From Promethearchaeia archaeon (GTDB lineage: Archaea; Asgardarchaeota; Lokiarchaeia; Sigyniarchaeales; SOKP01), in assembly GCA_029856045.1 (NCBI GenBank), contig JAHQWG010000053.1:1-64000 (forward strand): a stretch of 64,000 nucleotides of DNA. Direction: 5' to 3'. Below, piece by piece: positions 1 through 64,000 of the stretch. Each line of letters begins with the position of its first letter. Position 1 is the stretch's first letter. A program made the position numbers and the translations under genes. The notes under the pieces were generated by a model. It worked only from the letters and a program-made list of their open reading frames with translations. It had not been told where the DNA came from and searched no databases.

Positions 1-952
1 GAACGATACATTGATGACAACTGTTTCAGAGGAAGATTTGATTTTTTTTCTCACTTCAGTTTTATCAAGCGATAATCGTAATTTTACAATCACTCTAGGA
101 ATGAGAATTTGGTGTGAAGATAATTTTTGGTCTGATAGGGATACTTGGAACTCTTTACGTATAAAATCTTGTAATTTAACCTTTACTTATGAGAAAAAGA
201 TAGACCAATTTACAACCGTAGATTATAATCAGATTGGAGATAAAATTACTGGGACGAATGTTCAAATCACATCTGCAAATCTTAAATTTAAATATAAAAT
301 TAATGATACATGGCCTGAATTATCATCTCCAAACTCTGAAATTAGAATATTGATTAATAATAACTCCCATACAGAAACTATTAAATTAAGTTCGGTTAAT
401 AATTCCTTTCAAGAAATAAAACCAGGTGGATATGATGTGTCGTCTTTAATTTTAATAGATATAAATATTTCTCTTTCAATTCAAGTATTTTTAGCAGATG
501 AGTTCGCATTGGATAAGAATTTCTCCATTTCCATCGATGATGTTTACCTTGAAATTTCTTATATTGAAATTATTCCTGATATCTTCGAAGAACCTTGGGT
601 GTTTAGTGCACTTTTAATATTGGCAATTACAGTACTCACTAGTCTGGGTAGTTATTTCATTGTATATCGAAGATACCTTAAATATCCAAAACCTGTAAGA
701 AAAGTACGTAAATTTAGAAAAACATTAAAAAGAAAACACCCCCCTGGGACAGTTTATATCACCAATCGTGAATATGCATTTAAAACAATTCATGAAAAAG
801 AAGTTTCTAAAGCGATTAAAGTAAAGAAGAGTGCAGCCGAAGAAAAACCGATGTCTTCTATTCAAAAAATTATATCTAAATTTAAATCTAAACCTAAAAA
901 AAAGCCATCAATACCAGCAAAGAAACTTATAGCTAAACCTAAATCTCCATAA
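1..952 (+). CDS. C-terminal part of a large membrane-anchored surface glycoprotein (5' end outside the window)
   Basis: Frame open from the window edge; beta-rich ectodomain with N-x-S/T sequons; TM helix WVFSALLILAITVLTSLGSYFIV; YPKPVRK motif; K/P-rich tail that continues in frame past the TAA to 1081. Confidence 0.85.
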   Translation, partial: NDTLMTTVSEEDLIFFLTSVLSSDNRNFTITLGMRIWCEDNFWSDRDTWNSLRIKSCNLTFTYEKKIDQFTTVDYNQIGDKITGTNVQITSANLKFKYKINDTWPELSSPNSEIRILINNNSHTETIKLSSVNNSFQEIKPGGYDVSSLILIDINISLSIQVFLADEFALDKNFSISIDDVYLEISYIEIIPDIFEEPWVFSALLILAITVLTSLGSYFIVYRRYLKYPKPVRKVRKFRKTLKRKHPPGTVYITNREYAFKTIHEKEVSKAIKVKKSAAEEKPMSSIQKIISKFKSKPKKKPSIPAKKLIAKPKSP

Positions 953-1372
953 AAACCACCATCCCCTACCAAAAAACCTATAGTCAAGAAAGAAGAACCA
1001 ATATCTGCTGAAAAAAAATCTAAAAAATTATCTGAAAAATCTGAAAAAACACCAGAAAACCCCACTAATAAGAAACCCTAAATTTATATATGCTATGCAA
1101 AAAAATTATTTTCTTTTTCTTATTTTTAGATTATTCATTATTCGCTTCCCTAATTTTTAAAAATTTGATGTATTGCCCTTAAAAAATAATTTACATAGAC
1201 AAAGACATCTCTAAGAATGAAGTAAAAAGGATAATTCTAAGTAGATTATGAAATAGATTTAATAATCATCCTCTATGATAATTATTATATACCATATTCT
1301 TTAATATATTATTTGCTAATCAATAGTGGTTTTTATTATAAAAATACAAAAAAAGAATAAAGTGAATTTATT

Positions 1373-4300
1373 TTGAAAAAAATTAAAAAATGTAAGAATA
1401 ATAAAATATTAATTCTTGTCAGTTTATTAGTTATATTTTCTCTCAGTTTTGTAATACCTAATGTTAATATGAATAATAATGTATATTTTGATAATGTTGA
1501 CGATAAACTTGAAGGAGATACTCTAAATAATGATTTAAGGTCTCAAAGTTTAACCCTCGATAATAATTATACTGGTGTTGGAGCAGCTTGGAATCTAACC
1601 CATTATGCAAACAGAACAGATACAGATTTGGAAGCAAGTTTCGGGAATGATTCCTACGATATTGTAGAAATCCCATTATTCACTGATTGGCAGGGTTATA
1701 AATTAAACGCAACTATAAATGATTTGTATGATGAGAGAAATTGGAACAATGGAACATTTATTTATGGAAACGACGATGGTAATTATTCATGTCCTGAAGA
1801 TGATTCTGATTATATAAGTAACGCTTATCAAAATTGGACTTTTAATTATAACGATGTAGGCGGGTTTTATAATAATATGAGTGGAAACTATCTTGATACT
1901 TCTGCTCCAACTAGTGGTGGTCATGATAGTTTAGAATTAAGAATAAATGCTGATAGGCGATCAAGTGGTTGGAATAGCTATAATTTAGGAGATATTTGTT
2001 GGTGGAGTAGTTCTATCGAAATTCCTAGAGGCAATATAATTGATAGCATATTGCAATTTGATCTCAATCCTTATTATTTAGCTGATTTCAATTCATGGGA
2101 TTTTTCCATTTCATTAAACAATGAAAAAATATATAGTAAAGGTACATATTCTTTAAAGTTAGAGGCTGGGGGACAAGGAATTTGGCATACATTTACTGTT
2201 CCCCAATCAGTTTGGATAAATCAATCCGTATTTCCTTCCCCTATAAATGATACAACAATTACATTTGAAATAGCTTTAGAATATCTATCAAGTTCAGCAA
2301 GTTATAGCGATGGTTTTGATTATATTGAATATCAACAAATATTTATTGATAATGTAAAATTATTTGCAAAGGCAGAAGTATTACCCTCACAAATTGGGTT
2401 AAAGATGAATGGAACGAATGATGTAAATGATATTAATTCAGAATGGGGGAAAGGAACTAGAGTACTTGAAGGTAATTGGGTAGGAACTGAAGTAAAGGCT
2501 AATTTTAGTAGTAATTCTACTTGTGAATTAAGTAATTATACTATATATTTAAAATCTAATTTAAATCTTTTTGCAATAAGACATACTCCAGATACAAATT
2601 ATATAGAATCTAGCGTTTCAGAAGGCACAAATTTCGAAGTAAGTAATAATAGTATAGTGAACTGGAATTGTGTCGGTTATGTATCCGTTCCAGTAGGGTA
2701 TAAAGAAACAGAAATAAAACTTGAATTTCCAACTGATGTAAATATAACTTGGGTATCGGAACCTCAAAATCCAAATACAAATAAATCATCTTTATGTGAT
2801 AATTCAGCTCAAGGAATTTTAAATATAAATGTCTCTAAATTTTCTGATCCACCAGATGGTTTTTGGAAATTTGAAGCAGTATCACCTAATTATTGTGAAC
2901 AATTCAATATTTTTAATAATGAAACAGGTATATGGCTGCAAGATGATGAATTTCTAAGCGGGGATTATATTAATATTACAGGGAAAATAACGAATAATAC
3001 AATAATCTCTGGATACATACAACAAACTAAAGCATATCTAAATATAAGATTTCCAAACGGCACCATATGGACCAGTAAAACTCAAGAAAAGTCCCCCCTT
3101 GAAGATGGAACTATTTACTTTGATCCTTTTCTAATACCCTCCTCACCTCCCGCTTATGAAGTAGGAGTATATGACGCAATAATTACTTGGAATAACTCTT
3201 ATACTTCTTATGGATTAAATGAAACTGGCGTGATCTATAAAAAATTTACAGTAATTCATAATTCCACTTTAAGTCCAGATGAAAATAAGTATTATTATGA
3301 AGATATTATTGAAGAAACAACTGTAAATTTAAGGGTTCTATTTAATGATAAAATGAATAATGATGCTATAACAAATGCTCATGTATATGTTTATAAATTC
3401 ACCGGTGGAATGCAGAATTTTAGTGAAATAAGTCCTGGTTTATATTTTCTAGAATTCAATGTGATCGGAGCACCGAATGCAGGCAATAATACTTTAACAA
3501 TTTTTGCTAATTCGTCCCTCTTTGTAAATAATAAGATGAATATAACAATCGAAGTAATTAAAGCAACAACTTTTACAGCAGATGAAACTATAATATCTGT
3601 TCCGTGGCGAGATAATTTTACAATCCAATTTAATTTTACTGAACAAAAAACTGGAAATGGTATAACTGCCACTCCTACAAATAATTGGAATGGAGAATCA
3701 CACATAATTATGACAGCTCCGGGAGAATATAGCATAACTTGTAATACTTCTCTTTATGCTGTAAACCAAATCCATTCATTAATTATTAGTGTTGATGAAT
3801 ATGGATATGAACAGCCCCCAGATATATTAGTTAAAATTGAAATAACTGAGAGAAATGCAAACATAGACGAAATTTATTTAAATCAAACGCTTGGTACATT
3901 AATTGTATTTCCTTATGGTGACCTTTTAAATATTACAGCTAAATACAGTGATCAAGCAACAAGCAGTTTTATTAGTGGAGCTACAGTACAATTAAGAGAC
4001 GGTGAGACTATTTTAGATAGTTTTTCAGAAAATCCAACGCTGAAACACTATAATCTTACAATAAATACTACTATTTTAGGAGTCGAAGTTAATCTATTTA
4101 CAATTTATGCCAAACAAGATAATTATACAACCGCGCTGGAAAGTATAATAACATTAATTGAAAGAGAAACTGATTTAACTTTAAAGATCAATGAAACTAA
4201 TATAAGTAATAATGGTGTTTTCGAGCTTCAAGTAAATGAAACCATTAATCTTTTTGTTACTTATAAAGACATGTATACAGGAGATCATATAGACAATGCT

Positions 4301-5734
4301 ACTGTAGAAATAACTGGAGCTGGAATATCAGCAAATTTAACGGAAGATGATGTATTAGAACAGTACAACATAACTTTAAGTGCCGACAATCTGACTAAAG
4401 GATTTAACTTTTTAACGATAATTGCTCAAAAGGAAAATACTAAGCCTCAATCCATATCATTTTCAATTGAATTAATAGAGAGAAAAACAGCAATTAAGTT
4501 ATTCATTAATCAGACTGATATCACAACTAGTAAGACATATGTAATTCAAATAGGAGAGACAATAGATATAATATTTAATTATACAGATGAGACTACAAAT
4601 GAATTTCTTGAAAATGCAACAGTTGAATTAACAGGAGTAAGTATTGTAGCTTATTTAACGGAATATAGTAATTCTTATAAGATAACTATCAGCTCAGTAA
4701 ATTTAACTCAATCAATCAACTTTTTAAAAATTATTGCTGAAAAGAGAAATTATCAACCTCAACCTATTGAATTTAGAATTGATGTAATTGAAAGGCAAAC
4801 ATATACATCATTGTATTTAAATCAATTAAACAAAACTATTGATAAATCAATCGAACTTCCAATAAGTGCTACTTTAAATATTACATTTGGTTATTTTGAT
4901 GATGTTACAAAAGAATTCATTCATGATGCATTAGTACAACTCGTGGGAACGGATTTATTGTTTAATTTCACTGAAGAACCTGCATTAAATCAATATAAAC
5001 TTATTATAAATGCGAGAGATTTAGATTTTGGAATTAAATTTTTAACTTTAGTTGCTGGTAAGACTAATTTTCAATCATCATCAGACCTTTTAAAGATAAC
5101 AGTTAGGCAAATAAAAACTAATATTACAGCAGTATATGGGGACGTTGTAAATATAAGAGTTGGTGGTTCTCATGCCTTAACAATTACTCTATATGATATA
5201 GATAATGAACAATATATAACTAATGCTACTGTAAGATATTCGGGTGACCTAGGGCAAGGAGTATTAATAGAAGATCTAAATAATCCAGGCACATATATTG
5301 CTAATTTTGAGACTTTGGGTCTTGGCAATTATATTATTACAATAACGGTAACTGGTGTAAGTGGAGATTATCTATTCGAAAGCAAGCAAGTAGCAATAAC
5401 CGTCACTTTATCAGAAGAAGAAGCACTATTATTTTTAGGAGGATTAATAGCAGCAATCAGCGCTACCATCGGAATTGGGGGCTATTTCATTGCTTATCAG
5501 AGAGTTCTTAAATATCCAAAGCCTGTTAGAAAGACTCGTAAATACAGGAGAACATTAAGGAAGAAAAAAACACCAAGTGTAGAAATTTTAGGTCGTGAAG
5601 AATCTTTCAAGACACTTCATGGAGAAGGATTGTCTAAAATATCCAAAATCAAGACAAGCAAAACAAAACTAGAAGTACCTCCTATTGATATAAAGACTGA
5701 AGCTAAATTTGTAGAAAAACCTCCATCAACTTAG
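1373..5734 (+). CDS. 1453-aa surface glycoprotein: signal anchor, Ig-like repeats, C-terminal TM and YPKPVRK tail
   Basis: N-terminal basic+hydrophobic signal; many sequons; ~105-aa repeats; TM LLFLGGLIAAISATIGIGGYFIA; TTG start. Confidence 0.9.
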   Translation: MKKIKKCKNNKILILVSLLVIFSLSFVIPNVNMNNNVYFDNVDDKLEGDTLNNDLRSQSLTLDNNYTGVGAAWNLTHYANRTDTDLEASFGNDSYDIVEIPLFTDWQGYKLNATINDLYDERNWNNGTFIYGNDDGNYSCPEDDSDYISNAYQNWTFNYNDVGGFYNNMSGNYLDTSAPTSGGHDSLELRINADRRSSGWNSYNLGDICWWSSSIEIPRGNIIDSILQFDLNPYYLADFNSWDFSISLNNEKIYSKGTYSLKLEAGGQGIWHTFTVPQSVWINQSVFPSPINDTTITFEIALEYLSSSASYSDGFDYIEYQQIFIDNVKLFAKAEVLPSQIGLKMNGTNDVNDINSEWGKGTRVLEGNWVGTEVKANFSSNSTCELSNYTIYLKSNLNLFAIRHTPDTNYIESSVSEGTNFEVSNNSIVNWNCVGYVSVPVGYKETEIKLEFPTDVNITWVSEPQNPNTNKSSLCDNSAQGILNINVSKFSDPPDGFWKFEAVSPNYCEQFNIFNNETGIWLQDDEFLSGDYINITGKITNNTIISGYIQQTKAYLNIRFPNGTIWTSKTQEKSPLEDGTIYFDPFLIPSSPPAYEVGVYDAIITWNNSYTSYGLNETGVIYKKFTVIHNSTLSPDENKYYYEDIIEETTVNLRVLFNDKMNNDAITNAHVYVYKFTGGMQNFSEISPGLYFLEFNVIGAPNAGNNTLTIFANSSLFVNNKMNITIEVIKATTFTADETIISVPWRDNFTIQFNFTEQKTGNGITATPTNNWNGESHIIMTAPGEYSITCNTSLYAVNQIHSLIISVDEYGYEQPPDILVKIEITERNANIDEIYLNQTLGTLIVFPYGDLLNITAKYSDQATSSFISGATVQLRDGETILDSFSENPTLKHYNLTINTTILGVEVNLFTIYAKQDNYTTALESIITLIERETDLTLKINETNISNNGVFELQVNETINLFVTYKDMYTGDHIDNATVEITGAGISANLTEDDVLEQYNITLSADNLTKGFNFLTIIAQKENTKPQSISFSIELIERKTAIKLFINQTDITTSKTYVIQIGETIDIIFNYTDETTNEFLENATVELTGVSIVAYLTEYSNSYKITISSVNLTQSINFLKIIAEKRNYQPQPIEFRIDVIERQTYTSLYLNQLNKTIDKSIELPISATLNITFGYFDDVTKEFIHDALVQLVGTDLLFNFTEEPALNQYKLIINARDLDFGIKFLTLVAGKTNFQSSSDLLKITVRQIKTNITAVYGDVVNIRVGGSHALTITLYDIDNEQYITNATVRYSGDLGQGVLIEDLNNPGTYIANFETLGLGNYIITITVTGVSGDYLFESKQVAITVTLSEEEALLFLGGLIAAISATIGIGGYFIAYQRVLKYPKPVRKTRKYRRTLRKKKTPSVEILGREESFKTLHGEGLSKISKIKTSKTKLEVPPIDIKTEAKFVEKPPST
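3848..5400 (+). repeat. About 5 degenerate ~104-106-aa Ig-like protein repeats
   Basis: Units start ERNAN (3848), ERETD (4160), ERKTA (4478), ERQTY (4790), RQIKT (~5105); shared Y.D..T...I..ATV.L and Y.L.I...L..G.N.L.I.A.K.N patterns. Confidence 0.8.
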
Positions 5735-6051
5735 ACACAACCTGAAATTGAACCTACTAAAAAACCTCCTATTACTGATGAAAAATCAAAAAAAATATCT
5801 TGATATCTCAAAAGAAAAAACATCGGAAAAATCTGCCAAAAAGGATTAATCATTTTATTTTATATTTAATTATATTTTCTTTTTTTCATTTCATATTTTT
5901 TTTTACTTGATATTTTTTTTCTTAGAACTCTAAATAAGATGCAATGTTAGATAGCATAATTAAACACAAATTCTTACAAATCATAGAAAATCTAATTATG
6001 GATTGCAAAATATTATTTAATAAATCAATAATTATAGTGAAATGAAGAAAA

Positions 6052-6816
6052 ATGGATAATTCAAATCGTAATATAATGCCGGGTGCTGGTCCTTTCTATT
6101 TTGAAGGAAATGATATAGGTGTTTTATTATTGCATGGAGGAGGTGGCGGAACTGCAGCCGATTTAAAGCCAATGGCAGAATTTTTACATAATGAAGGAGG
6201 TTTTACTGTAAGAGTTCCGTTGTTATCCGGATTTGGAACAACACCCGAAGAATTAAAAGATACACCGATCTCTGCTTGGATGGAAGATCTTGAAGTTGAA
6301 TATAATTTCTTAAAGCAAAAAGTAAAAAAGATAGTTGTTGGAGGGCATAGTATGGGGGCAATTTTTAGTCTATATTTAGGAGCTACAAAAAATCCAGATG
6401 CAATATTTACCATAAGTGCTCCTATAGGAGTTAAAGGATTCTTACCAAAATTACTTCCGTTAGTAAAATATTTTATTAAATCTTATCCTCTTCCTATAGA
6501 TGAATTTGAAAAAGAAACAGATGGTGCGTGGGTGGGATATGATAAATTTCCTCTAAAAGCTGGAGTGAGACTATTCAAAATAATTAAAGAATTTAAAAAA
6601 TATTATCCGAAAATTACGTGTCCTACTCTATTAATTCAAGGAAGATTAGATAGCGTGATTAAATCCTCGAGCATGGAAGAGATTTATGAAATGTTAATGT
6701 CCGAAAATAAGAGGAAATTATGGCTAGACAACAGCGACCATCCCATATTAAAAATCCCTGACGAGAATTTATTATTTTCTGAAATTTTGAATTTCATGAA
6801 AGAAGTTACAAAATAA
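6052..6816 (+). CDS. Carboxylesterase/monoacylglycerol lipase (alpha/beta hydrolase)
   Basis: LLLHG, GHSMG nucleophile elbow, GRLDSV Asp, SDH His. Confidence 0.9.
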   Translation: MDNSNRNIMPGAGPFYFEGNDIGVLLLHGGGGGTAADLKPMAEFLHNEGGFTVRVPLLSGFGTTPEELKDTPISAWMEDLEVEYNFLKQKVKKIVVGGHSMGAIFSLYLGATKNPDAIFTISAPIGVKGFLPKLLPLVKYFIKSYPLPIDEFEKETDGAWVGYDKFPLKAGVRLFKIIKEFKKYYPKITCPTLLIQGRLDSVIKSSSMEEIYEMLMSENKRKLWLDNSDHPILKIPDENLLFSEILNFMKEVTK

Positions 6817-6820
6817 ATTT

Positions 6821-7483
6821 TTATTTCTCCTTCAGAATTGAATAAATCACATTTAAGTTTAGATCTCTAATACTTTTTAAAATCAAATATGGAACTGATA
6901 TACTCTCTATCAATTTCTCTTTGGTGGTAGTTCCAGTTAAAACCCCAATAAAGGGACAATCAAGCATTTCTGCGACTTTTACATCATTTATATGATCTCC
7001 AATAACAATTATTTGCTTATTAGGAAAATTTTTTTCTAGTATCTTTTTTGTAATTGGGTCGAATTTTTTCTTCCTTTGCTCAGTTTCTCCTAAATATAAA
7101 TCAAAAAAGTTGTCTATTTTTAAAATTTTTAGAATATTATGGACCATTTCATGCTTTTTAGAAGATAATACACCTAAAGAAAAACCACTTTCTTTTAATT
7201 CTTTTAATTTTTTTCTTACACCTTTTATTAGTTTTGACTGATAAATTCCCTTCTTTCTATAAAAATCACGGAAGGCGGATACATATTTTTCAGGAGATTC
7301 ATTAGTTACATCTTTAAACATCTCATATAAAGGAATTCCGATCATTTGCTTTATTATTTTTGGAGGAATTTTCTCTTTTTTATATTTCTCCAACGCATAA
7401 TTGAAGGAGTTAATAATTCCTTTTGTGTTTTTAATGAGAGTATTGTCAAGATCAAAACTTAAATATATTTCGCTAGAGTTCAT
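6821..7483 (-). CDS. HAD-superfamily phosphatase (phosphoglycolate phosphatase-like)
   Basis: FDLDNTL motif I, LSSK motif II, IGDHIND motif IV. Confidence 0.9.
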   Translation of the reverse strand: MNSSEIYLSFDLDNTLIKNTKGIINSFNYALEKYKKEKIPPKIIKQMIGIPLYEMFKDVTNESPEKYVSAFRDFYRKKGIYQSKLIKGVRKKLKELKESGFSLGVLSSKKHEMVHNILKILKIDNFFDLYLGETEQRKKKFDPITKKILEKNFPNKQIIVIGDHINDVKVAEMLDCPFIGVLTGTTTKEKLIESISVPYLILKSIRDLNLNVIYSILKEK

Positions 7484-7599
7484 CGACCGTTCATTTTACT
7501 TGTTTAAAAAATTTGATTTTAAACTTAATTTTAGTAGAATTTAGTTTATTATTGCTATTTATTAAAAGTTTATTTTTATGCCTTGATTTTAATACAATA

Positions 7600-8880
7600 A
7601 TGAAGGTCCATTTTAAATACGGTAAAAATGGGTTAAATGTTGAAATATCTGATAATTTAAACTTTACAATAATAAAAGCACCAGAAGAAAAAGAAATACT
7701 CAATCCTGTGGAAGAAATTAAAGCAAAAATAAATGACCCAATTGGGACTTTACCTTTGAAAGAATTAATTCAACAAAAAGGAAAATTTCATGAAATTTCT
7801 ATCATAATTGTTATTAGTGACGCTACAAGACCGTCTCCTTCTAAAATAATATTAAAAGCTTTAACTGAAATATTTGAAGAAATCGGAATTAGAGATGAAC
7901 AAATAAAAATTTTAATAGCTACAGGCCTTCATAGAGAAAGCAGACAAGATGAACTAGTAAGAATGGTTGGTGATAATTTTCTTAAACGTTTTGAAATTGC
8001 TGACCATAACGCTAATGATGAATCCACTTTAGCTTTTGTTGGCTATAGCAACGATAGAACACCCATTTATTTAAATACATATTATCTCGATTGTGATTTT
8101 AGAATTTTAACAGGCTACGTAGAACCTCACTTTTTTATGGGATTCTCTGGAGGGAGGAAATCGATTATTCCAGGAATAGCTGGAGCAAAAACAATTAAGG
8201 GTAATCACTCTGCCAAAAATATTGCTTCACCGTATGCCCGTTTTGGAATATATAAAGAAAACCCACTCCATATTAATGCGGTTGAAATAGCTAAGAGAGT
8301 TGGCGTAGATTTTATAATTAATGTATGTATCAATGAAAATCATAATATAACTCAAATAGCCGCTGGAGATCTTGAAAAAGCCCACGAAGCTCTAGTAAAA
8401 TATCAATTAAAACAGGTATTTCAAAAGGTTAATGTGCTATATGACATAGTTATTTGCGGGAATGGAGGCTTCCCGTTAGATTTGAACCTTTATCAAGCAG
8501 TCAAAAGCATGGCTCTAGGTGAGATGGCTGTAAAGAAAGGGGGAATTATTATATCTGTAAATGAATTATCCGATGGAATAGGGCATGATAAATTTAGGGA
8601 ACTAATTTTTTGTGGAAGATCTCCAAAAGAAATCTATAATGATATTATAAATGAAAAAATTAAAGTGGTTGATCAATGGGAAATACAAATATTAACTCGA
8701 ATCTTACAAAAAGCTGAAATAATTGTTGTTTCTCAATTATCAAAAGATGAGGTTGGAAATATAGGTTTAATCCATTCAAATTCAGTTGAAGAAGCAATCG
8801 AAATGGCATTGAAAAAAATTGGACCTAATGCAAAAATACTTGTATTACCAGATGGACCAATTGTTTTACCAAAATTATAA
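7600..8880 (+). CDS. larA: Nickel-pincer-dependent lactate/2-hydroxyacid racemase
   Basis: SDATRP, ATGLHR, VEPHFFMGFSGGRKS, GNH, LNLYQAVK motifs; likely true start is ATG at 7600 (MKVHFKYG). Confidence 0.9.
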   Translation: MKVHFKYGKNGLNVEISDNLNFTIIKAPEEKEILNPVEEIKAKINDPIGTLPLKELIQQKGKFHEISIIIVISDATRPSPSKIILKALTEIFEEIGIRDEQIKILIATGLHRESRQDELVRMVGDNFLKRFEIADHNANDESTLAFVGYSNDRTPIYLNTYYLDCDFRILTGYVEPHFFMGFSGGRKSIIPGIAGAKTIKGNHSAKNIASPYARFGIYKENPLHINAVEIAKRVGVDFIINVCINENHNITQIAAGDLEKAHEALVKYQLKQVFQKVNVLYDIVICGNGGFPLDLNLYQAVKSMALGEMAVKKGGIIISVNELSDGIGHDKFRELIFCGRSPKEIYNDIINEKIKVVDQWEIQILTRILQKAEIIVVSQLSKDEVGNIGLIHSNSVEEAIEMALKKIGPNAKILVLPDGPIVLPKL

Positions 8881-8980
8881 ATTCTCTTAATTGTAATTTT
8901 AATTAAATTTTAATATCTTACACATTAAGAAGCATTATAATCCCAAATAATATAGAAGAACAAATCTTTAGTGTAATTTT

Positions 8981-10714
8981 TTGATTGGATCATACTCAAA
9001 TATTTCAGAGGATATTTATCAACAACTAAAAAATATCGTGGGAGATGAATTTATCTCAAAAGATCTTGAAATATTATGGTGTTATGCATTTGATGGTACT
9101 ATGTTTAAAGAAAATACAGTCCCAGAAATCGTAATTTTACCTAAAAATAAAGATGAAATATCTGAAATTTTAAAAATAGCTAATAAAAATAAAATCATCA
9201 TTATTCCAAGAGGAAACGGAACAAGTTTAACTGGTGGCCCTATATCTATTTTTGGTGGTGGAATTATACTTGATTTGAGCAGAATGAATAAAATTCTCTC
9301 AATTGATATTCCAAATAATCTTACAGTGGTTGAACCCGGTGTAATTTGTGATGATCTTAATTTTGAATTGAATAAATATGAATATTTCTTTCCACCAGAC
9401 CCGGCTTCGAGCTGTATTTGCACAATAGGAGGGATGGTTGCCAATAATTCAGGTGGAGTTCAGGCATTTAAATATGGCGTAACCAAAGATTATGTAATAT
9501 TTCTAGAAGTTGTTCTTGCTGATGGACAAATAATAAATATTGGTTCTTTAGTTAGAAAATCAGTATCATCCTATAATTTCACTGGATTATTTGTTGGTTC
9601 TGAAGGCACCCTTGGAGTTATTACTAAAATTGGGCTTAAAATAATCCCCTTACCTAAATCTAGGAAAATGGGGCTTTTTATATTTGATTCAATTGAATCA
9701 ATCGTCCAAGCAGTTATTGAGTTAAGAAAAAATGGAATCATTCCAAACTTACTCGAATTTATGGATGAAACCACAACTAAAGCAAGCTTTGAATATCTTG
9801 GCGGAGAATTTCTTTCTTATCCTAAAGGAATTGTATTATTAGCGGAAGTCGATGGTAATAAAACACAAGTTGATTCTGATTTTGCAAAATTATTTAAAAT
9901 TATAATGAAATATAACCCAAAATTTCATAAAATAGCAGAATCTGATAAGGAAAGAGAAGTTTTATTAAACGCAAGGAAAGCAGCGCTACCAGCTCTCTCA
10001 AGAATTAAACCATCATGTTGTATAGAAGATTGTACAGTTTCAATCGAAAAATTCGCTAAATGTGTTCAAAAGATTAAGAAAATTACCGAAGAATTAGAAT
10101 TGGATAATATAGAGATTGCTAATTTCGGACATATGGATGGAAATATGCACCCAACATTTTTATTTAATGAGAACAATGAATTTGATCGTAAATCACTATT
10201 AGTAGCTATGAAATACTTATATGAAAAAATTGTGATACCATTAGGGGGAACAATTACCGGCGAACATGGAGTTGGTTCTATTAAAACTCCTTTTCTCAAA
10301 CTAGAATATGATAAAGAAACTTTAAATCTAATGAGAGGGATTAAACTTTTTTTTGATCCCAATATGATTCTTAACCCAGGTAAAGGAAAAGGAGACCCTC
10401 GGATAATAAAAAATAATATATTGAATAGAAAGTTAAAAATTCCAGGAGATTTAGCTTTATCTTGTATGAGGTGCGGATTCTGTATCCCACTATGCCCATC
10501 AAAAGATTATTATAAATTCGAAGCATATACCCCAAGAGGGAGATTAAATATATTAAATGGATTAGTTCATGGAGATTTAAAATTATCAGAGAAAATCAAT
10601 GAAATTTTGCATACTTGCATTCTTTGTGGTGCATGTTCTGTATTGTGCCCTGCAGGAGTGAAAACTTATGAAATCTTTGAGAAAGCCAGAGAATTAATAC
10701 ATAAAAAAACTTAA
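8981..10714 (+). CDS. FAD-linked 2-hydroxyacid (D-lactate/glycolate) dehydrogenase fused to a 2x[4Fe-4S] domain
   Basis: PRGNGTS, PPDPAS, GSEGTLG, GEHGVG, NPGK; C-terminal CMRCGFC..LCP and CILCGAC..LCP. Confidence 0.9.
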   Translation: MIGSYSNISEDIYQQLKNIVGDEFISKDLEILWCYAFDGTMFKENTVPEIVILPKNKDEISEILKIANKNKIIIIPRGNGTSLTGGPISIFGGGIILDLSRMNKILSIDIPNNLTVVEPGVICDDLNFELNKYEYFFPPDPASSCICTIGGMVANNSGGVQAFKYGVTKDYVIFLEVVLADGQIINIGSLVRKSVSSYNFTGLFVGSEGTLGVITKIGLKIIPLPKSRKMGLFIFDSIESIVQAVIELRKNGIIPNLLEFMDETTTKASFEYLGGEFLSYPKGIVLLAEVDGNKTQVDSDFAKLFKIIMKYNPKFHKIAESDKEREVLLNARKAALPALSRIKPSCCIEDCTVSIEKFAKCVQKIKKITEELELDNIEIANFGHMDGNMHPTFLFNENNEFDRKSLLVAMKYLYEKIVIPLGGTITGEHGVGSIKTPFLKLEYDKETLNLMRGIKLFFDPNMILNPGKGKGDPRIIKNNILNRKLKIPGDLALSCMRCGFCIPLCPSKDYYKFEAYTPRGRLNILNGLVHGDLKLSEKINEILHTCILCGACSVLCPAGVKTYEIFEKARELIHKKT

Positions 10715-10779
10715 ATTGTTTTATCCCCCAAATACAAAACATTAATAAATTTGAAAATTTAATTTAGAAATGAATATTC

Positions 10780-13458
10780 TTGGAAAAACGTTTAATTATA
10801 AAACTGAGTGCATCCGTTGTAGGCATGCTCTTATTAAGTGCTTTCTTAATAACTCCAATTGGAATTTTGCCAGGGTTAGGTAGTCTTTTATCTCCTATTG
10901 GAGGAATTTGGAATGGACCAAATTACGCAGAATACCCTTCAATGAAAGAAGTTAGAGGGACAGGATATAGTGGAACTGTATATAGAGATGAATTAGGAAT
11001 TCCACATATATTTACCTCGGGTCAAAACGACTTATCTTATATTATCGGTTATTTACAAGCAATTGATCGATTATTTAGTATGGACATGCAGAAAAGAGTA
11101 ATTACTGGCAGGGTCTCAGAGATATTGGGATCAAATAGCCTTGAAATGGACAAGTACTATAGATTATTAGGGTTTGCGCGAAGCGCTGAGGAACTATGGA
11201 ATAAAATAGAAGAAGATGCCCAATCGGACCTTGAATTACTATTGTTAATAGATTCTATGCGAGCTTATTGTGCAGGGGTAAATAGATACATCGATGAGAT
11301 CACTCCAAATAACCTCCCACTAGAATATATACTCTTAGGCCTACAGCCAGAATATTGGACGGTTTTGGACATTTTGACATTTGTGAAATATGAATCCTGG
11401 GCATTGACCTATAGTGAATTTGATATTGCAATGACCATCATTAGAGATGCCATGGGAGACGATATACCACCTGAATTAGTCCCCTATGAGCCATTTCCAT
11501 TTGAAAAAGTAGTAGTTCCTAATTTCAAGGATAATACATCTGGTGGTATTCCCAAACCTAAAAGTTCTGCAATGGGAAATGGTGGTGGTTTTAGCCAGAG
11601 TAGTTTAGAAAAAATCCCTGAATTAAAAGAAGATTTACAAGGGATTTTTAACCTATTTCAGAATTTCAACCTTTTTGGATTGAAGGATCAAATAATTCAA
11701 GCTTGTTCAAATAATTGGGTGATAAATGGAAGTCTGTCATACTCAGGAAAACCGATCTTGTGTAACGATCCTCATTTTCAATTAATTTTACCATCGGTCT
11801 TGTGGGAGTTTCATTTCGTTAATACATCAGAAAATTTTTACAATAGTCTTTATGGTGTTGCATTTCCGGGTGCTCCTTCTGCGGTAATGGGTCACACAGC
11901 TTACATTTCTTGGGGTATGACCAATAGTTTCTACGATCAAAATGATTTCTATCTTGAAAAATTAAATAATGAAGGTACAAAATATATCTTCAATAACACG
12001 GAACGAGATATAGAAACCGTCACAGAATTAATAAAAATAAAAGGACAATCGGACTATAATTATGAAATTAAATTCACGCGACATAACTGGACTGAACAAG
12101 ATAATTTCAAGTGCCCGATAATCAATTCAACGGAATTTGGTTATCCTGGAAATCTAAACATTTCAATAAAGTGGCCAGGGTATGCACCAGATTACGGTAT
12201 ATTAAAAGGTTTTTATAGGCTTAATAACGCGAAGAATATAAATGATTTTATAGAAGCAATGAGAGTATATGGCTGTCCTGGGTTAAATTTTATTTATGCG
12301 GACGTGGAAGGAAACATAGCCATCTATCCAAAGGGTAATTATCCAGTTAGAAATGCAACGGGAGTTGTCAAGGAAGGTAGATATATAATGAATGGTAGTA
12401 ATGGAGAGGATGAATGGACTGGCTATATTCCGTTTGATTGGATCCCGCATAAAATAAACCCTCCAGATCAGATGTATCTAGCTTCAGCGAATCAACGAAC
12501 TGTGAACACAACTGAATATACAAAGTATTATACCTCATATGGTTTTGTGAATTCTTATAGAAGCCGGAGAATTAATCAGTTATTAGAAAATGAATCGTAT
12601 TATCACAAGACATTTGGCACGAACATTACGATTGAAAAAATGAAAAAGTTTCAGACGGATTATTATGATATTGCGGCGGAGGTTTTTGTCCCCATTTTAC
12701 TTGAGACCCTTAAAAACGCCTATCCCACTGGAGTACCAGCTACAGGTGAAACTGAATTATTGTACATGTCAATCGAAGCTTTAAAGGCTTGGAATGAAAG
12801 TGATGCTCGATGGATAATGGATAAAGACCTCATAGCACCGACGATTTTCAATGTATGGCTGGAAATTTATCAAAATTTCACCTTTTTAGACGAGTTCGAA
12901 GATGCTAATGTCAATATTGGTGGAAGAGTGGCATATCTAACAGATTATCTCGAGTATTTAACAAGGTATAATCAGACTTCAAAATGGTTCGATAGTATTT
13001 CCACATCAGGAACAACTGAAAATGCTTCAATGATTATGTTGATGGCATTGAATGAAACAATGGAAGTATTAAGTACTGATTTTGAAAACTTCAACGATTG
13101 GTTATGGAGAAATTTTCACATAATGGACATTCAATATTTACAGGGACTGGTACCAGCGTTTAATATGCCGAAATATGGTTGTTCGGGTAGTTCAAGAACA
13201 TTGAATGTGGCATCTGGATATTTTATCCATTCTGGACCATGTATGAGGTTGATCGTAGATTTTGAAAAATTAGTAAATCAAGAACTCTATAGCGGATATA
13301 TATCTATTCCTGGTGGTCAATCTGGTAATCCTCTGAGCTCGCATTATGATGATAATTATCAAATCTGGAAGAACAATGATTATTATCAAATATTATTTCC
13401 GCGAAATATAAGTGCATATCCCTTAAATAAAATATATTCAACCGTGATTTTCAGTTAA
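10780..13458 (+). CDS. Membrane-anchored penicillin acylase family Ntn-hydrolase
   Basis: RDELGIPHI, SNNW nucleophile, NDPH, ASANQR, PGGQSGNP; N-terminal TM. Confidence 0.92.
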   Translation: MEKRLIIKLSASVVGMLLLSAFLITPIGILPGLGSLLSPIGGIWNGPNYAEYPSMKEVRGTGYSGTVYRDELGIPHIFTSGQNDLSYIIGYLQAIDRLFSMDMQKRVITGRVSEILGSNSLEMDKYYRLLGFARSAEELWNKIEEDAQSDLELLLLIDSMRAYCAGVNRYIDEITPNNLPLEYILLGLQPEYWTVLDILTFVKYESWALTYSEFDIAMTIIRDAMGDDIPPELVPYEPFPFEKVVVPNFKDNTSGGIPKPKSSAMGNGGGFSQSSLEKIPELKEDLQGIFNLFQNFNLFGLKDQIIQACSNNWVINGSLSYSGKPILCNDPHFQLILPSVLWEFHFVNTSENFYNSLYGVAFPGAPSAVMGHTAYISWGMTNSFYDQNDFYLEKLNNEGTKYIFNNTERDIETVTELIKIKGQSDYNYEIKFTRHNWTEQDNFKCPIINSTEFGYPGNLNISIKWPGYAPDYGILKGFYRLNNAKNINDFIEAMRVYGCPGLNFIYADVEGNIAIYPKGNYPVRNATGVVKEGRYIMNGSNGEDEWTGYIPFDWIPHKINPPDQMYLASANQRTVNTTEYTKYYTSYGFVNSYRSRRINQLLENESYYHKTFGTNITIEKMKKFQTDYYDIAAEVFVPILLETLKNAYPTGVPATGETELLYMSIEALKAWNESDARWIMDKDLIAPTIFNVWLEIYQNFTFLDEFEDANVNIGGRVAYLTDYLEYLTRYNQTSKWFDSISTSGTTENASMIMLMALNETMEVLSTDFENFNDWLWRNFHIMDIQYLQGLVPAFNMPKYGCSGSSRTLNVASGYFIHSGPCMRLIVDFEKLVNQELYSGYISIPGGQSGNPLSSHYDDNYQIWKNNDYYQILFPRNISAYPLNKIYSTVIFS

Positions 13459-13472
13459 TGGAGAGTGTTTAA

Positions 13473-13877
13473 ATGAGTATCGTTACTGGTATAAAAGAAT
13501 TATTTTATTCAGAGAATGTTTTTATAGGATTTATCATTGCATTTGTACTTGCACTTTATTTAGAAATAACTGGTGTATATTTATTAATGCTTTTGGTTGG
13601 TGGCGTTGCAGGATTTTTTGTAAAAAGGGGATGGCTCAGTTTCATCATTGGGTTTATGAGTGTGGCTTTAGCATGGGGAATATATTTCATATTTTTCGCA
13701 TTCATTGGACCATTAGGAGAGTTTTTTATCCTGATTGGTTCGATAATTGGGATATCTGGAGTAATTTTAATGATATTATCCTTAATAATAGGGGGATTAT
13801 TAGGTGGAATCGGAGCACTCGTTGGAGCTTACACCACACAATTAATTTTAGGAGATAAATACATTAGAAAATCATAA
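13473..13877 (+). CDS. Small Gly-rich 4-TM membrane protein
   Basis: Hydrophobic helices; 14 bp downstream of the acylase. Confidence 0.8.
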   Translation: MSIVTGIKELFYSENVFIGFIIAFVLALYLEITGVYLLMLLVGGVAGFFVKRGWLSFIIGFMSVALAWGIYFIFFAFIGPLGEFFILIGSIIGISGVILMILSLIIGGLLGGIGALVGAYTTQLILGDKYIRKS

Positions 13878-13884
13878 AATTTGG

Positions 13885-13959
13885 GATTTTCGGAGCGAAC
13901 TTCCGACTACTTTGATTGGTAAGGTTTTAAAAAGAGCGCTAGGGGAAGAAGCAAAATAA
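13885..13959 (+). pseudogene. C-terminal remnant of an AMP-forming acyl-CoA ligase
   Basis: Manual translation DFRSELPTTLIGKVLKRALGEEAK* matches the A10 motif (ELPxTxxGKVL); no upstream coding part. Confidence 0.7.
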
Positions 13960-14132
13960 TATTCCAAATCATTGTAATCTTTTAAAATTTTCATATAAAA
14001 ATTTCTAAAAGATAAAAATTTGACAACACACAAAGTTCATAAGATTTATCCATGTTCGGATAATCAGCTGAACTAATTCATAAAAACTTTAAATATATCA
14101 CATGGGTTTTTATTTATTTCTTATTCTAGATT

Positions 14133-14600
14133 TTATCTTTTTTTTCTCGCTCTCATCTTTGTTTTCTCTATAAATTCAAGGCAAACCCCTAATACCTCTG
14201 TTGTATCAAAATAGTCCCATTTTAGATTGGCAAATTGACTCGCATTAACGGATTGAAATCCCATTTCTTTCATTTTGGTTGAATATGATTCTAGATTCTC
14301 AATATATACACCATAATGATGTAATCCTTCTTTTCCTTGCTCAATAAATTCCTTATAAATACAATCTCCATCAACCCATTGGATTAATTCTAACTCTAAC
14401 ATGCCCAATTGGCTAAATCCTGCCTTAATATCAACTATAGTGCGTTTATCTCGAAATTGGGTATCCAGATTTGGAACGTTTATAATTTGAAATTTTGGTA
14501 AACCTAGGATTTCTTCCATTAATTTAGATTGTTTTTCAATATTTTTATAAACATATCCCAATTGTCCAATTTTAAGTTCAGAAAATTTTATCTCTACCAA
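14133..14600 (-). CDS. VOC/glyoxalase family protein (methylmalonyl-CoA epimerase-like)
   Basis: QLGYV, LELELIQ, EGLHHYG, LEFIE. Confidence 0.85.
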   Translation of the reverse strand: MVEIKFSELKIGQLGYVYKNIEKQSKLMEEILGLPKFQIINVPNLDTQFRDKRTIVDIKAGFSQLGMLELELIQWVDGDCIYKEFIEQGKEGLHHYGVYIENLESYSTKMKEMGFQSVNASQFANLKWDYFDTTEVLGVCLEFIEKTKMRARKKR

Positions 14601-14732
14601 ATAGTTGTCACCAAATAAATTTTAATATTTTAATTTAGATCTTTAGAATTTTGTTTTTAAATATTATTTCAATTATTAATTTAATATAATAACTTTGGTT
14701 ATTTTTAAGAAATCGTTATCTTAAGAACGATC

Positions 14733-15623
14733 ATGATTTGGAAAACCCGTATAAATCAAATGACAAAAACAAAATATCCTGTAATTATGGGGGCATTTGT
14801 AGGATTAGGTAAAGCAGATTTTGCTGCTCCATTTTCTGAAGCTGGTGGTTTGGGAATTATCACTGCCTTAAATTTTAAAACTCCTAACCGCTTTAAACAA
14901 GAACTGGCACATATGAAAGAATTGACAGAAAAACCATTCGGTGTAAATTTTTCTGTAGTCCCACCCCAAGTAAAAGGAGGATTTCACTTAACAGAAAACT
15001 CAAAACGTAATTATTTATCGTATGTTGAGATTGCGTTAGTAGAAGGAGTAAAAATTTTTACAACTTCAGCTTATCAAGCAACATTTATTGGAGAGAGATT
15101 ACATGAAGCAGGATGCTATTGGTTTCATAAATCTGCTACGATAAGACATGCCATAAGCGCAGAAAGGGCTGGTGCAGATGCGGTCACAATTGTTGGATTA
15201 GAAGGAACAGGTTTTAAAAATCCTCTTACCCAAACAACCTTGGTAAATATTACAATGGCAAGAAGGTTACTTAAAATCCCAATAATTGCAGCAGGAGGTA
15301 TCGGTGATGCGAGAGGATTTTTGGGGGCTCTAGCAATGGGCGCAGAAGCCGCTTGTTTTGGAACAGCAGTTATGGTATGCGAAGAAAGTCCTGCAGCATT
15401 AAAACTGAAAGAAAAATGGATAAATGAAGATATTTTTACGGAGGATTACCACCAAAAGATTTATCATCTTAAATTGAGAGATACAGTTCTTCCTTCAATG
15501 GCAATCGGTCATCGAAAGAAAATAATAACAATCAAGGAGTTTATTGAAGAAATTATGAATGAATCAGAAGTGATATTAAGATCTTGGGGATTCACTGCAG
15601 AAGAGTTTAATACAATTTTCTAA
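14733..15623 (+). CDS. Nitronate monooxygenase/FabK-like FMN oxidoreductase
   Basis: SEAGGLGII, KPFGVN, IAAGGIGDARG, GAEAACFGT. Confidence 0.88.
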   Translation: MIWKTRINQMTKTKYPVIMGAFVGLGKADFAAPFSEAGGLGIITALNFKTPNRFKQELAHMKELTEKPFGVNFSVVPPQVKGGFHLTENSKRNYLSYVEIALVEGVKIFTTSAYQATFIGERLHEAGCYWFHKSATIRHAISAERAGADAVTIVGLEGTGFKNPLTQTTLVNITMARRLLKIPIIAAGGIGDARGFLGALAMGAEAACFGTAVMVCEESPAALKLKEKWINEDIFTEDYHQKIYHLKLRDTVLPSMAIGHRKKIITIKEFIEEIMNESEVILRSWGFTAEEFNTIF

Positions 15624-15731
15624 ACGTTAAACTATATAATTCTTTATTTTTTCTACGAATTCCTGAAAGTATTTAATAAAATTTTTCCTACCAAAAATTT
15701 TTAAAATAAAAATTGATCTTTAACAATAGAT

Positions 15732-16250
15732 ATGTCATCACCTCCCCCTCCACAAACTCCTAATTCAAGAAGATCTCGGAGATTTGAAACCAGAGAATTA
15801 GTTGAAATAATAAGAAATGCGATGGAAATATATGACGATCAATGGGAACAAGAATCCATTTCAATTAGAGCAGTTCCCAGATATCAAGAGGATTATAACA
15901 AACTTACAGTAGAAGAAAAGGAAAAATTTCATGAATTCTTAGAATTGGGTTCGATTTGTCCAATTTGTAAAGCTAAAAATCATGTAAATTATTTAAAAAA
16001 ATTTTATTTTAATAAAAAACCTGATAAAATAAATCTAAAAAATAGTTTATTGAAATTAATGGAACGATCTAAAGATTCTAGTAAAAATATCTCAATTGGA
16101 ATACCTTGCTGTAGCTGTTATAGAAAAGTTTTCAATCAGAATAAATCTAATTTAACTATATCACTGAATAGATCGAATTCACGTATGCGATTGATAACAA
16201 TTCAACTTCCTGAGGAATATATAAATTCATTAGATAGGTTAGTTCGATAA
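15732..16250 (+). CDS. CxxC...CCxC zinc-binding protein ending in half of a ribbon-helix-helix motif
   Basis: CPIC and CCSC; C-terminus MRLITIQLPEEYINSLDRLVR; N-terminal PPPPP. Confidence 0.65.
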   Translation: MSSPPPPQTPNSRRSRRFETRELVEIIRNAMEIYDDQWEQESISIRAVPRYQEDYNKLTVEEKEKFHEFLELGSICPICKAKNHVNYLKKFYFNKKPDKINLKNSLLKLMERSKDSSKNISIGIPCCSCYRKVFNQNKSNLTISLNRSNSRMRLITIQLPEEYINSLDRLVR

Positions 16251-16303
16251 AACAATATCAATTTTAAGATCTAATATGGGTTAGAAAAAGTATTGAAAAT
16301 AAA

Positions 16304-17770
16304 TTAATTACAATCTGTCCTTTTTTGACCGTATTCATATAAGGCTAAATATGATTTTGCGGCCCTTTGAATTGTTGGATATACTAAAAAATCATTTTCC
16401 TTAAGCTTTTTGTAGAATATTTGCCGATCCTCATCAGGATATTCATGTAAAATTATTATCAGGATTTTATTAAGAGAACGCACATAATCCTTAATTCTAA
16501 TTAAATTTTTAAAATAGCCTTGGAACCACTGTCCACCAAATTTTCCCGGCGTATCTGTTTCTATTATTACCAAATCTATGTTTTCTGAAATGGCAACCTT
16601 GGAAATTTCATAAAATGCGTCTATATATGTAATCCATGGTAAATCTAACGGATTAGAATAGGATCCTACCTTTATAGGATAAATTTCTATCAATTTTTCT
16701 TTTATTTTTCCTTCAAATAGCGGCATATTTAAACCTAATTTGGTTAAGCTATCTGTAGCAAGAATCCCGAAACCTCCAGACCATAAAATAACCAAGGTAT
16801 TCTTTCCCTTAGGAAATATGAGTTCTTTATTCAATTTTTCTTGATTTCTTTTATCACTAAAAAAATGATTGAACATGTAAGCATAATCAATCATTTGTTC
16901 TAAGGATGTTTCTACCTCAATTGTTGGTGTTTGTTTAATAATAGCATCCCAAATATTCTGTTTTGTCGCAATTGAACCGGTATGACTTAAAACTGCGGTC
17001 TTAGAACGTTTTGTTGTCCCTCCATTCATAAATAATACGGGTTTTTTCATGTGTTTTAGAACATGGAATAACTTTTTTCCTTCTTCTCTGTGAAATCTTG
17101 AAAATCCTTCGAAATATACGCAAATTATATCTGTTTCTTCATCCTGATTGTAATATTCTAAAATATCAGACATTTGCAAATCTACACAATTTCCTATACT
17201 AGCGCCTTTAGAAAATTTAAGACCATATCTTAGAAAACCAAATTTTATGAGTTTAGTATGTAGATCACCTGAATGGAAAACACTTGCGATATTACCACTT
17301 TCAATTGGGAATAAAAAATGATAAGCATTATGACCCTTAGGGCAATAAACCCCCATACAGTTGGGACCAATTGCTCGCGTATTTATTTCCTTATTATCTA
17401 AAATTTTTTTTATTTCTTCTTCGATTTGACTTCCAATTTCATCAGATTCCCCTGTACCAGCTGTGAATATATGGAAAAAATTTACCTTTTTAATACTTAA
17501 AATTTTTTTTATAGTCTGAACAAGTTTTTCTCTCCTAACTGCTAATATGAAAAGATCAATAGTGTCTGCAGGAACTTCTTCAATTGTTTTATAACACTTT
17601 ATATCATAAATCTCTGTTTCTGTAGGAGAAATTAAGTAGAGATTCTCTTTCTTAAATCCTTGTTTGTTTAGACCTTTAATAAAGTAACTTAATTTATATT
17701 TTGCTTCAAAAATAGCAATATTTCTTGGTTTGAACAAAAAGTCTAGTGATTTAAGTTCTTTATTATTCAT
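16304..17770 (-). CDS. ADP-forming acyl-CoA synthetase alpha-subunit-like CoA-binding protein
   Basis: IGPNCMG, SIGN..D, SHTGS phospho-His, SGGFG, NPLD. Confidence 0.87.
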   Translation of the reverse strand: MNNKELKSLDFLFKPRNIAIFEAKYKLSYFIKGLNKQGFKKENLYLISPTETEIYDIKCYKTIEEVPADTIDLFILAVRREKLVQTIKKILSIKKVNFFHIFTAGTGESDEIGSQIEEEIKKILDNKEINTRAIGPNCMGVYCPKGHNAYHFLFPIESGNIASVFHSGDLHTKLIKFGFLRYGLKFSKGASIGNCVDLQMSDILEYYNQDEETDIICVYFEGFSRFHREEGKKLFHVLKHMKKPVLFMNGGTTKRSKTAVLSHTGSIATKQNIWDAIIKQTPTIEVETSLEQMIDYAYMFNHFFSDKRNQEKLNKELIFPKGKNTLVILWSGGFGILATDSLTKLGLNMPLFEGKIKEKLIEIYPIKVGSYSNPLDLPWITYIDAFYEISKVAISENIDLVIIETDTPGKFGGQWFQGYFKNLIRIKDYVRSLNKILIIILHEYPDEDRQIFYKKLKENDFLVYPTIQRAAKSYLALYEYGQKRTDCN

Positions 17771-17887
17771 CTATATTCTAATATAGAAATAAAGTAAAAA
17801 AAATAACTTTTATTAATTATTAAAATCAAAAAGTATATAATTTTAAAAATGAATAAAATCAAAAAAAATATTGAATAGGGTAATTAT

Positions 17888-18835
17888 ATGAATCCAAGCG
17901 AAATAAAACATGTTCTAGTAGTTGGAGCCGGTACAATGGGTCATTCAATTGCACAAGTTTTTGCTCAATATGGGATGGAAGTTGATTTGGTTGATAAAAA
18001 TCAAACAGTATTAGAACATGCTCTTAATTTAATAAAATCAAATTTAACAGTATTAGCAGAATTTGGACGTGTCTCAAGTAGTGATATTTCGAAAATTGTA
18101 GATCGAATTCATCCCTCAACTAATCTCGCTACTGCCGCTCAAAATGCGGATTACGTCATAGAAGCGGTGAATGAAAATTCTGAAATAAAGAAGGAAGTTT
18201 TTTTACAATTAGATGAAAATTGTTCTGAAGATATAGTATTGGCAAGTAATACTTCAGGACTAGATATTTTTAGCATTGTAGATATTAAAAAACCTGAAAG
18301 ATTAATAATTCACCATTGGTTCCATCCACCCTATATAATTCCATTAGTTGAAATAGTACCAGGACCTAAAACACCTCCAGAACTGATTTCTTTCTCGGTT
18401 AAATTAATGGAAAGCCTTGGTAAAAAGCCAATAGTATTGAAAAAGTTTACTCAATTATTTATTATCAATCGAATTCAGGGTGTTTTAAATCTCCAAGTTT
18501 ATGAAATGATAGCAAAAGGCTGGATAACTCCCGAAGATATTGATCTCGCAGTGAAAACTAGCTTGGGTATTCGATTACCAATTGTAGGTTTAGTTCAGAC
18601 TCAAGATTTTACAGGACTTGATTTAATTCTTGATGTTCAAAAAAACATGCGTATGAATCGTAAATATCCTCAAGTGGAAAATTTAGTAAAGCAAGGACGT
18701 CTTGGTATCAAAACTAGCAAAGGTTTCTATGATTATAGTGGACGGAGTGAAGAAGAAGTGCTTAAAAAGAGAGATAGACTATATTTAAAAATGCTAGATT
18801 TTCTTGAAAAAATAAACGCCTTTGAACCAGTTTAG
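17888..18835 (+). CDS. 3-hydroxyacyl-CoA dehydrogenase
   Basis: GAGTMG, IEAVNE, ASNTSGL, HWFHPP, GRLGIKTSKGFYDY. Confidence 0.93.
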   Translation: MNPSEIKHVLVVGAGTMGHSIAQVFAQYGMEVDLVDKNQTVLEHALNLIKSNLTVLAEFGRVSSSDISKIVDRIHPSTNLATAAQNADYVIEAVNENSEIKKEVFLQLDENCSEDIVLASNTSGLDIFSIVDIKKPERLIIHHWFHPPYIIPLVEIVPGPKTPPELISFSVKLMESLGKKPIVLKKFTQLFIINRIQGVLNLQVYEMIAKGWITPEDIDLAVKTSLGIRLPIVGLVQTQDFTGLDLILDVQKNMRMNRKYPQVENLVKQGRLGIKTSKGFYDYSGRSEEEVLKKRDRLYLKMLDFLEKINAFEPV

Positions 18836-18841
18836 TATTTT

Positions 18842-19327
18842 TCAATCCTTTATTTCATCAATAAAAACATATCTCTTATCTAAAAAGAACTTGGTAAGAT
18901 AACCTATGCTTAAAGCAATAATAAAACTAATCTCGAGTGGTGTTCCAATAAAATTCGTGAAAATAAACTGAATTCCAATATTTTCTACAGTTGTTAGAAT
19001 TGCAAACAAGAAATATTTTATGAATTGTTTGGATGTTTCTTTAATCTCCATGCTCTTTTTCTTAAACACATAAAATTTATCCAAGAAAAATTTAATAATA
19101 TAAGTAATTCCAACGGCTATTATTGAACCTACTAATTCAGGCATATTGTAAGGATATATCGAGCAATAAAATGTTTGTATTAAATCAATTTCACTGAAAT
19201 TAGCACATATAAATGGTGCTAACCATATCTGATTAATTTTTTGGATTAAATAATTAAGACCAATCATTAGAGCAGCAAAAATAAAATAATACATCAATTG
19301 TTTTTTTATTTCATTTTCTTCTTCCAT
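18842..19327 (-). CDS. GtrA-family membrane protein (putative flippase)
   Basis: Duplicated KFFLDK.YVF motif; QFIKY. Confidence 0.82.
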   Translation of the reverse strand: MEEENEIKKQLMYYFIFAALMIGLNYLIQKINQIWLAPFICANFSEIDLIQTFYCSIYPYNMPELVGSIIAVGITYIIKFFLDKFYVFKKKSMEIKETSKQFIKYFLFAILTTVENIGIQFIFTNFIGTPLEISFIIALSIGYLTKFFLDKRYVFIDEIKD

Positions 19328-19342
19328 AGAAAACCTCTCTTT

Positions 19343-19663
19343 TTATCTTAATTTTGCACCACAGTAGGGACAAAAACGTAGATTTAATTCTTTTATTTCA
19401 TTTCCACAACTAAGACATGTAAGATAATCTAATTCGGTAAATGATTCTTTCTTTTTATATTCATGATTTTCAGGGATTTCTCCCTCTTCAGTTTGCTCGA
19501 TGCTTTCAAACTCAGATTCTCCTCTATTACGAGAAGAAAATGGCCAACAACAAATCAATGGAAAAAAAAAAATGAAGGGAAAATTCAGGTTAAATATGAA
19601 AAATAGAATTATTATTAATATTCCAATTGAGAAAAATAATATTATTCTCGCCCGATAATTCAT
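19343..19663 (-). CDS. Membrane-anchored zinc-ribbon protein
   Basis: N-terminal TM; CLSCG...FCPYCG. Confidence 0.8.
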   Translation of the reverse strand: MNYRARIILFFSIGILIIILFFIFNLNFPFIFFFPLICCWPFSSRNRGESEFESIEQTEEGEIPENHEYKKKESFTELDYLTCLSCGNEIKELNLRFCPYCGAKLR

Positions 19664-19675
19664 TTCTACTCCATT

Positions 19676-20275
19676 TTAACTTTTTATCTTATCTTTCCAA
19701 GCATCCTTTCGCATTTTTTCATCATCTATATATTCGTCATCCAATTTTTTACTATCTTCTTCCAATTGAGATTTTGTGGGAATAGTTAATAATGAACTCT
19801 GGGATAAACCTTGAGGACGCCATAGTGAGGGTGATTCAATTCCTTTTATTTTTCTGTATATCAATCTAATTAAATAAGATACACCAAAAAGACTAAAAGA
19901 TGTTAATATATATAATCCTACCCAACCGTCTCCAAAGAATAAAACTGGAAAAAAAATCAATCCTGCCGAATAATCTGCATAAATTATTCCTAAAATTGCC
20001 CATAATACCCAAAATGTTATACAACATACACACATTGGAACCATTTGCTTTATCATCATTTGTTTCATCAAAGCCATGTATTCTTTCTGTAATCTCGTAA
20101 ACTCCTCAGCATCTCCCATTGCTTGATTTAATCGATTTTGGATATCTTTTGTTTTATCTATAAAATCTCTCCTTTCTGAAGCTGATTGACCGAATATTTT
20201 AATAAACACTAATCGACTGAAATAAACAATAACAGTTATCAGTACAATTTGTAAAATTATTATCTCATTTGCCAT
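19676..20275 (-). CDS. EMC3/TMCO1/DUF106 (Oxa1 superfamily) insertase-like protein
   Basis: TM1, coiled coil, Met-rich segment MALMKQMMIKQMVPM, TM2, TM3 GWVGLYILTSF. Confidence 0.75.
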   Translation of the reverse strand: MANEIIILQIVLITVIVYFSRLVFIKIFGQSASERRDFIDKTKDIQNRLNQAMGDAEEFTRLQKEYMALMKQMMIKQMVPMCVCCITFWVLWAILGIIYADYSAGLIFFPVLFFGDGWVGLYILTSFSLFGVSYLIRLIYRKIKGIESPSLWRPQGLSQSSLLTIPTKSQLEEDSKKLDDEYIDDEKMRKDAWKDKIKS

Positions 20276-20375
20276 CTATTTAATCACTTAATATGATAAA
20301 TCTGCATTTAAATTAAATTTTAGTAATTTACTTTTAAACTAAATAGAATAAGATTAATTGGGATAAGAAACTCAC

Positions 20376-21458
20376 TTATCTTAAATTTCCCCTCAAATAA
20401 GCTGATAAATACTTCTCATATAATAACTTAAGGCTTGTCGGTATTGAAGTAGCGATAGCACATCCTAATCTGCATCTATCACAAAAATTATAATCATCAT
20501 GCTTTTCCATAATTTCATATACTTCTTTAGATCGATATATTTTAGAGAGAGGTATCTTTAAGGCATTTAAACTATATAATGGGTGAAGCTTGCAGGGATA
20601 ATCTACTTTTCCATCTTGTCTCACAAAGATGTAAGATCTGGCAACATGACACCTTAAAAAATTTTGATAATAAGCTGGAGCACCACCAAATCCTCCATTT
20701 TCTATTATCAACACTGTATAGAGGTCAGTTACCATATTAGAATATTTCTTTCGTAATTTTAAGACATTAGAGCCCCATATATTAATATCTGGAATAAAAT
20801 CATTAATATTTTCTATTCTATAAACCTTACCATTAATCTCCCGTATAATATCTTCAACGGGTAATATTTCTATTGTACAATTTAAATCGTTTGCTAGAGA
20901 AACCATATCCTCCATTAAATTAAGATTTTCTTTCATAACAACAGTAGAGATAATCACATTTATTCCTCTGTCTTGCGCAATTTTTATTCCTTCAATAGCT
21001 TTATCAAATAACTTAATCCCCCGATATCTATCATGTAATTTTGCATTAGGAAAATCAAGTGAAATCAATATATAATCTAAACCATCAAAAGGATATTTTT
21101 TAAGCAATTTCGGTAATAAAAAACCGTTAGTAGCAACACCTGTATAAAAGGAATAGTTTTTTCCAATATATTTTATTAGTTCTGGTAAATCCTTTCTTAA
21201 TGTTGGTTCCCCTCCTGTAAAAGAAACAGAATTTACTTTTAATATCTCCAATTGATCAATGATGCTTTTTACCTGTTCTGTTGTCATATTCGGTCCTAAA
21301 GCAGATTTTGGAATTGAATGAAATGTACAAAAGGGACATTTACCATTACAATCTAACGTCAGTTCAACTTGGGCGCTGTATGGAGTTGGAATATTTAGAA
21401 GATTGTTTTTTACTAAATTCTTGATGTATCGAAACCAATTAATTTTTTTAGCTGGAAT
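20376..21458 (-). CDS. Radical SAM protein with C-terminal Cys-rich SPASM/Twitch domain; probable ATT start
   Basis: CNGKCPFC lies in frame upstream of the ORF-track ATG (21287); FTGGEPTLR, ATNG, ISLD; CDRCRLGC. Confidence 0.85.
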   Translation of the reverse strand: MPAKKINWFRYIKNLVKNNLLNIPTPYSAQVELTLDCNGKCPFCTFHSIPKSALGPNMTTEQVKSIIDQLEILKVNSVSFTGGEPTLRKDLPELIKYIGKNYSFYTGVATNGFLLPKLLKKYPFDGLDYILISLDFPNAKLHDRYRGIKLFDKAIEGIKIAQDRGINVIISTVVMKENLNLMEDMVSLANDLNCTIEILPVEDIIREINGKVYRIENINDFIPDINIWGSNVLKLRKKYSNMVTDLYTVLIIENGGFGGAPAYYQNFLRCHVARSYIFVRQDGKVDYPCKLHPLYSLNALKIPLSKIYRSKEVYEIMEKHDDYNFCDRCRLGCAIATSIPTSLKLLYEKYLSAYLRGNLR

Positions 21459-21778
21459 ACTACTACCTTCCTCTAACTTTATAAATAGTTATTTCTATTA
21501 GTAATAAATATCAATTATACAATTTGATTATATGTAATTACCAAATTTCATAAATTTTTTTTTCTAATAAGCCGTTCAATTAAAATTAATCTTTTTTTTG
21601 TAATTTTTATACTTATAAATTATATATTCTATGTACAAAAAAAGATTTGTACGTGTTATAAAATCAGAACTATGTAGACACAACAATTATTTTATATAAA
21701 AAAACATTATATTATTCAACCATTAAGTCACTTTAAAATTTTTATAAGGGAGCACTACAGTAGGGTTAAGGGTTAATT

Positions 21779-21898
21779 ATGTCGGAGGAGAATTCAAATT
21801 ATATTTCAGAGTCAGATTTTTATAAAAATGTTCATAAATATCTCTCCTCTAAAAAAACAGAAGAAAAAAAAAAGAAAAAGAAAACAACTGAAGTATAA
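21779..21898 (+). CDS. 39-aa lysine-rich microprotein (not in ORF track)
   Basis: MSEENSNYISESDFYKNVHKYLSSKKTEEKKKKKKTTEV*; G-rich leader upstream. Confidence 0.45.
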   Translation: MSEENSNYISESDFYKNVHKYLSSKKTEEKKKKKKTTEV

Positions 21899-22027
21899 TT
21901 TAAGTCGAATAAAAAAAGGTGGCTAATTTTATTCTGTTTGTTAATAAAAATCTATAAAATTTTTTAATTTTTATTTCAATTTACTAAAACTTATAATTTT
22001 TTCACAATACATTTTATAGAAGAATTA

Positions 22028-23848
22028 ATGGTTGACGGCTTTAACTTTAAGCAAATATTTTTAAGACGAAGGGAGAGATTTCTTAGTAAAGATTATAAAT
22101 CTAGCTTAAGGCAGATTCTTTCGTATTTATGGATTTATAAAAAACTATTTATCATCACACTTATTCTTGGAATTTCCCAATCAATTTTATTTTTAACTTT
22201 GCCCTTATTCTTGGGCCCCGCTATGGATATTATTACTACCCCTACTATTCCGTTAGAGAATATTTTTCAATTATTTTGGCTTATGTTCGGTTTACAGATT
22301 ATAACCGGGGTTATTTTTGGAATTAGAATTTATATCAATAGATGGGTTGGAGCAAATATAATTTACAATTTAAGGAACGACTTTTTCTCAACTATTCAAA
22401 TTATGTCTTTCGGATGGTTGGATAAAAATAAGACTGGAGAATTAATCTCAAGGGGTATATCAGATATAAATTTATTAAAAGAGTTTTTAGCAAATAACCT
22501 GCAATATTTTATTCGAAGTACTGTTACATTTTGTTTTAGTTTTGTTATTTTATTCTATATAAATGCGGAACTGGCTTTTTATGTCTTAATAATTTCACCT
22601 TCATTACTTATCGTGCTTATTATTTTTAGAAAAAAGTTACGTCCTGTTTTTAAAAAATCGAGGGAGACATATGCTGATTTAACACATTTTATACAGGAAA
22701 ATATTCAGGGTGCCCGGGTTGTTAAATCTTTTGGGCGAGAAAAGCATGAAATAAAAAAATTTGAGAAAGTAAATGATCAATATTTTGATGATTCAATGGG
22801 GATTATAAAGTTACAGGCATTCTTTGACCCAATTATTTATGTAATTGATAATATTGCCTTCTTAATTGTAATTTTATTAGGGGGACTATTTGTTATAAAT
22901 GGCCAAATGACATTTGGAGATATTTTCTCATTCGTCATGGTTATGAATTTTTCGATTGAACCCCTCTATTTTATTAGTAGATTTATTGGTAACTTGCCTC
23001 AAATATCTGAAACTTGTGACCGAATAACTCTTGTTCTTAACTCAGAAATAATCGTAAAAGAGAAACTGGACGCGATTGAAATGCCTCCCATTAAAGGACA
23101 AATCGAATTTAAGAATATGTATTTTTCCTTTGACCAAAAAAAAGAAACTAATGGACTTTATGTTCTAAAAAATATTAATTTAAAAGTAAAACCCGGCGAA
23201 AACATAGCCATCTTGGGAGCTACGGGAAGTGGAAAATCAGCGTTTGTAAAGCTGCTTCCAAGGTTTTACGAAGTATCTAAAGGTAGTATATCAATAGATG
23301 GTATTAACATAAGAGATGTTTCATTTAAATCTTTAAGATCCCAAATAGGGTATGTAAGCCAAGAAAGATTGTTATTTTCAAGGACTATTAAAGAAAATAT
23401 AGCGTTTGGTAAGAGGGATATTACTTTTAAGGATATAAAATACGCCGCTGACGCGTCGGATATAAATGAATTTATCGAAAGCTTACCTGAAAAGTACGAT
23501 ACAAAAGTAGGAGAACGAGGGACAACAGTGTCGGGAGGCCAAAAACAGAGGTTAGCAATTGCAAGAGCTATTGCAATTAAACCAAGAATCTTAATTCTTG
23601 ACGATGCAACCTCAAGCGTAGATGTAGATACAGAATATGCAATTCAAAAACATTTTAAAGAAGTTTTTAAAGGAACCACAGTCTTTTTAATAACCCAAAG
23701 ATTAAGTTCGGTTCGAAATGCTGACAGAATTATAGTTTTGGATAAAGGACAAATCGCGCAAGTTGGAACTCATGAAGAATTGATGGACCAAGATGATGGA
23801 ATTTATAAAAAGCTTTATTTAACTTTAAAAATTGAGGAGAGAGCTTAA
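22028..23848 (+). CDS. ABC exporter half-transporter (TMD+NBD), subunit A
   Basis: GATGSGKS, VSGGQKQR, degenerate Walker B LDDATSS and switch Q. Confidence 0.93.
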   Translation: MVDGFNFKQIFLRRRERFLSKDYKSSLRQILSYLWIYKKLFIITLILGISQSILFLTLPLFLGPAMDIITTPTIPLENIFQLFWLMFGLQIITGVIFGIRIYINRWVGANIIYNLRNDFFSTIQIMSFGWLDKNKTGELISRGISDINLLKEFLANNLQYFIRSTVTFCFSFVILFYINAELAFYVLIISPSLLIVLIIFRKKLRPVFKKSRETYADLTHFIQENIQGARVVKSFGREKHEIKKFEKVNDQYFDDSMGIIKLQAFFDPIIYVIDNIAFLIVILLGGLFVINGQMTFGDIFSFVMVMNFSIEPLYFISRFIGNLPQISETCDRITLVLNSEIIVKEKLDAIEMPPIKGQIEFKNMYFSFDQKKETNGLYVLKNINLKVKPGENIAILGATGSGKSAFVKLLPRFYEVSKGSISIDGINIRDVSFKSLRSQIGYVSQERLLFSRTIKENIAFGKRDITFKDIKYAADASDINEFIESLPEKYDTKVGERGTTVSGGQKQRLAIARAIAIKPRILILDDATSSVDVDTEYAIQKHFKEVFKGTTVFLITQRLSSVRNADRIIVLDKGQIAQVGTHEELMDQDDGIYKKLYLTLKIEERA

Positions 23849-25789
23849 ATGCCAAGGAAAAAGAGGAAAACTGTAATTAATGCTGATGAAGAATACACAA
23901 GAACAATGAGTACTCTCCAAGTTATTAAACGGCTGTATGGCTATATAGGTCTTGGTAATCGAAAATATATTTATATTTTTATTATTGCAGTCTCATTTAA
24001 TGCCTTATTTAGTTGGTTTACTCCTTTATTGTTCAAAATTTTTATTGATGAAGGATTAGGGGGTGGATTAACTGGAACAGCTGGAGATATAAATGTAATT
24101 TTCTTGGCAGGAACATTATTCTTTATTTTTACTATATCAAGTGTATTTATCCGTATCATTCAGAATTACATAATTCAAAAACTTGCTACAAAAACAATGT
24201 ATAATCTAAGATCTGGTATCTTTAACAAATTACAGTTTCTTGGATTGGATTACTATGATGGAAAAGATGAAAGAACTGGGAAATTCAGAACAACTGGGAA
24301 AATCATTAGTTATGCGACAAATGATGTAAATACTATTCAAGAATTGATTGCTTCAGGAATGTTAATGGTTATTGGAAATTTCTTTTTGGTATTTGGAGCT
24401 TTGATTTTCATGATTATCTTAAGTCCACATTTAACATTATTCTCTTTTTTACTTCTAGTACCTATTTTTTTTACTGCTTCGATTGTATTTAGAAAAGCTA
24501 GAAAATATTTTAAAGAATTAAGGGAAAGAGTAGCCGTTGTTAATAGTGTATTAGATGAATCAATTGTTGGTATGCGTATTATTCAATCTTTTGCAGTAGA
24601 AGAGGAAAACTTTAGCGAGTTTAATGAAGCCACGAATAATGAAATGGAAATATCCATAAAATCAGCAAAATTGTTTGCGTTTATCCCAGGAATTATCATT
24701 TTAGTAATGACAATAGGAATTGGTTCATTAATCATAGCATCTGGCTTTTTAGTGCGTCAGGGATTATTAACTTCAGGTACTCTTGTTGCATTTATTTTTT
24801 ATCTATTCACATTTTTTGAACCAATATTTCAGTTAGTTAATTTCTTTACATTATTACAAAATTCTATCAGTGCATGTGAAAGGATTATACGGTTACTCAA
24901 TGCAGAACCTTCAATCACTGATAATGAAGTAGCTATAGATATTGATGACATTAAAGGAAAAATTGAATATAAAAATGTGGATTTCGAATATGAAGAAAAT
25001 ACACCTATTTTAAAAAATATTGATATTACTATAAGAGAAAATGAAAGATTAGCACTTGTTGGTTATACGGGTGCTGGAAAAACTACTCTTATAAAATTAA
25101 TAAGTAGATTTTATGATACCACTAAAGGAGGCATTTATTTAGATGGTTTAAACCTTAGAGATATTAAAACCAATTCATTAAGAGGATCAATGGGTATTGT
25201 TTTACAAGAAAATTTTCTCTTCTCGGAAACAATAATGGACAATATCAAATATGGGAAATTAGATGCAACAGATGAAGAAGTAATTGAAGCTGCAAAAAAA
25301 GTAAGCGCTCATGAATTCATTATAGAATTAGAGGATGGATATAATACGATTGTAGGAGAACGTGGAAGCAGACTCTCTGAAGGACAACGTCAATTAATTG
25401 CTTTTGCGAGAGCTCTCATTGCAGATCCCCCAATCTTAATATTAGATGAGGCAACTTCATCGATTGATCCATACTCAGAACTTTTAATCCAACAAGCATT
25501 GGAAACTTTGTTAAAGGGAAGAACATCGATTAGTATTGCTCATAGATTATCTACGATTATTAATGCAGATAGAATTCTTGTATTAAATGATGGCGAAATT
25601 ATTGAAGAAGGAACACATGATGAACTAGTTAAAAAAAATGGATTCTATAACCATTTATATAAAATGCAGTTTAAAGATCCCTTCAAAAAAGAAAAATATG
25701 ATGAAAAAGATAAAACTCTAGAAGAAATAGGCAGATTAGGCCCTCAAGATTTTGATCGTAGAAGAGGAGGATTTGGGGATTTATTTTAA
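23849..25789 (+). CDS. ABC exporter half-transporter (TMD+NBD), subunit B
   Basis: GYTGAGKT, LSEGQRQ, LDEATSS, IAHRL; abuts the previous gene. Confidence 0.93.
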   Translation: MPRKKRKTVINADEEYTRTMSTLQVIKRLYGYIGLGNRKYIYIFIIAVSFNALFSWFTPLLFKIFIDEGLGGGLTGTAGDINVIFLAGTLFFIFTISSVFIRIIQNYIIQKLATKTMYNLRSGIFNKLQFLGLDYYDGKDERTGKFRTTGKIISYATNDVNTIQELIASGMLMVIGNFFLVFGALIFMIILSPHLTLFSFLLLVPIFFTASIVFRKARKYFKELRERVAVVNSVLDESIVGMRIIQSFAVEEENFSEFNEATNNEMEISIKSAKLFAFIPGIIILVMTIGIGSLIIASGFLVRQGLLTSGTLVAFIFYLFTFFEPIFQLVNFFTLLQNSISACERIIRLLNAEPSITDNEVAIDIDDIKGKIEYKNVDFEYEENTPILKNIDITIRENERLALVGYTGAGKTTLIKLISRFYDTTKGGIYLDGLNLRDIKTNSLRGSMGIVLQENFLFSETIMDNIKYGKLDATDEEVIEAAKKVSAHEFIIELEDGYNTIVGERGSRLSEGQRQLIAFARALIADPPILILDEATSSIDPYSELLIQQALETLLKGRTSISIAHRLSTIINADRILVLNDGEIIEEGTHDELVKKNGFYNHLYKMQFKDPFKKEKYDEKDKTLEEIGRLGPQDFDRRRGGFGDLF

Positions 25790-25824
25790 AATCTAAAAAT
25801 TTAATAAAAAAAAGACTTAGAAAT

Positions 25825-26088
25825 ATGGCAAAAGAAGAATTAAAAGACAAAATTAAATATTTCCAAGAACAAATTGATAACTATATATTAATTAGAGCAA
25901 ATAAATCTCAATTTAATAAAGATAAAGTATATCATTGTAAAAATTTAAAAAAATTGCTAGAGGAATCTCCTAAATTTATTAAATATTTAAATGAAGATTA
26001 TAAAGAAAAGCTGATCAATTTAAATTTTTTTTATGTAGATAAGTGTAAGGGACCAGTTATTAAGGTCGACCCTAGAAAATATGGATAA
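25825..26088 (+). CDS. Hypothetical protein
   Basis: 87-aa ORF with ATG in a gene-sized gap. Confidence 0.55.
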   Translation: MAKEELKDKIKYFQEQIDNYILIRANKSQFNKDKVYHCKNLKKLLEESPKFIKYLNEDYKEKLINLNFFYVDKCKGPVIKVDPRKYG

Positions 26089-26256
26089 TTTTAATGTTAT
26101 AATAAAACTTAGGGTTTTTTTTTATTAAAAATTTAATTTATTTTCATTTCTTAAAATCATCCTTAAGAACAACATTTAATATTTTTAATAATCTTTAATA
26201 CATAATTTTGTAATCAATAATTTTATTAATAATCAAAAAAATTAAAGTGAAATATA

Positions 26257-27516
26257 ATGGGGAAATTAGCTAGAAAGGTCGCTCTTGTTGGAGCAGGTAC
26301 AAGTAAATTTGGTCAAACCTTCCCATTAAGGCGAATACCTGAACACTGGACTGATGCTTGGCTAAATGCTGTTGCAACTGTAGATAATGGAATCGAACCG
26401 AAAGATATTGAAGCATGTTATGTTGGAAATTATTCGGCTGATTTATTTAATCATCAAGGTCATTTGGGTCCAATGATATCATCCCTTGTCGGTTTAAATC
26501 CAAAACCAGCACCAAGATTTGAAGGAGCGTGTGCAAGTAGTGGAATTGCCATGAGACAAGCGTTAATAACAATCGCTTCTGGATTAATGGATGTGATTTG
26601 CGTTAGTGGAATTGAAGTTATGACTGAAGTTCCGACGGTGGGTGTAACTGACGCGCTTGCAACTGCTTCAGATGTATCTTTTGAATATACAGCTGGTGCA
26701 ACTTTTCCGGGTTTATATGCGGCCATTGCTACAGCACACATGCATAAATATGGAACTACTCACGAAGATTTAATGAGAGTAGCTATAAAAAATCACATTA
26801 ATGGTAAAGAAAATCCATATGCACAAATGCAAAGAAGTATTAAAGATTTAATGGAAAGAAAAATAGCAAAAATAAAAGGAGCTGGAGGAGAAGTTCCTGA
26901 TTGGAAGGATGAATTTGATTATTTAAAAAGCCCTTCCAACCCTCCGATTGCTTGGCCGCTTCATTTATTTGACTGTTCTTTAGTAACAGATGGTGCCGCT
27001 TGCCTTTTTCTGGCATCTGAAGATGTAGCTAAGAAGTTTACGGATAACCCAATTTGGATTACTGGGACTGGACAAGGAAGTGCTGCAATAGCAATGCATG
27101 ATCGATCAACATTAACAGCATTAGAAGCGACTGTTGAAGCTTCAAGGCAAGCCTATCAAATGTCTGGCAGAGGTCCTAAAGATATACAGATTGCTGAAGT
27201 TCATGATTGTTTTACAATTGCTGAGATTTGCGCAATGGAAGATTTAGGCTTTTATGAGAAAGGGAAAGCGGTTGAAGCTATAAAAAATAAAGACACTTAT
27301 AGAGATGGTGTTAAACCTATAAATACTTCTGGAGGTTTAAAAAGTAAAGGTCATCCAGTAGGAGCAACAGGTGCTGCACAAGCCGTTGAAATATTTAAAC
27401 AAATGAGAGGTATAGCAGAACGCGATAGACAAGTAAAATTTGATGTAGAAATTGCAATGACACACAATCTTGGAGGGTCTGGGGGGTCTTGTGTAGTTAC
27501 AATTTATGAAAAATAA
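26257..27516 (+). CDS. Archaeal/SCP2-type thiolase
   Basis: EGACASSG, DCSLVTDGAA, EVHDCF, NTSGGLKSKGHPVGATG, HNLGG. Confidence 0.94.
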   Translation: MGKLARKVALVGAGTSKFGQTFPLRRIPEHWTDAWLNAVATVDNGIEPKDIEACYVGNYSADLFNHQGHLGPMISSLVGLNPKPAPRFEGACASSGIAMRQALITIASGLMDVICVSGIEVMTEVPTVGVTDALATASDVSFEYTAGATFPGLYAAIATAHMHKYGTTHEDLMRVAIKNHINGKENPYAQMQRSIKDLMERKIAKIKGAGGEVPDWKDEFDYLKSPSNPPIAWPLHLFDCSLVTDGAACLFLASEDVAKKFTDNPIWITGTGQGSAAIAMHDRSTLTALEATVEASRQAYQMSGRGPKDIQIAEVHDCFTIAEICAMEDLGFYEKGKAVEAIKNKDTYRDGVKPINTSGGLKSKGHPVGATGAAQAVEIFKQMRGIAERDRQVKFDVEIAMTHNLGGSGGSCVVTIYEK

Positions 27517-27532
27517 AAACGAGGTAAAGAAA

Positions 27533-27964
27533 ATGAGCGAAAATGAAAATGAAAATGAAATAACGATCAATAATTATTTAAAATATCTTTCAGAAGGAAA
27601 ATTAATGGGTTCCAAATGTAAAATCTGTGGTCATGTTGACGTACCCGCCAGAAAATTATGCAGTAAATGCATAAAACCTGAAAATGAATGGATAGAAATG
27701 TCTGGAAAAGGAAAAATAGCCGCTTTTACAAGCATTAATGTAGGAACACCATATTTCGTGAAAAAAGGATACGATAGAAAAAGGCCCTATGTTTTTAGCA
27801 TTATAAAACTAGATGAAGGACCCATGGTCTCCGCACAATTAGTCGGTGTTGATGAATCTCATCCAGAAACCATTAAAATTGAAATGCCTGTAAAAGTAAA
27901 ATTTCTCAAAGTAGAAGTAGAAGGGCTTCCTGAAAAAGTTGATTTAGGATTTGAACCTGCATGA
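27533..27964 (+). CDS. DUF35 Zn-ribbon/OB-fold thiolase partner
   Basis: CKICG..VPARKLCSKC, KLDEGP; GAGGT Shine-Dalgarno before ATG 27533. Confidence 0.9.
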   Translation: MSENENENEITINNYLKYLSEGKLMGSKCKICGHVDVPARKLCSKCIKPENEWIEMSGKGKIAAFTSINVGTPYFVKKGYDRKRPYVFSIIKLDEGPMVSAQLVGVDESHPETIKIEMPVKVKFLKVEVEGLPEKVDLGFEPA

Positions 27965-28024
27965 AATCTTAGAAAACCAAAAATATATCTAAAATTATAA
28001 TTTTCTTTCTATTTTTATTATCTG

Positions 28025-28711
28025 ATGAATTTGAAACTAAAATCGGGCTTATCCAGAGTATTTCAAGAGCTTTCAGAAATATTTGATATTATAAAAGAGG
28101 ATTTTTCAAATATTTCCGATAAAACTACCAAGAAATCTAAAAAATTAAATAAATGGCTCGAAATGCTCGACAATTTTTTATTGAAACATGAAAATATCCT
28201 ATTAAATCTGAAACCTTCAATTGAAAAGAAATTTTCTATTAAATTTAAAAATCCTAATTTGATTACTTTAGCTTTATTTAGACCGAGCACTAAAAATATC
28301 TTCACTGAATTGAATATTTATTTCCAAGAAGAACATCCTAATTTTCTTAATATTGAAAAATTGGAGAATATGTCGAATCTTGGTGATATAGCTGAGGGTC
28401 TAGCCCTCCTTGGAGATTCTGCTTTAGATTTAGCAGTATCACATACTCTCTGGGAAGAAGGAATAACAGATAAAGGAACAATAACTCTAGAGAAAGCACA
28501 AATGGTTCAGAATTTAAATCTTGCAAAATATTGTGATGATTTAGATTTATATCATAATAGAATTCATATGGAATTAAATGTAAATGAAACTAAACTCGAA
28601 ACTATTAATCATATAAAAGCAACTTTGGTAGAAGCAATAATAGGAATAATTTATTTGGAAAAAGGGGTGCAAGGGGTAATTAAATTTTTAAAAAAAATAG
28701 AAGAAAACTAA
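28025..28711 (+). CDS. Ribonuclease III-domain protein, Mini-III-like (no dsRBD)
   Basis: LALLGDSALDL and ATLVEAIIGIIYL signatures. Confidence 0.8.
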   Translation: MNLKLKSGLSRVFQELSEIFDIIKEDFSNISDKTTKKSKKLNKWLEMLDNFLLKHENILLNLKPSIEKKFSIKFKNPNLITLALFRPSTKNIFTELNIYFQEEHPNFLNIEKLENMSNLGDIAEGLALLGDSALDLAVSHTLWEEGITDKGTITLEKAQMVQNLNLAKYCDDLDLYHNRIHMELNVNETKLETINHIKATLVEAIIGIIYLEKGVQGVIKFLKKIEEN

Positions 28712-28866
28712 GTTTAAATAAATTGTAAATTGTTACCATTGTATTGAGAACTTTTCTCTCTTTTCCTCATATAATTTTTTAATATCTTTTCTTAATTGTT
28801 TAAATCATAAAGATTTATTAGGAAAAAAAAGAAATATTATCAACTTAAAAAAAAAGTTGAATTTTT

Positions 28867-30276
28867 ATGAGCACATCTGAAAATGATATAAAAAGATCAA
28901 AATTTTCATATAAACGCGGACTTGCCTATAGTATCGGCCAAATGTCAGATATTACATCATACCAAACATTTACATTCTTAGTATTTACTTTTTACTATGC
29001 TGTTGTTGGAATTAACGTATTTTTAATAACGATCGGTTTTATAATATGGGCTTTCTGGAATAGTTTCAACGATTTTCTTATCGGATATTTATCAGACAGA
29101 ACACATACAAAATGGGGAAGGAGGTATCCTTATATAATGTTTTCAATAATTCCTTTAGCATTCATAATGTTTTTTCTATTTACACCTCTATTTCCCATAG
29201 GTACAGATTATCAAATCGCAAACTTTGTATATTTTTTAATAATAATTATTATCTTTGAACTGTTTTTTACAATGTACGACTTAAATTATACTGCACTTTT
29301 TCCTGAATTATTTCTAACCCTTGAAGAAAGAACAAAAGCCAACAATTTAAGACAAGCATTTGCGATTATTGGATTAATTATGGCTTTTGTTCTGCCTGGA
29401 TTGTTCATTACCGATTACTCTGACCCTCAATACCTTGGAGAATATCAGTTATTTGGAATAATTATTGCGATAATTGTTATCATCCCGGGACTCATTTTTC
29501 TTAAAATAACTCCTAGAGAAAAAGCTGAATTTCAACAGGATTATAAAAAAACGCCAAGATTCATTAATTCCCTTAAAACTTGTGTTAAAAGTAAAAGTTT
29601 TATGTGGTATATTCCTGCAGAAGTTGCAAATTGGTTTGTATACGGTATTCTACCTGCGATTGTTCCACTGTATGGAAAATTTGTCTTAGAAATTACGGAT
29701 ACATTACTTCTCTCTCTATTATTAGGAGTTGCATTCATTTCTGCGGCTATTTTTATGACTATATTATGGAAACCAGTTGTTCAAAAGATTGGACCAAGGA
29801 AGTCTTGGTTAATGTCTATGTCAATATGGATAGCGACGCTTATACCTCTATTGTTCATTGGGGATATGATCTCAGGATTCATTGTTTTTTTTTTAATAGG
29901 TATCGGCTTATCTGGCTCGCTATATATAATTGATATTATTATTTCTGATATCATTGATGAAGATGAGATTAATACTGGAATACGTAGAGAAGGAGCATAT
30001 TATGGAGTGAATATGTTCCTAATGCACTTATCGACAGTTTTTGTGTTTTTAGCCATAAGTTCAGTATTTACGACCGTCGGTTGGGCTGTATTTGAGCCAG
30101 AAAACATAACTCCAGAGATCATTTTTGGACTTAGAAGTCTAATGGCTATCTTTCCATCAATTGCTATATTTATTGCTCTTCTTGTTATATATAAATATCC
30201 TTTAGATGGAGAACGGTTAAAACAAGTTAAGCAACAACGCGAAAAATTACACGAAGAAAAGAAATCAAAAATATAA
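28867..30276 (+). CDS. MFS transporter, GPH/MelB family
   Basis: ND...GYLSDRTHTKWGRRYPY; DIIDEDE..TG.RREG.YYG. Confidence 0.92.
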   Translation: MSTSENDIKRSKFSYKRGLAYSIGQMSDITSYQTFTFLVFTFYYAVVGINVFLITIGFIIWAFWNSFNDFLIGYLSDRTHTKWGRRYPYIMFSIIPLAFIMFFLFTPLFPIGTDYQIANFVYFLIIIIIFELFFTMYDLNYTALFPELFLTLEERTKANNLRQAFAIIGLIMAFVLPGLFITDYSDPQYLGEYQLFGIIIAIIVIIPGLIFLKITPREKAEFQQDYKKTPRFINSLKTCVKSKSFMWYIPAEVANWFVYGILPAIVPLYGKFVLEITDTLLLSLLLGVAFISAAIFMTILWKPVVQKIGPRKSWLMSMSIWIATLIPLLFIGDMISGFIVFFLIGIGLSGSLYIIDIIISDIIDEDEINTGIRREGAYYGVNMFLMHLSTVFVFLAISSVFTTVGWAVFEPENITPEIIFGLRSLMAIFPSIAIFIALLVIYKYPLDGERLKQVKQQREKLHEEKKSKI

Positions 30277-30346
30277 TAACTTTCTTTTTTTTATTTTTTC
30301 TATATTTTTTCTATTTTATTTCTAAGGTATTTCAAATGAAAATTTT

Positions 30347-31513
30347 TTAAATCGGATATTTACCGCATTTTTGTACAGTCTCTTGCATTGCAAGAAAATT
30401 TTCTAATTTAATCGCTGGATTAATACTATGTCCAGAACTTAAGATAAATCCTCCCCCAGGAGCAATCTCTTCAATTAATTTTCTGACATAATTGCGGATA
30501 TATTCCGGATCTTTATTTGCAAGATCCATCGGACTTACATTTCCTATGAATGAAATTTTATCTCCATATTTTTGATTTAATTTGAAAATATTATATTCAG
30601 GATTAGCCGTTGTGGGCTCAAGAGGATGAATTGCATCTACACCACATTTAATAATATCCTCAAAAATTTGATAAACATCTCCACAACTATGTAAAATTAA
30701 TTTTAACCCACCTTTATGAGCCGTTTTACAAATCTGTTCTAACCAAGGAAGCACATATTTTCGATAATTTCTAGGGCTCATTAATAATCCCGCTTTATAC
30801 CCATAATCGTCACCAACCAGAATTGAGCCTGTTTCGCCCCAATCAATAATTCGTTTTACCATTTCAACAGCAAATTTTCCTCTATCATCAAATATTTTTT
30901 TCATTTGCTTTTGTCGAGCTAATAGTCTACTAAAGTTCTCCAATCCAAATCCTTGCCATGTTGGTTCCATCATTCCAAAAATACCTGGAATGAAATAAAC
31001 TTTTTTATCATATTTCTTTTCCATTTCTTTTGACATTTTATAAACATTTTCTCTAACAGGATTATCAGGATCTAAAGGCGGAAATGATTCATAATCCTCA
31101 AAATCTTTCAAAGTTCCACCTATATAATAAAGAATATCCATATTATCGGAAGGATTTTTTTTAATATGTAAGAGTCTGCCAGTTTCATCTATAAATCCAT
31201 TTTTGTCATAATAAAGAGGATAATAACCTAACCATACTGAACCTAGGTCTAATCCGATTTTTTTATAAAGTTCCATTGCAGGTTTTACAGCAAGACCTGG
31301 TTTTGAAAACTTATTGCTTATTTTTGTTAACAAATTTTTATTTCCAAGTAATAAATAATACATTCTCTTGAGTAATTTCCCTGTTCCTTGAAATCCATAT
31401 TTAACGTTAAAGTGAGAACATATTTCCAGATTATCTATCGATATTTCAAAAGTTGGAACACGATCTGGCTCTTCATGATTTATAGCTGTCAGCATTCTCT
31501 CTTGAGCATTCAT
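30347..31513 (-). CDS. UroD/MtaA-family protein (corrinoid methyltransferase-like)
   Basis: ER...AI.HEEPDRVP, GDDYG, HSCG, GNVSP, GGGFILSSGHSI. Confidence 0.88.
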   Translation of the reverse strand: MNAQERMLTAINHEEPDRVPTFEISIDNLEICSHFNVKYGFQGTGKLLKRMYYLLLGNKNLLTKISNKFSKPGLAVKPAMELYKKIGLDLGSVWLGYYPLYYDKNGFIDETGRLLHIKKNPSDNMDILYYIGGTLKDFEDYESFPPLDPDNPVRENVYKMSKEMEKKYDKKVYFIPGIFGMMEPTWQGFGLENFSRLLARQKQMKKIFDDRGKFAVEMVKRIIDWGETGSILVGDDYGYKAGLLMSPRNYRKYVLPWLEQICKTAHKGGLKLILHSCGDVYQIFEDIIKCGVDAIHPLEPTTANPEYNIFKLNQKYGDKISFIGNVSPMDLANKDPEYIRNYVRKLIEEIAPGGGFILSSGHSINPAIKLENFLAMQETVQKCGKYPI

Positions 31514-31682
31514 ATTAATCTAATAAACAGCTATAATTATTTAATTTTTTATTAAAAAATCTAATACTTTATTGAGATAATAAATCGATTTTAATGTGAT
31601 TATTTTGTAAATATTTATTTTATTTAGTCAATAAAGATTATTATAGAATTTATTCTAAAATAAAAATTTATAAGGATTTATC

Positions 31683-33074
31683 ATGAATAGAAAAGAAAGT
31701 AAAACAGGTAAAATTGCAGTGTTCTTTAGTTGCGGTCAATTATCAGACATAATATCGTATCAAGCTTTTACATTTTTAATATTTACTTTTTATTATTCCG
31801 TCATTGGAATTAATGTGGGTTTGATAACAATTGGTTTTATTATATGGTCAATTTGGAATAGTATAAACGATCCTGTATTAGGATATTTATCAGATAGGAC
31901 ACATACCAAATGGGGGCGTCGGATACCCTATATAATGATAGCATTAATCCCATTAGCGTTGATCATGTTTCTACTTTTTACTCCGCCAAAATCTATAGGG
32001 ATAACTAATGAAATTTCTAATTTTGTCTATTTTTTTATCATAATTATTGTTTTTGAACTATTCTATACAATGTATAGCTTAAATTTAACCTCCATGTTTC
32101 CTGAAACATTTATCTCTAAAGAAGAAAGGATAAAGGGTAATAATATAAGGCAAGTATTTAGCATAATTGGGTTAGTAATAGCTTTTATTTTACCAAGCTT
32201 ATTCATTTCGGATTACTCAGACCCTCAATATTTGAATCAATATCAATCTTTTGGAATAGTTATTATGATAATTGTTATTATTTTTGGAATAATTTTCTTA
32301 AAATTCGGTCCAAAAGAGAAACCTGAATTTAAGGATGATTATAGAAATGCACCAGCCTTTATTAACTCTATAAAAACCAGCCTAAAGAGTAAATCTTTCA
32401 TGTGGTACATTCCAGCAGAGATTGCAAACTGGTTCGTCTACGGAATGCTTCCAACAATAGTTCCGCTTTACGGGAAGTTTGTATTACATATTGAAGATAC
32501 ATTGCTTATATCATTATTATTAGGGTTAACTTTTATTTCGGCAGCGATATTTATTACAATCTTATGGAAACCAGTAGTTAAAAGGATAGGTAATAGAAAG
32601 GCGTGGATGATATCCATGTCAATTTGGATACTAACGCTTTTACCAATAATGTTTATTGATACTCTTATCCTTGGAATGATTGTATTCTTTCTGATAGGAA
32701 TTGGTCTGTCTGGATCACTATACATTATCGATTTAGTTGTTTCTGATATTATCGACGAAGACGAAATAAATACAAATATGCGTAGAGAAGCGAGCTATTA
32801 CGGTGTTAACGCTTTATTCTTACGAATGACAACAGTATTAGTGTTCTTAGCCATAAGTTCAGTTTTTACGAGCGTTGGTTGGGCTGTATTTGAGCCAGAA
32901 AACATAACTCCAGAAATAATATTCGGATTAAGATCATTAATGTTTATCTTTCCAGCGATAGCTTTAGGAATTGCTATTTTATCAATATACAAGTACCCTT
33001 TAGATGGAGAGAAATTATCGCAACTAAAAAGGGAACTACAAATAATTCACGATAAGAAAAAATCATCACTATAA
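31683..33074 (+). CDS. MFS transporter, GPH/MelB family (paralog of 28867..30276)
   Basis: Same motifs; colinear similarity with the upstream copy. Confidence 0.92.
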   Translation: MNRKESKTGKIAVFFSCGQLSDIISYQAFTFLIFTFYYSVIGINVGLITIGFIIWSIWNSINDPVLGYLSDRTHTKWGRRIPYIMIALIPLALIMFLLFTPPKSIGITNEISNFVYFFIIIIVFELFYTMYSLNLTSMFPETFISKEERIKGNNIRQVFSIIGLVIAFILPSLFISDYSDPQYLNQYQSFGIVIMIIVIIFGIIFLKFGPKEKPEFKDDYRNAPAFINSIKTSLKSKSFMWYIPAEIANWFVYGMLPTIVPLYGKFVLHIEDTLLISLLLGLTFISAAIFITILWKPVVKRIGNRKAWMISMSIWILTLLPIMFIDTLILGMIVFFLIGIGLSGSLYIIDLVVSDIIDEDEINTNMRREASYYGVNALFLRMTTVLVFLAISSVFTSVGWAVFEPENITPEIIFGLRSLMFIFPAIALGIAILSIYKYPLDGEKLSQLKRELQIIHDKKKSSL

Positions 33075-33155
33075 TTTTTTAATTTTTTTTTTTCCCATTC
33101 AGATTTTTTCCTAATAAAAAATAGATTTTTATAGAAAAATTAGGACTAGAAAATT

Positions 33156-33515
33156 ATGACTGAATTTCCAGAAAAAATTCTTGATGAGTTAGTAAATTTA
33201 AAATCTGAATTAAGAAAAATTGAGAGTAAGTTAGACAATATAATTGAGAATGTTAAATCTTCAAGTGCAAAAGGTCCCAGTGTTACACCAACCATTGAAA
33301 CTATTGAGATGAAAAAACCTTCACAAGTTGTTGAGGAACAAGAAGCTAAAGAAAAAATCGAAGAAAAACCAGTTGAGGGAAGAATTAAATGTCCCCAGTG
33401 TGGATCATTACAATTTTCTGAAGTCGAAGATAAAAGTAAAGTGTTATATTATCAAAGTGGTACACCAATATACGCTAAGAAAAAAATTTGTAGAAAATGC
33501 TCGACAGAATTTTAA
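33156..33515 (+). CDS. Coiled-coil plus C-terminal zinc-ribbon protein
   Basis: CPQCG...VEDKSKVL...IYAKKKICRKC. Confidence 0.75.
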   Translation: MTEFPEKILDELVNLKSELRKIESKLDNIIENVKSSSAKGPSVTPTIETIEMKKPSQVVEEQEAKEKIEEKPVEGRIKCPQCGSLQFSEVEDKSKVLYYQSGTPIYAKKKICRKCSTEF

Positions 33516-33589
33516 TAAAATATCTTTTTATTTTATTTCTCTTTTAGATATACTTCAAATCTCAGAAATAAAGAATTTTTGGAAGTGTT

Positions 33590-33988
33590 TTAAGTTTTGA
33601 TTGGCATATCTCTACTTGCTATAACATTAATTCCTAAGTCATGAATATTTTTAATTAAGATATCCCCCACTTTAATAGGTGCCTTGACCTTAATACTTGA
33701 GATTTCTCTAATTATATCAAACACAGATTCTTTAGGAATAGGGTTCTCCGTTCTTACTGGAATAATCGGTAAAAATCCATTCTCAACTCTCATTGTCGCT
33801 GTTATAATTCTTTGTGGTGCAGAAAACTCTTCTTTTGCATACTCCTCTCCCCTCTTACACCCAAAACCCCTAATCTTAACCTCTCCATCAACGTTTTCGA
33901 CTGTGATCTCGCAACCAGTTGGACATACTGTACATCTAATAACTTTTTTATCTTCCGACATCTTATCTTCCTTACTACTTTCCGACAA
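33590..33988 (-). CDS. DUF1667 CxxC protein (GlpA-operon small subunit)
   Basis: CTVCPTGC, GCKRGEEYA.EE..P.R. Confidence 0.88.
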   Translation of the reverse strand: MSESSKEDKMSEDKKVIRCTVCPTGCEITVENVDGEVKIRGFGCKRGEEYAKEEFSAPQRIITATMRVENGFLPIIPVRTENPIPKESVFDIIREISSIKVKAPIKVGDILIKNIHDLGINVIASRDMPIKT

Positions 33989-33991
33989 TAG

Positions 33992-35293
33992 TTATTCCAC
34001 CTCATCAATAACTTCTAATAATGACACAGGTAATACCTCAATTTTTAATTCTCTACAATTTGGAGAAATAACTTCAGATTTAAACTTTGTCCTGATTTCG
34101 ATCATTTCGCTTGGAATTACAAATGATCTTACTCTTTGATAAACAATTTTATTTACTTCTTTAATTACAATAATAACATCTCTATCGGGTTCTTTGACTC
34201 TTAAATGGAAATGCAAGAGATTCTCTAAATTGGAAAAATTCACATAATCAGGTTTTACATATCCAACATTTATCCCGGGAACTATCTTAATAAGGTCTTT
34301 TTTAATTTGTTCCTTATTAGATCTTTCTTTTATATATATAGCAGCATTTTCTCCTGCTCTTTTAGCTTCTGCAGAAACATTATCAACCAGATCATGAACT
34401 TGAAGAACATTTCCGCATGCAAAAATTCCGTCTATAGTTGTCTCTAAATAATTATCTACAACCGGACCTCCGTTAGTAGATAATTCTGCTCCTGCTTTAG
34501 TTGTTAATTCATTTTCAGGCAATAACCCAACTGATAAAAGTATCGAATCACATTCAATATATTCATCTGAACCTACAATCTGATCCCAGTTTTGATCTAC
34601 ACTGGAAATTGTAATACCTTCAACTCTATCTTTACCATGAATTTTTGTTATCGTATGATTTAAAATTAGAGGTATATTATAATCTTCCAAACATTGAACT
34701 TGATTTCTTATTAATCCACTTACATATGACTTAATTTCCACTACTGCTTTAACCTCACAACCCAACCAAGTTAATCTCCTTGCCATTATCATACCAATAT
34801 CTCCTGACCCTAAAATTACATAAGTTTTTCCAGGAAGATATCCTTCAATATTCACAAATCTTTGAGCTTGTCCGGCAGTATAAACTCCAGCTGGTCGAAA
34901 ACCTGGAATATTAATAGCTCCTCTTGTCTTTTCTCTGCATCCCATTGCTAAAATAATTGCTTTAGCCTTAATTTTTAAAAGACCCTCTTTTTTATTTACT
35001 GCATAAATTTCTTTGTCCTCAGTAATTTCTATTACCATTGTATCAAGTTTATATGGAATTTTTAATTCCTTCACTTCATCAATAAACCTTTGAATATATT
35101 CAGGTCCTGTAATCTCTTCTTTAAATATTTTGAGACCAAAACCATTGTGAATACATTGTAATGTGATACCACCGAGCTCATCATTTCTTTCTAATATCAA
35201 TACATCCATACCCTGTTTTTTAGCTTCAATTGCTGCTCCCAACCCTGCAGACCCTGCCCCAATAACTGCAATATCTACATCTAATGATTTCAC
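33992..35293 (-). CDS. NAD(P)/FAD-dependent oxidoreductase (GlpA-associated subunit)
   Basis: GAGSAG, QCIHNGFG, GPEY, AMGCREK.RG, ILGSGDIG, GNVLQVHDLVD. Confidence 0.9.
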   Translation of the reverse strand: MKSLDVDIAVIGAGSAGLGAAIEAKKQGMDVLILERNDELGGITLQCIHNGFGLKIFKEEITGPEYIQRFIDEVKELKIPYKLDTMVIEITEDKEIYAVNKKEGLLKIKAKAIILAMGCREKTRGAINIPGFRPAGVYTAGQAQRFVNIEGYLPGKTYVILGSGDIGMIMARRLTWLGCEVKAVVEIKSYVSGLIRNQVQCLEDYNIPLILNHTITKIHGKDRVEGITISSVDQNWDQIVGSDEYIECDSILLSVGLLPENELTTKAGAELSTNGGPVVDNYLETTIDGIFACGNVLQVHDLVDNVSAEAKRAGENAAIYIKERSNKEQIKKDLIKIVPGINVGYVKPDYVNFSNLENLLHFHLRVKEPDRDVIIVIKEVNKIVYQRVRSFVIPSEMIEIRTKFKSEVISPNCRELKIEVLPVSLLEVIDEVE

Positions 35294-36774
35294 TTTTCTG
35301 TAACCCCCTTTGATTCTTTTTTATCTTCTGTTAACTCTATACATAGCACATTATTTATTAAATAATGAGATCCTTTTCCTCTTTTAGTTACTTCCTTGTA
35401 AGGTATATTCAATTCTCGAGATAAAATTTCCATTACTCTTGGCTTACAAAAACCACCTTGACACCGTCCCATTCCAGCGCGACATCTAAACTTAATTCCA
35501 TCAACTGTTGTCGCTCCTACAGGACTATGAATTGCATTAACAATTTCTGCTTCAGGAATGGTCTCACACCTGCAAATAATTCGTCCCCATGCAGGATTTT
35601 CCTTAATTTTTTGGTTGAGTTTCATTTTAGTAAAATCCGAAAGATGTTCTGGTTTTGGTCTATATGAGTTATAATTCTCTTTTTCCTTCAATTCTTCACC
35701 TAAATCTTCGACTAAAATTCTCACAACTTCTTCTGCAATTGCAAATATGGCTGTAAGTCCCGGAGATAAAATTCCCGCAGCATTTACAAAACCAACCATC
35801 TCTGTCGCTTCTATGATGAAATCCATTGTATTTGAAACCGCACGTAATCCCGCAAAATTACGAATTGCTGCATTTAATGGTAAATTAGGAACAAGCTTTA
35901 ACCCCCCTGATAATATCTCCTTAAGCCCTCTAATTGTTGTAGATACATCCTCAATATCTAGAATATTATCTGCATTTGGACCAATAAATACATGACCATG
36001 AATAGTTGGTGATACTAAGATACCCTTAGATAACCTTGTTGGCATCGGAAATAGAACTTTATTAAGATGAATTGAATTTTTATCAAATAAAATATACTCC
36101 CCTCGTCGTGGATATATCTCAAAAGTATCAGCCCCGGCCATTCTTGAAATTTCAGCGGAATATAAACCTGCTGCATTAATTACAATCCTAGAAGTAAATT
36201 TCCTGGGTTTTGTTTTTACTTCAAAACCTGCGACTATTTTATTTATACCAATAACTTCATGCTCTCTAAAAAATTCAACTCCGTTCATATTCGCATTTTC
36301 GGCTAATGCAAATGTAAATTCGTAAGGACTTATAATTCCTCCACTTGGGGCATGAAGAACGGCTATTGCTTTATCTGTTAGTTGAGGTTCTATTTGTTTA
36401 ATTCGGTTTTTATCAATAATAATTTCTAAACCTGGAACACCATCTTCTGTACCATAATTTCTTTTATATACTAAATCTTTAATTTGTCTTTCTTCAAGTG
36501 CAACTACTAATGTTCCTATCCTTTTAAAGGGAAAATTTAATTCCTTATACGCCTGATCGAACAATTTATTCCCACGAATGCAAAATTCCCTCTTTTTATA
36601 TTTTCGATCTGCTGCATAACCCGCATGAACAACACCAGAATTACCTTTAGTCGTTCCTGATGCTATATCAGCCTCTTTCTCTAAAAGACAAATCTTTAAA
36701 TCATAACGAGAAAGGGTTCTAGCTATACAACACCCAGTAACTCCCCCACCAATAATAATTACATCATAATCCAT
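35290..36774 (-). CDS. FAD-dependent glycerol-3-phosphate dehydrogenase-like protein (GlpA/LhgO) with BFD-like [2Fe-2S] domain
   Basis: GGGVTG, TTKGNSGVVHAG, ICRCE, RAGMGRCQGGFC. Confidence 0.88.
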   Translation of the reverse strand: MDYDVIIIGGGVTGCCIARTLSRYDLKICLLEKEADIASGTTKGNSGVVHAGYAADRKYKKREFCIRGNKLFDQAYKELNFPFKRIGTLVVALEERQIKDLVYKRNYGTEDGVPGLEIIIDKNRIKQIEPQLTDKAIAVLHAPSGGIISPYEFTFALAENANMNGVEFFREHEVIGINKIVAGFEVKTKPRKFTSRIVINAAGLYSAEISRMAGADTFEIYPRRGEYILFDKNSIHLNKVLFPMPTRLSKGILVSPTIHGHVFIGPNADNILDIEDVSTTIRGLKEILSGGLKLVPNLPLNAAIRNFAGLRAVSNTMDFIIEATEMVGFVNAAGILSPGLTAIFAIAEEVVRILVEDLGEELKEKENYNSYRPKPEHLSDFTKMKLNQKIKENPAWGRIICRCETIPEAEIVNAIHSPVGATTVDGIKFRCRAGMGRCQGGFCKPRVMEILSRELNIPYKEVTKRGKGSHYLINNVLCIELTEDKKESKGVTEK

Positions 36775-36978
36775 TAAATTCAGTTCCGAAAAATTATTTT
36801 TACAAAATCAAATTCATTGATAATAATCTTAATTTAAATAAATAAAAGCAATTAAAAATCCTTTACTTTAATTGGGATTCCCTAAGAAGTTAATTATAAT
36901 ATTCCCTTAATAAAAATTTGCTAAATAATATTAAAAAAAACACTTGAATGTCGAGATCAAATAGGTTAAAAGCCAAAT

Positions 36979-37329
36979 TTAAAATAAAATTAAAAATAAC
37001 ATTGTTATATTAAAAATACACCACAATATGAGTAAAGCTTTAACTAAAGGATTGAATAATATCCAATTCCCCTTTTTTACAATATTGTAATAAAAAATAC
37101 GACTTTTTAAAATCCCCATAATAGAATTTGATGTATTAAAATGGTCTCTTTTACTAAAATTACTCCCTAAAAATCTTGGACTCGATAAATTTTTAATAAA
37201 ATTATCAATATCTATTGTGGATGATAAATCAAGATCCCTAGAAACCTTTAATTCATTTACATCTTTAATAATTCCTAACTTATCAAAAATTTTTTTGTTC
37301 CTAATGTAAAAATCTTCAAAAATTCTCAT
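36979..37329 (-). CDS. Hypothetical protein with C-terminal TM
   Basis: 116-aa ORF with hydrophobic C-terminus. Confidence 0.5.
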   Translation of the reverse strand: MRIFEDFYIRNKKIFDKLGIIKDVNELKVSRDLDLSSTIDIDNFIKNLSSPRFLGSNFSKRDHFNTSNSIMGILKSRIFYYNIVKKGNWILFNPLVKALLILWCIFNITMLFLILF

Positions 37330-37562
37330 ATTTTTAATATTAAAGATTTAGTGTTTCTTAATATATTCTATTTTATTATAAACAAATCATTGTATAAATT
37401 TTTTATTACTTCAAAAAAAAATAAGAAACGTAAATAATGGAATTTTTCATTATCTCTTACTAAATAGATGATTCAACAATTTATAAAATAACAGGGGAAA
37501 TTAAAAATATCCTTGATATTATAAAAATAAGTTTAAAAAAGAACATTTATTCATATTTAATC

Positions 37563-37979
37563 ATGCCTAGCCTATTAGATACTATATTAGATATTTTTGA
37601 AGTAAAAAATATAGAGAAAATTGATCAAGAAGAATTAATCGAGAACCTAAGTTATGCAGGCGATGTAATCCAAGAAAATCTGGAAGAAAGTATGCAAAAA
37701 GATAAATCCCTTAAACTCTCCGATGATATCTTATATTGTGTGAATGGTGATGTGTGGGAAGAAAATAATAAGCTCTATTTGGAACTCGATCTTAGTAGAG
37801 AAGATACTTCCACCGAAGATGAAGATGAAGCATCTAAACCAGTTTTCGCTTCCGGAACTCCAATAGAGATCTGTAAAATTTCATCAGATATGAAAAATGC
37901 AGAAATCATCCAAAAAGTCCAAGAAAAAATTGATGAATTTCAAGAAAAATTCCTAAACCTTATTAAAGCTACAAAATAG
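37563..37979 (+). CDS. Acidic hypothetical protein
   Basis: 138-aa ORF followed by a T-rich tract. Confidence 0.75.
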   Translation: MPSLLDTILDIFEVKNIEKIDQEELIENLSYAGDVIQENLEESMQKDKSLKLSDDILYCVNGDVWEENNKLYLELDLSREDTSTEDEDEASKPVFASGTPIEICKISSDMKNAEIIQKVQEKIDEFQEKFLNLIKATK

Positions 37980-38053
37980 TTATTTTCCTTTATTATTTTT
38001 TTTTATTTTCAAAAAAAGTAATTTAAATTGAAATCTAAAGAATAAGTCTTATT

Positions 38054-38260
38054 TTAATCATCCCCAGATACTTTCACTGGCGATTTTGATTCAATTTTCT
38101 GAACATTTGTGTAAAAATCCTTAACCTCACTTAACTCCGTTGTTACAATCGTATGCCTTGCGTGGTCTTTTTCAAACTTATTTACTATCTGAGAACTTAA
38201 GAAATTATCTGGATGAATTAGTACATACTGTTTACACTTTAAACAAGCACGTACTCGAAT
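38054..38260 (-). CDS. 68-aa CxxC...HxxH zinc-finger-like protein with apparent ATT start (not in ORF track)
   Basis: (M)RVRACLKCKQYVLIHPDNFLSSQIVNKFEKDHARHTIVTTELSEVKDFYTNVQKIESKSPVKVSGDD*; GAGGT Shine-Dalgarno just upstream. Confidence 0.75.
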   Translation of the reverse strand: MRVRACLKCKQYVLIHPDNFLSSQIVNKFEKDHARHTIVTTELSEVKDFYTNVQKIESKSPVKVSGDD

Positions 38261-38376
38261 CTTAATTACCTCAATATAATTTTTTTAATTACACTATTAA
38301 ATATCATAAATTAAAAGGAAATAAATGTTTTGTGTCTTTAAAATTTGAAATACTATCACGAACAATTCGTTTGATT

Positions 38377-40398
38377 TTAAGATTTATTTCTAATTTTTAC
38401 ACTTTTAGATTTAATAATTCGAGAGTTCAATAAATCTATTACTGCTTTATAAACTTCTACTTTCTGTTCATTGTTCAAATTCAAAAACTCATAGAAAAAG
38501 TTATCTAATTTATATCGTAAGGGCTTAATTTGATTTAAAGTAACTGGTTCAGTCTTTTTTATTCCAATTTCATTATATATTGTATCAATAGGTGTGTCAC
38601 ACAACTTTTTAAATATCTCCTTTAATTTTTTGTAATCTTCATTTGAAATTTTATCTGGATTAATTGTCAATAACCGTCTTGCCAGAAATTCGCTGAGTTC
38701 CGCTACGGTTACCGAACCCGTAAGTTCATAGCCGGCGAGTTCATAAAAAAACCGCCCTAAAGTCGAATTCAAAAAAGAAAGTGTAATAGTTATCGCTCGC
38801 TCTGTATCTATTGCAATCTCATATAACGTTTGGTCGCTATAGATCTCCTTATTATTAAAATAAACATAGAATTTTTCCCCCATTCGTTTAGGAAACAAAA
38901 TTTGATATGGTTTCCGAACCCCCAAATCATACCAACGTTGTCGATTCTTCATTGTTCTACGATTATGGAAGCCTTGAGATTCTCCCCATTTGATATAATT
39001 CAAGATTCCCTTCTTTAAATTTTGCTTATTATCGTGAATTATAAGAACAACTTGATTTAATGACTCCGGTTTAATTTTAACATAATCACTTTCTCTTGGA
39101 CTTTTAATTAAATAATTTGGAACCCAATCATTTGACTTCTTATGCATCCAATACTCCTTCTCTATACTAAATCTCAACTGATTTGACTTTAAATCATATA
39201 ATAATAAATCCATTGTGTTAGGGTCTTTCTCAGTGTAAAAATTCCGATTCTTTTTACCCGGCGCTGGAATATAAAAAAATTGATTGGCTCCAGTAGTAAA
39301 GCCCCGCCTAAATGTGCCTATTTCTTTTAACGGAACCAAAAACTCTTTTCCTTTTTCCAATAAAATAAAATAAATATCAGGCGCTCTCAGAAATATATCC
39401 CACTTTGAACCTATATATTTGCCAACTTCTTTATCATAACCGCGATTCCAGAGATCTCCCTGGTTAATTGGGAAGATTCTAATATTATATTGCATATCAA
39501 CCTTATAATTATCCAAATCGTTAATATAATTCCAAAATGCATCATTCATTTGCCATCGTTCATTTTCACCCAAATCTTCACGTTTGTCAAAATTTGTAAA
39601 TTTACATAAAATGTTTGTTAATTTATCCCGTAATTGTATAAATTTCACAATATTACTCGAACGTTCCGATTCATTGGAACACTTCTCCAATATTATAATT
39701 ATCGTATCAACTTCTGCAAACTCAAAAAATCGCTCCACCTTCGAACCAACAATTGCCTTTATTTTGAAATTTTTTAATAAAAATTCCTGTAATTGCGTCC
39801 CATAATCAACATTGAGCCATAAATTAGGCGTAATATAACCCATAACACCAAAATCTTTTAAGAAAATACTACTATGATAAATGAAATAAGCATATAGACT
39901 GGTCCGCTTATTTATCGAAATAATATGATCTAACTCATCCTCAATTTGCAGTATTAATTGTTCTTTATATTTCATTCCCATTGAATGATTTATTTGTTCT
40001 TGGCGTGTAAAAGGTGGGTTTGCAACTAATACGTCAAATTTTGGCATCATAATTTGCTTATTATGCATTATTTTATGAAGAAAATAATTATTTTTTAATA
40101 ATTGACCTGGCTTAATTGAAAAAAAATCACCTTTTATAAGATAAGGAAAAAAGTTACTTTCATCTAAAAATAATGACGAAGGTGAAATATCAATTCCCCA
40201 AATTTTATTTTGAAAATCCTCTTGTTTCTCATTCTTTTTACTTAAATATTTTAACCGAGAATTCGCCCTTATTATAAAAATACCTTCCCCAAAACCAGGA
40301 TCTAAAATTTGTTGATTTGTTCTAAATAAAATTGAGCTTAAAATTAAATCAACAACATCAGGTTGAGTAAAAAAAAGTCCGTAATTTTTTTTTTTCAT
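38377..40398 (-). CDS. N6-adenine DNA methyltransferase with TRD (type IIG/Eco57I-like, no endonuclease domain)
   Basis: GLFFT motif X, DPGFGEG motif I, ANPPF motif IV, WLNVDYG, RRGFTTGANQFFY. Confidence 0.88.
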   Translation of the reverse strand: MKKKNYGLFFTQPDVVDLILSSILFRTNQQILDPGFGEGIFIIRANSRLKYLSKKNEKQEDFQNKIWGIDISPSSLFLDESNFFPYLIKGDFFSIKPGQLLKNNYFLHKIMHNKQIMMPKFDVLVANPPFTRQEQINHSMGMKYKEQLILQIEDELDHIISINKRTSLYAYFIYHSSIFLKDFGVMGYITPNLWLNVDYGTQLQEFLLKNFKIKAIVGSKVERFFEFAEVDTIIIILEKCSNESERSSNIVKFIQLRDKLTNILCKFTNFDKREDLGENERWQMNDAFWNYINDLDNYKVDMQYNIRIFPINQGDLWNRGYDKEVGKYIGSKWDIFLRAPDIYFILLEKGKEFLVPLKEIGTFRRGFTTGANQFFYIPAPGKKNRNFYTEKDPNTMDLLLYDLKSNQLRFSIEKEYWMHKKSNDWVPNYLIKSPRESDYVKIKPESLNQVVLIIHDNKQNLKKGILNYIKWGESQGFHNRRTMKNRQRWYDLGVRKPYQILFPKRMGEKFYVYFNNKEIYSDQTLYEIAIDTERAITITLSFLNSTLGRFFYELAGYELTGSVTVAELSEFLARRLLTINPDKISNEDYKKLKEIFKKLCDTPIDTIYNEIGIKKTEPVTLNQIKPLRYKLDNFFYEFLNLNNEQKVEVYKAVIDLLNSRIIKSKSVKIRNKS

Positions 40399-40548
40399 AC
40401 AATTTCTGTTAGATTTTTTAATTTCTACTAATTTTAATTATTTATTTTAAAAATTTATATTTAATATTGTTAAGTAAATATTAGAGATTCTCATTTTATT
40501 ATTGGTTTTTATGCTAGCTAATACTACAGATGAATGTCTAACTCTTTA

Positions 40549-41256
40549 TTAATTTAGACCAAAATACATTCTTCTATTATTCTTTCCTTTATTATCAGTC
40601 TTTAATAATTCAATCTTACCTATTTCTTTCAAATGTTTTACATGAGTCCCAGCATCTGCCTGCTCGTCAACATCTCCGATCTTTACTATACGTATTTCTT
40701 TAACATCTTCAGGCAATCCTTTGGCAAGATGTGTAAGCTCAGCCTTTTCCAATGCTTCCTCTCTAGAAATATAATAAGAAGTAACAGGCAAATCCTTCTC
40801 TATTATTTTATTTGCCTCATTAACAGTAGCATGCAGCTTTTCAATTGAATAATCTTTCATTGAAAAATCCATTCTAGATCTATCAACACCTAACTGATTA
40901 CCGGTAATTTTAGCATGAAAATTCTTGTAAATAATTGCACTTAAAAGGTGAGCTGCAGTATGATGACGCATTAAAGTATAGCGCCTTTCCCAATCAAGCT
41001 CGCAAGAAACCTCATCACCCTCATTCAAACCAACTTTGCCAACCTCATGACTTATTTTACCTGAAAACTTACCAACATAAACAACTTTGAATTTTTCACC
41101 ATTTTTGATAATGTATCCTTCATCCCATGGCTGACCCCCACTATTAGGATAAAATGCCGTATTATTAAGGACTATAAATTTTCCATCTTTAACATTAATA
41201 ACTTTAGCAGTCCAAGATTTCAAATAAGAATCATTCATATAAAGAGCTTCTATCAT
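40549..41256 (-). CDS. alaX: Alanyl-tRNA trans-editing protein, AlaX-M type
   Basis: TAFYPNSGGQPWD, RHHTAAH, QADAGTHV. Confidence 0.92.
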   Translation of the reverse strand: MIEALYMNDSYLKSWTAKVINVKDGKFIVLNNTAFYPNSGGQPWDEGYIIKNGEKFKVVYVGKFSGKISHEVGKVGLNEGDEVSCELDWERRYTLMRHHTAAHLLSAIIYKNFHAKITGNQLGVDRSRMDFSMKDYSIEKLHATVNEANKIIEKDLPVTSYYISREEALEKAELTHLAKGLPEDVKEIRIVKIGDVDEQADAGTHVKHLKEIGKIELLKTDNKGKNNRRMYFGLN

Positions 41257-41321
41257 AAAGATAAAAGAAAGAATCTAAATTCAAAAACTTTTCTTCTCTT
41301 CTAAATAGTTTTATCTTATTG

Positions 41322-42671
41322 TTATGAGTTTTTTTCTTGGATTATTTTAAGGATTTCTACATCTGTTGGTGCCATAGAATCGGAGATTTGACCAATTGCT
41401 TTAATTGTATCTTCTGCATTTTCAAAAATGATACCATTATCCGGAGATACTTTCATTCCATTAAGAGCCATGAGAGCACATTCAGTTGCTGTTCCAGCTG
41501 CTGTAGATAATTTGAGAGCACAACTCTCTTTTGCTCCATCACAGATAAACCCTGTATTATTTGCGGCCATTAAATTGATTGCCGCATGAATCTGTTCAAG
41601 AGAACCACCAAGTAAATAGGTAATACCCGCTGTAACACCGATCCCTGCCTTAATTGCACAACCACAGAGTGCAGATAAATGACCGCAAGATATATCAGCC
41701 AATTTAGTAATAAAATGTGAGAATAGTATTGCCTCACAAATTTTGTCTTTATCAATATTTTTCATTTCACCCATAACGGTGATTGGGATGATAGCCATAA
41801 TACCGAGATTTCCTGATCCTGAAGTCGTCATTACAGGTATGCTTGCACCACCCATTCGAGCATCCCCAGCAGAACCAACCTTGATACGCACTTGAGCAAT
41901 TAAACTTTCCTCATATCCCTCTTGTTGGGCAATTTTATGCAAAGTTCTCCCAATTTTTAATCCATAATCATTGTTCATGCCCTCATCAACAACTTTTTTA
42001 TTCATTATTATACCTTTATAGACTTCTTCTATTTCTTCAGAAGTTATTGATCGAGCAACCTTGAAGAGTTCTTCGATTTTTTCGGGAAATTTCTCTTTAT
42101 CTTCTACTTCTTTTTTCCAAGAACCTTCAAATAATATTTTGCCATCAACCCTAATTTCAGTTACATTATCGTGATCTTTTTGCACCCTTACATAAGCGGT
42201 TTTAATATTACTATTAACTTGATATTCTACGCTCACTTGAATATCGAGATCTGGCTTATCACTCCATTCGATTTTTTTTATAATAATTTTATTGCTTTTT
42301 AGGATTTGTTTTGCTTTTTGAATTGATTCTGATGAAATTCCGTCAAATAGATTTAATTTTTTTCTGGGATCGCTAAATAATCCCATTGCTGATGCGATTG
42401 CCATTCCCTTTTGACCATTAGTCCCCGGAATTATATTTGAATAAGCATTTTTAAATACATTCAAGTCTGTCTCTATGGATATTTGTTTGATTTTATCAAT
42501 TTCAATCTCTGAAGGGAGATTTTTAAAAATAAAGTTGTCATTCTCATTAACTTTTATTATATCATTAAAAATCGCATGATATGCTAAAGAAGTAGCATAT
42601 CCTACAGCAATCGGTTCTGTACATCCCGTAGCTGGTTTTACATACTTCTTTAGAAAACTAATTGCATCCAT
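41322..42671 (-). CDS. YhaM/CyuA-family L-cysteine desulfidase (serine dehydratase alpha-like)
   Basis: PATGCTEP, DARMGG, SGSGN, LSALCGC, ICDGAK.SCALK. Confidence 0.9.
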   Translation of the reverse strand: MDAISFLKKYVKPATGCTEPIAVGYATSLAYHAIFNDIIKVNENDNFIFKNLPSEIEIDKIKQISIETDLNVFKNAYSNIIPGTNGQKGMAIASAMGLFSDPRKKLNLFDGISSESIQKAKQILKSNKIIIKKIEWSDKPDLDIQVSVEYQVNSNIKTAYVRVQKDHDNVTEIRVDGKILFEGSWKKEVEDKEKFPEKIEELFKVARSITSEEIEEVYKGIIMNKKVVDEGMNNDYGLKIGRTLHKIAQQEGYEESLIAQVRIKVGSAGDARMGGASIPVMTTSGSGNLGIMAIIPITVMGEMKNIDKDKICEAILFSHFITKLADISCGHLSALCGCAIKAGIGVTAGITYLLGGSLEQIHAAINLMAANNTGFICDGAKESCALKLSTAAGTATECALMALNGMKVSPDNGIIFENAEDTIKAIGQISDSMAPTDVEILKIIQEKNS

Positions 42672-42827
42672 TTATTCTTTTTCACCTTTTTATTAAAAGA
42701 AATAAAGAAATATAAACGAATATTTTGTATCTTAATTTCAATGATTATTTTAATTATTCATTATTTTTTTAACTTAATATGAAATTTGTATAGAAAATTT
42801 TTATGAAAGGAATCTTTTCAAATAGAA

Positions 42828-44072
42828 ATGAAAAATAATATCGAATTATCAAGTGTAAAGAAAGAGCCAAAGAAAATTTATACGCATATCATTAGAGGTA
42901 AAAAAGCAGCGGTGTTTTTTTTATTACTTGTTATTGTTTTTTTTGGTATGCAGATTTTTCAAATTGGTTCTTGGACATTTCAACCAAATTTAAAGTGGCC
43001 TTATCTGTATTATATCGGCGATCCACAAAACTCAATAGGATTATCATGTGGAACACCAGTAGATTGTAAATTGATCTTAAATTATGGTGAAAATAATGAA
43101 TCTTTTGAGTCTTCTATAGAAGAATCAATGCCAACCAACCTTCATTTCTTTAACTTCACTAACTTGAATCCTGATACAATTTATTATTGGAAATTAAATA
43201 GCTCTGATTCAGATTTAAATTATCCATTTTTAAATAAAATTTATTCCTTTCAAACTGGTCCTATATCTACTGAAAAAAAACCATTCAAGTTTTGTGTTTT
43301 AGGAGATACACGCCCCGATATTTGGGGCAATACTAAACATATATATCTTTTGAAAGAGGCTTTAAAAGAGCAACCAAATTTTATTTTAAATGTGGGGGAT
43401 ATGGTAATGGGTCCGGGAATTACCGGGCATTGGGATAGATGGTTCTATGAAGTAAGAGAATGTGCTCAAAAGGGAATTCCTATTGAAATAGGGCTAGGAA
43501 ATCATGAATGGGATGAATATCAATGGTTATTTGGCTTTGAAGATAAGGGAATGACATATAAATATTATATGGAATATCCTGAACCTGAGAATTATTATGC
43601 ATTTAATTATAGTAATGCAGCCTTTATCTCTCTTGATACAAATGAAGGTGAAATAACAGAAACACAGATAGAATGGCTTAATAAAACGCTTGAAATCGCA
43701 AATGCTGACGAAAACATTGATTGGATTATTGTATTTGGGCATTATCCTTTATATTCGGAAGGAGGAAGAAATAGCAGAATTGGAAATGCTTTCGAAAATT
43801 CATTCAATAAATACAATGTAGATATGTATATATCCGGTCATATCCATCATTATGCAAGAGTGCAATTTAATGATATTACTTATATAATATCTGGTGGAGG
43901 TGGGGCAGAATTAGATGATAGAATTGATCCTACATTCTCAAATACTAAAAAAAGCGCAATAGCATTTCAATATTGCACTATTGAAATCGATGGATCACAA
44001 TTATATTTTAAATGCATTAGCCATAATGGAATTATTATTGATGAATGTCAACTAACTCCGAGGAAGGTATGA
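42828..44072 (+). CDS. Membrane-anchored purple acid phosphatase-like metallophosphoesterase
   Basis: TM, FN3-like domain, GDT, GDMV, GNHE, GHYP, SGHIH. Confidence 0.9.
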   Translation: MKNNIELSSVKKEPKKIYTHIIRGKKAAVFFLLLVIVFFGMQIFQIGSWTFQPNLKWPYLYYIGDPQNSIGLSCGTPVDCKLILNYGENNESFESSIEESMPTNLHFFNFTNLNPDTIYYWKLNSSDSDLNYPFLNKIYSFQTGPISTEKKPFKFCVLGDTRPDIWGNTKHIYLLKEALKEQPNFILNVGDMVMGPGITGHWDRWFYEVRECAQKGIPIEIGLGNHEWDEYQWLFGFEDKGMTYKYYMEYPEPENYYAFNYSNAAFISLDTNEGEITETQIEWLNKTLEIANADENIDWIIVFGHYPLYSEGGRNSRIGNAFENSFNKYNVDMYISGHIHHYARVQFNDITYIISGGGGAELDDRIDPTFSNTKKSAIAFQYCTIEIDGSQLYFKCISHNGIIIDECQLTPRKV

Positions 44073-44686
44073 AAAAAATGGCAGAATACACAATTTATAT
44101 GACATTTATTATTGGATTTTTATTTTTACTTTGCAGAGATGCTGAAAAATTAAGATGGCTGGGCGGTCGTAAAGGAGAGGAATCCCCAGTTAAAGATGGC
44201 TCTTTCTGGTTCTTTCTTTGGGTTTCATTGATAATTCTTCGAGTATGTATTCTACAGACTAGTTTTCTAATAAATACCACCATTAATGAGCCTTCTATGA
44301 TGATACTGTATTCACATCAAATTTTTGGTATTCTTATGTTATTTTCTTTAGTCTTTGTCTTGCTAATTAAAGGATTTTTAAATCCCAGCTTAAATTTCAT
44401 CATTGCTTTATTCTCTAATATTATCACAACGATAATATTTTGGTCATTAAACATTCTTGATGAATCTAACTATACATCTCCAATAGTTGGTCTCATTGTG
44501 GGCGTAATTATTGAGAATATATTGATAAGGTTTTATAAATCCGGGAATAGAATTCTATGGAACTTACCGCCCAAAGTTTGGAAAACTGTAAATAACAAAT
44601 GGTTTGTTTTGGCATTTACAATATTATATGCGATAGAAATGTATTTGCAAATCTATTCAGAAAGTATTACGACCATTTTCATTTAA
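44069..44686 (+). CDS. Multi-pass membrane protein
   Basis: About 6 hydrophobic helices; ATGA overlap with the phosphatase stop. Confidence 0.75.
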   Translation: MKKMAEYTIYMTFIIGFLFLLCRDAEKLRWLGGRKGEESPVKDGSFWFFLWVSLIILRVCILQTSFLINTTINEPSMMILYSHQIFGILMLFSLVFVLLIKGFLNPSLNFIIALFSNIITTIIFWSLNILDESNYTSPIVGLIVGVIIENILIRFYKSGNRILWNLPPKVWKTVNNKWFVLAFTILYAIEMYLQIYSESITTIFI

Positions 44687-44831
44687 ATATTTTAAATTAA
44701 ACAGAAAAAAATCAGAAGTTGATAATTCTAAAAATCTGATAGAAACACTTACTTCTGAAGCATTTTGTAATAAATTCATAAAATCCTAATCATATAAACA
44801 GCGAAAATGAATCCTAAAATTATTAAAATGA

Positions 44832-45461
44832 TTAAATTCTAAATTCTCCACCCATGTCAAGAAATTTTGAGTTAAGATTATTAACCTTAAGAAAATCGAC
44901 TAATTTCTTTGCGTTTTCCTCTTTTTCACCTGTAAAATGATATGGAATTACCAATTTTGGAGAAATAATTTTTAAAAACTCTAAATAATCATTAAAATTA
45001 CTCTCAAAACATGCAATAAAACAGCAATCAATTTCGGTTTTAATTGCTCTTAACTGGTTGGAAAATTTGGCTGAATCTGCAGTATGTAATATCCTTTTAC
45101 CTCCAATCTCAATTAAAAATGCAACACACCCCTTCGATTTCCAACACTCGTTCTCGAAAACCTCTACAATACCATCATTTAGATTAACTTTGGTATTCGA
45201 CTCAACTTCTAAAATATCGAATTTAAAATTGTTGTGTACAATTTTTGGACCATAAATTGCTAGCCATTTTGGGTTTTCCGTATATTTTTCACAAATTTCA
45301 TCAAGTTTATCTATATTAATGTGATCTGAATGTTCATGCGTGATAAAAACTCTTCCAATTCCTTCTCTGGGAGGAGACAAAAATACGGGGTCTATAATGA
45401 TATGATCTTTTTCACCAATCAATTCTATGCACGCATTGCCTAAAAACCTACAAATCAACAT
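44832..45461 (-). CDS. MBL-fold metallo-hydrolase
   Basis: IDP, THEHSDH, HTADS, IPYHF. Confidence 0.88.
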   Translation of the reverse strand: MLICRFLGNACIELIGEKDHIIIDPVFLSPPREGIGRVFITHEHSDHINIDKLDEICEKYTENPKWLAIYGPKIVHNNFKFDILEVESNTKVNLNDGIVEVFENECWKSKGCVAFLIEIGGKRILHTADSAKFSNQLRAIKTEIDCCFIACFESNFNDYLEFLKIISPKLVIPYHFTGEKEENAKKLVDFLKVNNLNSKFLDMGGEFRI

Positions 45462-45490
45462 TACAAAATCATCTCTTTTATGTAATTAAT

Positions 45491-45862
45491 TTAAAGTGTT
45501 TTGAATAACTTTTTTTCTATTATTTCAACTATGATAGATACATTTGACCATCCATATTGTCTATCTAAGCCGGGAACGAAGAAAATCGGAATAAATCCGA
45601 TGGATGTAAAAAAGGTTACGATTTTATCCCATTTTTCTTTAAATTCAGGCTTGGAGCGTTTCTGGATTAAATTAGGGTCATATTTGCTGAAATATAAGAT
45701 ATTATTTATAAAAAACACGTAAAATAAAATGAGTACAATCCAAGCCTCAACCCATAAAAAATTATTAGCGGGTATTAACATCCCTAATCCAAGCAAGAAC
45801 GTTACAAAGGTTACTACACCAATAAACTTCCCCTTTGATAAATCTGTCCCTTTATCTGTCAT
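45491..45862 (-). pseudogene. C-terminally truncated isoprenylcysteine carboxyl methyltransferase-family protein
   Basis: Typical N-half (W.EAW, DP.L..KR, WDK, PGLDR.YGWS); catalytic GPY..VRHP.Y half absent. Confidence 0.7.
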
Positions 45863-45925
45863 GATTGAAATAATACTAGCTTATTTTTTGCTGTATTTCT
45901 ATTGCTCATATCTATTCTGTAAAAT

Positions 45926-46834
45926 TTATTTAGATAATAAAAATTCCCTAAATGACATCATAAATTCATTTTCTTTAATTAACGTTCCTAGATGACCAGT
46001 ATTCTCGTAAATTATATCTGAAACATTGGGGAACTGTTTTTTTAATCTTTCGTGATATTTAAAATCGGAATCTGTGTTAGATGTTACTACTAACACCCGT
46101 CCTGTCCAATCTTGAAATGAAATCTTATTCAATTTCATACTATCTGACACCAGTTTAAATTGACATAAAACATCCTTTTTCGTGATTTTAGTCTTAAATA
46201 TCTCTGTAAAAAAACATTTAAAAAATTTAACACGTTCAACTTGCTCTTCTGTTAGATTTACATCAACTTTAGTTAGTTTTAATAATTCTCTTGAAAGAAT
46301 TTTAAATAAAAGAGAGTAGGGAACGATGTGTACGATAAAAATCATTAATTTAAAGTACCAATTCCATTCTGGAAGAGGAGGAAATGTAAAACTTAAAATA
46401 AGTTTTTCAATTCTGTGGAACGCATGATAAAAATAAGATTGTGCCATCAATCCACCAAAACTTCCCCCATAAACATAAAGAGTCTCAACTTTTTCTTCTT
46501 TAAGAATATTGTCAATCCCGATGAAAAATTGATTCAGATTTTTGAATCCTTTTATAGAAGGCGCAATAATTTTGTATTCTGATTGTAATTGTAAAATTCG
46601 ATTATAAGCAGTTTCAGCATTGCCCATCGCTCCGTGAAATATCAATAGAGTCTTTTTTCCTGAACCAGAAGTAATATATTCTGATGTAATTCCGTTCTTT
46701 GACAACAGAGTAAATTTATTCTGATTTCTAAATTCAATTAATTCCTTCATTAGAGTGTCATCAACATGAACATAAAAATCTGGATTACTTTTTGGTATAG
46801 GTATTTCTTTTTTCAAGTTTGACATAATTTTCAC
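45926..46834 (-). CDS. Alpha/beta hydrolase
   Basis: IFHG, GGSFGG, TGH. Confidence 0.85.
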   Translation of the reverse strand: MKIMSNLKKEIPIPKSNPDFYVHVDDTLMKELIEFRNQNKFTLLSKNGITSEYITSGSGKKTLLIFHGAMGNAETAYNRILQLQSEYKIIAPSIKGFKNLNQFFIGIDNILKEEKVETLYVYGGSFGGLMAQSYFYHAFHRIEKLILSFTFPPLPEWNWYFKLMIFIVHIVPYSLLFKILSRELLKLTKVDVNLTEEQVERVKFFKCFFTEIFKTKITKKDVLCQFKLVSDSMKLNKISFQDWTGRVLVVTSNTDSDFKYHERLKKQFPNVSDIIYENTGHLGTLIKENEFMMSFREFLLSK

Positions 46835-46883
46835 ATCTGATAATTCAATCTGGGCTCACTACTTGTAAATTGTTTTATAACAT

Positions 46884-46911
46884 TTAGTTTGTACTAATTA
46901 GTCACAACTAA
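46884..46911. promoter_or_regulatory. Imperfect 28-bp palindrome, candidate operator
   Basis: TTAGTT-TGT-ACTAATTAGT-CAC-AACTAA beside TTTATAAA in a divergent intergenic region. Confidence 0.45.
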
Positions 46912-46943
46912 TTTATAAATTTAATGATTTAATATCATCATTA

Positions 46944-47237
46944 GTGATCTATAATATAACCAATAAATATAAAATTACTGAGATAATGGAAAAAGTTATT
47001 GAAATGATTAGAACCTTTCAGGAAGATTATTGGATTTCTGTTAAGCATGAGACCAACATCAATTATTTAATAAAAGAAATTAAAGATAAAAAAAGGAAGC
47101 CTTCCAGAAACGAAACGGTAGAATTGATAAAATATTTTAGAAAAATAAAAAAGAAAATAAAAAAAAGAATCCGAAAAATTGAAAATGAAGCGAGCTTTTT
47201 TAATAAACATCATAGAAAGAATCGCTTAACCTTCTAA
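46944..47237 (+). CDS. Basic helical hypothetical protein
   Basis: 97-aa ORF; true start possibly the ATG at 46986. Confidence 0.55.
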   Translation: MIYNITNKYKITEIMEKVIEMIRTFQEDYWISVKHETNINYLIKEIKDKKRKPSRNETVELIKYFRKIKKKIKKRIRKIENEASFFNKHHRKNRLTF

Positions 47238-47601
47238 TTATTTGTAAATAATCGGAAACATTTAGAAGATTCCAAAATTTATTTCAATCTTTAAACTTGA
47301 ATCTATAAAAATAATGAAAGTTTAATTATTATCTTAATGATAATTCTTGAATATTCAGCTAGATTTTATCTACGAAGATTCAATTTTTTGAATTTATGAA
47401 CTTAAAATATATTCTAATTTATATTCCAAGTGTTGTTTTTCTTGGACATAATAATCTATATATCATTTATCTGTAAGGGGGAAATACTAAAAGCAATATT
47501 TAGGCAAGACTGATAATTCCTTTTATAAATCAGAAATCTAATTTAAAGGAAATTTTCTTAATCAAAATACTTTAAGTTGTTATTTCATTAATTTTTAACA
47601 A

Positions 47602-47955
47602 TTAATAAATACGCCAGAGGTAAATATCAAGATCAATGGATTGATCTTCCTTAAAAACAATACCCTCTTTTTCCAACAGATCTTTTTGAGTTTCATAACC
47701 ACGATAAAGGGGCAAAGAAATACGTCCCTTACTATTAATAACTCTATGCCACGGTAAATCATATTTTCTAGAGCAAGAATGCAATATCCAAGATACCTGA
47801 CGTGAAGCACGTGGATTACCTGCATAAGCAGCAATTTGACCATAAGTGGCAACTTTTCCTGGTGGTATCTGCTTTATTAGTTGTTTTACGTGCTCAGAAA
47901 ATGAATAGTTCATGTTATTATCATCTTCATTAAATATTTTCATTCCAATATTCAC
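47602..47955 (-). CDS. Alkyltransferase-like (ATL) O6-alkylguanine-binding protein
   Basis: IPPGKVATYGQIA and PWHRV (Trp in place of catalytic Cys). Confidence 0.92.
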   Translation of the reverse strand: MNIGMKIFNEDDNNMNYSFSEHVKQLIKQIPPGKVATYGQIAAYAGNPRASRQVSWILHSCSRKYDLPWHRVINSKGRISLPLYRGYETQKDLLEKEGIVFKEDQSIDLDIYLWRIY

Positions 47956-48024
47956 TTGATTTATTAGAATAAAAATAAGAAAAAAAAGAATATTTTTTGT
48001 TTTTTTAATTATTTTACTATTCCA

Positions 48025-48438
48025 TTACGTTCTCTTTTCTTCTCGAAGGTAGAAGTAGATGTTTATAACTATTAAAATGATTTTTATTATAGTAGCAATT
48101 ATTTGACCTGTAATCCAGGTAGCTGAACCAGTAATAGTAATATAAGCCACAATATCTAAAATAAGCAATAGTATTTCATATGCGATTGCAAGCTCGAAGG
48201 TTATTTTAACTTTCTCCCAGTCTGCTCTTATGATCGCAATTATACCGAAAATTCCAAGAACCACAAGAGCTCCACCACAAACCCTTAAGGCTTGTACATC
48301 AAACGCAGGTGCATCAGTTAATTGGTAATATATCTCAGGAATTATCAATTCAAGAAATCCATAGATAAATGCAACAATTACATTAACAATAATCACAATT
48401 TTCATTTCTTTTGACATTTCTGCCATAGATTTTATCAT
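48025..48438 (-). CDS. 4-TM membrane protein
   Basis: Four hydrophobic helices. Confidence 0.75.
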   Translation of the reverse strand: MIKSMAEMSKEMKIVIIVNVIVAFIYGFLELIIPEIYYQLTDAPAFDVQALRVCGGALVVLGIFGIIAIIRADWEKVKITFELAIAYEILLLILDIVAYITITGSATWITGQIIATIIKIILIVINIYFYLREEKRT

Positions 48439-48729
48439 CTCTTATTTTTTTTATTAAAAATTGTATCTCCTTTTTAAAACAAGTTAATGTAAGTTACTTT
48501 TTAATTTAAACATTAATACAAAATTGTTAAAGAATAAAATAGTTTTTATTTTTTTTTATAAAAAATCTAAATAATTATGACATCATTCTTTTCTATGATA
48601 CAAGAAATAATAGAATAATAGATAATGCAATAATTTTAATTAAAAAAATATAAAAACATATAATGATTTTACTATTAATAGAATAATTATTTTATTAAAT
48701 AATTAAAATATAAAATAACATATATAAAA

Positions 48730-48981
48730 ATGACATATACTACAATTTCTATTAAAGATAAGACCAAAAAAGAATTAAAGAATCTTCTATCAATATATAA
48801 CGCAAAATCTATGGATGAATTACTAAAATTATTAATAATAGAAGCAAAGAAAAAGAAGATTGACGATTTTGGCATTGAATTTCAAAAAAAATTAAAAGAA
48901 AAGAATTTATCTTTAGAAGATATCATAAAATCTGGAGAAGAAATAAGAGCAAAGATCTTAAAGGAAGAATCTAAGAAATGA
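48730..48981 (+). CDS. VapB-like antitoxin
   Basis: TTISI...TK..L RHH-like N-terminus; ATGA overlap with the PIN gene. Confidence 0.8.
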   Translation: MTYTTISIKDKTKKELKNLLSIYNAKSMDELLKLLIIEAKKKKIDDFGIEFQKKLKEKNLSLEDIIKSGEEIRAKILKEESKK

Positions 48982-49406
48982 TTCCCTTAGTTATAGATAC
49001 CAACATAATATATTCAGTCATATATAATAAAAATGGCGTCGAAAGACAACTTCTTAATTATATTATTGATAATAATGAAATTCAATTATTTGCACCCGCT
49101 ATATTTTGGGATGAAATTCTTAGGAATCTTTCAAAAAAATTAAATTTTCAGGAAAAAGCTGTGAATTCTATTCTTTCCCAATTTGATATAATTGAAATTT
49201 CTCCCAAACAATATGAACCAAAGATTGTTGAGGCTAGAAGTTTAATTTTCCATGAAAATAACGTACCTTTTGTTGCCTGTGCTCTTTTCTTAAATGCACC
49301 AATTTGGTCAGGAAATGAAACTCATTTTAAAGCTTTAGATAAATCTAAAAAAGTAATCTGGTTTAATTCAAAAAGATTAAACAATTTTTTTAAAAAATCG
49401 AATTAA
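48978..49406 (+). CDS. PIN-domain VapC-like protein
   Basis: VIDTNII, FWDEI, VPFVACAL, IWSGN..HF. Confidence 0.85.
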   Translation: MIPLVIDTNIIYSVIYNKNGVERQLLNYIIDNNEIQLFAPAIFWDEILRNLSKKLNFQEKAVNSILSQFDIIEISPKQYEPKIVEARSLIFHENNVPFVACALFLNAPIWSGNETHFKALDKSKKVIWFNSKRLNNFFKKSN

Positions 49407-49543
49407 ATATGTCAGTAGATCTACAATTTCATAAATATAAAATTTAATTCATAAATCTTTAAATATAGGTTCTAGAGAATTATAAATAATTACATAAATC
49501 TAAAATAAAATTTTAAAAAATATTAAATAATAGAAAAAGAGGA

Positions 49544-51028
49544 TTGGCTGTGAGAAATTTAAAAGTCAAAATAAAAAAACCTATGCTACTGATAATTATT
49601 TCAGTCACATTAATGTTAATAATTGGGATTACAGGAACTTTGGAGTTGTTGGGTAAAGGAACTGTGATTCTTAGTCTTACTGGAGCAATTATTTTTGCTG
49701 GTTTAATGGGGTGTGGAATTTTTTCTTTACTAATTAATGTATTCCGAGAGGTGTTCTTTATAGCTGAAACTTCAAGAAATTTCAAACGTAAAATCATAAA
49801 ATCAGGTAAATATGTTGTCGTTATCTTATTTACACTAATAATCACTCTTGTCGCAGTTTTAGGAACAATGCTCATTTATTGGAATATTCGCCTTCCTCCC
49901 TCTTATGAAACAGATTCGGTGCTACAATTGGAAACATATATTGCAATACCACCTGGAAATCAATTGGAAAAACACCACAAATCCAATACTAAATTATATT
50001 ATTGGAAAGGGAATTTTTATCTCACTTATCAATCATCTAAATGGCATCTTGAAGACAAAAATGGGGAACTGATAATTGCCAAATCTCCAGATGCATCCGA
50101 GGGAAGCTGGGAAATAATAGCAAGTATAAAGGGTCCAGGACAAAATGATGTTAGAGATCCATTAATAACAGAAATTAACGGTAGTCTGTTCTTTTATTTT
50201 TTACCAAACTTTAGATTCGACCCTGGTCCAAATACAACCTACTGGACTGTTAGTGATGACGGTGAGACCTGGGCTGAACCACAAGAATTAGAAGTAAATG
50301 TATTATATGAAGATGGATGGAAAACAGAAGCAGGATGGGTTTTTGGTAGACAACGACCAATAACTGAAGATAATATTACTTGGTATGTTATGGCTAGCGG
50401 GAGAAAAAATAATAAAAGAATGACAATTTTACTGGAGTCTACAGATGGTATCAATTGGACGGAAGTCTCTGTAGTCTACGATACATATGGCAGTGGCGAA
50501 GCTTGTATGGAATTTTTACCAAACGGAGAATTTATTGCTACACTCCGAGTTAGTGCTATGAGCAGCTGGACTGGCTATGAATTTGGCACTCCTCATGCCG
50601 GTACAATTATTGCTACCTCGTATAATAATCATAAAAATTGGTCCCATCATGCCGATTTTCAAACCAGAATGGACGGTGCTACACTCTTTACTTTAAATAA
50701 TCGATCAAGAATATTTGTTGCCGGTAGAAATCATTTGGGTCCAAGAATAGATATTGGTAATCACGTGAGTAGAAAACGGACAGCCATTTATGAAGTAAAG
50801 AAAGATCACCTAATTCATCTTTTCGATTTACCCAGCAATGGAGATACTGCTTATACAGGCGTGGTCGTAAGAGGAGATGACATTTACGTCAGCTATTATA
50901 CATGCCCGATTAATAAAGATTATCCGTGGATTGTTGGGATTTGTATTCACACCGAAACAGAGATTAGAATAGCAAAATTTAGCACCTCTGGACTAATTGA
51001 ATATGCAAATCAAATTGGGGGTGGTTAA
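49544..51028 (+). CDS. 3-TM-anchored sialidase/BNR-like beta-propeller protein
   Basis: Asp-box repeats SDDGETW and STDGINW; DVRDP; GDTAY.G; VSYY. Confidence 0.8.
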   Translation: MAVRNLKVKIKKPMLLIIISVTLMLIIGITGTLELLGKGTVILSLTGAIIFAGLMGCGIFSLLINVFREVFFIAETSRNFKRKIIKSGKYVVVILFTLIITLVAVLGTMLIYWNIRLPPSYETDSVLQLETYIAIPPGNQLEKHHKSNTKLYYWKGNFYLTYQSSKWHLEDKNGELIIAKSPDASEGSWEIIASIKGPGQNDVRDPLITEINGSLFFYFLPNFRFDPGPNTTYWTVSDDGETWAEPQELEVNVLYEDGWKTEAGWVFGRQRPITEDNITWYVMASGRKNNKRMTILLESTDGINWTEVSVVYDTYGSGEACMEFLPNGEFIATLRVSAMSSWTGYEFGTPHAGTIIATSYNNHKNWSHHADFQTRMDGATLFTLNNRSRIFVAGRNHLGPRIDIGNHVSRKRTAIYEVKKDHLIHLFDLPSNGDTAYTGVVVRGDDIYVSYYTCPINKDYPWIVGICIHTETEIRIAKFSTSGLIEYANQIGGG

Positions 51029-51029
51029 A

Positions 51030-51161
51030 ATGTCTCAGGAAAAAGAAGAGGAAAAAATAAGCGATAAAGAAAAATTCATGATTGAACTTTTAATCATGAC
51101 TGTAGTCGGCTTACTCGTTATAGTCCCACTTATCTTATATGGATATCACTTTTTAATTTAA
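51030..51161 (+). CDS. 43-aa single-TM microprotein (not in ORF track)
   Basis: MSQEKEEEKISDKEKFMIELLIMTVVGLLVIVPLILYGYHFLI*; begins 1 bp after the upstream stop. Confidence 0.65.
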   Translation: MSQEKEEEKISDKEKFMIELLIMTVVGLLVIVPLILYGYHFLI

Positions 51162-51179
51162 TATGGAGGAATGTAAAAA

Positions 51180-51287
51180 ATGGATAAAAAAATGATTTGG
51201 AACATTACACGAATAGTTTATTGGACATTAATATTCATTTTAGCACTCTACTTTGTCTTTCTACTAATAACAACGCTTTTTATGTAG
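51180..51287 (+). CDS. 35-aa single-TM microprotein (not in ORF track)
   Basis: MDKKMIWNITRIVYWTLIFILALYFVFLLITTLFM*; GGAGGA Shine-Dalgarno upstream. Confidence 0.65.
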   Translation: MDKKMIWNITRIVYWTLIFILALYFVFLLITTLFM

Positions 51288-51501
51288 CAACGTCAAAAAA
51301 AATATTAGAATTCAGGAGTATCATTAAAAATTTTAATATAAGTTATCTTTTTTTGTTTTCATTTTCTTTTTATTTTTTTTAAAATCTTTTTTAAAATAAT
51401 TTTCATTAATTTAAGAAACTTTCAACTTTAAAAATTATATAAGATATAACCTTCTAATTGTTAAATAAAAAATAAAATATGAAATTGTTGAAGGGATTAA
51501 A

Positions 51502-52620
51502 ATGTCCACAGATGAAATCCAGCCTAAAATTACCTTAAAATTCATCCTGAAAAATTTAGGCACTATAATCAAGATGAAAAGAGCCAATAGAGAACGAATG
51601 GATAAATTTACAAAAGCAAATCAGCTACTTAAAGCACCAATCATGCCCACTACCGAAGGTACTGGAGGAGCAATGGAAGAAGGTATGATCTATATTATAT
51701 TCAACTCCAATGAAGAAACATCCCCCGAAATCTTCGATAGCGTATTCCGGGTATTTTGGGCCAATGCACCCGATTTGAAATTTTCAGTTTTTGATGGTGC
51801 CCTCCTCTCTGAAAACTTTAAATCTGGCCAATGGGTAAGGTCTTTCGGTAAGGGAATTTTCGAAAATCTTTCTAAAAAGCGCTTTCACCAAGAGGTACAT
51901 TTCGAAGAATGCGACTTGGAATTCGATGGTATATGGCCAGATGGCTATAAATTGATTTTCCATGATAGAAAACTTGATATCAAGGGAAATTTAGCCTATG
52001 AAGCAATAGACCCGAAAGGAGTATTAGTCTATTATAATAATCGCCTTACAGTAGCGCCCTCTATGGCCGAACAATTCTATGATATTTTCGCAATAAAAGT
52101 AACAGGCACTATAGAAATGCAAGGAAAAAAAATTCACGTTTCTAATGGGAGGGGTATCATCGAGCATGGATTAGGTATTTTTTCAAATTTTGACATATAT
52201 GATTGGAGATGGCTCAATTTACAGTTTCCCGAAGGGCAGATCCATCTCTTCTACCATTCGCTTGACCTTAAGGATGAGGGAATTTATATAGCCGGGGAAG
52301 GGGCTGCCGTCATGAATGGTGATTGGTATCACTTCCAACCAGGAGATTTCCAAATAAAGGAAATGGGCTATGGTGCAGATGATATTGTTCCAACTAAAGT
52401 GCCAATCGAATGGAAAGTGACCGCTGGGAAAGATACCCAGGGAGAACCCCTCTTAGACTTGAAAATGGTGTCCACCACTAAACTCTCTTGGCACGGAGCA
52501 ATGGCTAAAGAAAATCAAGCCATAACTAATTATATCCTTGACGCTGACGGAACATGGAAAGGAAAAACCATTAAAGGGAAGGGGACAATGGAAAACCAAA
52601 TGCATAGAGTAATTAAATGA
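51502..52620 (+). CDS. AttH/CrtC/tocopherol-cyclase-like beta-barrel protein
   Basis: G.GIIEH.LG, WRWLNLQF, P.EW, G.GTME motifs. Confidence 0.6.
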   Translation: MSTDEIQPKITLKFILKNLGTIIKMKRANRERMDKFTKANQLLKAPIMPTTEGTGGAMEEGMIYIIFNSNEETSPEIFDSVFRVFWANAPDLKFSVFDGALLSENFKSGQWVRSFGKGIFENLSKKRFHQEVHFEECDLEFDGIWPDGYKLIFHDRKLDIKGNLAYEAIDPKGVLVYYNNRLTVAPSMAEQFYDIFAIKVTGTIEMQGKKIHVSNGRGIIEHGLGIFSNFDIYDWRWLNLQFPEGQIHLFYHSLDLKDEGIYIAGEGAAVMNGDWYHFQPGDFQIKEMGYGADDIVPTKVPIEWKVTAGKDTQGEPLLDLKMVSTTKLSWHGAMAKENQAITNYILDADGTWKGKTIKGKGTMENQMHRVIK

Positions 52621-52810
52621 TCTATGTAATATTTCTTGTAAATAACTCTTCAAATTATATTCTCAACTATTTCTTTTACTGAACTAGGATAAGTATTTGC
52701 ATAATCTTATTTTTGCTAACTATAGAAATGATTTTTTAGATGATTATTTTTTTACATATTTTTAATTTAAAAATAATTTATTCAATTAAAGAACATGTAA
52801 AAAAGTTTTT

Positions 52811-53620
52811 TCAAGAATAATTTAAAGATCTATTTTTTTGGTTTATTAAATCTTGAATTGTAATCTCAGGATGATGATATCTCTGTGTTTTTAAAGTTTA
52901 TATACCGAATTGAATAGATTTTTCAGGGCAAAAATTAATACATGCTAAGCATTGCTGACATTTATGCTGCCATTGTGGTATTCCCTCTATTAGTATAATA
53001 TTATTTACAGGACAAACCTTTTCACATATACCACACTTGTTGCAATTATCATCGGCGTAGAATGATTTATCACTTTCATACACTTCCTCTCGAAATTTAT
53101 TATTAAATCTTTCACTCTTGCTTACATCTTTTTTAAAAATATCTTGATTGAGATTTTCTCTTTTATCCTTTAAAATTTCAGAGATAAATTCAACTTCTTT
53201 AATTGCTTTTTCGAAAAACTCTTTTTGACGCTCTTCTGAGTGAATATCATACGCAATAATATAATTATTGGGCATAGTGATATAAAATCCAGCACTAAGC
53301 GTTTTCGCTTTCGTTTTTAAAATCTTCTCTAACTGTTGTAAAGGCTGTTCGTTAATATCTCCAGCATACGTTATAACCGCAAAAAAATAATTAGATTTAC
53401 TAAGATCTATTTTGTATATAAAATCATACACTATTTTAGGCAATCCAGAATAATATAAGGGAAAAATAAAACCTACTTTTTCACTCCTCGATGAAAGGTT
53501 TTCCATTTCCCAAACCTTTGCAATGGGTATAAGTTCACAGTCTTCTAACTTTTCGGCAAGGATTCTCGCAATCTTTAAAGAATTGCCCGTTCCAGTAAAA
53601 AAATAGATTGTCGTTTCCAT
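52811..53620 (-). CDS. EFR1-family flavodoxin-ferredoxin interrupted by an in-frame TAA at 52900-52898
   Basis: FTGTGNS, MPNNY, two CxxCxxC motifs; after the TAA the frame reads TLKTQRYHHPEITIQDLINQKNRSLNYS*. Confidence 0.85.
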
Positions 53621-53756
53621 ATATATTTAAAATGTTCTCTTCTTTTAGAGTTTATTAAACTTTAATCTAATTTTTGGTAAGAATTCACTTCTTGTATAAT
53701 ATATGTGCATCAACTTACGATTAGGCATTTTATAATCTTTTGGATTTATGATCGCT

Positions 53757-53987
53757 TTATTTATCATATTTTTCCCTCAAATGTTCTTCCGAGTTTAAGA
53801 AAATTTCACAATCACAAAATCCGCCAGATTCTCTGCAATCTTCTAAAAACTCTTCTCGGTTCTCTTTGAGAATATTCATTTCTTCTAATATTATCTCTGC
53901 ATTGGTTAAATCACGTCCATTACATCCATTGATTTCTAATAATTCTTCTAATCGATTAAAAAATCTCTCTAAATCTTTTTTATTCAT
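53757..53987 (-). CDS. DUF2695-family protein
   Basis: GC...GGFCDCEIFLN. Confidence 0.8.
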   Translation of the reverse strand: MNKKDLERFFNRLEELLEINGCNGRDLTNAEIILEEMNILKENREEFLEDCRESGGFCDCEIFLNSEEHLREKYDK

Positions 53988-54225
53988 TTGTAATTCTCCA
54001 ATTAATTAAGAATTTTAGAATAAATAAGTTATTCAACAATCTATTTATAAATTTTGTTGAAATTTAATTTCATACTCGATTATAATTTCACGATTAGGAT
54101 TTAAGTTAACTTTAATAATGTAATCAAGTAACTTGGATATAATACCTCGAATTTTAATCTTGAAGAAAAATCATAAGGATTTCTTAAAGTTTTCCCTTTA
54201 AAGGTAGTTTTGTTAATTTTCAATA

Positions 54226-55215
54226 TTAGTTAGCTTTCTTTGGTTTTTTTCTGATTAATCTTACACCCAAACTTATTTCATCAGCCTTTTCCTCGGGACC
54301 TTTCCAGAATGGATATGTCTTTTTTAATATTTTTATTTTTTTTATTTTAAATATTAAAAGAGCAGTAAGATTAATTGCAAGGATATTTGACATTAAAAGA
54401 ATAAAACTTCCAAAAGACAAAAGAGCATTTCCATAGATTAGAGCTACTCCAATATTAACGGCGGGAGGCATCAAAGATACCGCAATAGCAATACCAACTA
54501 AAGAAGATTCTATTCTACCCGTTATGGCGAATGCTACAGCTAACCCGGCGCCAATTGAAACGATTAAATCAAAAACCGTTGGAAAATTTCTATTCATCAT
54601 TTCATGGGTTGCAGAGGGTGAATCATAAATAAGGAAAGCCAAACTTCCCAGGACAATTCCAGTCCCTATTGCAATAAGAATTCCAAAAAGTTGTCCAAAG
54701 ATTCCTTTTTTAACTAAGATATAATTTTTGCTTATCATTCCATATGAAACGCCCAGTATAGGACCCATTAATGGAGATATGATCATTGCCCCTATAATAA
54801 TCGCCGTAGAATTTAAAATAAGCCCTGCTCCTGCGATCAAAGCAGCTATGATGATAAAAATATAATAATTTAAATTTAATTCCATAACTTCTTTTAAAGT
54901 GGATTCGATTTCTTCTACAGATATCCGGCTTGTAATTTCATCAGAAACATCACTTTCTTCTTCTTTCAACTCTGGAATTGTAACATCTAATTTTAATATA
55001 TCTATAATACCAAATTCAGTTCCCACTCCAATTTCATTAAGAACTTCTAAAACTCTAGCAACTTTAATTTTAGTGCAACGTATAATGACTAAAGAATTAC
55101 TTTTACCTTCCAATAATATCATATTTTTAATGTTAAGTTTCTCATTTAAAGCTTTTATTAATGATTCAATACGGCTTTTTGGTTCATTAGGAAGACTTAT
55201 CTGAATTTGACTCAT
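54226..55215 (-). CDS. TIGR00341/DUF389 membrane protein
   Basis: IIGAMIISPLMGP; LVGIAIAVSLMPP. Confidence 0.9.
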   Translation of the reverse strand: MSQIQISLPNEPKSRIESLIKALNEKLNIKNMILLEGKSNSLVIIRCTKIKVARVLEVLNEIGVGTEFGIIDILKLDVTIPELKEEESDVSDEITSRISVEEIESTLKEVMELNLNYYIFIIIAALIAGAGLILNSTAIIIGAMIISPLMGPILGVSYGMISKNYILVKKGIFGQLFGILIAIGTGIVLGSLAFLIYDSPSATHEMMNRNFPTVFDLIVSIGAGLAVAFAITGRIESSLVGIAIAVSLMPPAVNIGVALIYGNALLSFGSFILLMSNILAINLTALLIFKIKKIKILKKTYPFWKGPEEKADEISLGVRLIRKKPKKAN

Positions 55216-55466
55216 TTTAAACTATCCTTGGATGTATTAGTACAATTAGATTTTTAACTAATAATAAAAATTCTATAATATTTATAATAATTTTCTTTTT
55301 AACTAAAATGTGAATAAAACTTACGTTAATTTATTTAACCTACATTCCTTAAATAAATTCTTTTTATTTTCATTCTCTAATTATTATTGAATCTTTTTTA
55401 ATCTATTCTGTAGCAATTTCATAGAAAAACAGAAACTTTAAAGGTTTTCGAAAGAGATTAATAATC

Positions 55467-58076
55467 CTAAATGATGAATTCTCCTACTTTTTTAAAGTCA
55501 AAGACGTTATCTTTATTGTAATCAACTTCTAAAATATCTCCTTCAATAAAATCACCTTCTAATAACTTCAAAGATAACGGATTTTGAATGTATGTTTGTA
55601 TTGCTCTTTTCAACGGTCTTGCCCCGTAATCTGGATCGAATCCTTTTTCACTAAGAAATTCTTTTGCCTTATCCGTGAGCTTTAATTTAATTTTATTGTC
55701 AGATAATATTTTGTTTAAGTTTCTAAGTTGTATATCTACGATTTGTTTTATCTGATCTTTTTTTAAGAAGTTAAAAACTATTATATCATCAACGCGATTT
55801 AGAAATTCAGGCCTGAAATAACTACTCAGTGTCTTCAAAATTAATTCTTTAGTTTCTTCTTTGCCCTTACCGCGGGATTCTAATATATATTGACTACCGA
55901 TATTGCTAGTCATGATTATAATTGTATTCCTAAAATCTACAGTCCTTCCATGACCATCTGTTAAACGCCCATCATCCATAATCTGCAATAATATGTTAAA
56001 CACTTCTGGATGTGCTTTTTCGATTTCATCAAAGAGTATTACTGCATAAGGTCTTCGCCTTATAGCTTCTGTTAAATATCCACCTTCTTCATAACCAACA
56101 TATCCTGGAGGTGCACCAATCAATCTCGCTATGCTGTGTTTCTCCATAAATTCTGACATATCAATTCTTACCATAGCATTTTCATCGTCAAAAAGAAATT
56201 CCGCTAAAGCTTTAGCAGTCTCGGTTTTTCCGACTCCTGTTGGACCCATAAAAATGAAAGTGCCTATTGGTCTATTCGGATCTTGAATTCCTGCCCTTGC
56301 TCTCCTAATAGCATTTGAGATTTTTACTAATGCCTCATCTTGTCCAATTACCCTTTGTTTTAATCGATTTTCCATTTTTAACAATTTTTCTCGTTCTCCC
56401 TCCAACATTCTTGAAACGGGAATACCAGTCCATTGAGAAACTACTTTTGCTATGTCTTCTTCGTCAACTTCTTGCTTTAACATTTTATTATTTTTTTGAA
56501 TTTCATTCAATTCTGTGTTATATTTTTCTAAATCTTTCTTCAATTGATTAAGTATACCATAAATTAATTCGGCGGCTTTCCCAAGATCTCCACGTTTTTC
56601 GGCTTTATCAGCTTCTATCTTTGTTTCTTCCATCTTTCTCTTAATTTCGCTAATTTTTACTATTTTTTCTTTTTCGTTTCTCCATTGAATCTGCATTTTA
56701 TCGCTTTCTTCATGTAGATTATGAAGCTCTTCGTCGATCTTTTTAAGTTTATCATTGGCAGATTTATCCTTTTCTCTTTTCAAAGCTTCTTTTTGGATTT
56801 CTAATTGGATAATTTTCCTCTCAATAGCATCAATTTCGGTTGGCATACTATCTATTTCTATCCTTAATCTAGAAGCAGCTTCATCTATAAGATCTATAGC
56901 TTTATCAGGTAAAAAGCGATCTGTAATATATCTATGAGATAAAATAACGGCTGCAATTATTGCAGAATCTGTTATTCGAACTCCATGATGTATTTCATAC
57001 TTTTCTTTTAAACCTCTTAGAATTGCTATAGAATCTTCTACAGATGGCTCAGCGATATAAATGGTTTGAAATCTACGAGTTAATGCAGCATCTTTCTCAA
57101 TGTATTTACGATATTCATCTAATGTTGTAGCGCCAATACATCGCAATTCTCCTCTGGCTAACGCAGGTTTTAACATATTTGAAGCATCAATCGCTCCTTC
57201 AGCTGCACCGGCTCCTACTAAAGTGTGTAATTCATCAATAAATAAAATAAATTTTCCAGCACCTTCTTCAACTTCTTTTAAGAATGCCTTTAAACGATCT
57301 TCAAATTCACCACGATATTTCGCTCCGGCAATGAGGGCTCCTAAATCTAAAGATATAAGATCCTTTTCTTTTAAAGAATCTGGAACATCATTACTAGAAA
57401 TCCGTTGAGCTAGACCTTCCACAATAGCGGTTTTTCCAACACCAGCTTCTCCAATTAATACGGGATTGTTTTTTGTGCGTCTTGAAAGGATATGCATAAC
57501 CCTTCTTATCTCGTCGTCTCTTCCAATCACGGGATCTAGTTTTCCTCTTCTTGCTAAATCCGTAAAATTGCGACTATATTTCAGAATTGCTTGATATTTT
57601 CCCTCAGGATCTTGGTCTGTTATAGTTCGATTACCTCTAATATTACTTAAGGCTTGAAGAATCCTGTCTTTAGTTATTCCATAATTTCTTAATATAGGAT
57701 AAATTGACAGAGACTCGTCTGCTGCTATTGCAATTAGTAAATGTTCAGTACTTAGATATTGATCTCTTAAAAATCCTGCTTCCTTCCATGCAACATCGAA
57801 TATTTTTTTAATTCTTGGTGAGATCCTGACATCTGTAACTCCAGGTCCTGTAACTTTTGGCAACTTATCCAATTCCGCTTTCAAATCGTTTAATAATGTG
57901 TAAAGATTTACTCCGAGTTTTTGAAAAAGTGGTGTAGCTATTCCATCTTGTTGCTCGATCAACGAAACTAACAAATGAGGGGGTTCTATTTCCTGATTTT
58001 CGTTATTTTGGGCTAGTGATTGAGCAGCCATTAGACCCTCTTGAACTTTAATCGTGAATTTATCAAATTTCATCAT
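55467..58076 (-). CDS. clpB: ATP-dependent disaggregase ClpB
   Basis: Clp-N repeats, GEAGVGKT, long coiled-coil M domain, [17 protein letters not shown], no IGF loop. Confidence 0.96.
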
Positions 58077-58089
58077 CTTATAATTTTAC

Positions 58090-59100
58090 CTATAAACCTG
58101 TTTTTTGTAATTTTTCTAATAAATCTTTTTGGTTCTTTTTTAATCTTTTAGGAACTTTAATTTTTATTCTAACCATTAGATTACCCTTTTGCTCTGAATT
58201 AATTTTATAAAAACCTTGATTTTTTAATCGGAGGACTGTAGAATCTTCGGTTCCGGGAGGAATTGTAACGTTTAAAGTTTTTTCTGTACCAGGCACTTGA
58301 ACATTACCTCCTAATACCGCTGTTGTAAATGGGATTTCTTGTTCTATATATACATCATCGTCTTTTCTTTCAAATTTACTATGCTTTTTAATTTTTACAA
58401 TAATATATAAATCTCCAGGTTTACCTCCATTTTCTCCAGGCAAACCTTTCCCTTTAAGGCGTAACTTTTGATTGTCTTTAATTCCTCTAGGAATCTTTAT
58501 AGTTAAAGTCTTATTTTGCCCCATTAGAGGATCTTTATATTGAATTTTTCGTTGAATGCCATTAAATGCATCCATAAAATCAATTTCGATGTTATATTTT
58601 AAATCTTCTCCTTCTCTTGGAATATTATAATCTGCCGATGTTGATCTAGATCTTGTACTACCCCCTCTATGGGAAAATACGTCAAATATATCTCCTAAAT
58701 CGTTAAAAAAGTCAAATCCCCCAGTTTTACGACTTTTACTTGATTTTCCAAAAATATCGTTAAAATTATAACCTTCAGATGAACCAGTGGTTGAGTAATA
58801 AAAAGGTGTACCATCTGGTGATTGATAAACTTGCCCATCTCTTCCAGAAACACCGCCCCATTGCTGATAGGTAGAGGGATCTCCTTCTACCACACCAAAT
58901 TTGTCAAACATTTCTCTTTTTTTATCATCACTTAGAACACTATATGCCTCGTTAATTTCTTTAAATTTCTCTCCTGATTTAGGCTCGTCTGGATTTACAT
59001 CAGGATGATATTTTCTTGCTAACTTGCGAAATACCCTCTTAATTTCTTCTTTTGAAGCACCTTTATCGATTCCTAATATTTTATAATAATCTTTTGCCAT
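58090..59100 (-). CDS. dnaJ: Class B J-domain chaperone (CbpA/DnaJ2-like, no zinc finger)
   Basis: HPD motif, G/F-rich region, PGDLY C-terminal domain, no CxxCxGxG. Confidence 0.9.
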
Positions 59101-59132
59101 GTTTTACACTTTCGTTTTTACTACAGTAAATT

Positions 59133-59160
59133 AAAAAAAAAAAAGAAAACAGCTAGTTTT
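59133..59160 (-). terminator. U-rich terminator-like tract between dnaK and dnaJ
   Basis: Minus strand reads TTTTC then T12 (59144-59133), ~20 nt after the dnaK stop. Confidence 0.55.
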
Positions 59161-59164
59161 AAAC

Positions 59165-60997
59165 TTATTCAAACTCAGCATCTATAAAATCATCGTCTTG
59201 ACCAGTAGCTTTTCGGTATTTTTCTTCTTCTATTTCGTCTTGTGTTTTACCTTGTTGTTGTTTATACATTCGAGCTGAAACTTCGTGTAAGGATTGTTGT
59301 AATTCTTCAATAGCACTTTTAATTCTATTTTCATCATCTGATTCCATAGCACCTCTAAGATCTGATATCTTTTGTAAAATTTTATCCTTTAAATCACCAA
59401 TTATTTCTTCATTTTCTTTAAGTAATTTTTCAGTTTGATAGATCAGTGCTTCTCCTTGATTTTTAACTTCTACTAATTCTTTGAATCTTTTATCTTCTTC
59501 AGCATGACCCTCAGCTTCTCGAATTTTTTGCTCGATATCGTTATCAGACATCTTGGTAGACGCGGTAATTGTGATTGATTGACTTTTTCCAGTACCTTTG
59601 TCTTTAGCCGAAACATTTAAAATACCGTTTTGATCAATATCAAACTTCACCTCAATTTGAGGCACGCCTCTTGGTGCTGGTGGAATTCCAGTTAAATTAA
59701 ATTTCCCTAAAGTAATGTTATTCTTTGCTATAGGGCGCTCGCCTTGTAGGACATGAATTTCTACTGCCGGTTGATTATCTGCAGCTGTTGAGAATATTTC
59801 TTTTTTTTCCACCGGGATAGTGGTGTTTCTTTCAATTAATCTAGTGAAAACACCTCCTAAAGTTTCAACACCTAAAGACAATGGAGTTACATCTAATAAG
59901 AGTAAATCCTTAACTTCTCCTGTTAAAACGCCCCCTTGTATCGCAGCACCCATCGCAACGCACTCCATAGGATCAATGGCTCTCTCAGGTGGTTTACCTA
60001 TTAAATCTTCGAATTTATGTTGGACGCTAGGCATTCTTGTAGGTCCACCAACTAAAATTACTTTACCAATTTCTCCTTTCTTTAATCCCGCATCTTTGAA
60101 TGCTTTCAAAATGGGAGCATCTAATCGTTTTAACACGGGATCGATTAATTGTTCTAATTTAGCCCTTGTAAATGTCATGGTTAGATGCTTTGGACCTTCA
60201 TCTGTTGCAGTAATATATGGCAAATTAATATCAGTAGTTATTGAAGTAGATAATTCAATTTTTGCCTTTTCAGCAGCTTCTCGAACCCTTTGCATTGCCA
60301 TCGAATCTTTTCTTAAATCAATACCTTGTTCTTTTTGAAATTCTGAAACTATGTAATCAACAAGAAGGTTATCCATATCTGTCCCTCCTAATTGAGTGTC
60401 TCCTGATGTCGAAATAACTTCAAATACTTTGTTATCCATCTCCATTATTGTGACATCAAATGTACCACCGCCAAAATCTAACACTGCAATTTTTAAGCTA
60501 GCACCTTCTTTATCTAAACCATATGCCATAGCTGCTGCAGTAGGTTCGTTGATTAATCGCCTTACGTTCAATCCAGCTATCCTACCAGCATCTTTTGTCG
60601 CTTGTCTTTGATTATCGTTAAAATATGCAGGAACAGTTATAATAGCGTCAGTGACCTTTTCGCCCAAATAAGCACTAGCATCATCTTTAATTTTTCTCAG
60701 TATCAAAGCAGAGATCTCTTGAGGGGTGTAATCTTTTCCATCAATTTTAACTTTATAAGAAGTTCCCATTTTCCTCTTTATTCCTGTAATCGTTCGATCT
60801 GGATTCGAAATTGCTTGTCTTCGAGCAGGTTCTCCAATTATTCTTTGTCCATCCTTCGTAAAAGCTACATAAGAAGGAAATGCTTTTCCTCCTAAACTAA
60901 CTCCTTCAGCACTAGGTATAATCGTTGGTTTTCCGCCAATTAATACAGCAGCTGCTGAGTTGGAAGTTCCTAAATCGATTCCTATTATTTTTCCCAT
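59165..60997 (-). CDS. dnaK: Hsp70 chaperone DnaK
   Basis: [36 protein letters not shown]. Confidence 0.98.
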
Positions 60998-61040
60998 TCT
61001 ATATCACTTCTTTTTATATATTTTATTCTTATTTTAATTT

Positions 61041-61718
61041 TTATAGAATTTCGTTATTTGATTTTTTTGATATTTTGACCCGAGCGGGTCTTAAAACTTG
61101 TTTTTTATTGTTAAAATAATAACCTTTATTCAATTCTTTTGTTATTATATCTTCAGGGATATCTTCATTATATTCGACCATTACAGCATCATGTTTATAA
61201 GGATCAAATTTTTCTCCTTCGCAATTCATTGGCTCAACACCCTCGTCAACAAGGAGTTTTTCAAAATTTTTAACTACCATTTCAAATCCCTTCATTAAAG
61301 ATTCATCTGTTTCATAAGACTTTGATAGTACTAATGTCCTTATTAAATCCTCGTAATGTTCGATTAATTTCTTCAAAATATTCTCCTTTACATAAAACTT
61401 ATACCTTTCTTTTTCGCGTTCTGAGATTTTCTTGAAATTTTCAAAATCCGCTTTTACTCTTATCATAGAGTTAAGATATTCTTCAGACTGTTCTTTTAAT
61501 TCTCTAATTTTTATTTCGTATTTTCTCAATCCGTCGATTTCTCGATGTAATATTTCATTCTCTGATTTTAATTTTCCGTATTGTTCTGCTAGTAAATCAA
61601 ATTTTTCTGCTTTTTCCTTAAGGGTTTTGTATTGTTCCTCCGATATTAAAGTATTATCAGAAGGATCTTTAAGAAATCTTCGATCATTTGGAAGTTTATT
61701 AAAATTATCTCCAAACAT
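61041..61718 (-). CDS. grpE: Nucleotide exchange factor GrpE
   Basis: ADFENFKK, GEKFDPYKHDAV, KGY, VLRPARVKIS. Confidence 0.95.
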   Translation of the reverse strand: MFGDNFNKLPNDRRFLKDPSDNTLISEEQYKTLKEKAEKFDLLAEQYGKLKSENEILHREIDGLRKYEIKIRELKEQSEEYLNSMIRVKADFENFKKISEREKERYKFYVKENILKKLIEHYEDLIRTLVLSKSYETDESLMKGFEMVVKNFEKLLVDEGVEPMNCEGEKFDPYKHDAVMVEYNEDIPEDIITKELNKGYYFNNKKQVLRPARVKISKKSNNEIL

Positions 61719-62324
61719 CCTAAATATCAGATCTCCCTTCTTTATTTATTAATTTCAATTTTATCTTCTTAATTTTCATTCTAAATTCTAAAGAATTTAA
61801 AAGTACTTTTTAGCTTTGCTAAAGATTAAAATGATTTTTTTATTAATAAAATTAATTGTACAAATTGGATTAGAATAAAAATTAGATGATTAATACTCAT
61901 GAAAATAATATTGAGATAAATACTTAGATTGTAGATTCCAAAACTGCAATGAAAAAGCTAATTAATATAGATATTGATAGAGTAATAATTGATAACTATT
62001 CACGAATTAAAGAATTATTAAATCGGTATAATTATTACAAATTTTCACTTAGGAGTATTTAAGAATCTAAAAAGGAATGCTTTATTATTCCAAAAAATAC
62101 TATCTAATTTACATGTAAAAAAAGATTTACATTTATCAATTATAATTTATCTTCATAACTAATAATATTTTATAATAAGATATTTCAAAATATAGACATA
62201 ATTTATTGGGTATTAAAAATAAATCAATTATCTTTTAATGAAAATCAAATTTTTTAATTTTAATAATGATGCTGAACTATCCATAAAAGAGGTTCTATCT
62301 CTAAAAATAAAAGTAAATTGTAAT

Positions 62325-62771
62325 TTATAAATCAGAAGAACTAAAATTTCGATCTGAATGAACAAATTTAAAATATTCAAAATGACCCGAAATCTCTTCT
62401 TGAAAATCCTTTAATTCTTCATTTTTCAACAGACTATTAAAAAAATTCACTACAGAATTATAAATTTTCTCAATAAATGTATCTGTCCGACTCATTTCAT
62501 AAGAAAGTTCCAAAATAGCTTCATAATTTATTGTTAAGTCGATTTCCCTTCTAATCTCTTCAGTTAACTGTTCTTTAAGCTTTTTAATCCTCATATTAGT
62601 CCATATCGTTTCATAAACAAAATAATTTATAAATTGTATAAATTCTGTTAACGACGCAACCCCTAAAGCTATAGTAATATCACTGGTGACTATAAATGCT
62701 GTGAAAAAACCGATAAATATTGTTATAACCCTATAAATTATACTTTTTATAAGACTCTCTTTCCATTCCAT
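62325..62771 (-). CDS. DUF2061 membrane domain with C-terminal helical extension
   Basis: SLIKSIIYR...YFVYETIW. Confidence 0.75.
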   Translation of the reverse strand: MEWKESLIKSIIYRVITIFIGFFTAFIVTSDITIALGVASLTEFIQFINYFVYETIWTNMRIKKLKEQLTEEIRREIDLTINYEAILELSYEMSRTDTFIEKIYNSVVNFFNSLLKNEELKDFQEEISGHFEYFKFVHSDRNFSSSDL

Positions 62772-63231
62772 CTTTAATTAACACCTTTTAAATTTTAATT
62801 TAATTCAATCCCTTTTTCCTGTGAGATTTTTCTTTCTCGCCATCGAGAATTTTTCTACCTATTTTTTAAAGGTTCAAAAGAGATATAATAATTATGGCTT
62901 AAAAACATTAAATGTATTTAGCGTCCGTATTCATTGATTTTAATTATTAAAAATTATCTCTGTTCCCCAAGAACTAGGATTACATCTTTATTTTACTCAA
63001 AATATCATCGAGATAATTAATATTTTCCTGTTTGAGTTCTTCCTTTAACGCATTTGCTAAAAAATATCTAAACGCCCATACTTCCAAATTCTATTAATAG
63101 CATCTTTATAAAAGACATTTTTTATAAAAAAGTAAAATATATATGCATACTTATAAATTTGTATTTTGCACCGAAATCTAATCTAATAAAAAAAAATACA
63201 AAATGAAATTTTATAGAGGTGGTAAATAAAA

Positions 63232-63546
63232 ATGATATTTATTTCATATTGGGAGTTAAATCCTGATTTTGATCCAGCAGATATGGCTAATATTGCACAA
63301 GAGCTTATTAGTAAAAAAATCTACCCCCCTGAAGGAGTTAAGGAAATTGCATTTTATGTTAGTACCTCGGATAATTGGGGTATTAGTATAGATGAAGCCG
63401 ACAGTGAAGAAGCTTTAGCAAGGAATACTGCTATGTGGAGAATTGCTAAACCTGGTATAATGAAATTTATTAAAACCACTCCTGCTATGGAAGTAGTCAA
63501 AATACTCCCAATATTAGTAAAATTGAAAAAACAAATAAAAGGTTAA
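63232..63546 (+). CDS. Small DUF3303/GYD-like protein
   Basis: W...P, WGISI.EADSEE, TTPA; GAGGTGG Shine-Dalgarno. Confidence 0.75.
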   Translation: MIFISYWELNPDFDPADMANIAQELISKKIYPPEGVKEIAFYVSTSDNWGISIDEADSEEALARNTAMWRIAKPGIMKFIKTTPAMEVVKILPILVKLKKQIKG

Positions 63547-63795
63547 TATCAAAGAGACTTTGTTTCTGAAATCGAGGGTTATAAGTTAGATTTTGAAGTT
63601 TTCATGATAGCTGTTGAAGCATTACCACTTGTTGGCCTTGAAATCCCCGAACCATAAAAAACAAAAAAATAATATTTAAAGGAAATTATATTTCCATCTT
63701 TTTTTTTATCCTGAAGTGTTTTAATTCAGGTAGTTGAATTAGATTGATTAGATGTTAGAAAAAAGTTAATTACTAATCAGTACAACCATTATTCC

Positions 63796-63981
63796 TTAGC
63801 TTTTATGCATTTTCTGATTAATTTCTTTAGGAATTACTCTCTTTGTAGCATCTGAAAAAACTAAGTTGTGATATTCTTTATCTATAAATTCTATGATTTT
63901 CTTTACTAATTCATTTTCAAATTGTTTATTCAATATATGTTTAGCAATATATTGCTGAAAAAGATTTTCAAGAACACTCAT
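63796..63981 (-). CDS. Hypothetical protein
   Basis: 61-aa ORF at the window edge. Confidence 0.4.
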   Translation of the reverse strand: MSVLENLFQQYIAKHILNKQFENELVKKIIEFIDKEYHNLVFSDATKRVIPKEINQKMHKS

Positions 63982-64000
63982 TAAATATTCTTACATTGAA

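Follow-up and report, generated by a model that had tools for sequence, protein, structure and literature searches.

Two surface proteins encoded at the beginning of the window, the 64,000-nucleotide stretch of the Promethearchaeia archaeon contig JAHQWG010000053.1 analysed here, share a membrane helix followed by a cytoplasmic module of ~47 residues, and on balance we favour the explanation that this module stays uncleaved and acts as a docking element, by which a longin-fold adaptor, LNG, would be held under the membrane, beneath glycosylated surface proteins. Conservation, cytoplasmic topology, gene coupling, fusion and folds were computed, and the binding of the tail to LNG is predicted.

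Two Surface Proteins with a Common Membrane Helix and Tail

By BLASTP, ORF1 and ORF2 (Table 1) aligned in the tail segment alone (48% over 104 aa, E 3e-23), and the local score of the two tails was 169, against 38.7 ± 6.7 for shuffled sequences (max 77, n = 5000), which bears out the shared membrane helix and tail of the original prediction. The identities were 17/23 in the core, 27/44 in the module and 8/22 in the transmembrane helix. The ORF1 module comprises a conserved Pro (686–688), an amphipathic basic helix, a linker, a conserved Arg (767–769) and a second helix. Instead, the alignment score of the two ectodomains was at chance level (57 vs 49.6 ± 6.4); at profile level, however, the ORF1 juxtamembrane domain aligned with ORF2 residues ~220–335, in the jelly-roll (prob 80, E 1.4e-5), so that the ectodomains described as different are not entirely unrelated. 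Similarly, a helix followed by the module was found in both proteins, but the single C-terminal membrane span does not hold for ORF1. In L213, a near-identical strain with 22 mismatches over 6949 nt, ORF1 forms the C-terminal unit of a fusion of at least 1012 aa, in the order head-TM-module-TM-head-TM-module. A genome search for the missing 5' part of ORF1 found none.

Table 1. Features of ORF1 and ORF2 in the window.
Feature	Coordinates	Strand	Remarks
ORF1, surface protein, 316 aa	2..952	+	5'-cut; head-A ectodomain, TM, module
ORF1 juxtamembrane ectodomain	2..580	+	C-terminal half of 'head A', beta-rich; 61% identical to paralog on contig C36
ORF1 transmembrane helix	596..667	+	conserved interfacial Tyr at its end
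ORF1 cytoplasmic module	668..811	+	
ORF1 low-complexity K/P/S tail	812..952	+	TAA at end looks premature
K/P/E-rich remnant of ORF1 tail	953..1081	+	in frame, past the stop
ORF2, type I surface glycoprotein, 1453 aa	1373..5734	+	head B, Ig-like stalk, TM, module
ORF2 N-terminal hydrophobic segment	1406..1462	+	signal peptide or signal anchor
ORF2 jelly-roll domain	1733..2374	+	CBM/MAM/reelin-like fold
ORF2 beta-sandwich pair	2888..3562	+	macroglobulin (MG)-like
ORF2 stalk	3563..5407	+	~104–106-aa repeats, at least 4 clear units
ORF2 transmembrane helix	5423..5497	+	
ORF2 cytoplasmic module	5498..5638	+	conserved Pro 5516–5518, conserved Arg 5594–5596
ORF2 low-complexity tail	5639..5734	+	ended by TAG; Glu there in close homologue (P0345)
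Remnant of ORF2 distal tail	5735..5849	+	decayed, frameshifted

The fold matches of the ORF2 jelly-roll had Z 11.6 and rmsd 2.8–3.5 over 139–152 aligned residues, and the stalk repeats would be Ig-like, judging from Big_1/CarboxypepD_reg matches in homologues. An Atlas search with the ORF2 head gave no more than a lead of 0.75. As to an S-layer nature, for which a lattice and high abundance would be expected, the top Foldseek matches were S-layers, at a TM of only 0.13; L. ossiferum has been described without an ordered S-layer (PMC9834061), and DSAG12_03149/03150 are absent from the top-10 protein table of MK-D1.

In both ORFs the distal tail is cut by a premature stop and the module is kept, which makes the distal tail seemingly dispensable. 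The TAG of ORF2 is also present in the independent assembly L213; stop read-through in ORF2 was considered and rejected, because the remnant 3' of the stop is frameshifted. A promoter and terminator scan, run with a bacterial model, gave results at shuffle level.

Topology, Conservation and Distribution of the Module

The mean net charge was −1.8 before the membrane helix and +7.1 after it, and N-glycosylation sequons occurred at 3.4 per 100 aa before and 0.29 after (in ORF2, 54 outside and 0 in the tail). Charge and sequon distribution thus support a cytoplasmic tail, in agreement with the topology originally proposed. A median of 43 further residues follows the module, and internal copies exist.

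In 75 proteins of ORF1's ectodomain class, the 22-aa core was 63% identical to that of ORF1, the ectodomain 50%, the whole module 45%, the transmembrane helix 32% and the distal tail 21%. Within a class, therefore, the core alone exceeds the ectodomain, and the idea that the tail is better conserved than the ectodomains stood for the core but not for the whole module. What distinguishes the module is that it is common to different ectodomain classes. It was found in 143 of 201 Asgard genomes, with up to 10 matches per genome; in the window's genome, 5 of ~35 predicted surface glycoproteins bear it, and all five genes were recovered by the pan-Asgard profile, including two divergent paralogues on C46. 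Neither the module nor LNG was found in 12 Hodarchaeales genomes, or in the Heimdallarchaeum genomes searched. Across Asgard, the Pro and two Arg are the only profile positions conserved in at least 90%. The Tyr of YPKP (nt 683 in ORF1, 5513 in ORF2) occupies a position that is Y, F, I, V, M or L across Asgard, and neither Tyr lies in the interface predicted below, which speaks against a conserved Tyr as modification site.

No family was matched by either ORF or by the module alignments in Pfam and NCBIfam; this includes DUF4129, which structural neighbours had suggested. In a PDB sequence search, the module profile reached a best E of 0.24, as expected by chance. Loki-CTERM and PGF-CTERM likewise put a C-terminal membrane helix and basic residues on Asgard and archaeal surface proteins, but their motif precedes the helix and the protein ends soon after, whereas the module lies 3' of the helix, extends for ~47 residues and can be internal. 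PGF-type tails are cleaved off (PMC6098224). Since NF033507 (Loki-CTERM) matched 0 of 31 modules, while matching six other genes of the genome, and no Pfam or NCBIfam family was found, the module is not a described sorting signal, as anticipated.

Module Genes Are Linked and Fused to LNG

LNG is a cytoplasmic protein of ~370–420 aa, with a longin domain and two winged helices. The three other module genes of the window's genome abut an LNG gene, with stop-to-ATG gaps of 0, −1 and −1. A fourth close LNG is encoded at C16:4855-6099 (−), ~500 nt from a contig end, with no module gene on C16; LNG genes of its subtype are divergently oriented to the YPKPVRK arrays in relatives, and in G004 window positions 6052–17770 have their syntenic counterpart downstream of such an array. 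No contig overlap joining C16 to C54 was found. By exclusion and synteny, the C16 LNG is probably the partner of the window's own tails.

In two closed Lokiarchaeal genomes all modules are LNG-linked (P. syntrophicum MK-D1, 6 modules and 5 LNG; Harpocratesius, 3 and 3). In an independent set, 21 of 39 LNG genes had a module ORF no more than 1.5 kb away, in every case in the same orientation, against 0.4 expected. At genome level, 13 had both, 1 had LNG only and 35 had neither, one of these 35 showing a borderline match with an internal stop; at family level, where kin are not independent, 15 had both, 9 neither and 3 were discordant. Freyarchaeum and one Jordarchaeales genome each have a single LNG, unlinked to their 3–4 module genes. 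Moreover, all 19 long LNG homologues have the order ectodomain-TM-module-~30 aa-LNG, and a fusion was also seen in L108; these probably derive from one fusion event.

Other neighbours are less constant. Two MK-D1 operons run module, LNG, a ~290-aa protein and an actin-like gene (E 7e-35 and 2e-27), and small GTPase genes neighbour the module in some lineages only; actin-like and GTPase neighbours are lineage-specific. Many GTPases are present in Asgard genomes. A protein with a TrmB HTH (E 1.3e-6) and a coiled coil was seen at module loci in Lokiarchaeia only.

A Predicted Complex between Tail and LNG

Longin proteins were among the possible partners named in the original prediction. The paralogous C36 tail with the C36 LNG scored 0.69, the best of 3 controls 0.31; 58 of 80 solved complexes reached the score mark, as did 2 of 110 mismatched pairs, figures that hold only roughly for the alignments used, and the same kind of test was passed by 7 of 44 blindly picked neighbours. 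The runs shared at least 92% of contacts, with a partner pLDDT of at least 72. In the model, tail Arg40 contacts LNG Asp217 (invariant), Pro341 and Tyr343, and tail Leu22/Ile26 pack on LNG Ala362/Ile363/Leu366; the tail sits at the winged-helix end and the longin domain is left free. Conservation in LNG is higher at the interface than elsewhere (0.62 vs 0.54, permutation p 0.018), and the Asp and the F-x-P-E/K motif are kept in all four close LNGs of the window's genome.

It is thus probable that the tail binds LNG, its first amphipathic helix and the Arg starting the second helix engaging the winged-helix/C-terminal helical end. A modular cytoplasmic docking element with a common partner, as proposed, is supported by a longin-fold protein that is linked, fused and predicted to bind. 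An ERM/CD44-like mechanism by a basic cluster finds no counterpart in the model, where the interface would consist of a hydrophobic helix face and one Arg–Asp contact.

LNG Resembles Longin Subunits of Eukaryotic GTPase Regulators

LNG residues 1–139 adopt a longin fold, closest to chains of the FLCN complex (Z 11.7–11.9) and Lst4 (11.7), followed by a GATOR1 chain (10.8) and C9orf72-SMCR8 (10.7); AP subunits, coatomer subunits and the SRP receptor are also similar (Z 8–9.3). The winged helices match ArsR-type regulators (Z 9.5, rmsd 2.2, 81 aligned). Like NPRL2, LNG combines a longin with winged helices at similar length, and Atlas matches to NPR2 span the whole protein; no match to Pfam NPR2 was obtained. 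In many LNGs, W-D follows strand 1, as it does in C9orf72. To our knowledge, NPRL2/NPRL3, FLCN/FNIP (Lst7/Lst4) and C9orf72/SMCR8 neither bind nor are fused behind a single-pass surface protein; LNG, unlike these, is fused behind one or predicted to be bound to it.

A GP motif before strand 2 has been given as criterion for the catalytic GAP longins NPRL2/FLCN/SMCR8 (PMC12290439). In LNG the Gly is conserved and the Pro occurs in 2 of the 44 LNGs listed, and the alignment has no conserved Arg (arginine finger) in the strand 4–5 loop; therefore LNG is, by its sequence, probably not a catalytic GAP longin. It may be, or include, the 'NPRL2-like' family of Liu et al. (bioRxiv 10.1101/2020.10.19.343400), whose accessible text describes a longin with a small C-terminal domain in most Thor and few Loki genomes, ties it to two-component signalling and, as far as it goes, gives no surface-protein link, tail motif or fusion.

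Alternative Explanations

Receptors such as CD44 and ICAMs with ERM proteins, integrin with talin and cadherin with catenin also combine a variable ectodomain, a single membrane helix and a conserved short tail recruiting one adaptor. The likeness is in logic only: a juxtamembrane basic cluster on the cytoplasmic side (net +7) is present as in CD44/ICAM, but no PDB or Pfam match pointed to tail homology, and LNG is a longin/winged-helix protein, not FERM or armadillo. The tail could nevertheless anchor adhesins to Lokiactin, directly or via LNG, in an integrin/CD44-like coupling for crawling. Asgard cells crawl and have actin-filled protrusions and complex surface proteins (PMC13716822, PMC9834061), the juxtamembrane helix is basic, the heads are adhesin-like, and the two MK-D1 operons place an actin-like gene after module and LNG; gelsolin-like genes, recognised by eye and with no Pfam match, also lie 3' of some arrays. 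However, LNG has no actin-binding fold, a Hodarchaeal species crawls as well although 12 genomes of its order yielded neither component, and an actin-like neighbour occurred in just 2 of 73 fetched loci, which leaves the predicted general link to the cytoskeleton without backing and the anchor unlikely. A membrane-sequestered regulator appears rather unlikely too: here the tail would hold a DNA-binding LNG and release or activate it on a surface signal (anti-sigma/ToxR-like), helped by the TrmB-HTH neighbour. The ArsR-like winged helices, this neighbour and a divergent layout like that of regulator–target pairs would fit; but NPRL2/3 carry winged helices too and the NPR2 matches are whole-length, release is prevented because LNG is covalently fused in 19 proteins, the number of LNG genes, close to one for each module locus, points to a stoichiometric partner, and the TrmB protein is confined to Lokiarchaeia among the loci seen.

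Distinctly improbable, though partly overlapping with our best explanation, is a biogenesis or sorting tag, in which LNG would be a chaperone or cargo adaptor acting transiently at insertion, protrusion delivery or vesicle packaging. Longin subunits of AP/COPI coats, which bind cargo tails, are its model, and the fold common to these subunits, the translational coupling of the two genes and the restriction of the module to few surface glycoproteins are in its favour; yet the modelled tail sits on the winged-helix end and not on the longin, the fusions are permanent, and none of the annotated recurring neighbours was recognisable as an ESCRT or coat gene. Finally, the tail might have no protein partner and be either an amphipathic stop-transfer helix that binds lipid or a signal of the sortase type that is cleaved off. 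The helix has indeed 9–10 Lys/Arg in 16 residues and a hydrophobic moment of 0.58–0.67, but linkage, fusion, co-occurrence and the distal conserved Arg are left unexplained, a search for archaeosortase/exosortase (PF09721) in genome G000 found none, Loki-CTERM did not match, and the module occurs inside fusions and as much as hundreds of residues away from the C-terminus; we find this scarcely credible.

Implications

Judging from the ectodomain folds alone, the surface proteins would carry carbohydrate-binding-like heads, on stalks that vary in length, the heads would bind glycans or surfaces, and the proteins would act in adhesion. In the docking-element explanation, partner longin/roadblock proteins and small GTPases would most likely use the free longin of a bound LNG as a platform, and would place, cluster or signal from the surface proteins; given binding, we put this output at slightly under an even chance. 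A wider reading, with only a modest chance of being right, is that of a widespread and probably ancient Asgard receptor–adaptor system, in which a shuffled glycan-binding repertoire would share one tail, and an NPRL2/C9orf72-like adaptor would recruit to contact sites the machinery of small GTPases and, in certain lineages, of actin-like proteins. The apparent absence from Hodarchaeales and Heimdallarchaeum limits any claim of direct inheritance by eukaryotes; in the wider reading, Hodarchaeales and Heimdallarchaeaceae might rely on longin tails fused directly to their proteins.

The papers on Asgard crawling, in their accessible text, invoke regulated adhesion and name no molecule, and the papers searched on Asgard adhesion, longin/ectodomain proteins, the locus tags and Loki-CTERM gave no description of the module/LNG system. 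The tail would thus be an undescribed, testable link between surface and interior in most Asgard lineages, defined by one tail, one adaptor and two mutable residues. In the cultured species P. syntrophicum MK-D1 the locus tags are DSAG12_03149 with DSAG12_03152, and a module gene lies between the two; with tail, adaptor, residues and tags so defined, an in vitro test is feasible, using a peptide of ~50 residues and a protein of 375. The analysis suggests what an Asgard longin family of NPRL2-like build may do in the cell and, if the receptor–adaptor system is real, the longin GAP/GEF complexes of eukaryotes would have had their origin in a membrane-anchored form.

Two Surface Proteins with a Common Cytoplasmic Tail

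ORF1 and ORF2 (Table) were thought, from the sequence, to share a YPKPVRK tail beneath different ectodomains. In both, a C-terminal membrane helix (TM) is indeed followed, at the positions first noted, by the YPKPVRK module: the tails align with a local score of 169, against 39±7 in shuffles, whereas the ectodomains score at chance level, and by BLASTP the TM-tail segment was the sole match. The tail is placed in the cytoplasm, as predicted, because of the charge bias (−1.8 before the TM, +7.1 after it) and of glycosylation sequons, 3.4 per 100 aa before the TM and 0.29 after. Natural double-module proteins, in which the tail leads directly into another TM and ectodomain, are compatible with this topology; Lokiarchaeia have more than 20 of these tandem fusions. 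ORF1 is itself one of them: in a near-identical strain it is longer by a further head, TM and module. In both ORFs a premature stop lies within the low-complexity tail, part of the distal tail being lost; the stop of ORF2 is present in an independent assembly and is therefore not an assembly error.

The membrane-proximal regions form two main classes, head A, the ectodomain class of ORF1 (74), and a stalk of repeats (173); minor classes exist as well, and head A is found on long stalks too. The head of ORF2 (head B) was confidently predicted to fold as beta-sandwiches (pLDDT 89.5), with a jelly-roll (Z 11.6) that resembles carbohydrate-binding, MAM and reelin domains, then a macroglobulin-like pair; ~105-aa repeats follow. 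Head B is kept as far as Odinarchaeum and other classes. The ectodomains differ by pairwise alignment, but heads A and B have one distantly related jelly-roll in common. The folds are adhesin- or lectin-like, which does not imply a ligand or a function.

Table. Location of the features discussed
Feature	Location	Strand	Remarks
ORF1	window 2-952	+	at window start, 5' end cut
Remnant after ORF1 stop	window 950-1081		in frame
ORF2	window 1373-5734	+	1453 aa
Remnant after ORF2 stop	window 5732-5849		frameshifted
Alpha/beta-hydrolase	window 6052-6816
Ordinary genes	window 6052-13458		alpha/beta hydrolase, HAD hydrolase, lactate racemase, FAD-linked oxidase-like (by eye), penicillin amidase family
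ClpB-like and DnaK-like genes	window 55467-61718	−	judged from N-terminal sequence
ORF1, near-identical strain	L213:2-3040		at least 1012 aa
C46 module paralogues	L002:8801-13249 and 14847-17477	−
TrmB-HTH/coiled-coil genes	L001:9859-11337; L225, C16:2592-4832 (−)		long coiled coil; found with LNG in Lokiarchaeia
Ras-family GTPase genes	L089:8526-12033; L216:7767-9401; L224:13213-14847		~545 aa; between LNG and TrmB-type gene
GTPase orthologue, source genome	C51:80703-82346		away from LNG
P. syntrophicum module-LNG operons, ~290-aa gene and divergent actin-like gene	L217:7581-8726 (+); L218:5273-6358 (−)
Gelsolin-like genes (by eye)	L091:5775-8532 (−); L093:16518-19264 (+); L094; L097		~350-775 aa; two genera

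Distribution and Conservation of the Module

The source genome is Lokiarchaeal, of the order that includes P. syntrophicum and the Harpocratesius genomes, and carries five modules among ~35 predicted surface glycoproteins: two in the window, one on contig C36 and two, divergent, on contig C46. The start of contig C15 is 77% identical to one C46 paralogue, which suggests a further copy cut by the contig end. The C46 paralogues end in tandem Glu/Pro repeats in which Tyr-Pro-Glu recurs as a unit; these ends are acidic, whereas the window tails are basic.

In a profile search, 39 of 41 close genomes were positive for the module; with a broadened profile the count was 143 of 201 Asgard genomes, and the ORFs concerned reach 6208 aa. 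All taxon-named matches in the protein collection were Asgard. From the TM onwards, the pattern consists of an aromatic residue, five or six further residues, a hydrophobic-Pro pair, an amphipathic basic helix, a linker, an Arg and a second helix. Across the phylum no residue but the Pro is invariant, and conservation reaches 90% at two Arg. Because F, I, V, M or L can stand in place of the Tyr of YPKP, the conserved modification site once proposed there has to be abandoned. The module has no match in Pfam, NCBIfam or PDB, and Loki-CTERM marks six other genes of the source genome, in agreement with the expectation that the tail is not a described sorting signal. Within the ORF1 ectodomain class, conservation is 63% in a 22-aa core, against 50% in the ectodomain, but falls to 45% over the whole module; the distal tail (21%) is free to vary.

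Other Asgard classes (L063, L065, L068, L076, L078, L079, P0351) have, after the module in the tail, either a further conserved helical domain or one of the helix-hairpin-helix type. Within the source genus, one genome (P0062/L016) has the tail in frame with a homologue of the window alpha/beta-hydrolase, possibly a fusion or an assembly artefact.

A Longin Protein as Candidate Partner

Four lines, namely neighbourhood, distribution, fusion and a complex model, tie the module to LNG, a cytoplasmic protein whose longin is closest to folliculin/FNIP, Lst4, GATOR1 and C9orf72-SMCR8 chains, with two winged helices. It mostly lacks the GP motif that features in catalytic GAP longins (PMC12290439). 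The stop of the C36 module paralogue directly abuts a 375-aa LNG gene, and each C46 paralogue overlaps an LNG homologue by one base. The LNG gene can precede the module gene, follow it or be divergent from it, as seen in Loki, Hel, Odin, Atabeya and other lineages; 21 of 39 LNG genes are module-linked (0.4 expected), and in the closed MK-D1 (P. syntrophicum) and Harpocratesius genomes all modules show the linkage. Among the named genomes, in which kin are not independent, 13 have both, 35 neither and one LNG alone. All 19 long LNG homologues read ectodomain-TM-module-linker-LNG.

The C36 tail and LNG gave a complex score of 0.69 (best control 0.31); the mark for this score is reached by 58 of 80 solved pairs and 2 of 110 mismatched pairs. 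The runs agreed in at least 92% of contacts, with partner pLDDT of at least 72. In the model, the conserved tail Arg touches the invariant Asp217 and the Pro-Glu-Tyr motif of LNG, and the tail helix face packs against conserved C-terminal helices; longin residues are absent from the named interface. Taken together, this makes binding of the tail to LNG probable.

In the sequenced part of the window locus there is no LNG gene. In relatives, YPKPVRK arrays are divergent from a 415-430-aa LNG gene and a TrmB-HTH/coiled-coil gene, the latter with an unannotated C-terminal domain, and in one relative (G004) the genes downstream of the array match those of the window. The same pair, with the predicted interface residues of LNG kept, begins ~500 nt from the end of the 6.6-kb contig C16 of the source genome, a contig with no module gene. 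Given this layout, C16 probably lies upstream of the window, across a contig break in the assembly.

Possible Role of the Tail

The original prediction of a common docking partner is supported for LNG but not for a general cytoskeleton link. We rather favour that the tail holds LNG beneath the membrane, the longin staying free as a platform for partner longins and small GTPases. In the source genus, a GTPase gene with a roadblock-like N-terminus (by eye) stands between LNG and its neighbour; GTPase genes flank some other module/LNG loci, not most.

A general adhesion-cytoskeleton clutch would fit the actin-like gene in two MK-D1 operons, which continue into a ~290-aa gene and this divergent gene. 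However, such a neighbour is limited to 2 of 73 loci, and neither module nor LNG was found in the 12 Hodarchaeales genomes searched (nor in 2 Heimdallarchaeum and 2 Borrarchaeum), although one Hodarchaeales member is reported to crawl; for these reasons we consider the clutch unlikely. Genes with a gelsolin-like N-terminus, without a Pfam match, and a ~145-aa longin/roadblock-like gene also lie downstream of some module arrays (L091, L093, L094, L097). That LNG is a DNA-binding regulator sequestered at the membrane by the tail seems slightly less probable still, a transient sorting adaptor a little less again, and a tail acting without partner, by binding lipids or as a cleaved signal, very improbable. 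Docking of LNG as a platform remains our preferred reading.

In a literature search covering few subscription journals, no account of the tail or of its coupling to LNG was found; NPRL2-like Asgard proteins were reported by Liu et al. (bioRxiv 10.1101/2020.10.19.343400), in the accessible part without a surface-protein tail context. Asgard archaea have a real, so far undescribed, tail-adaptor module, analogous in logic, but not homologous, to eukaryotic receptor-adaptor pairs.
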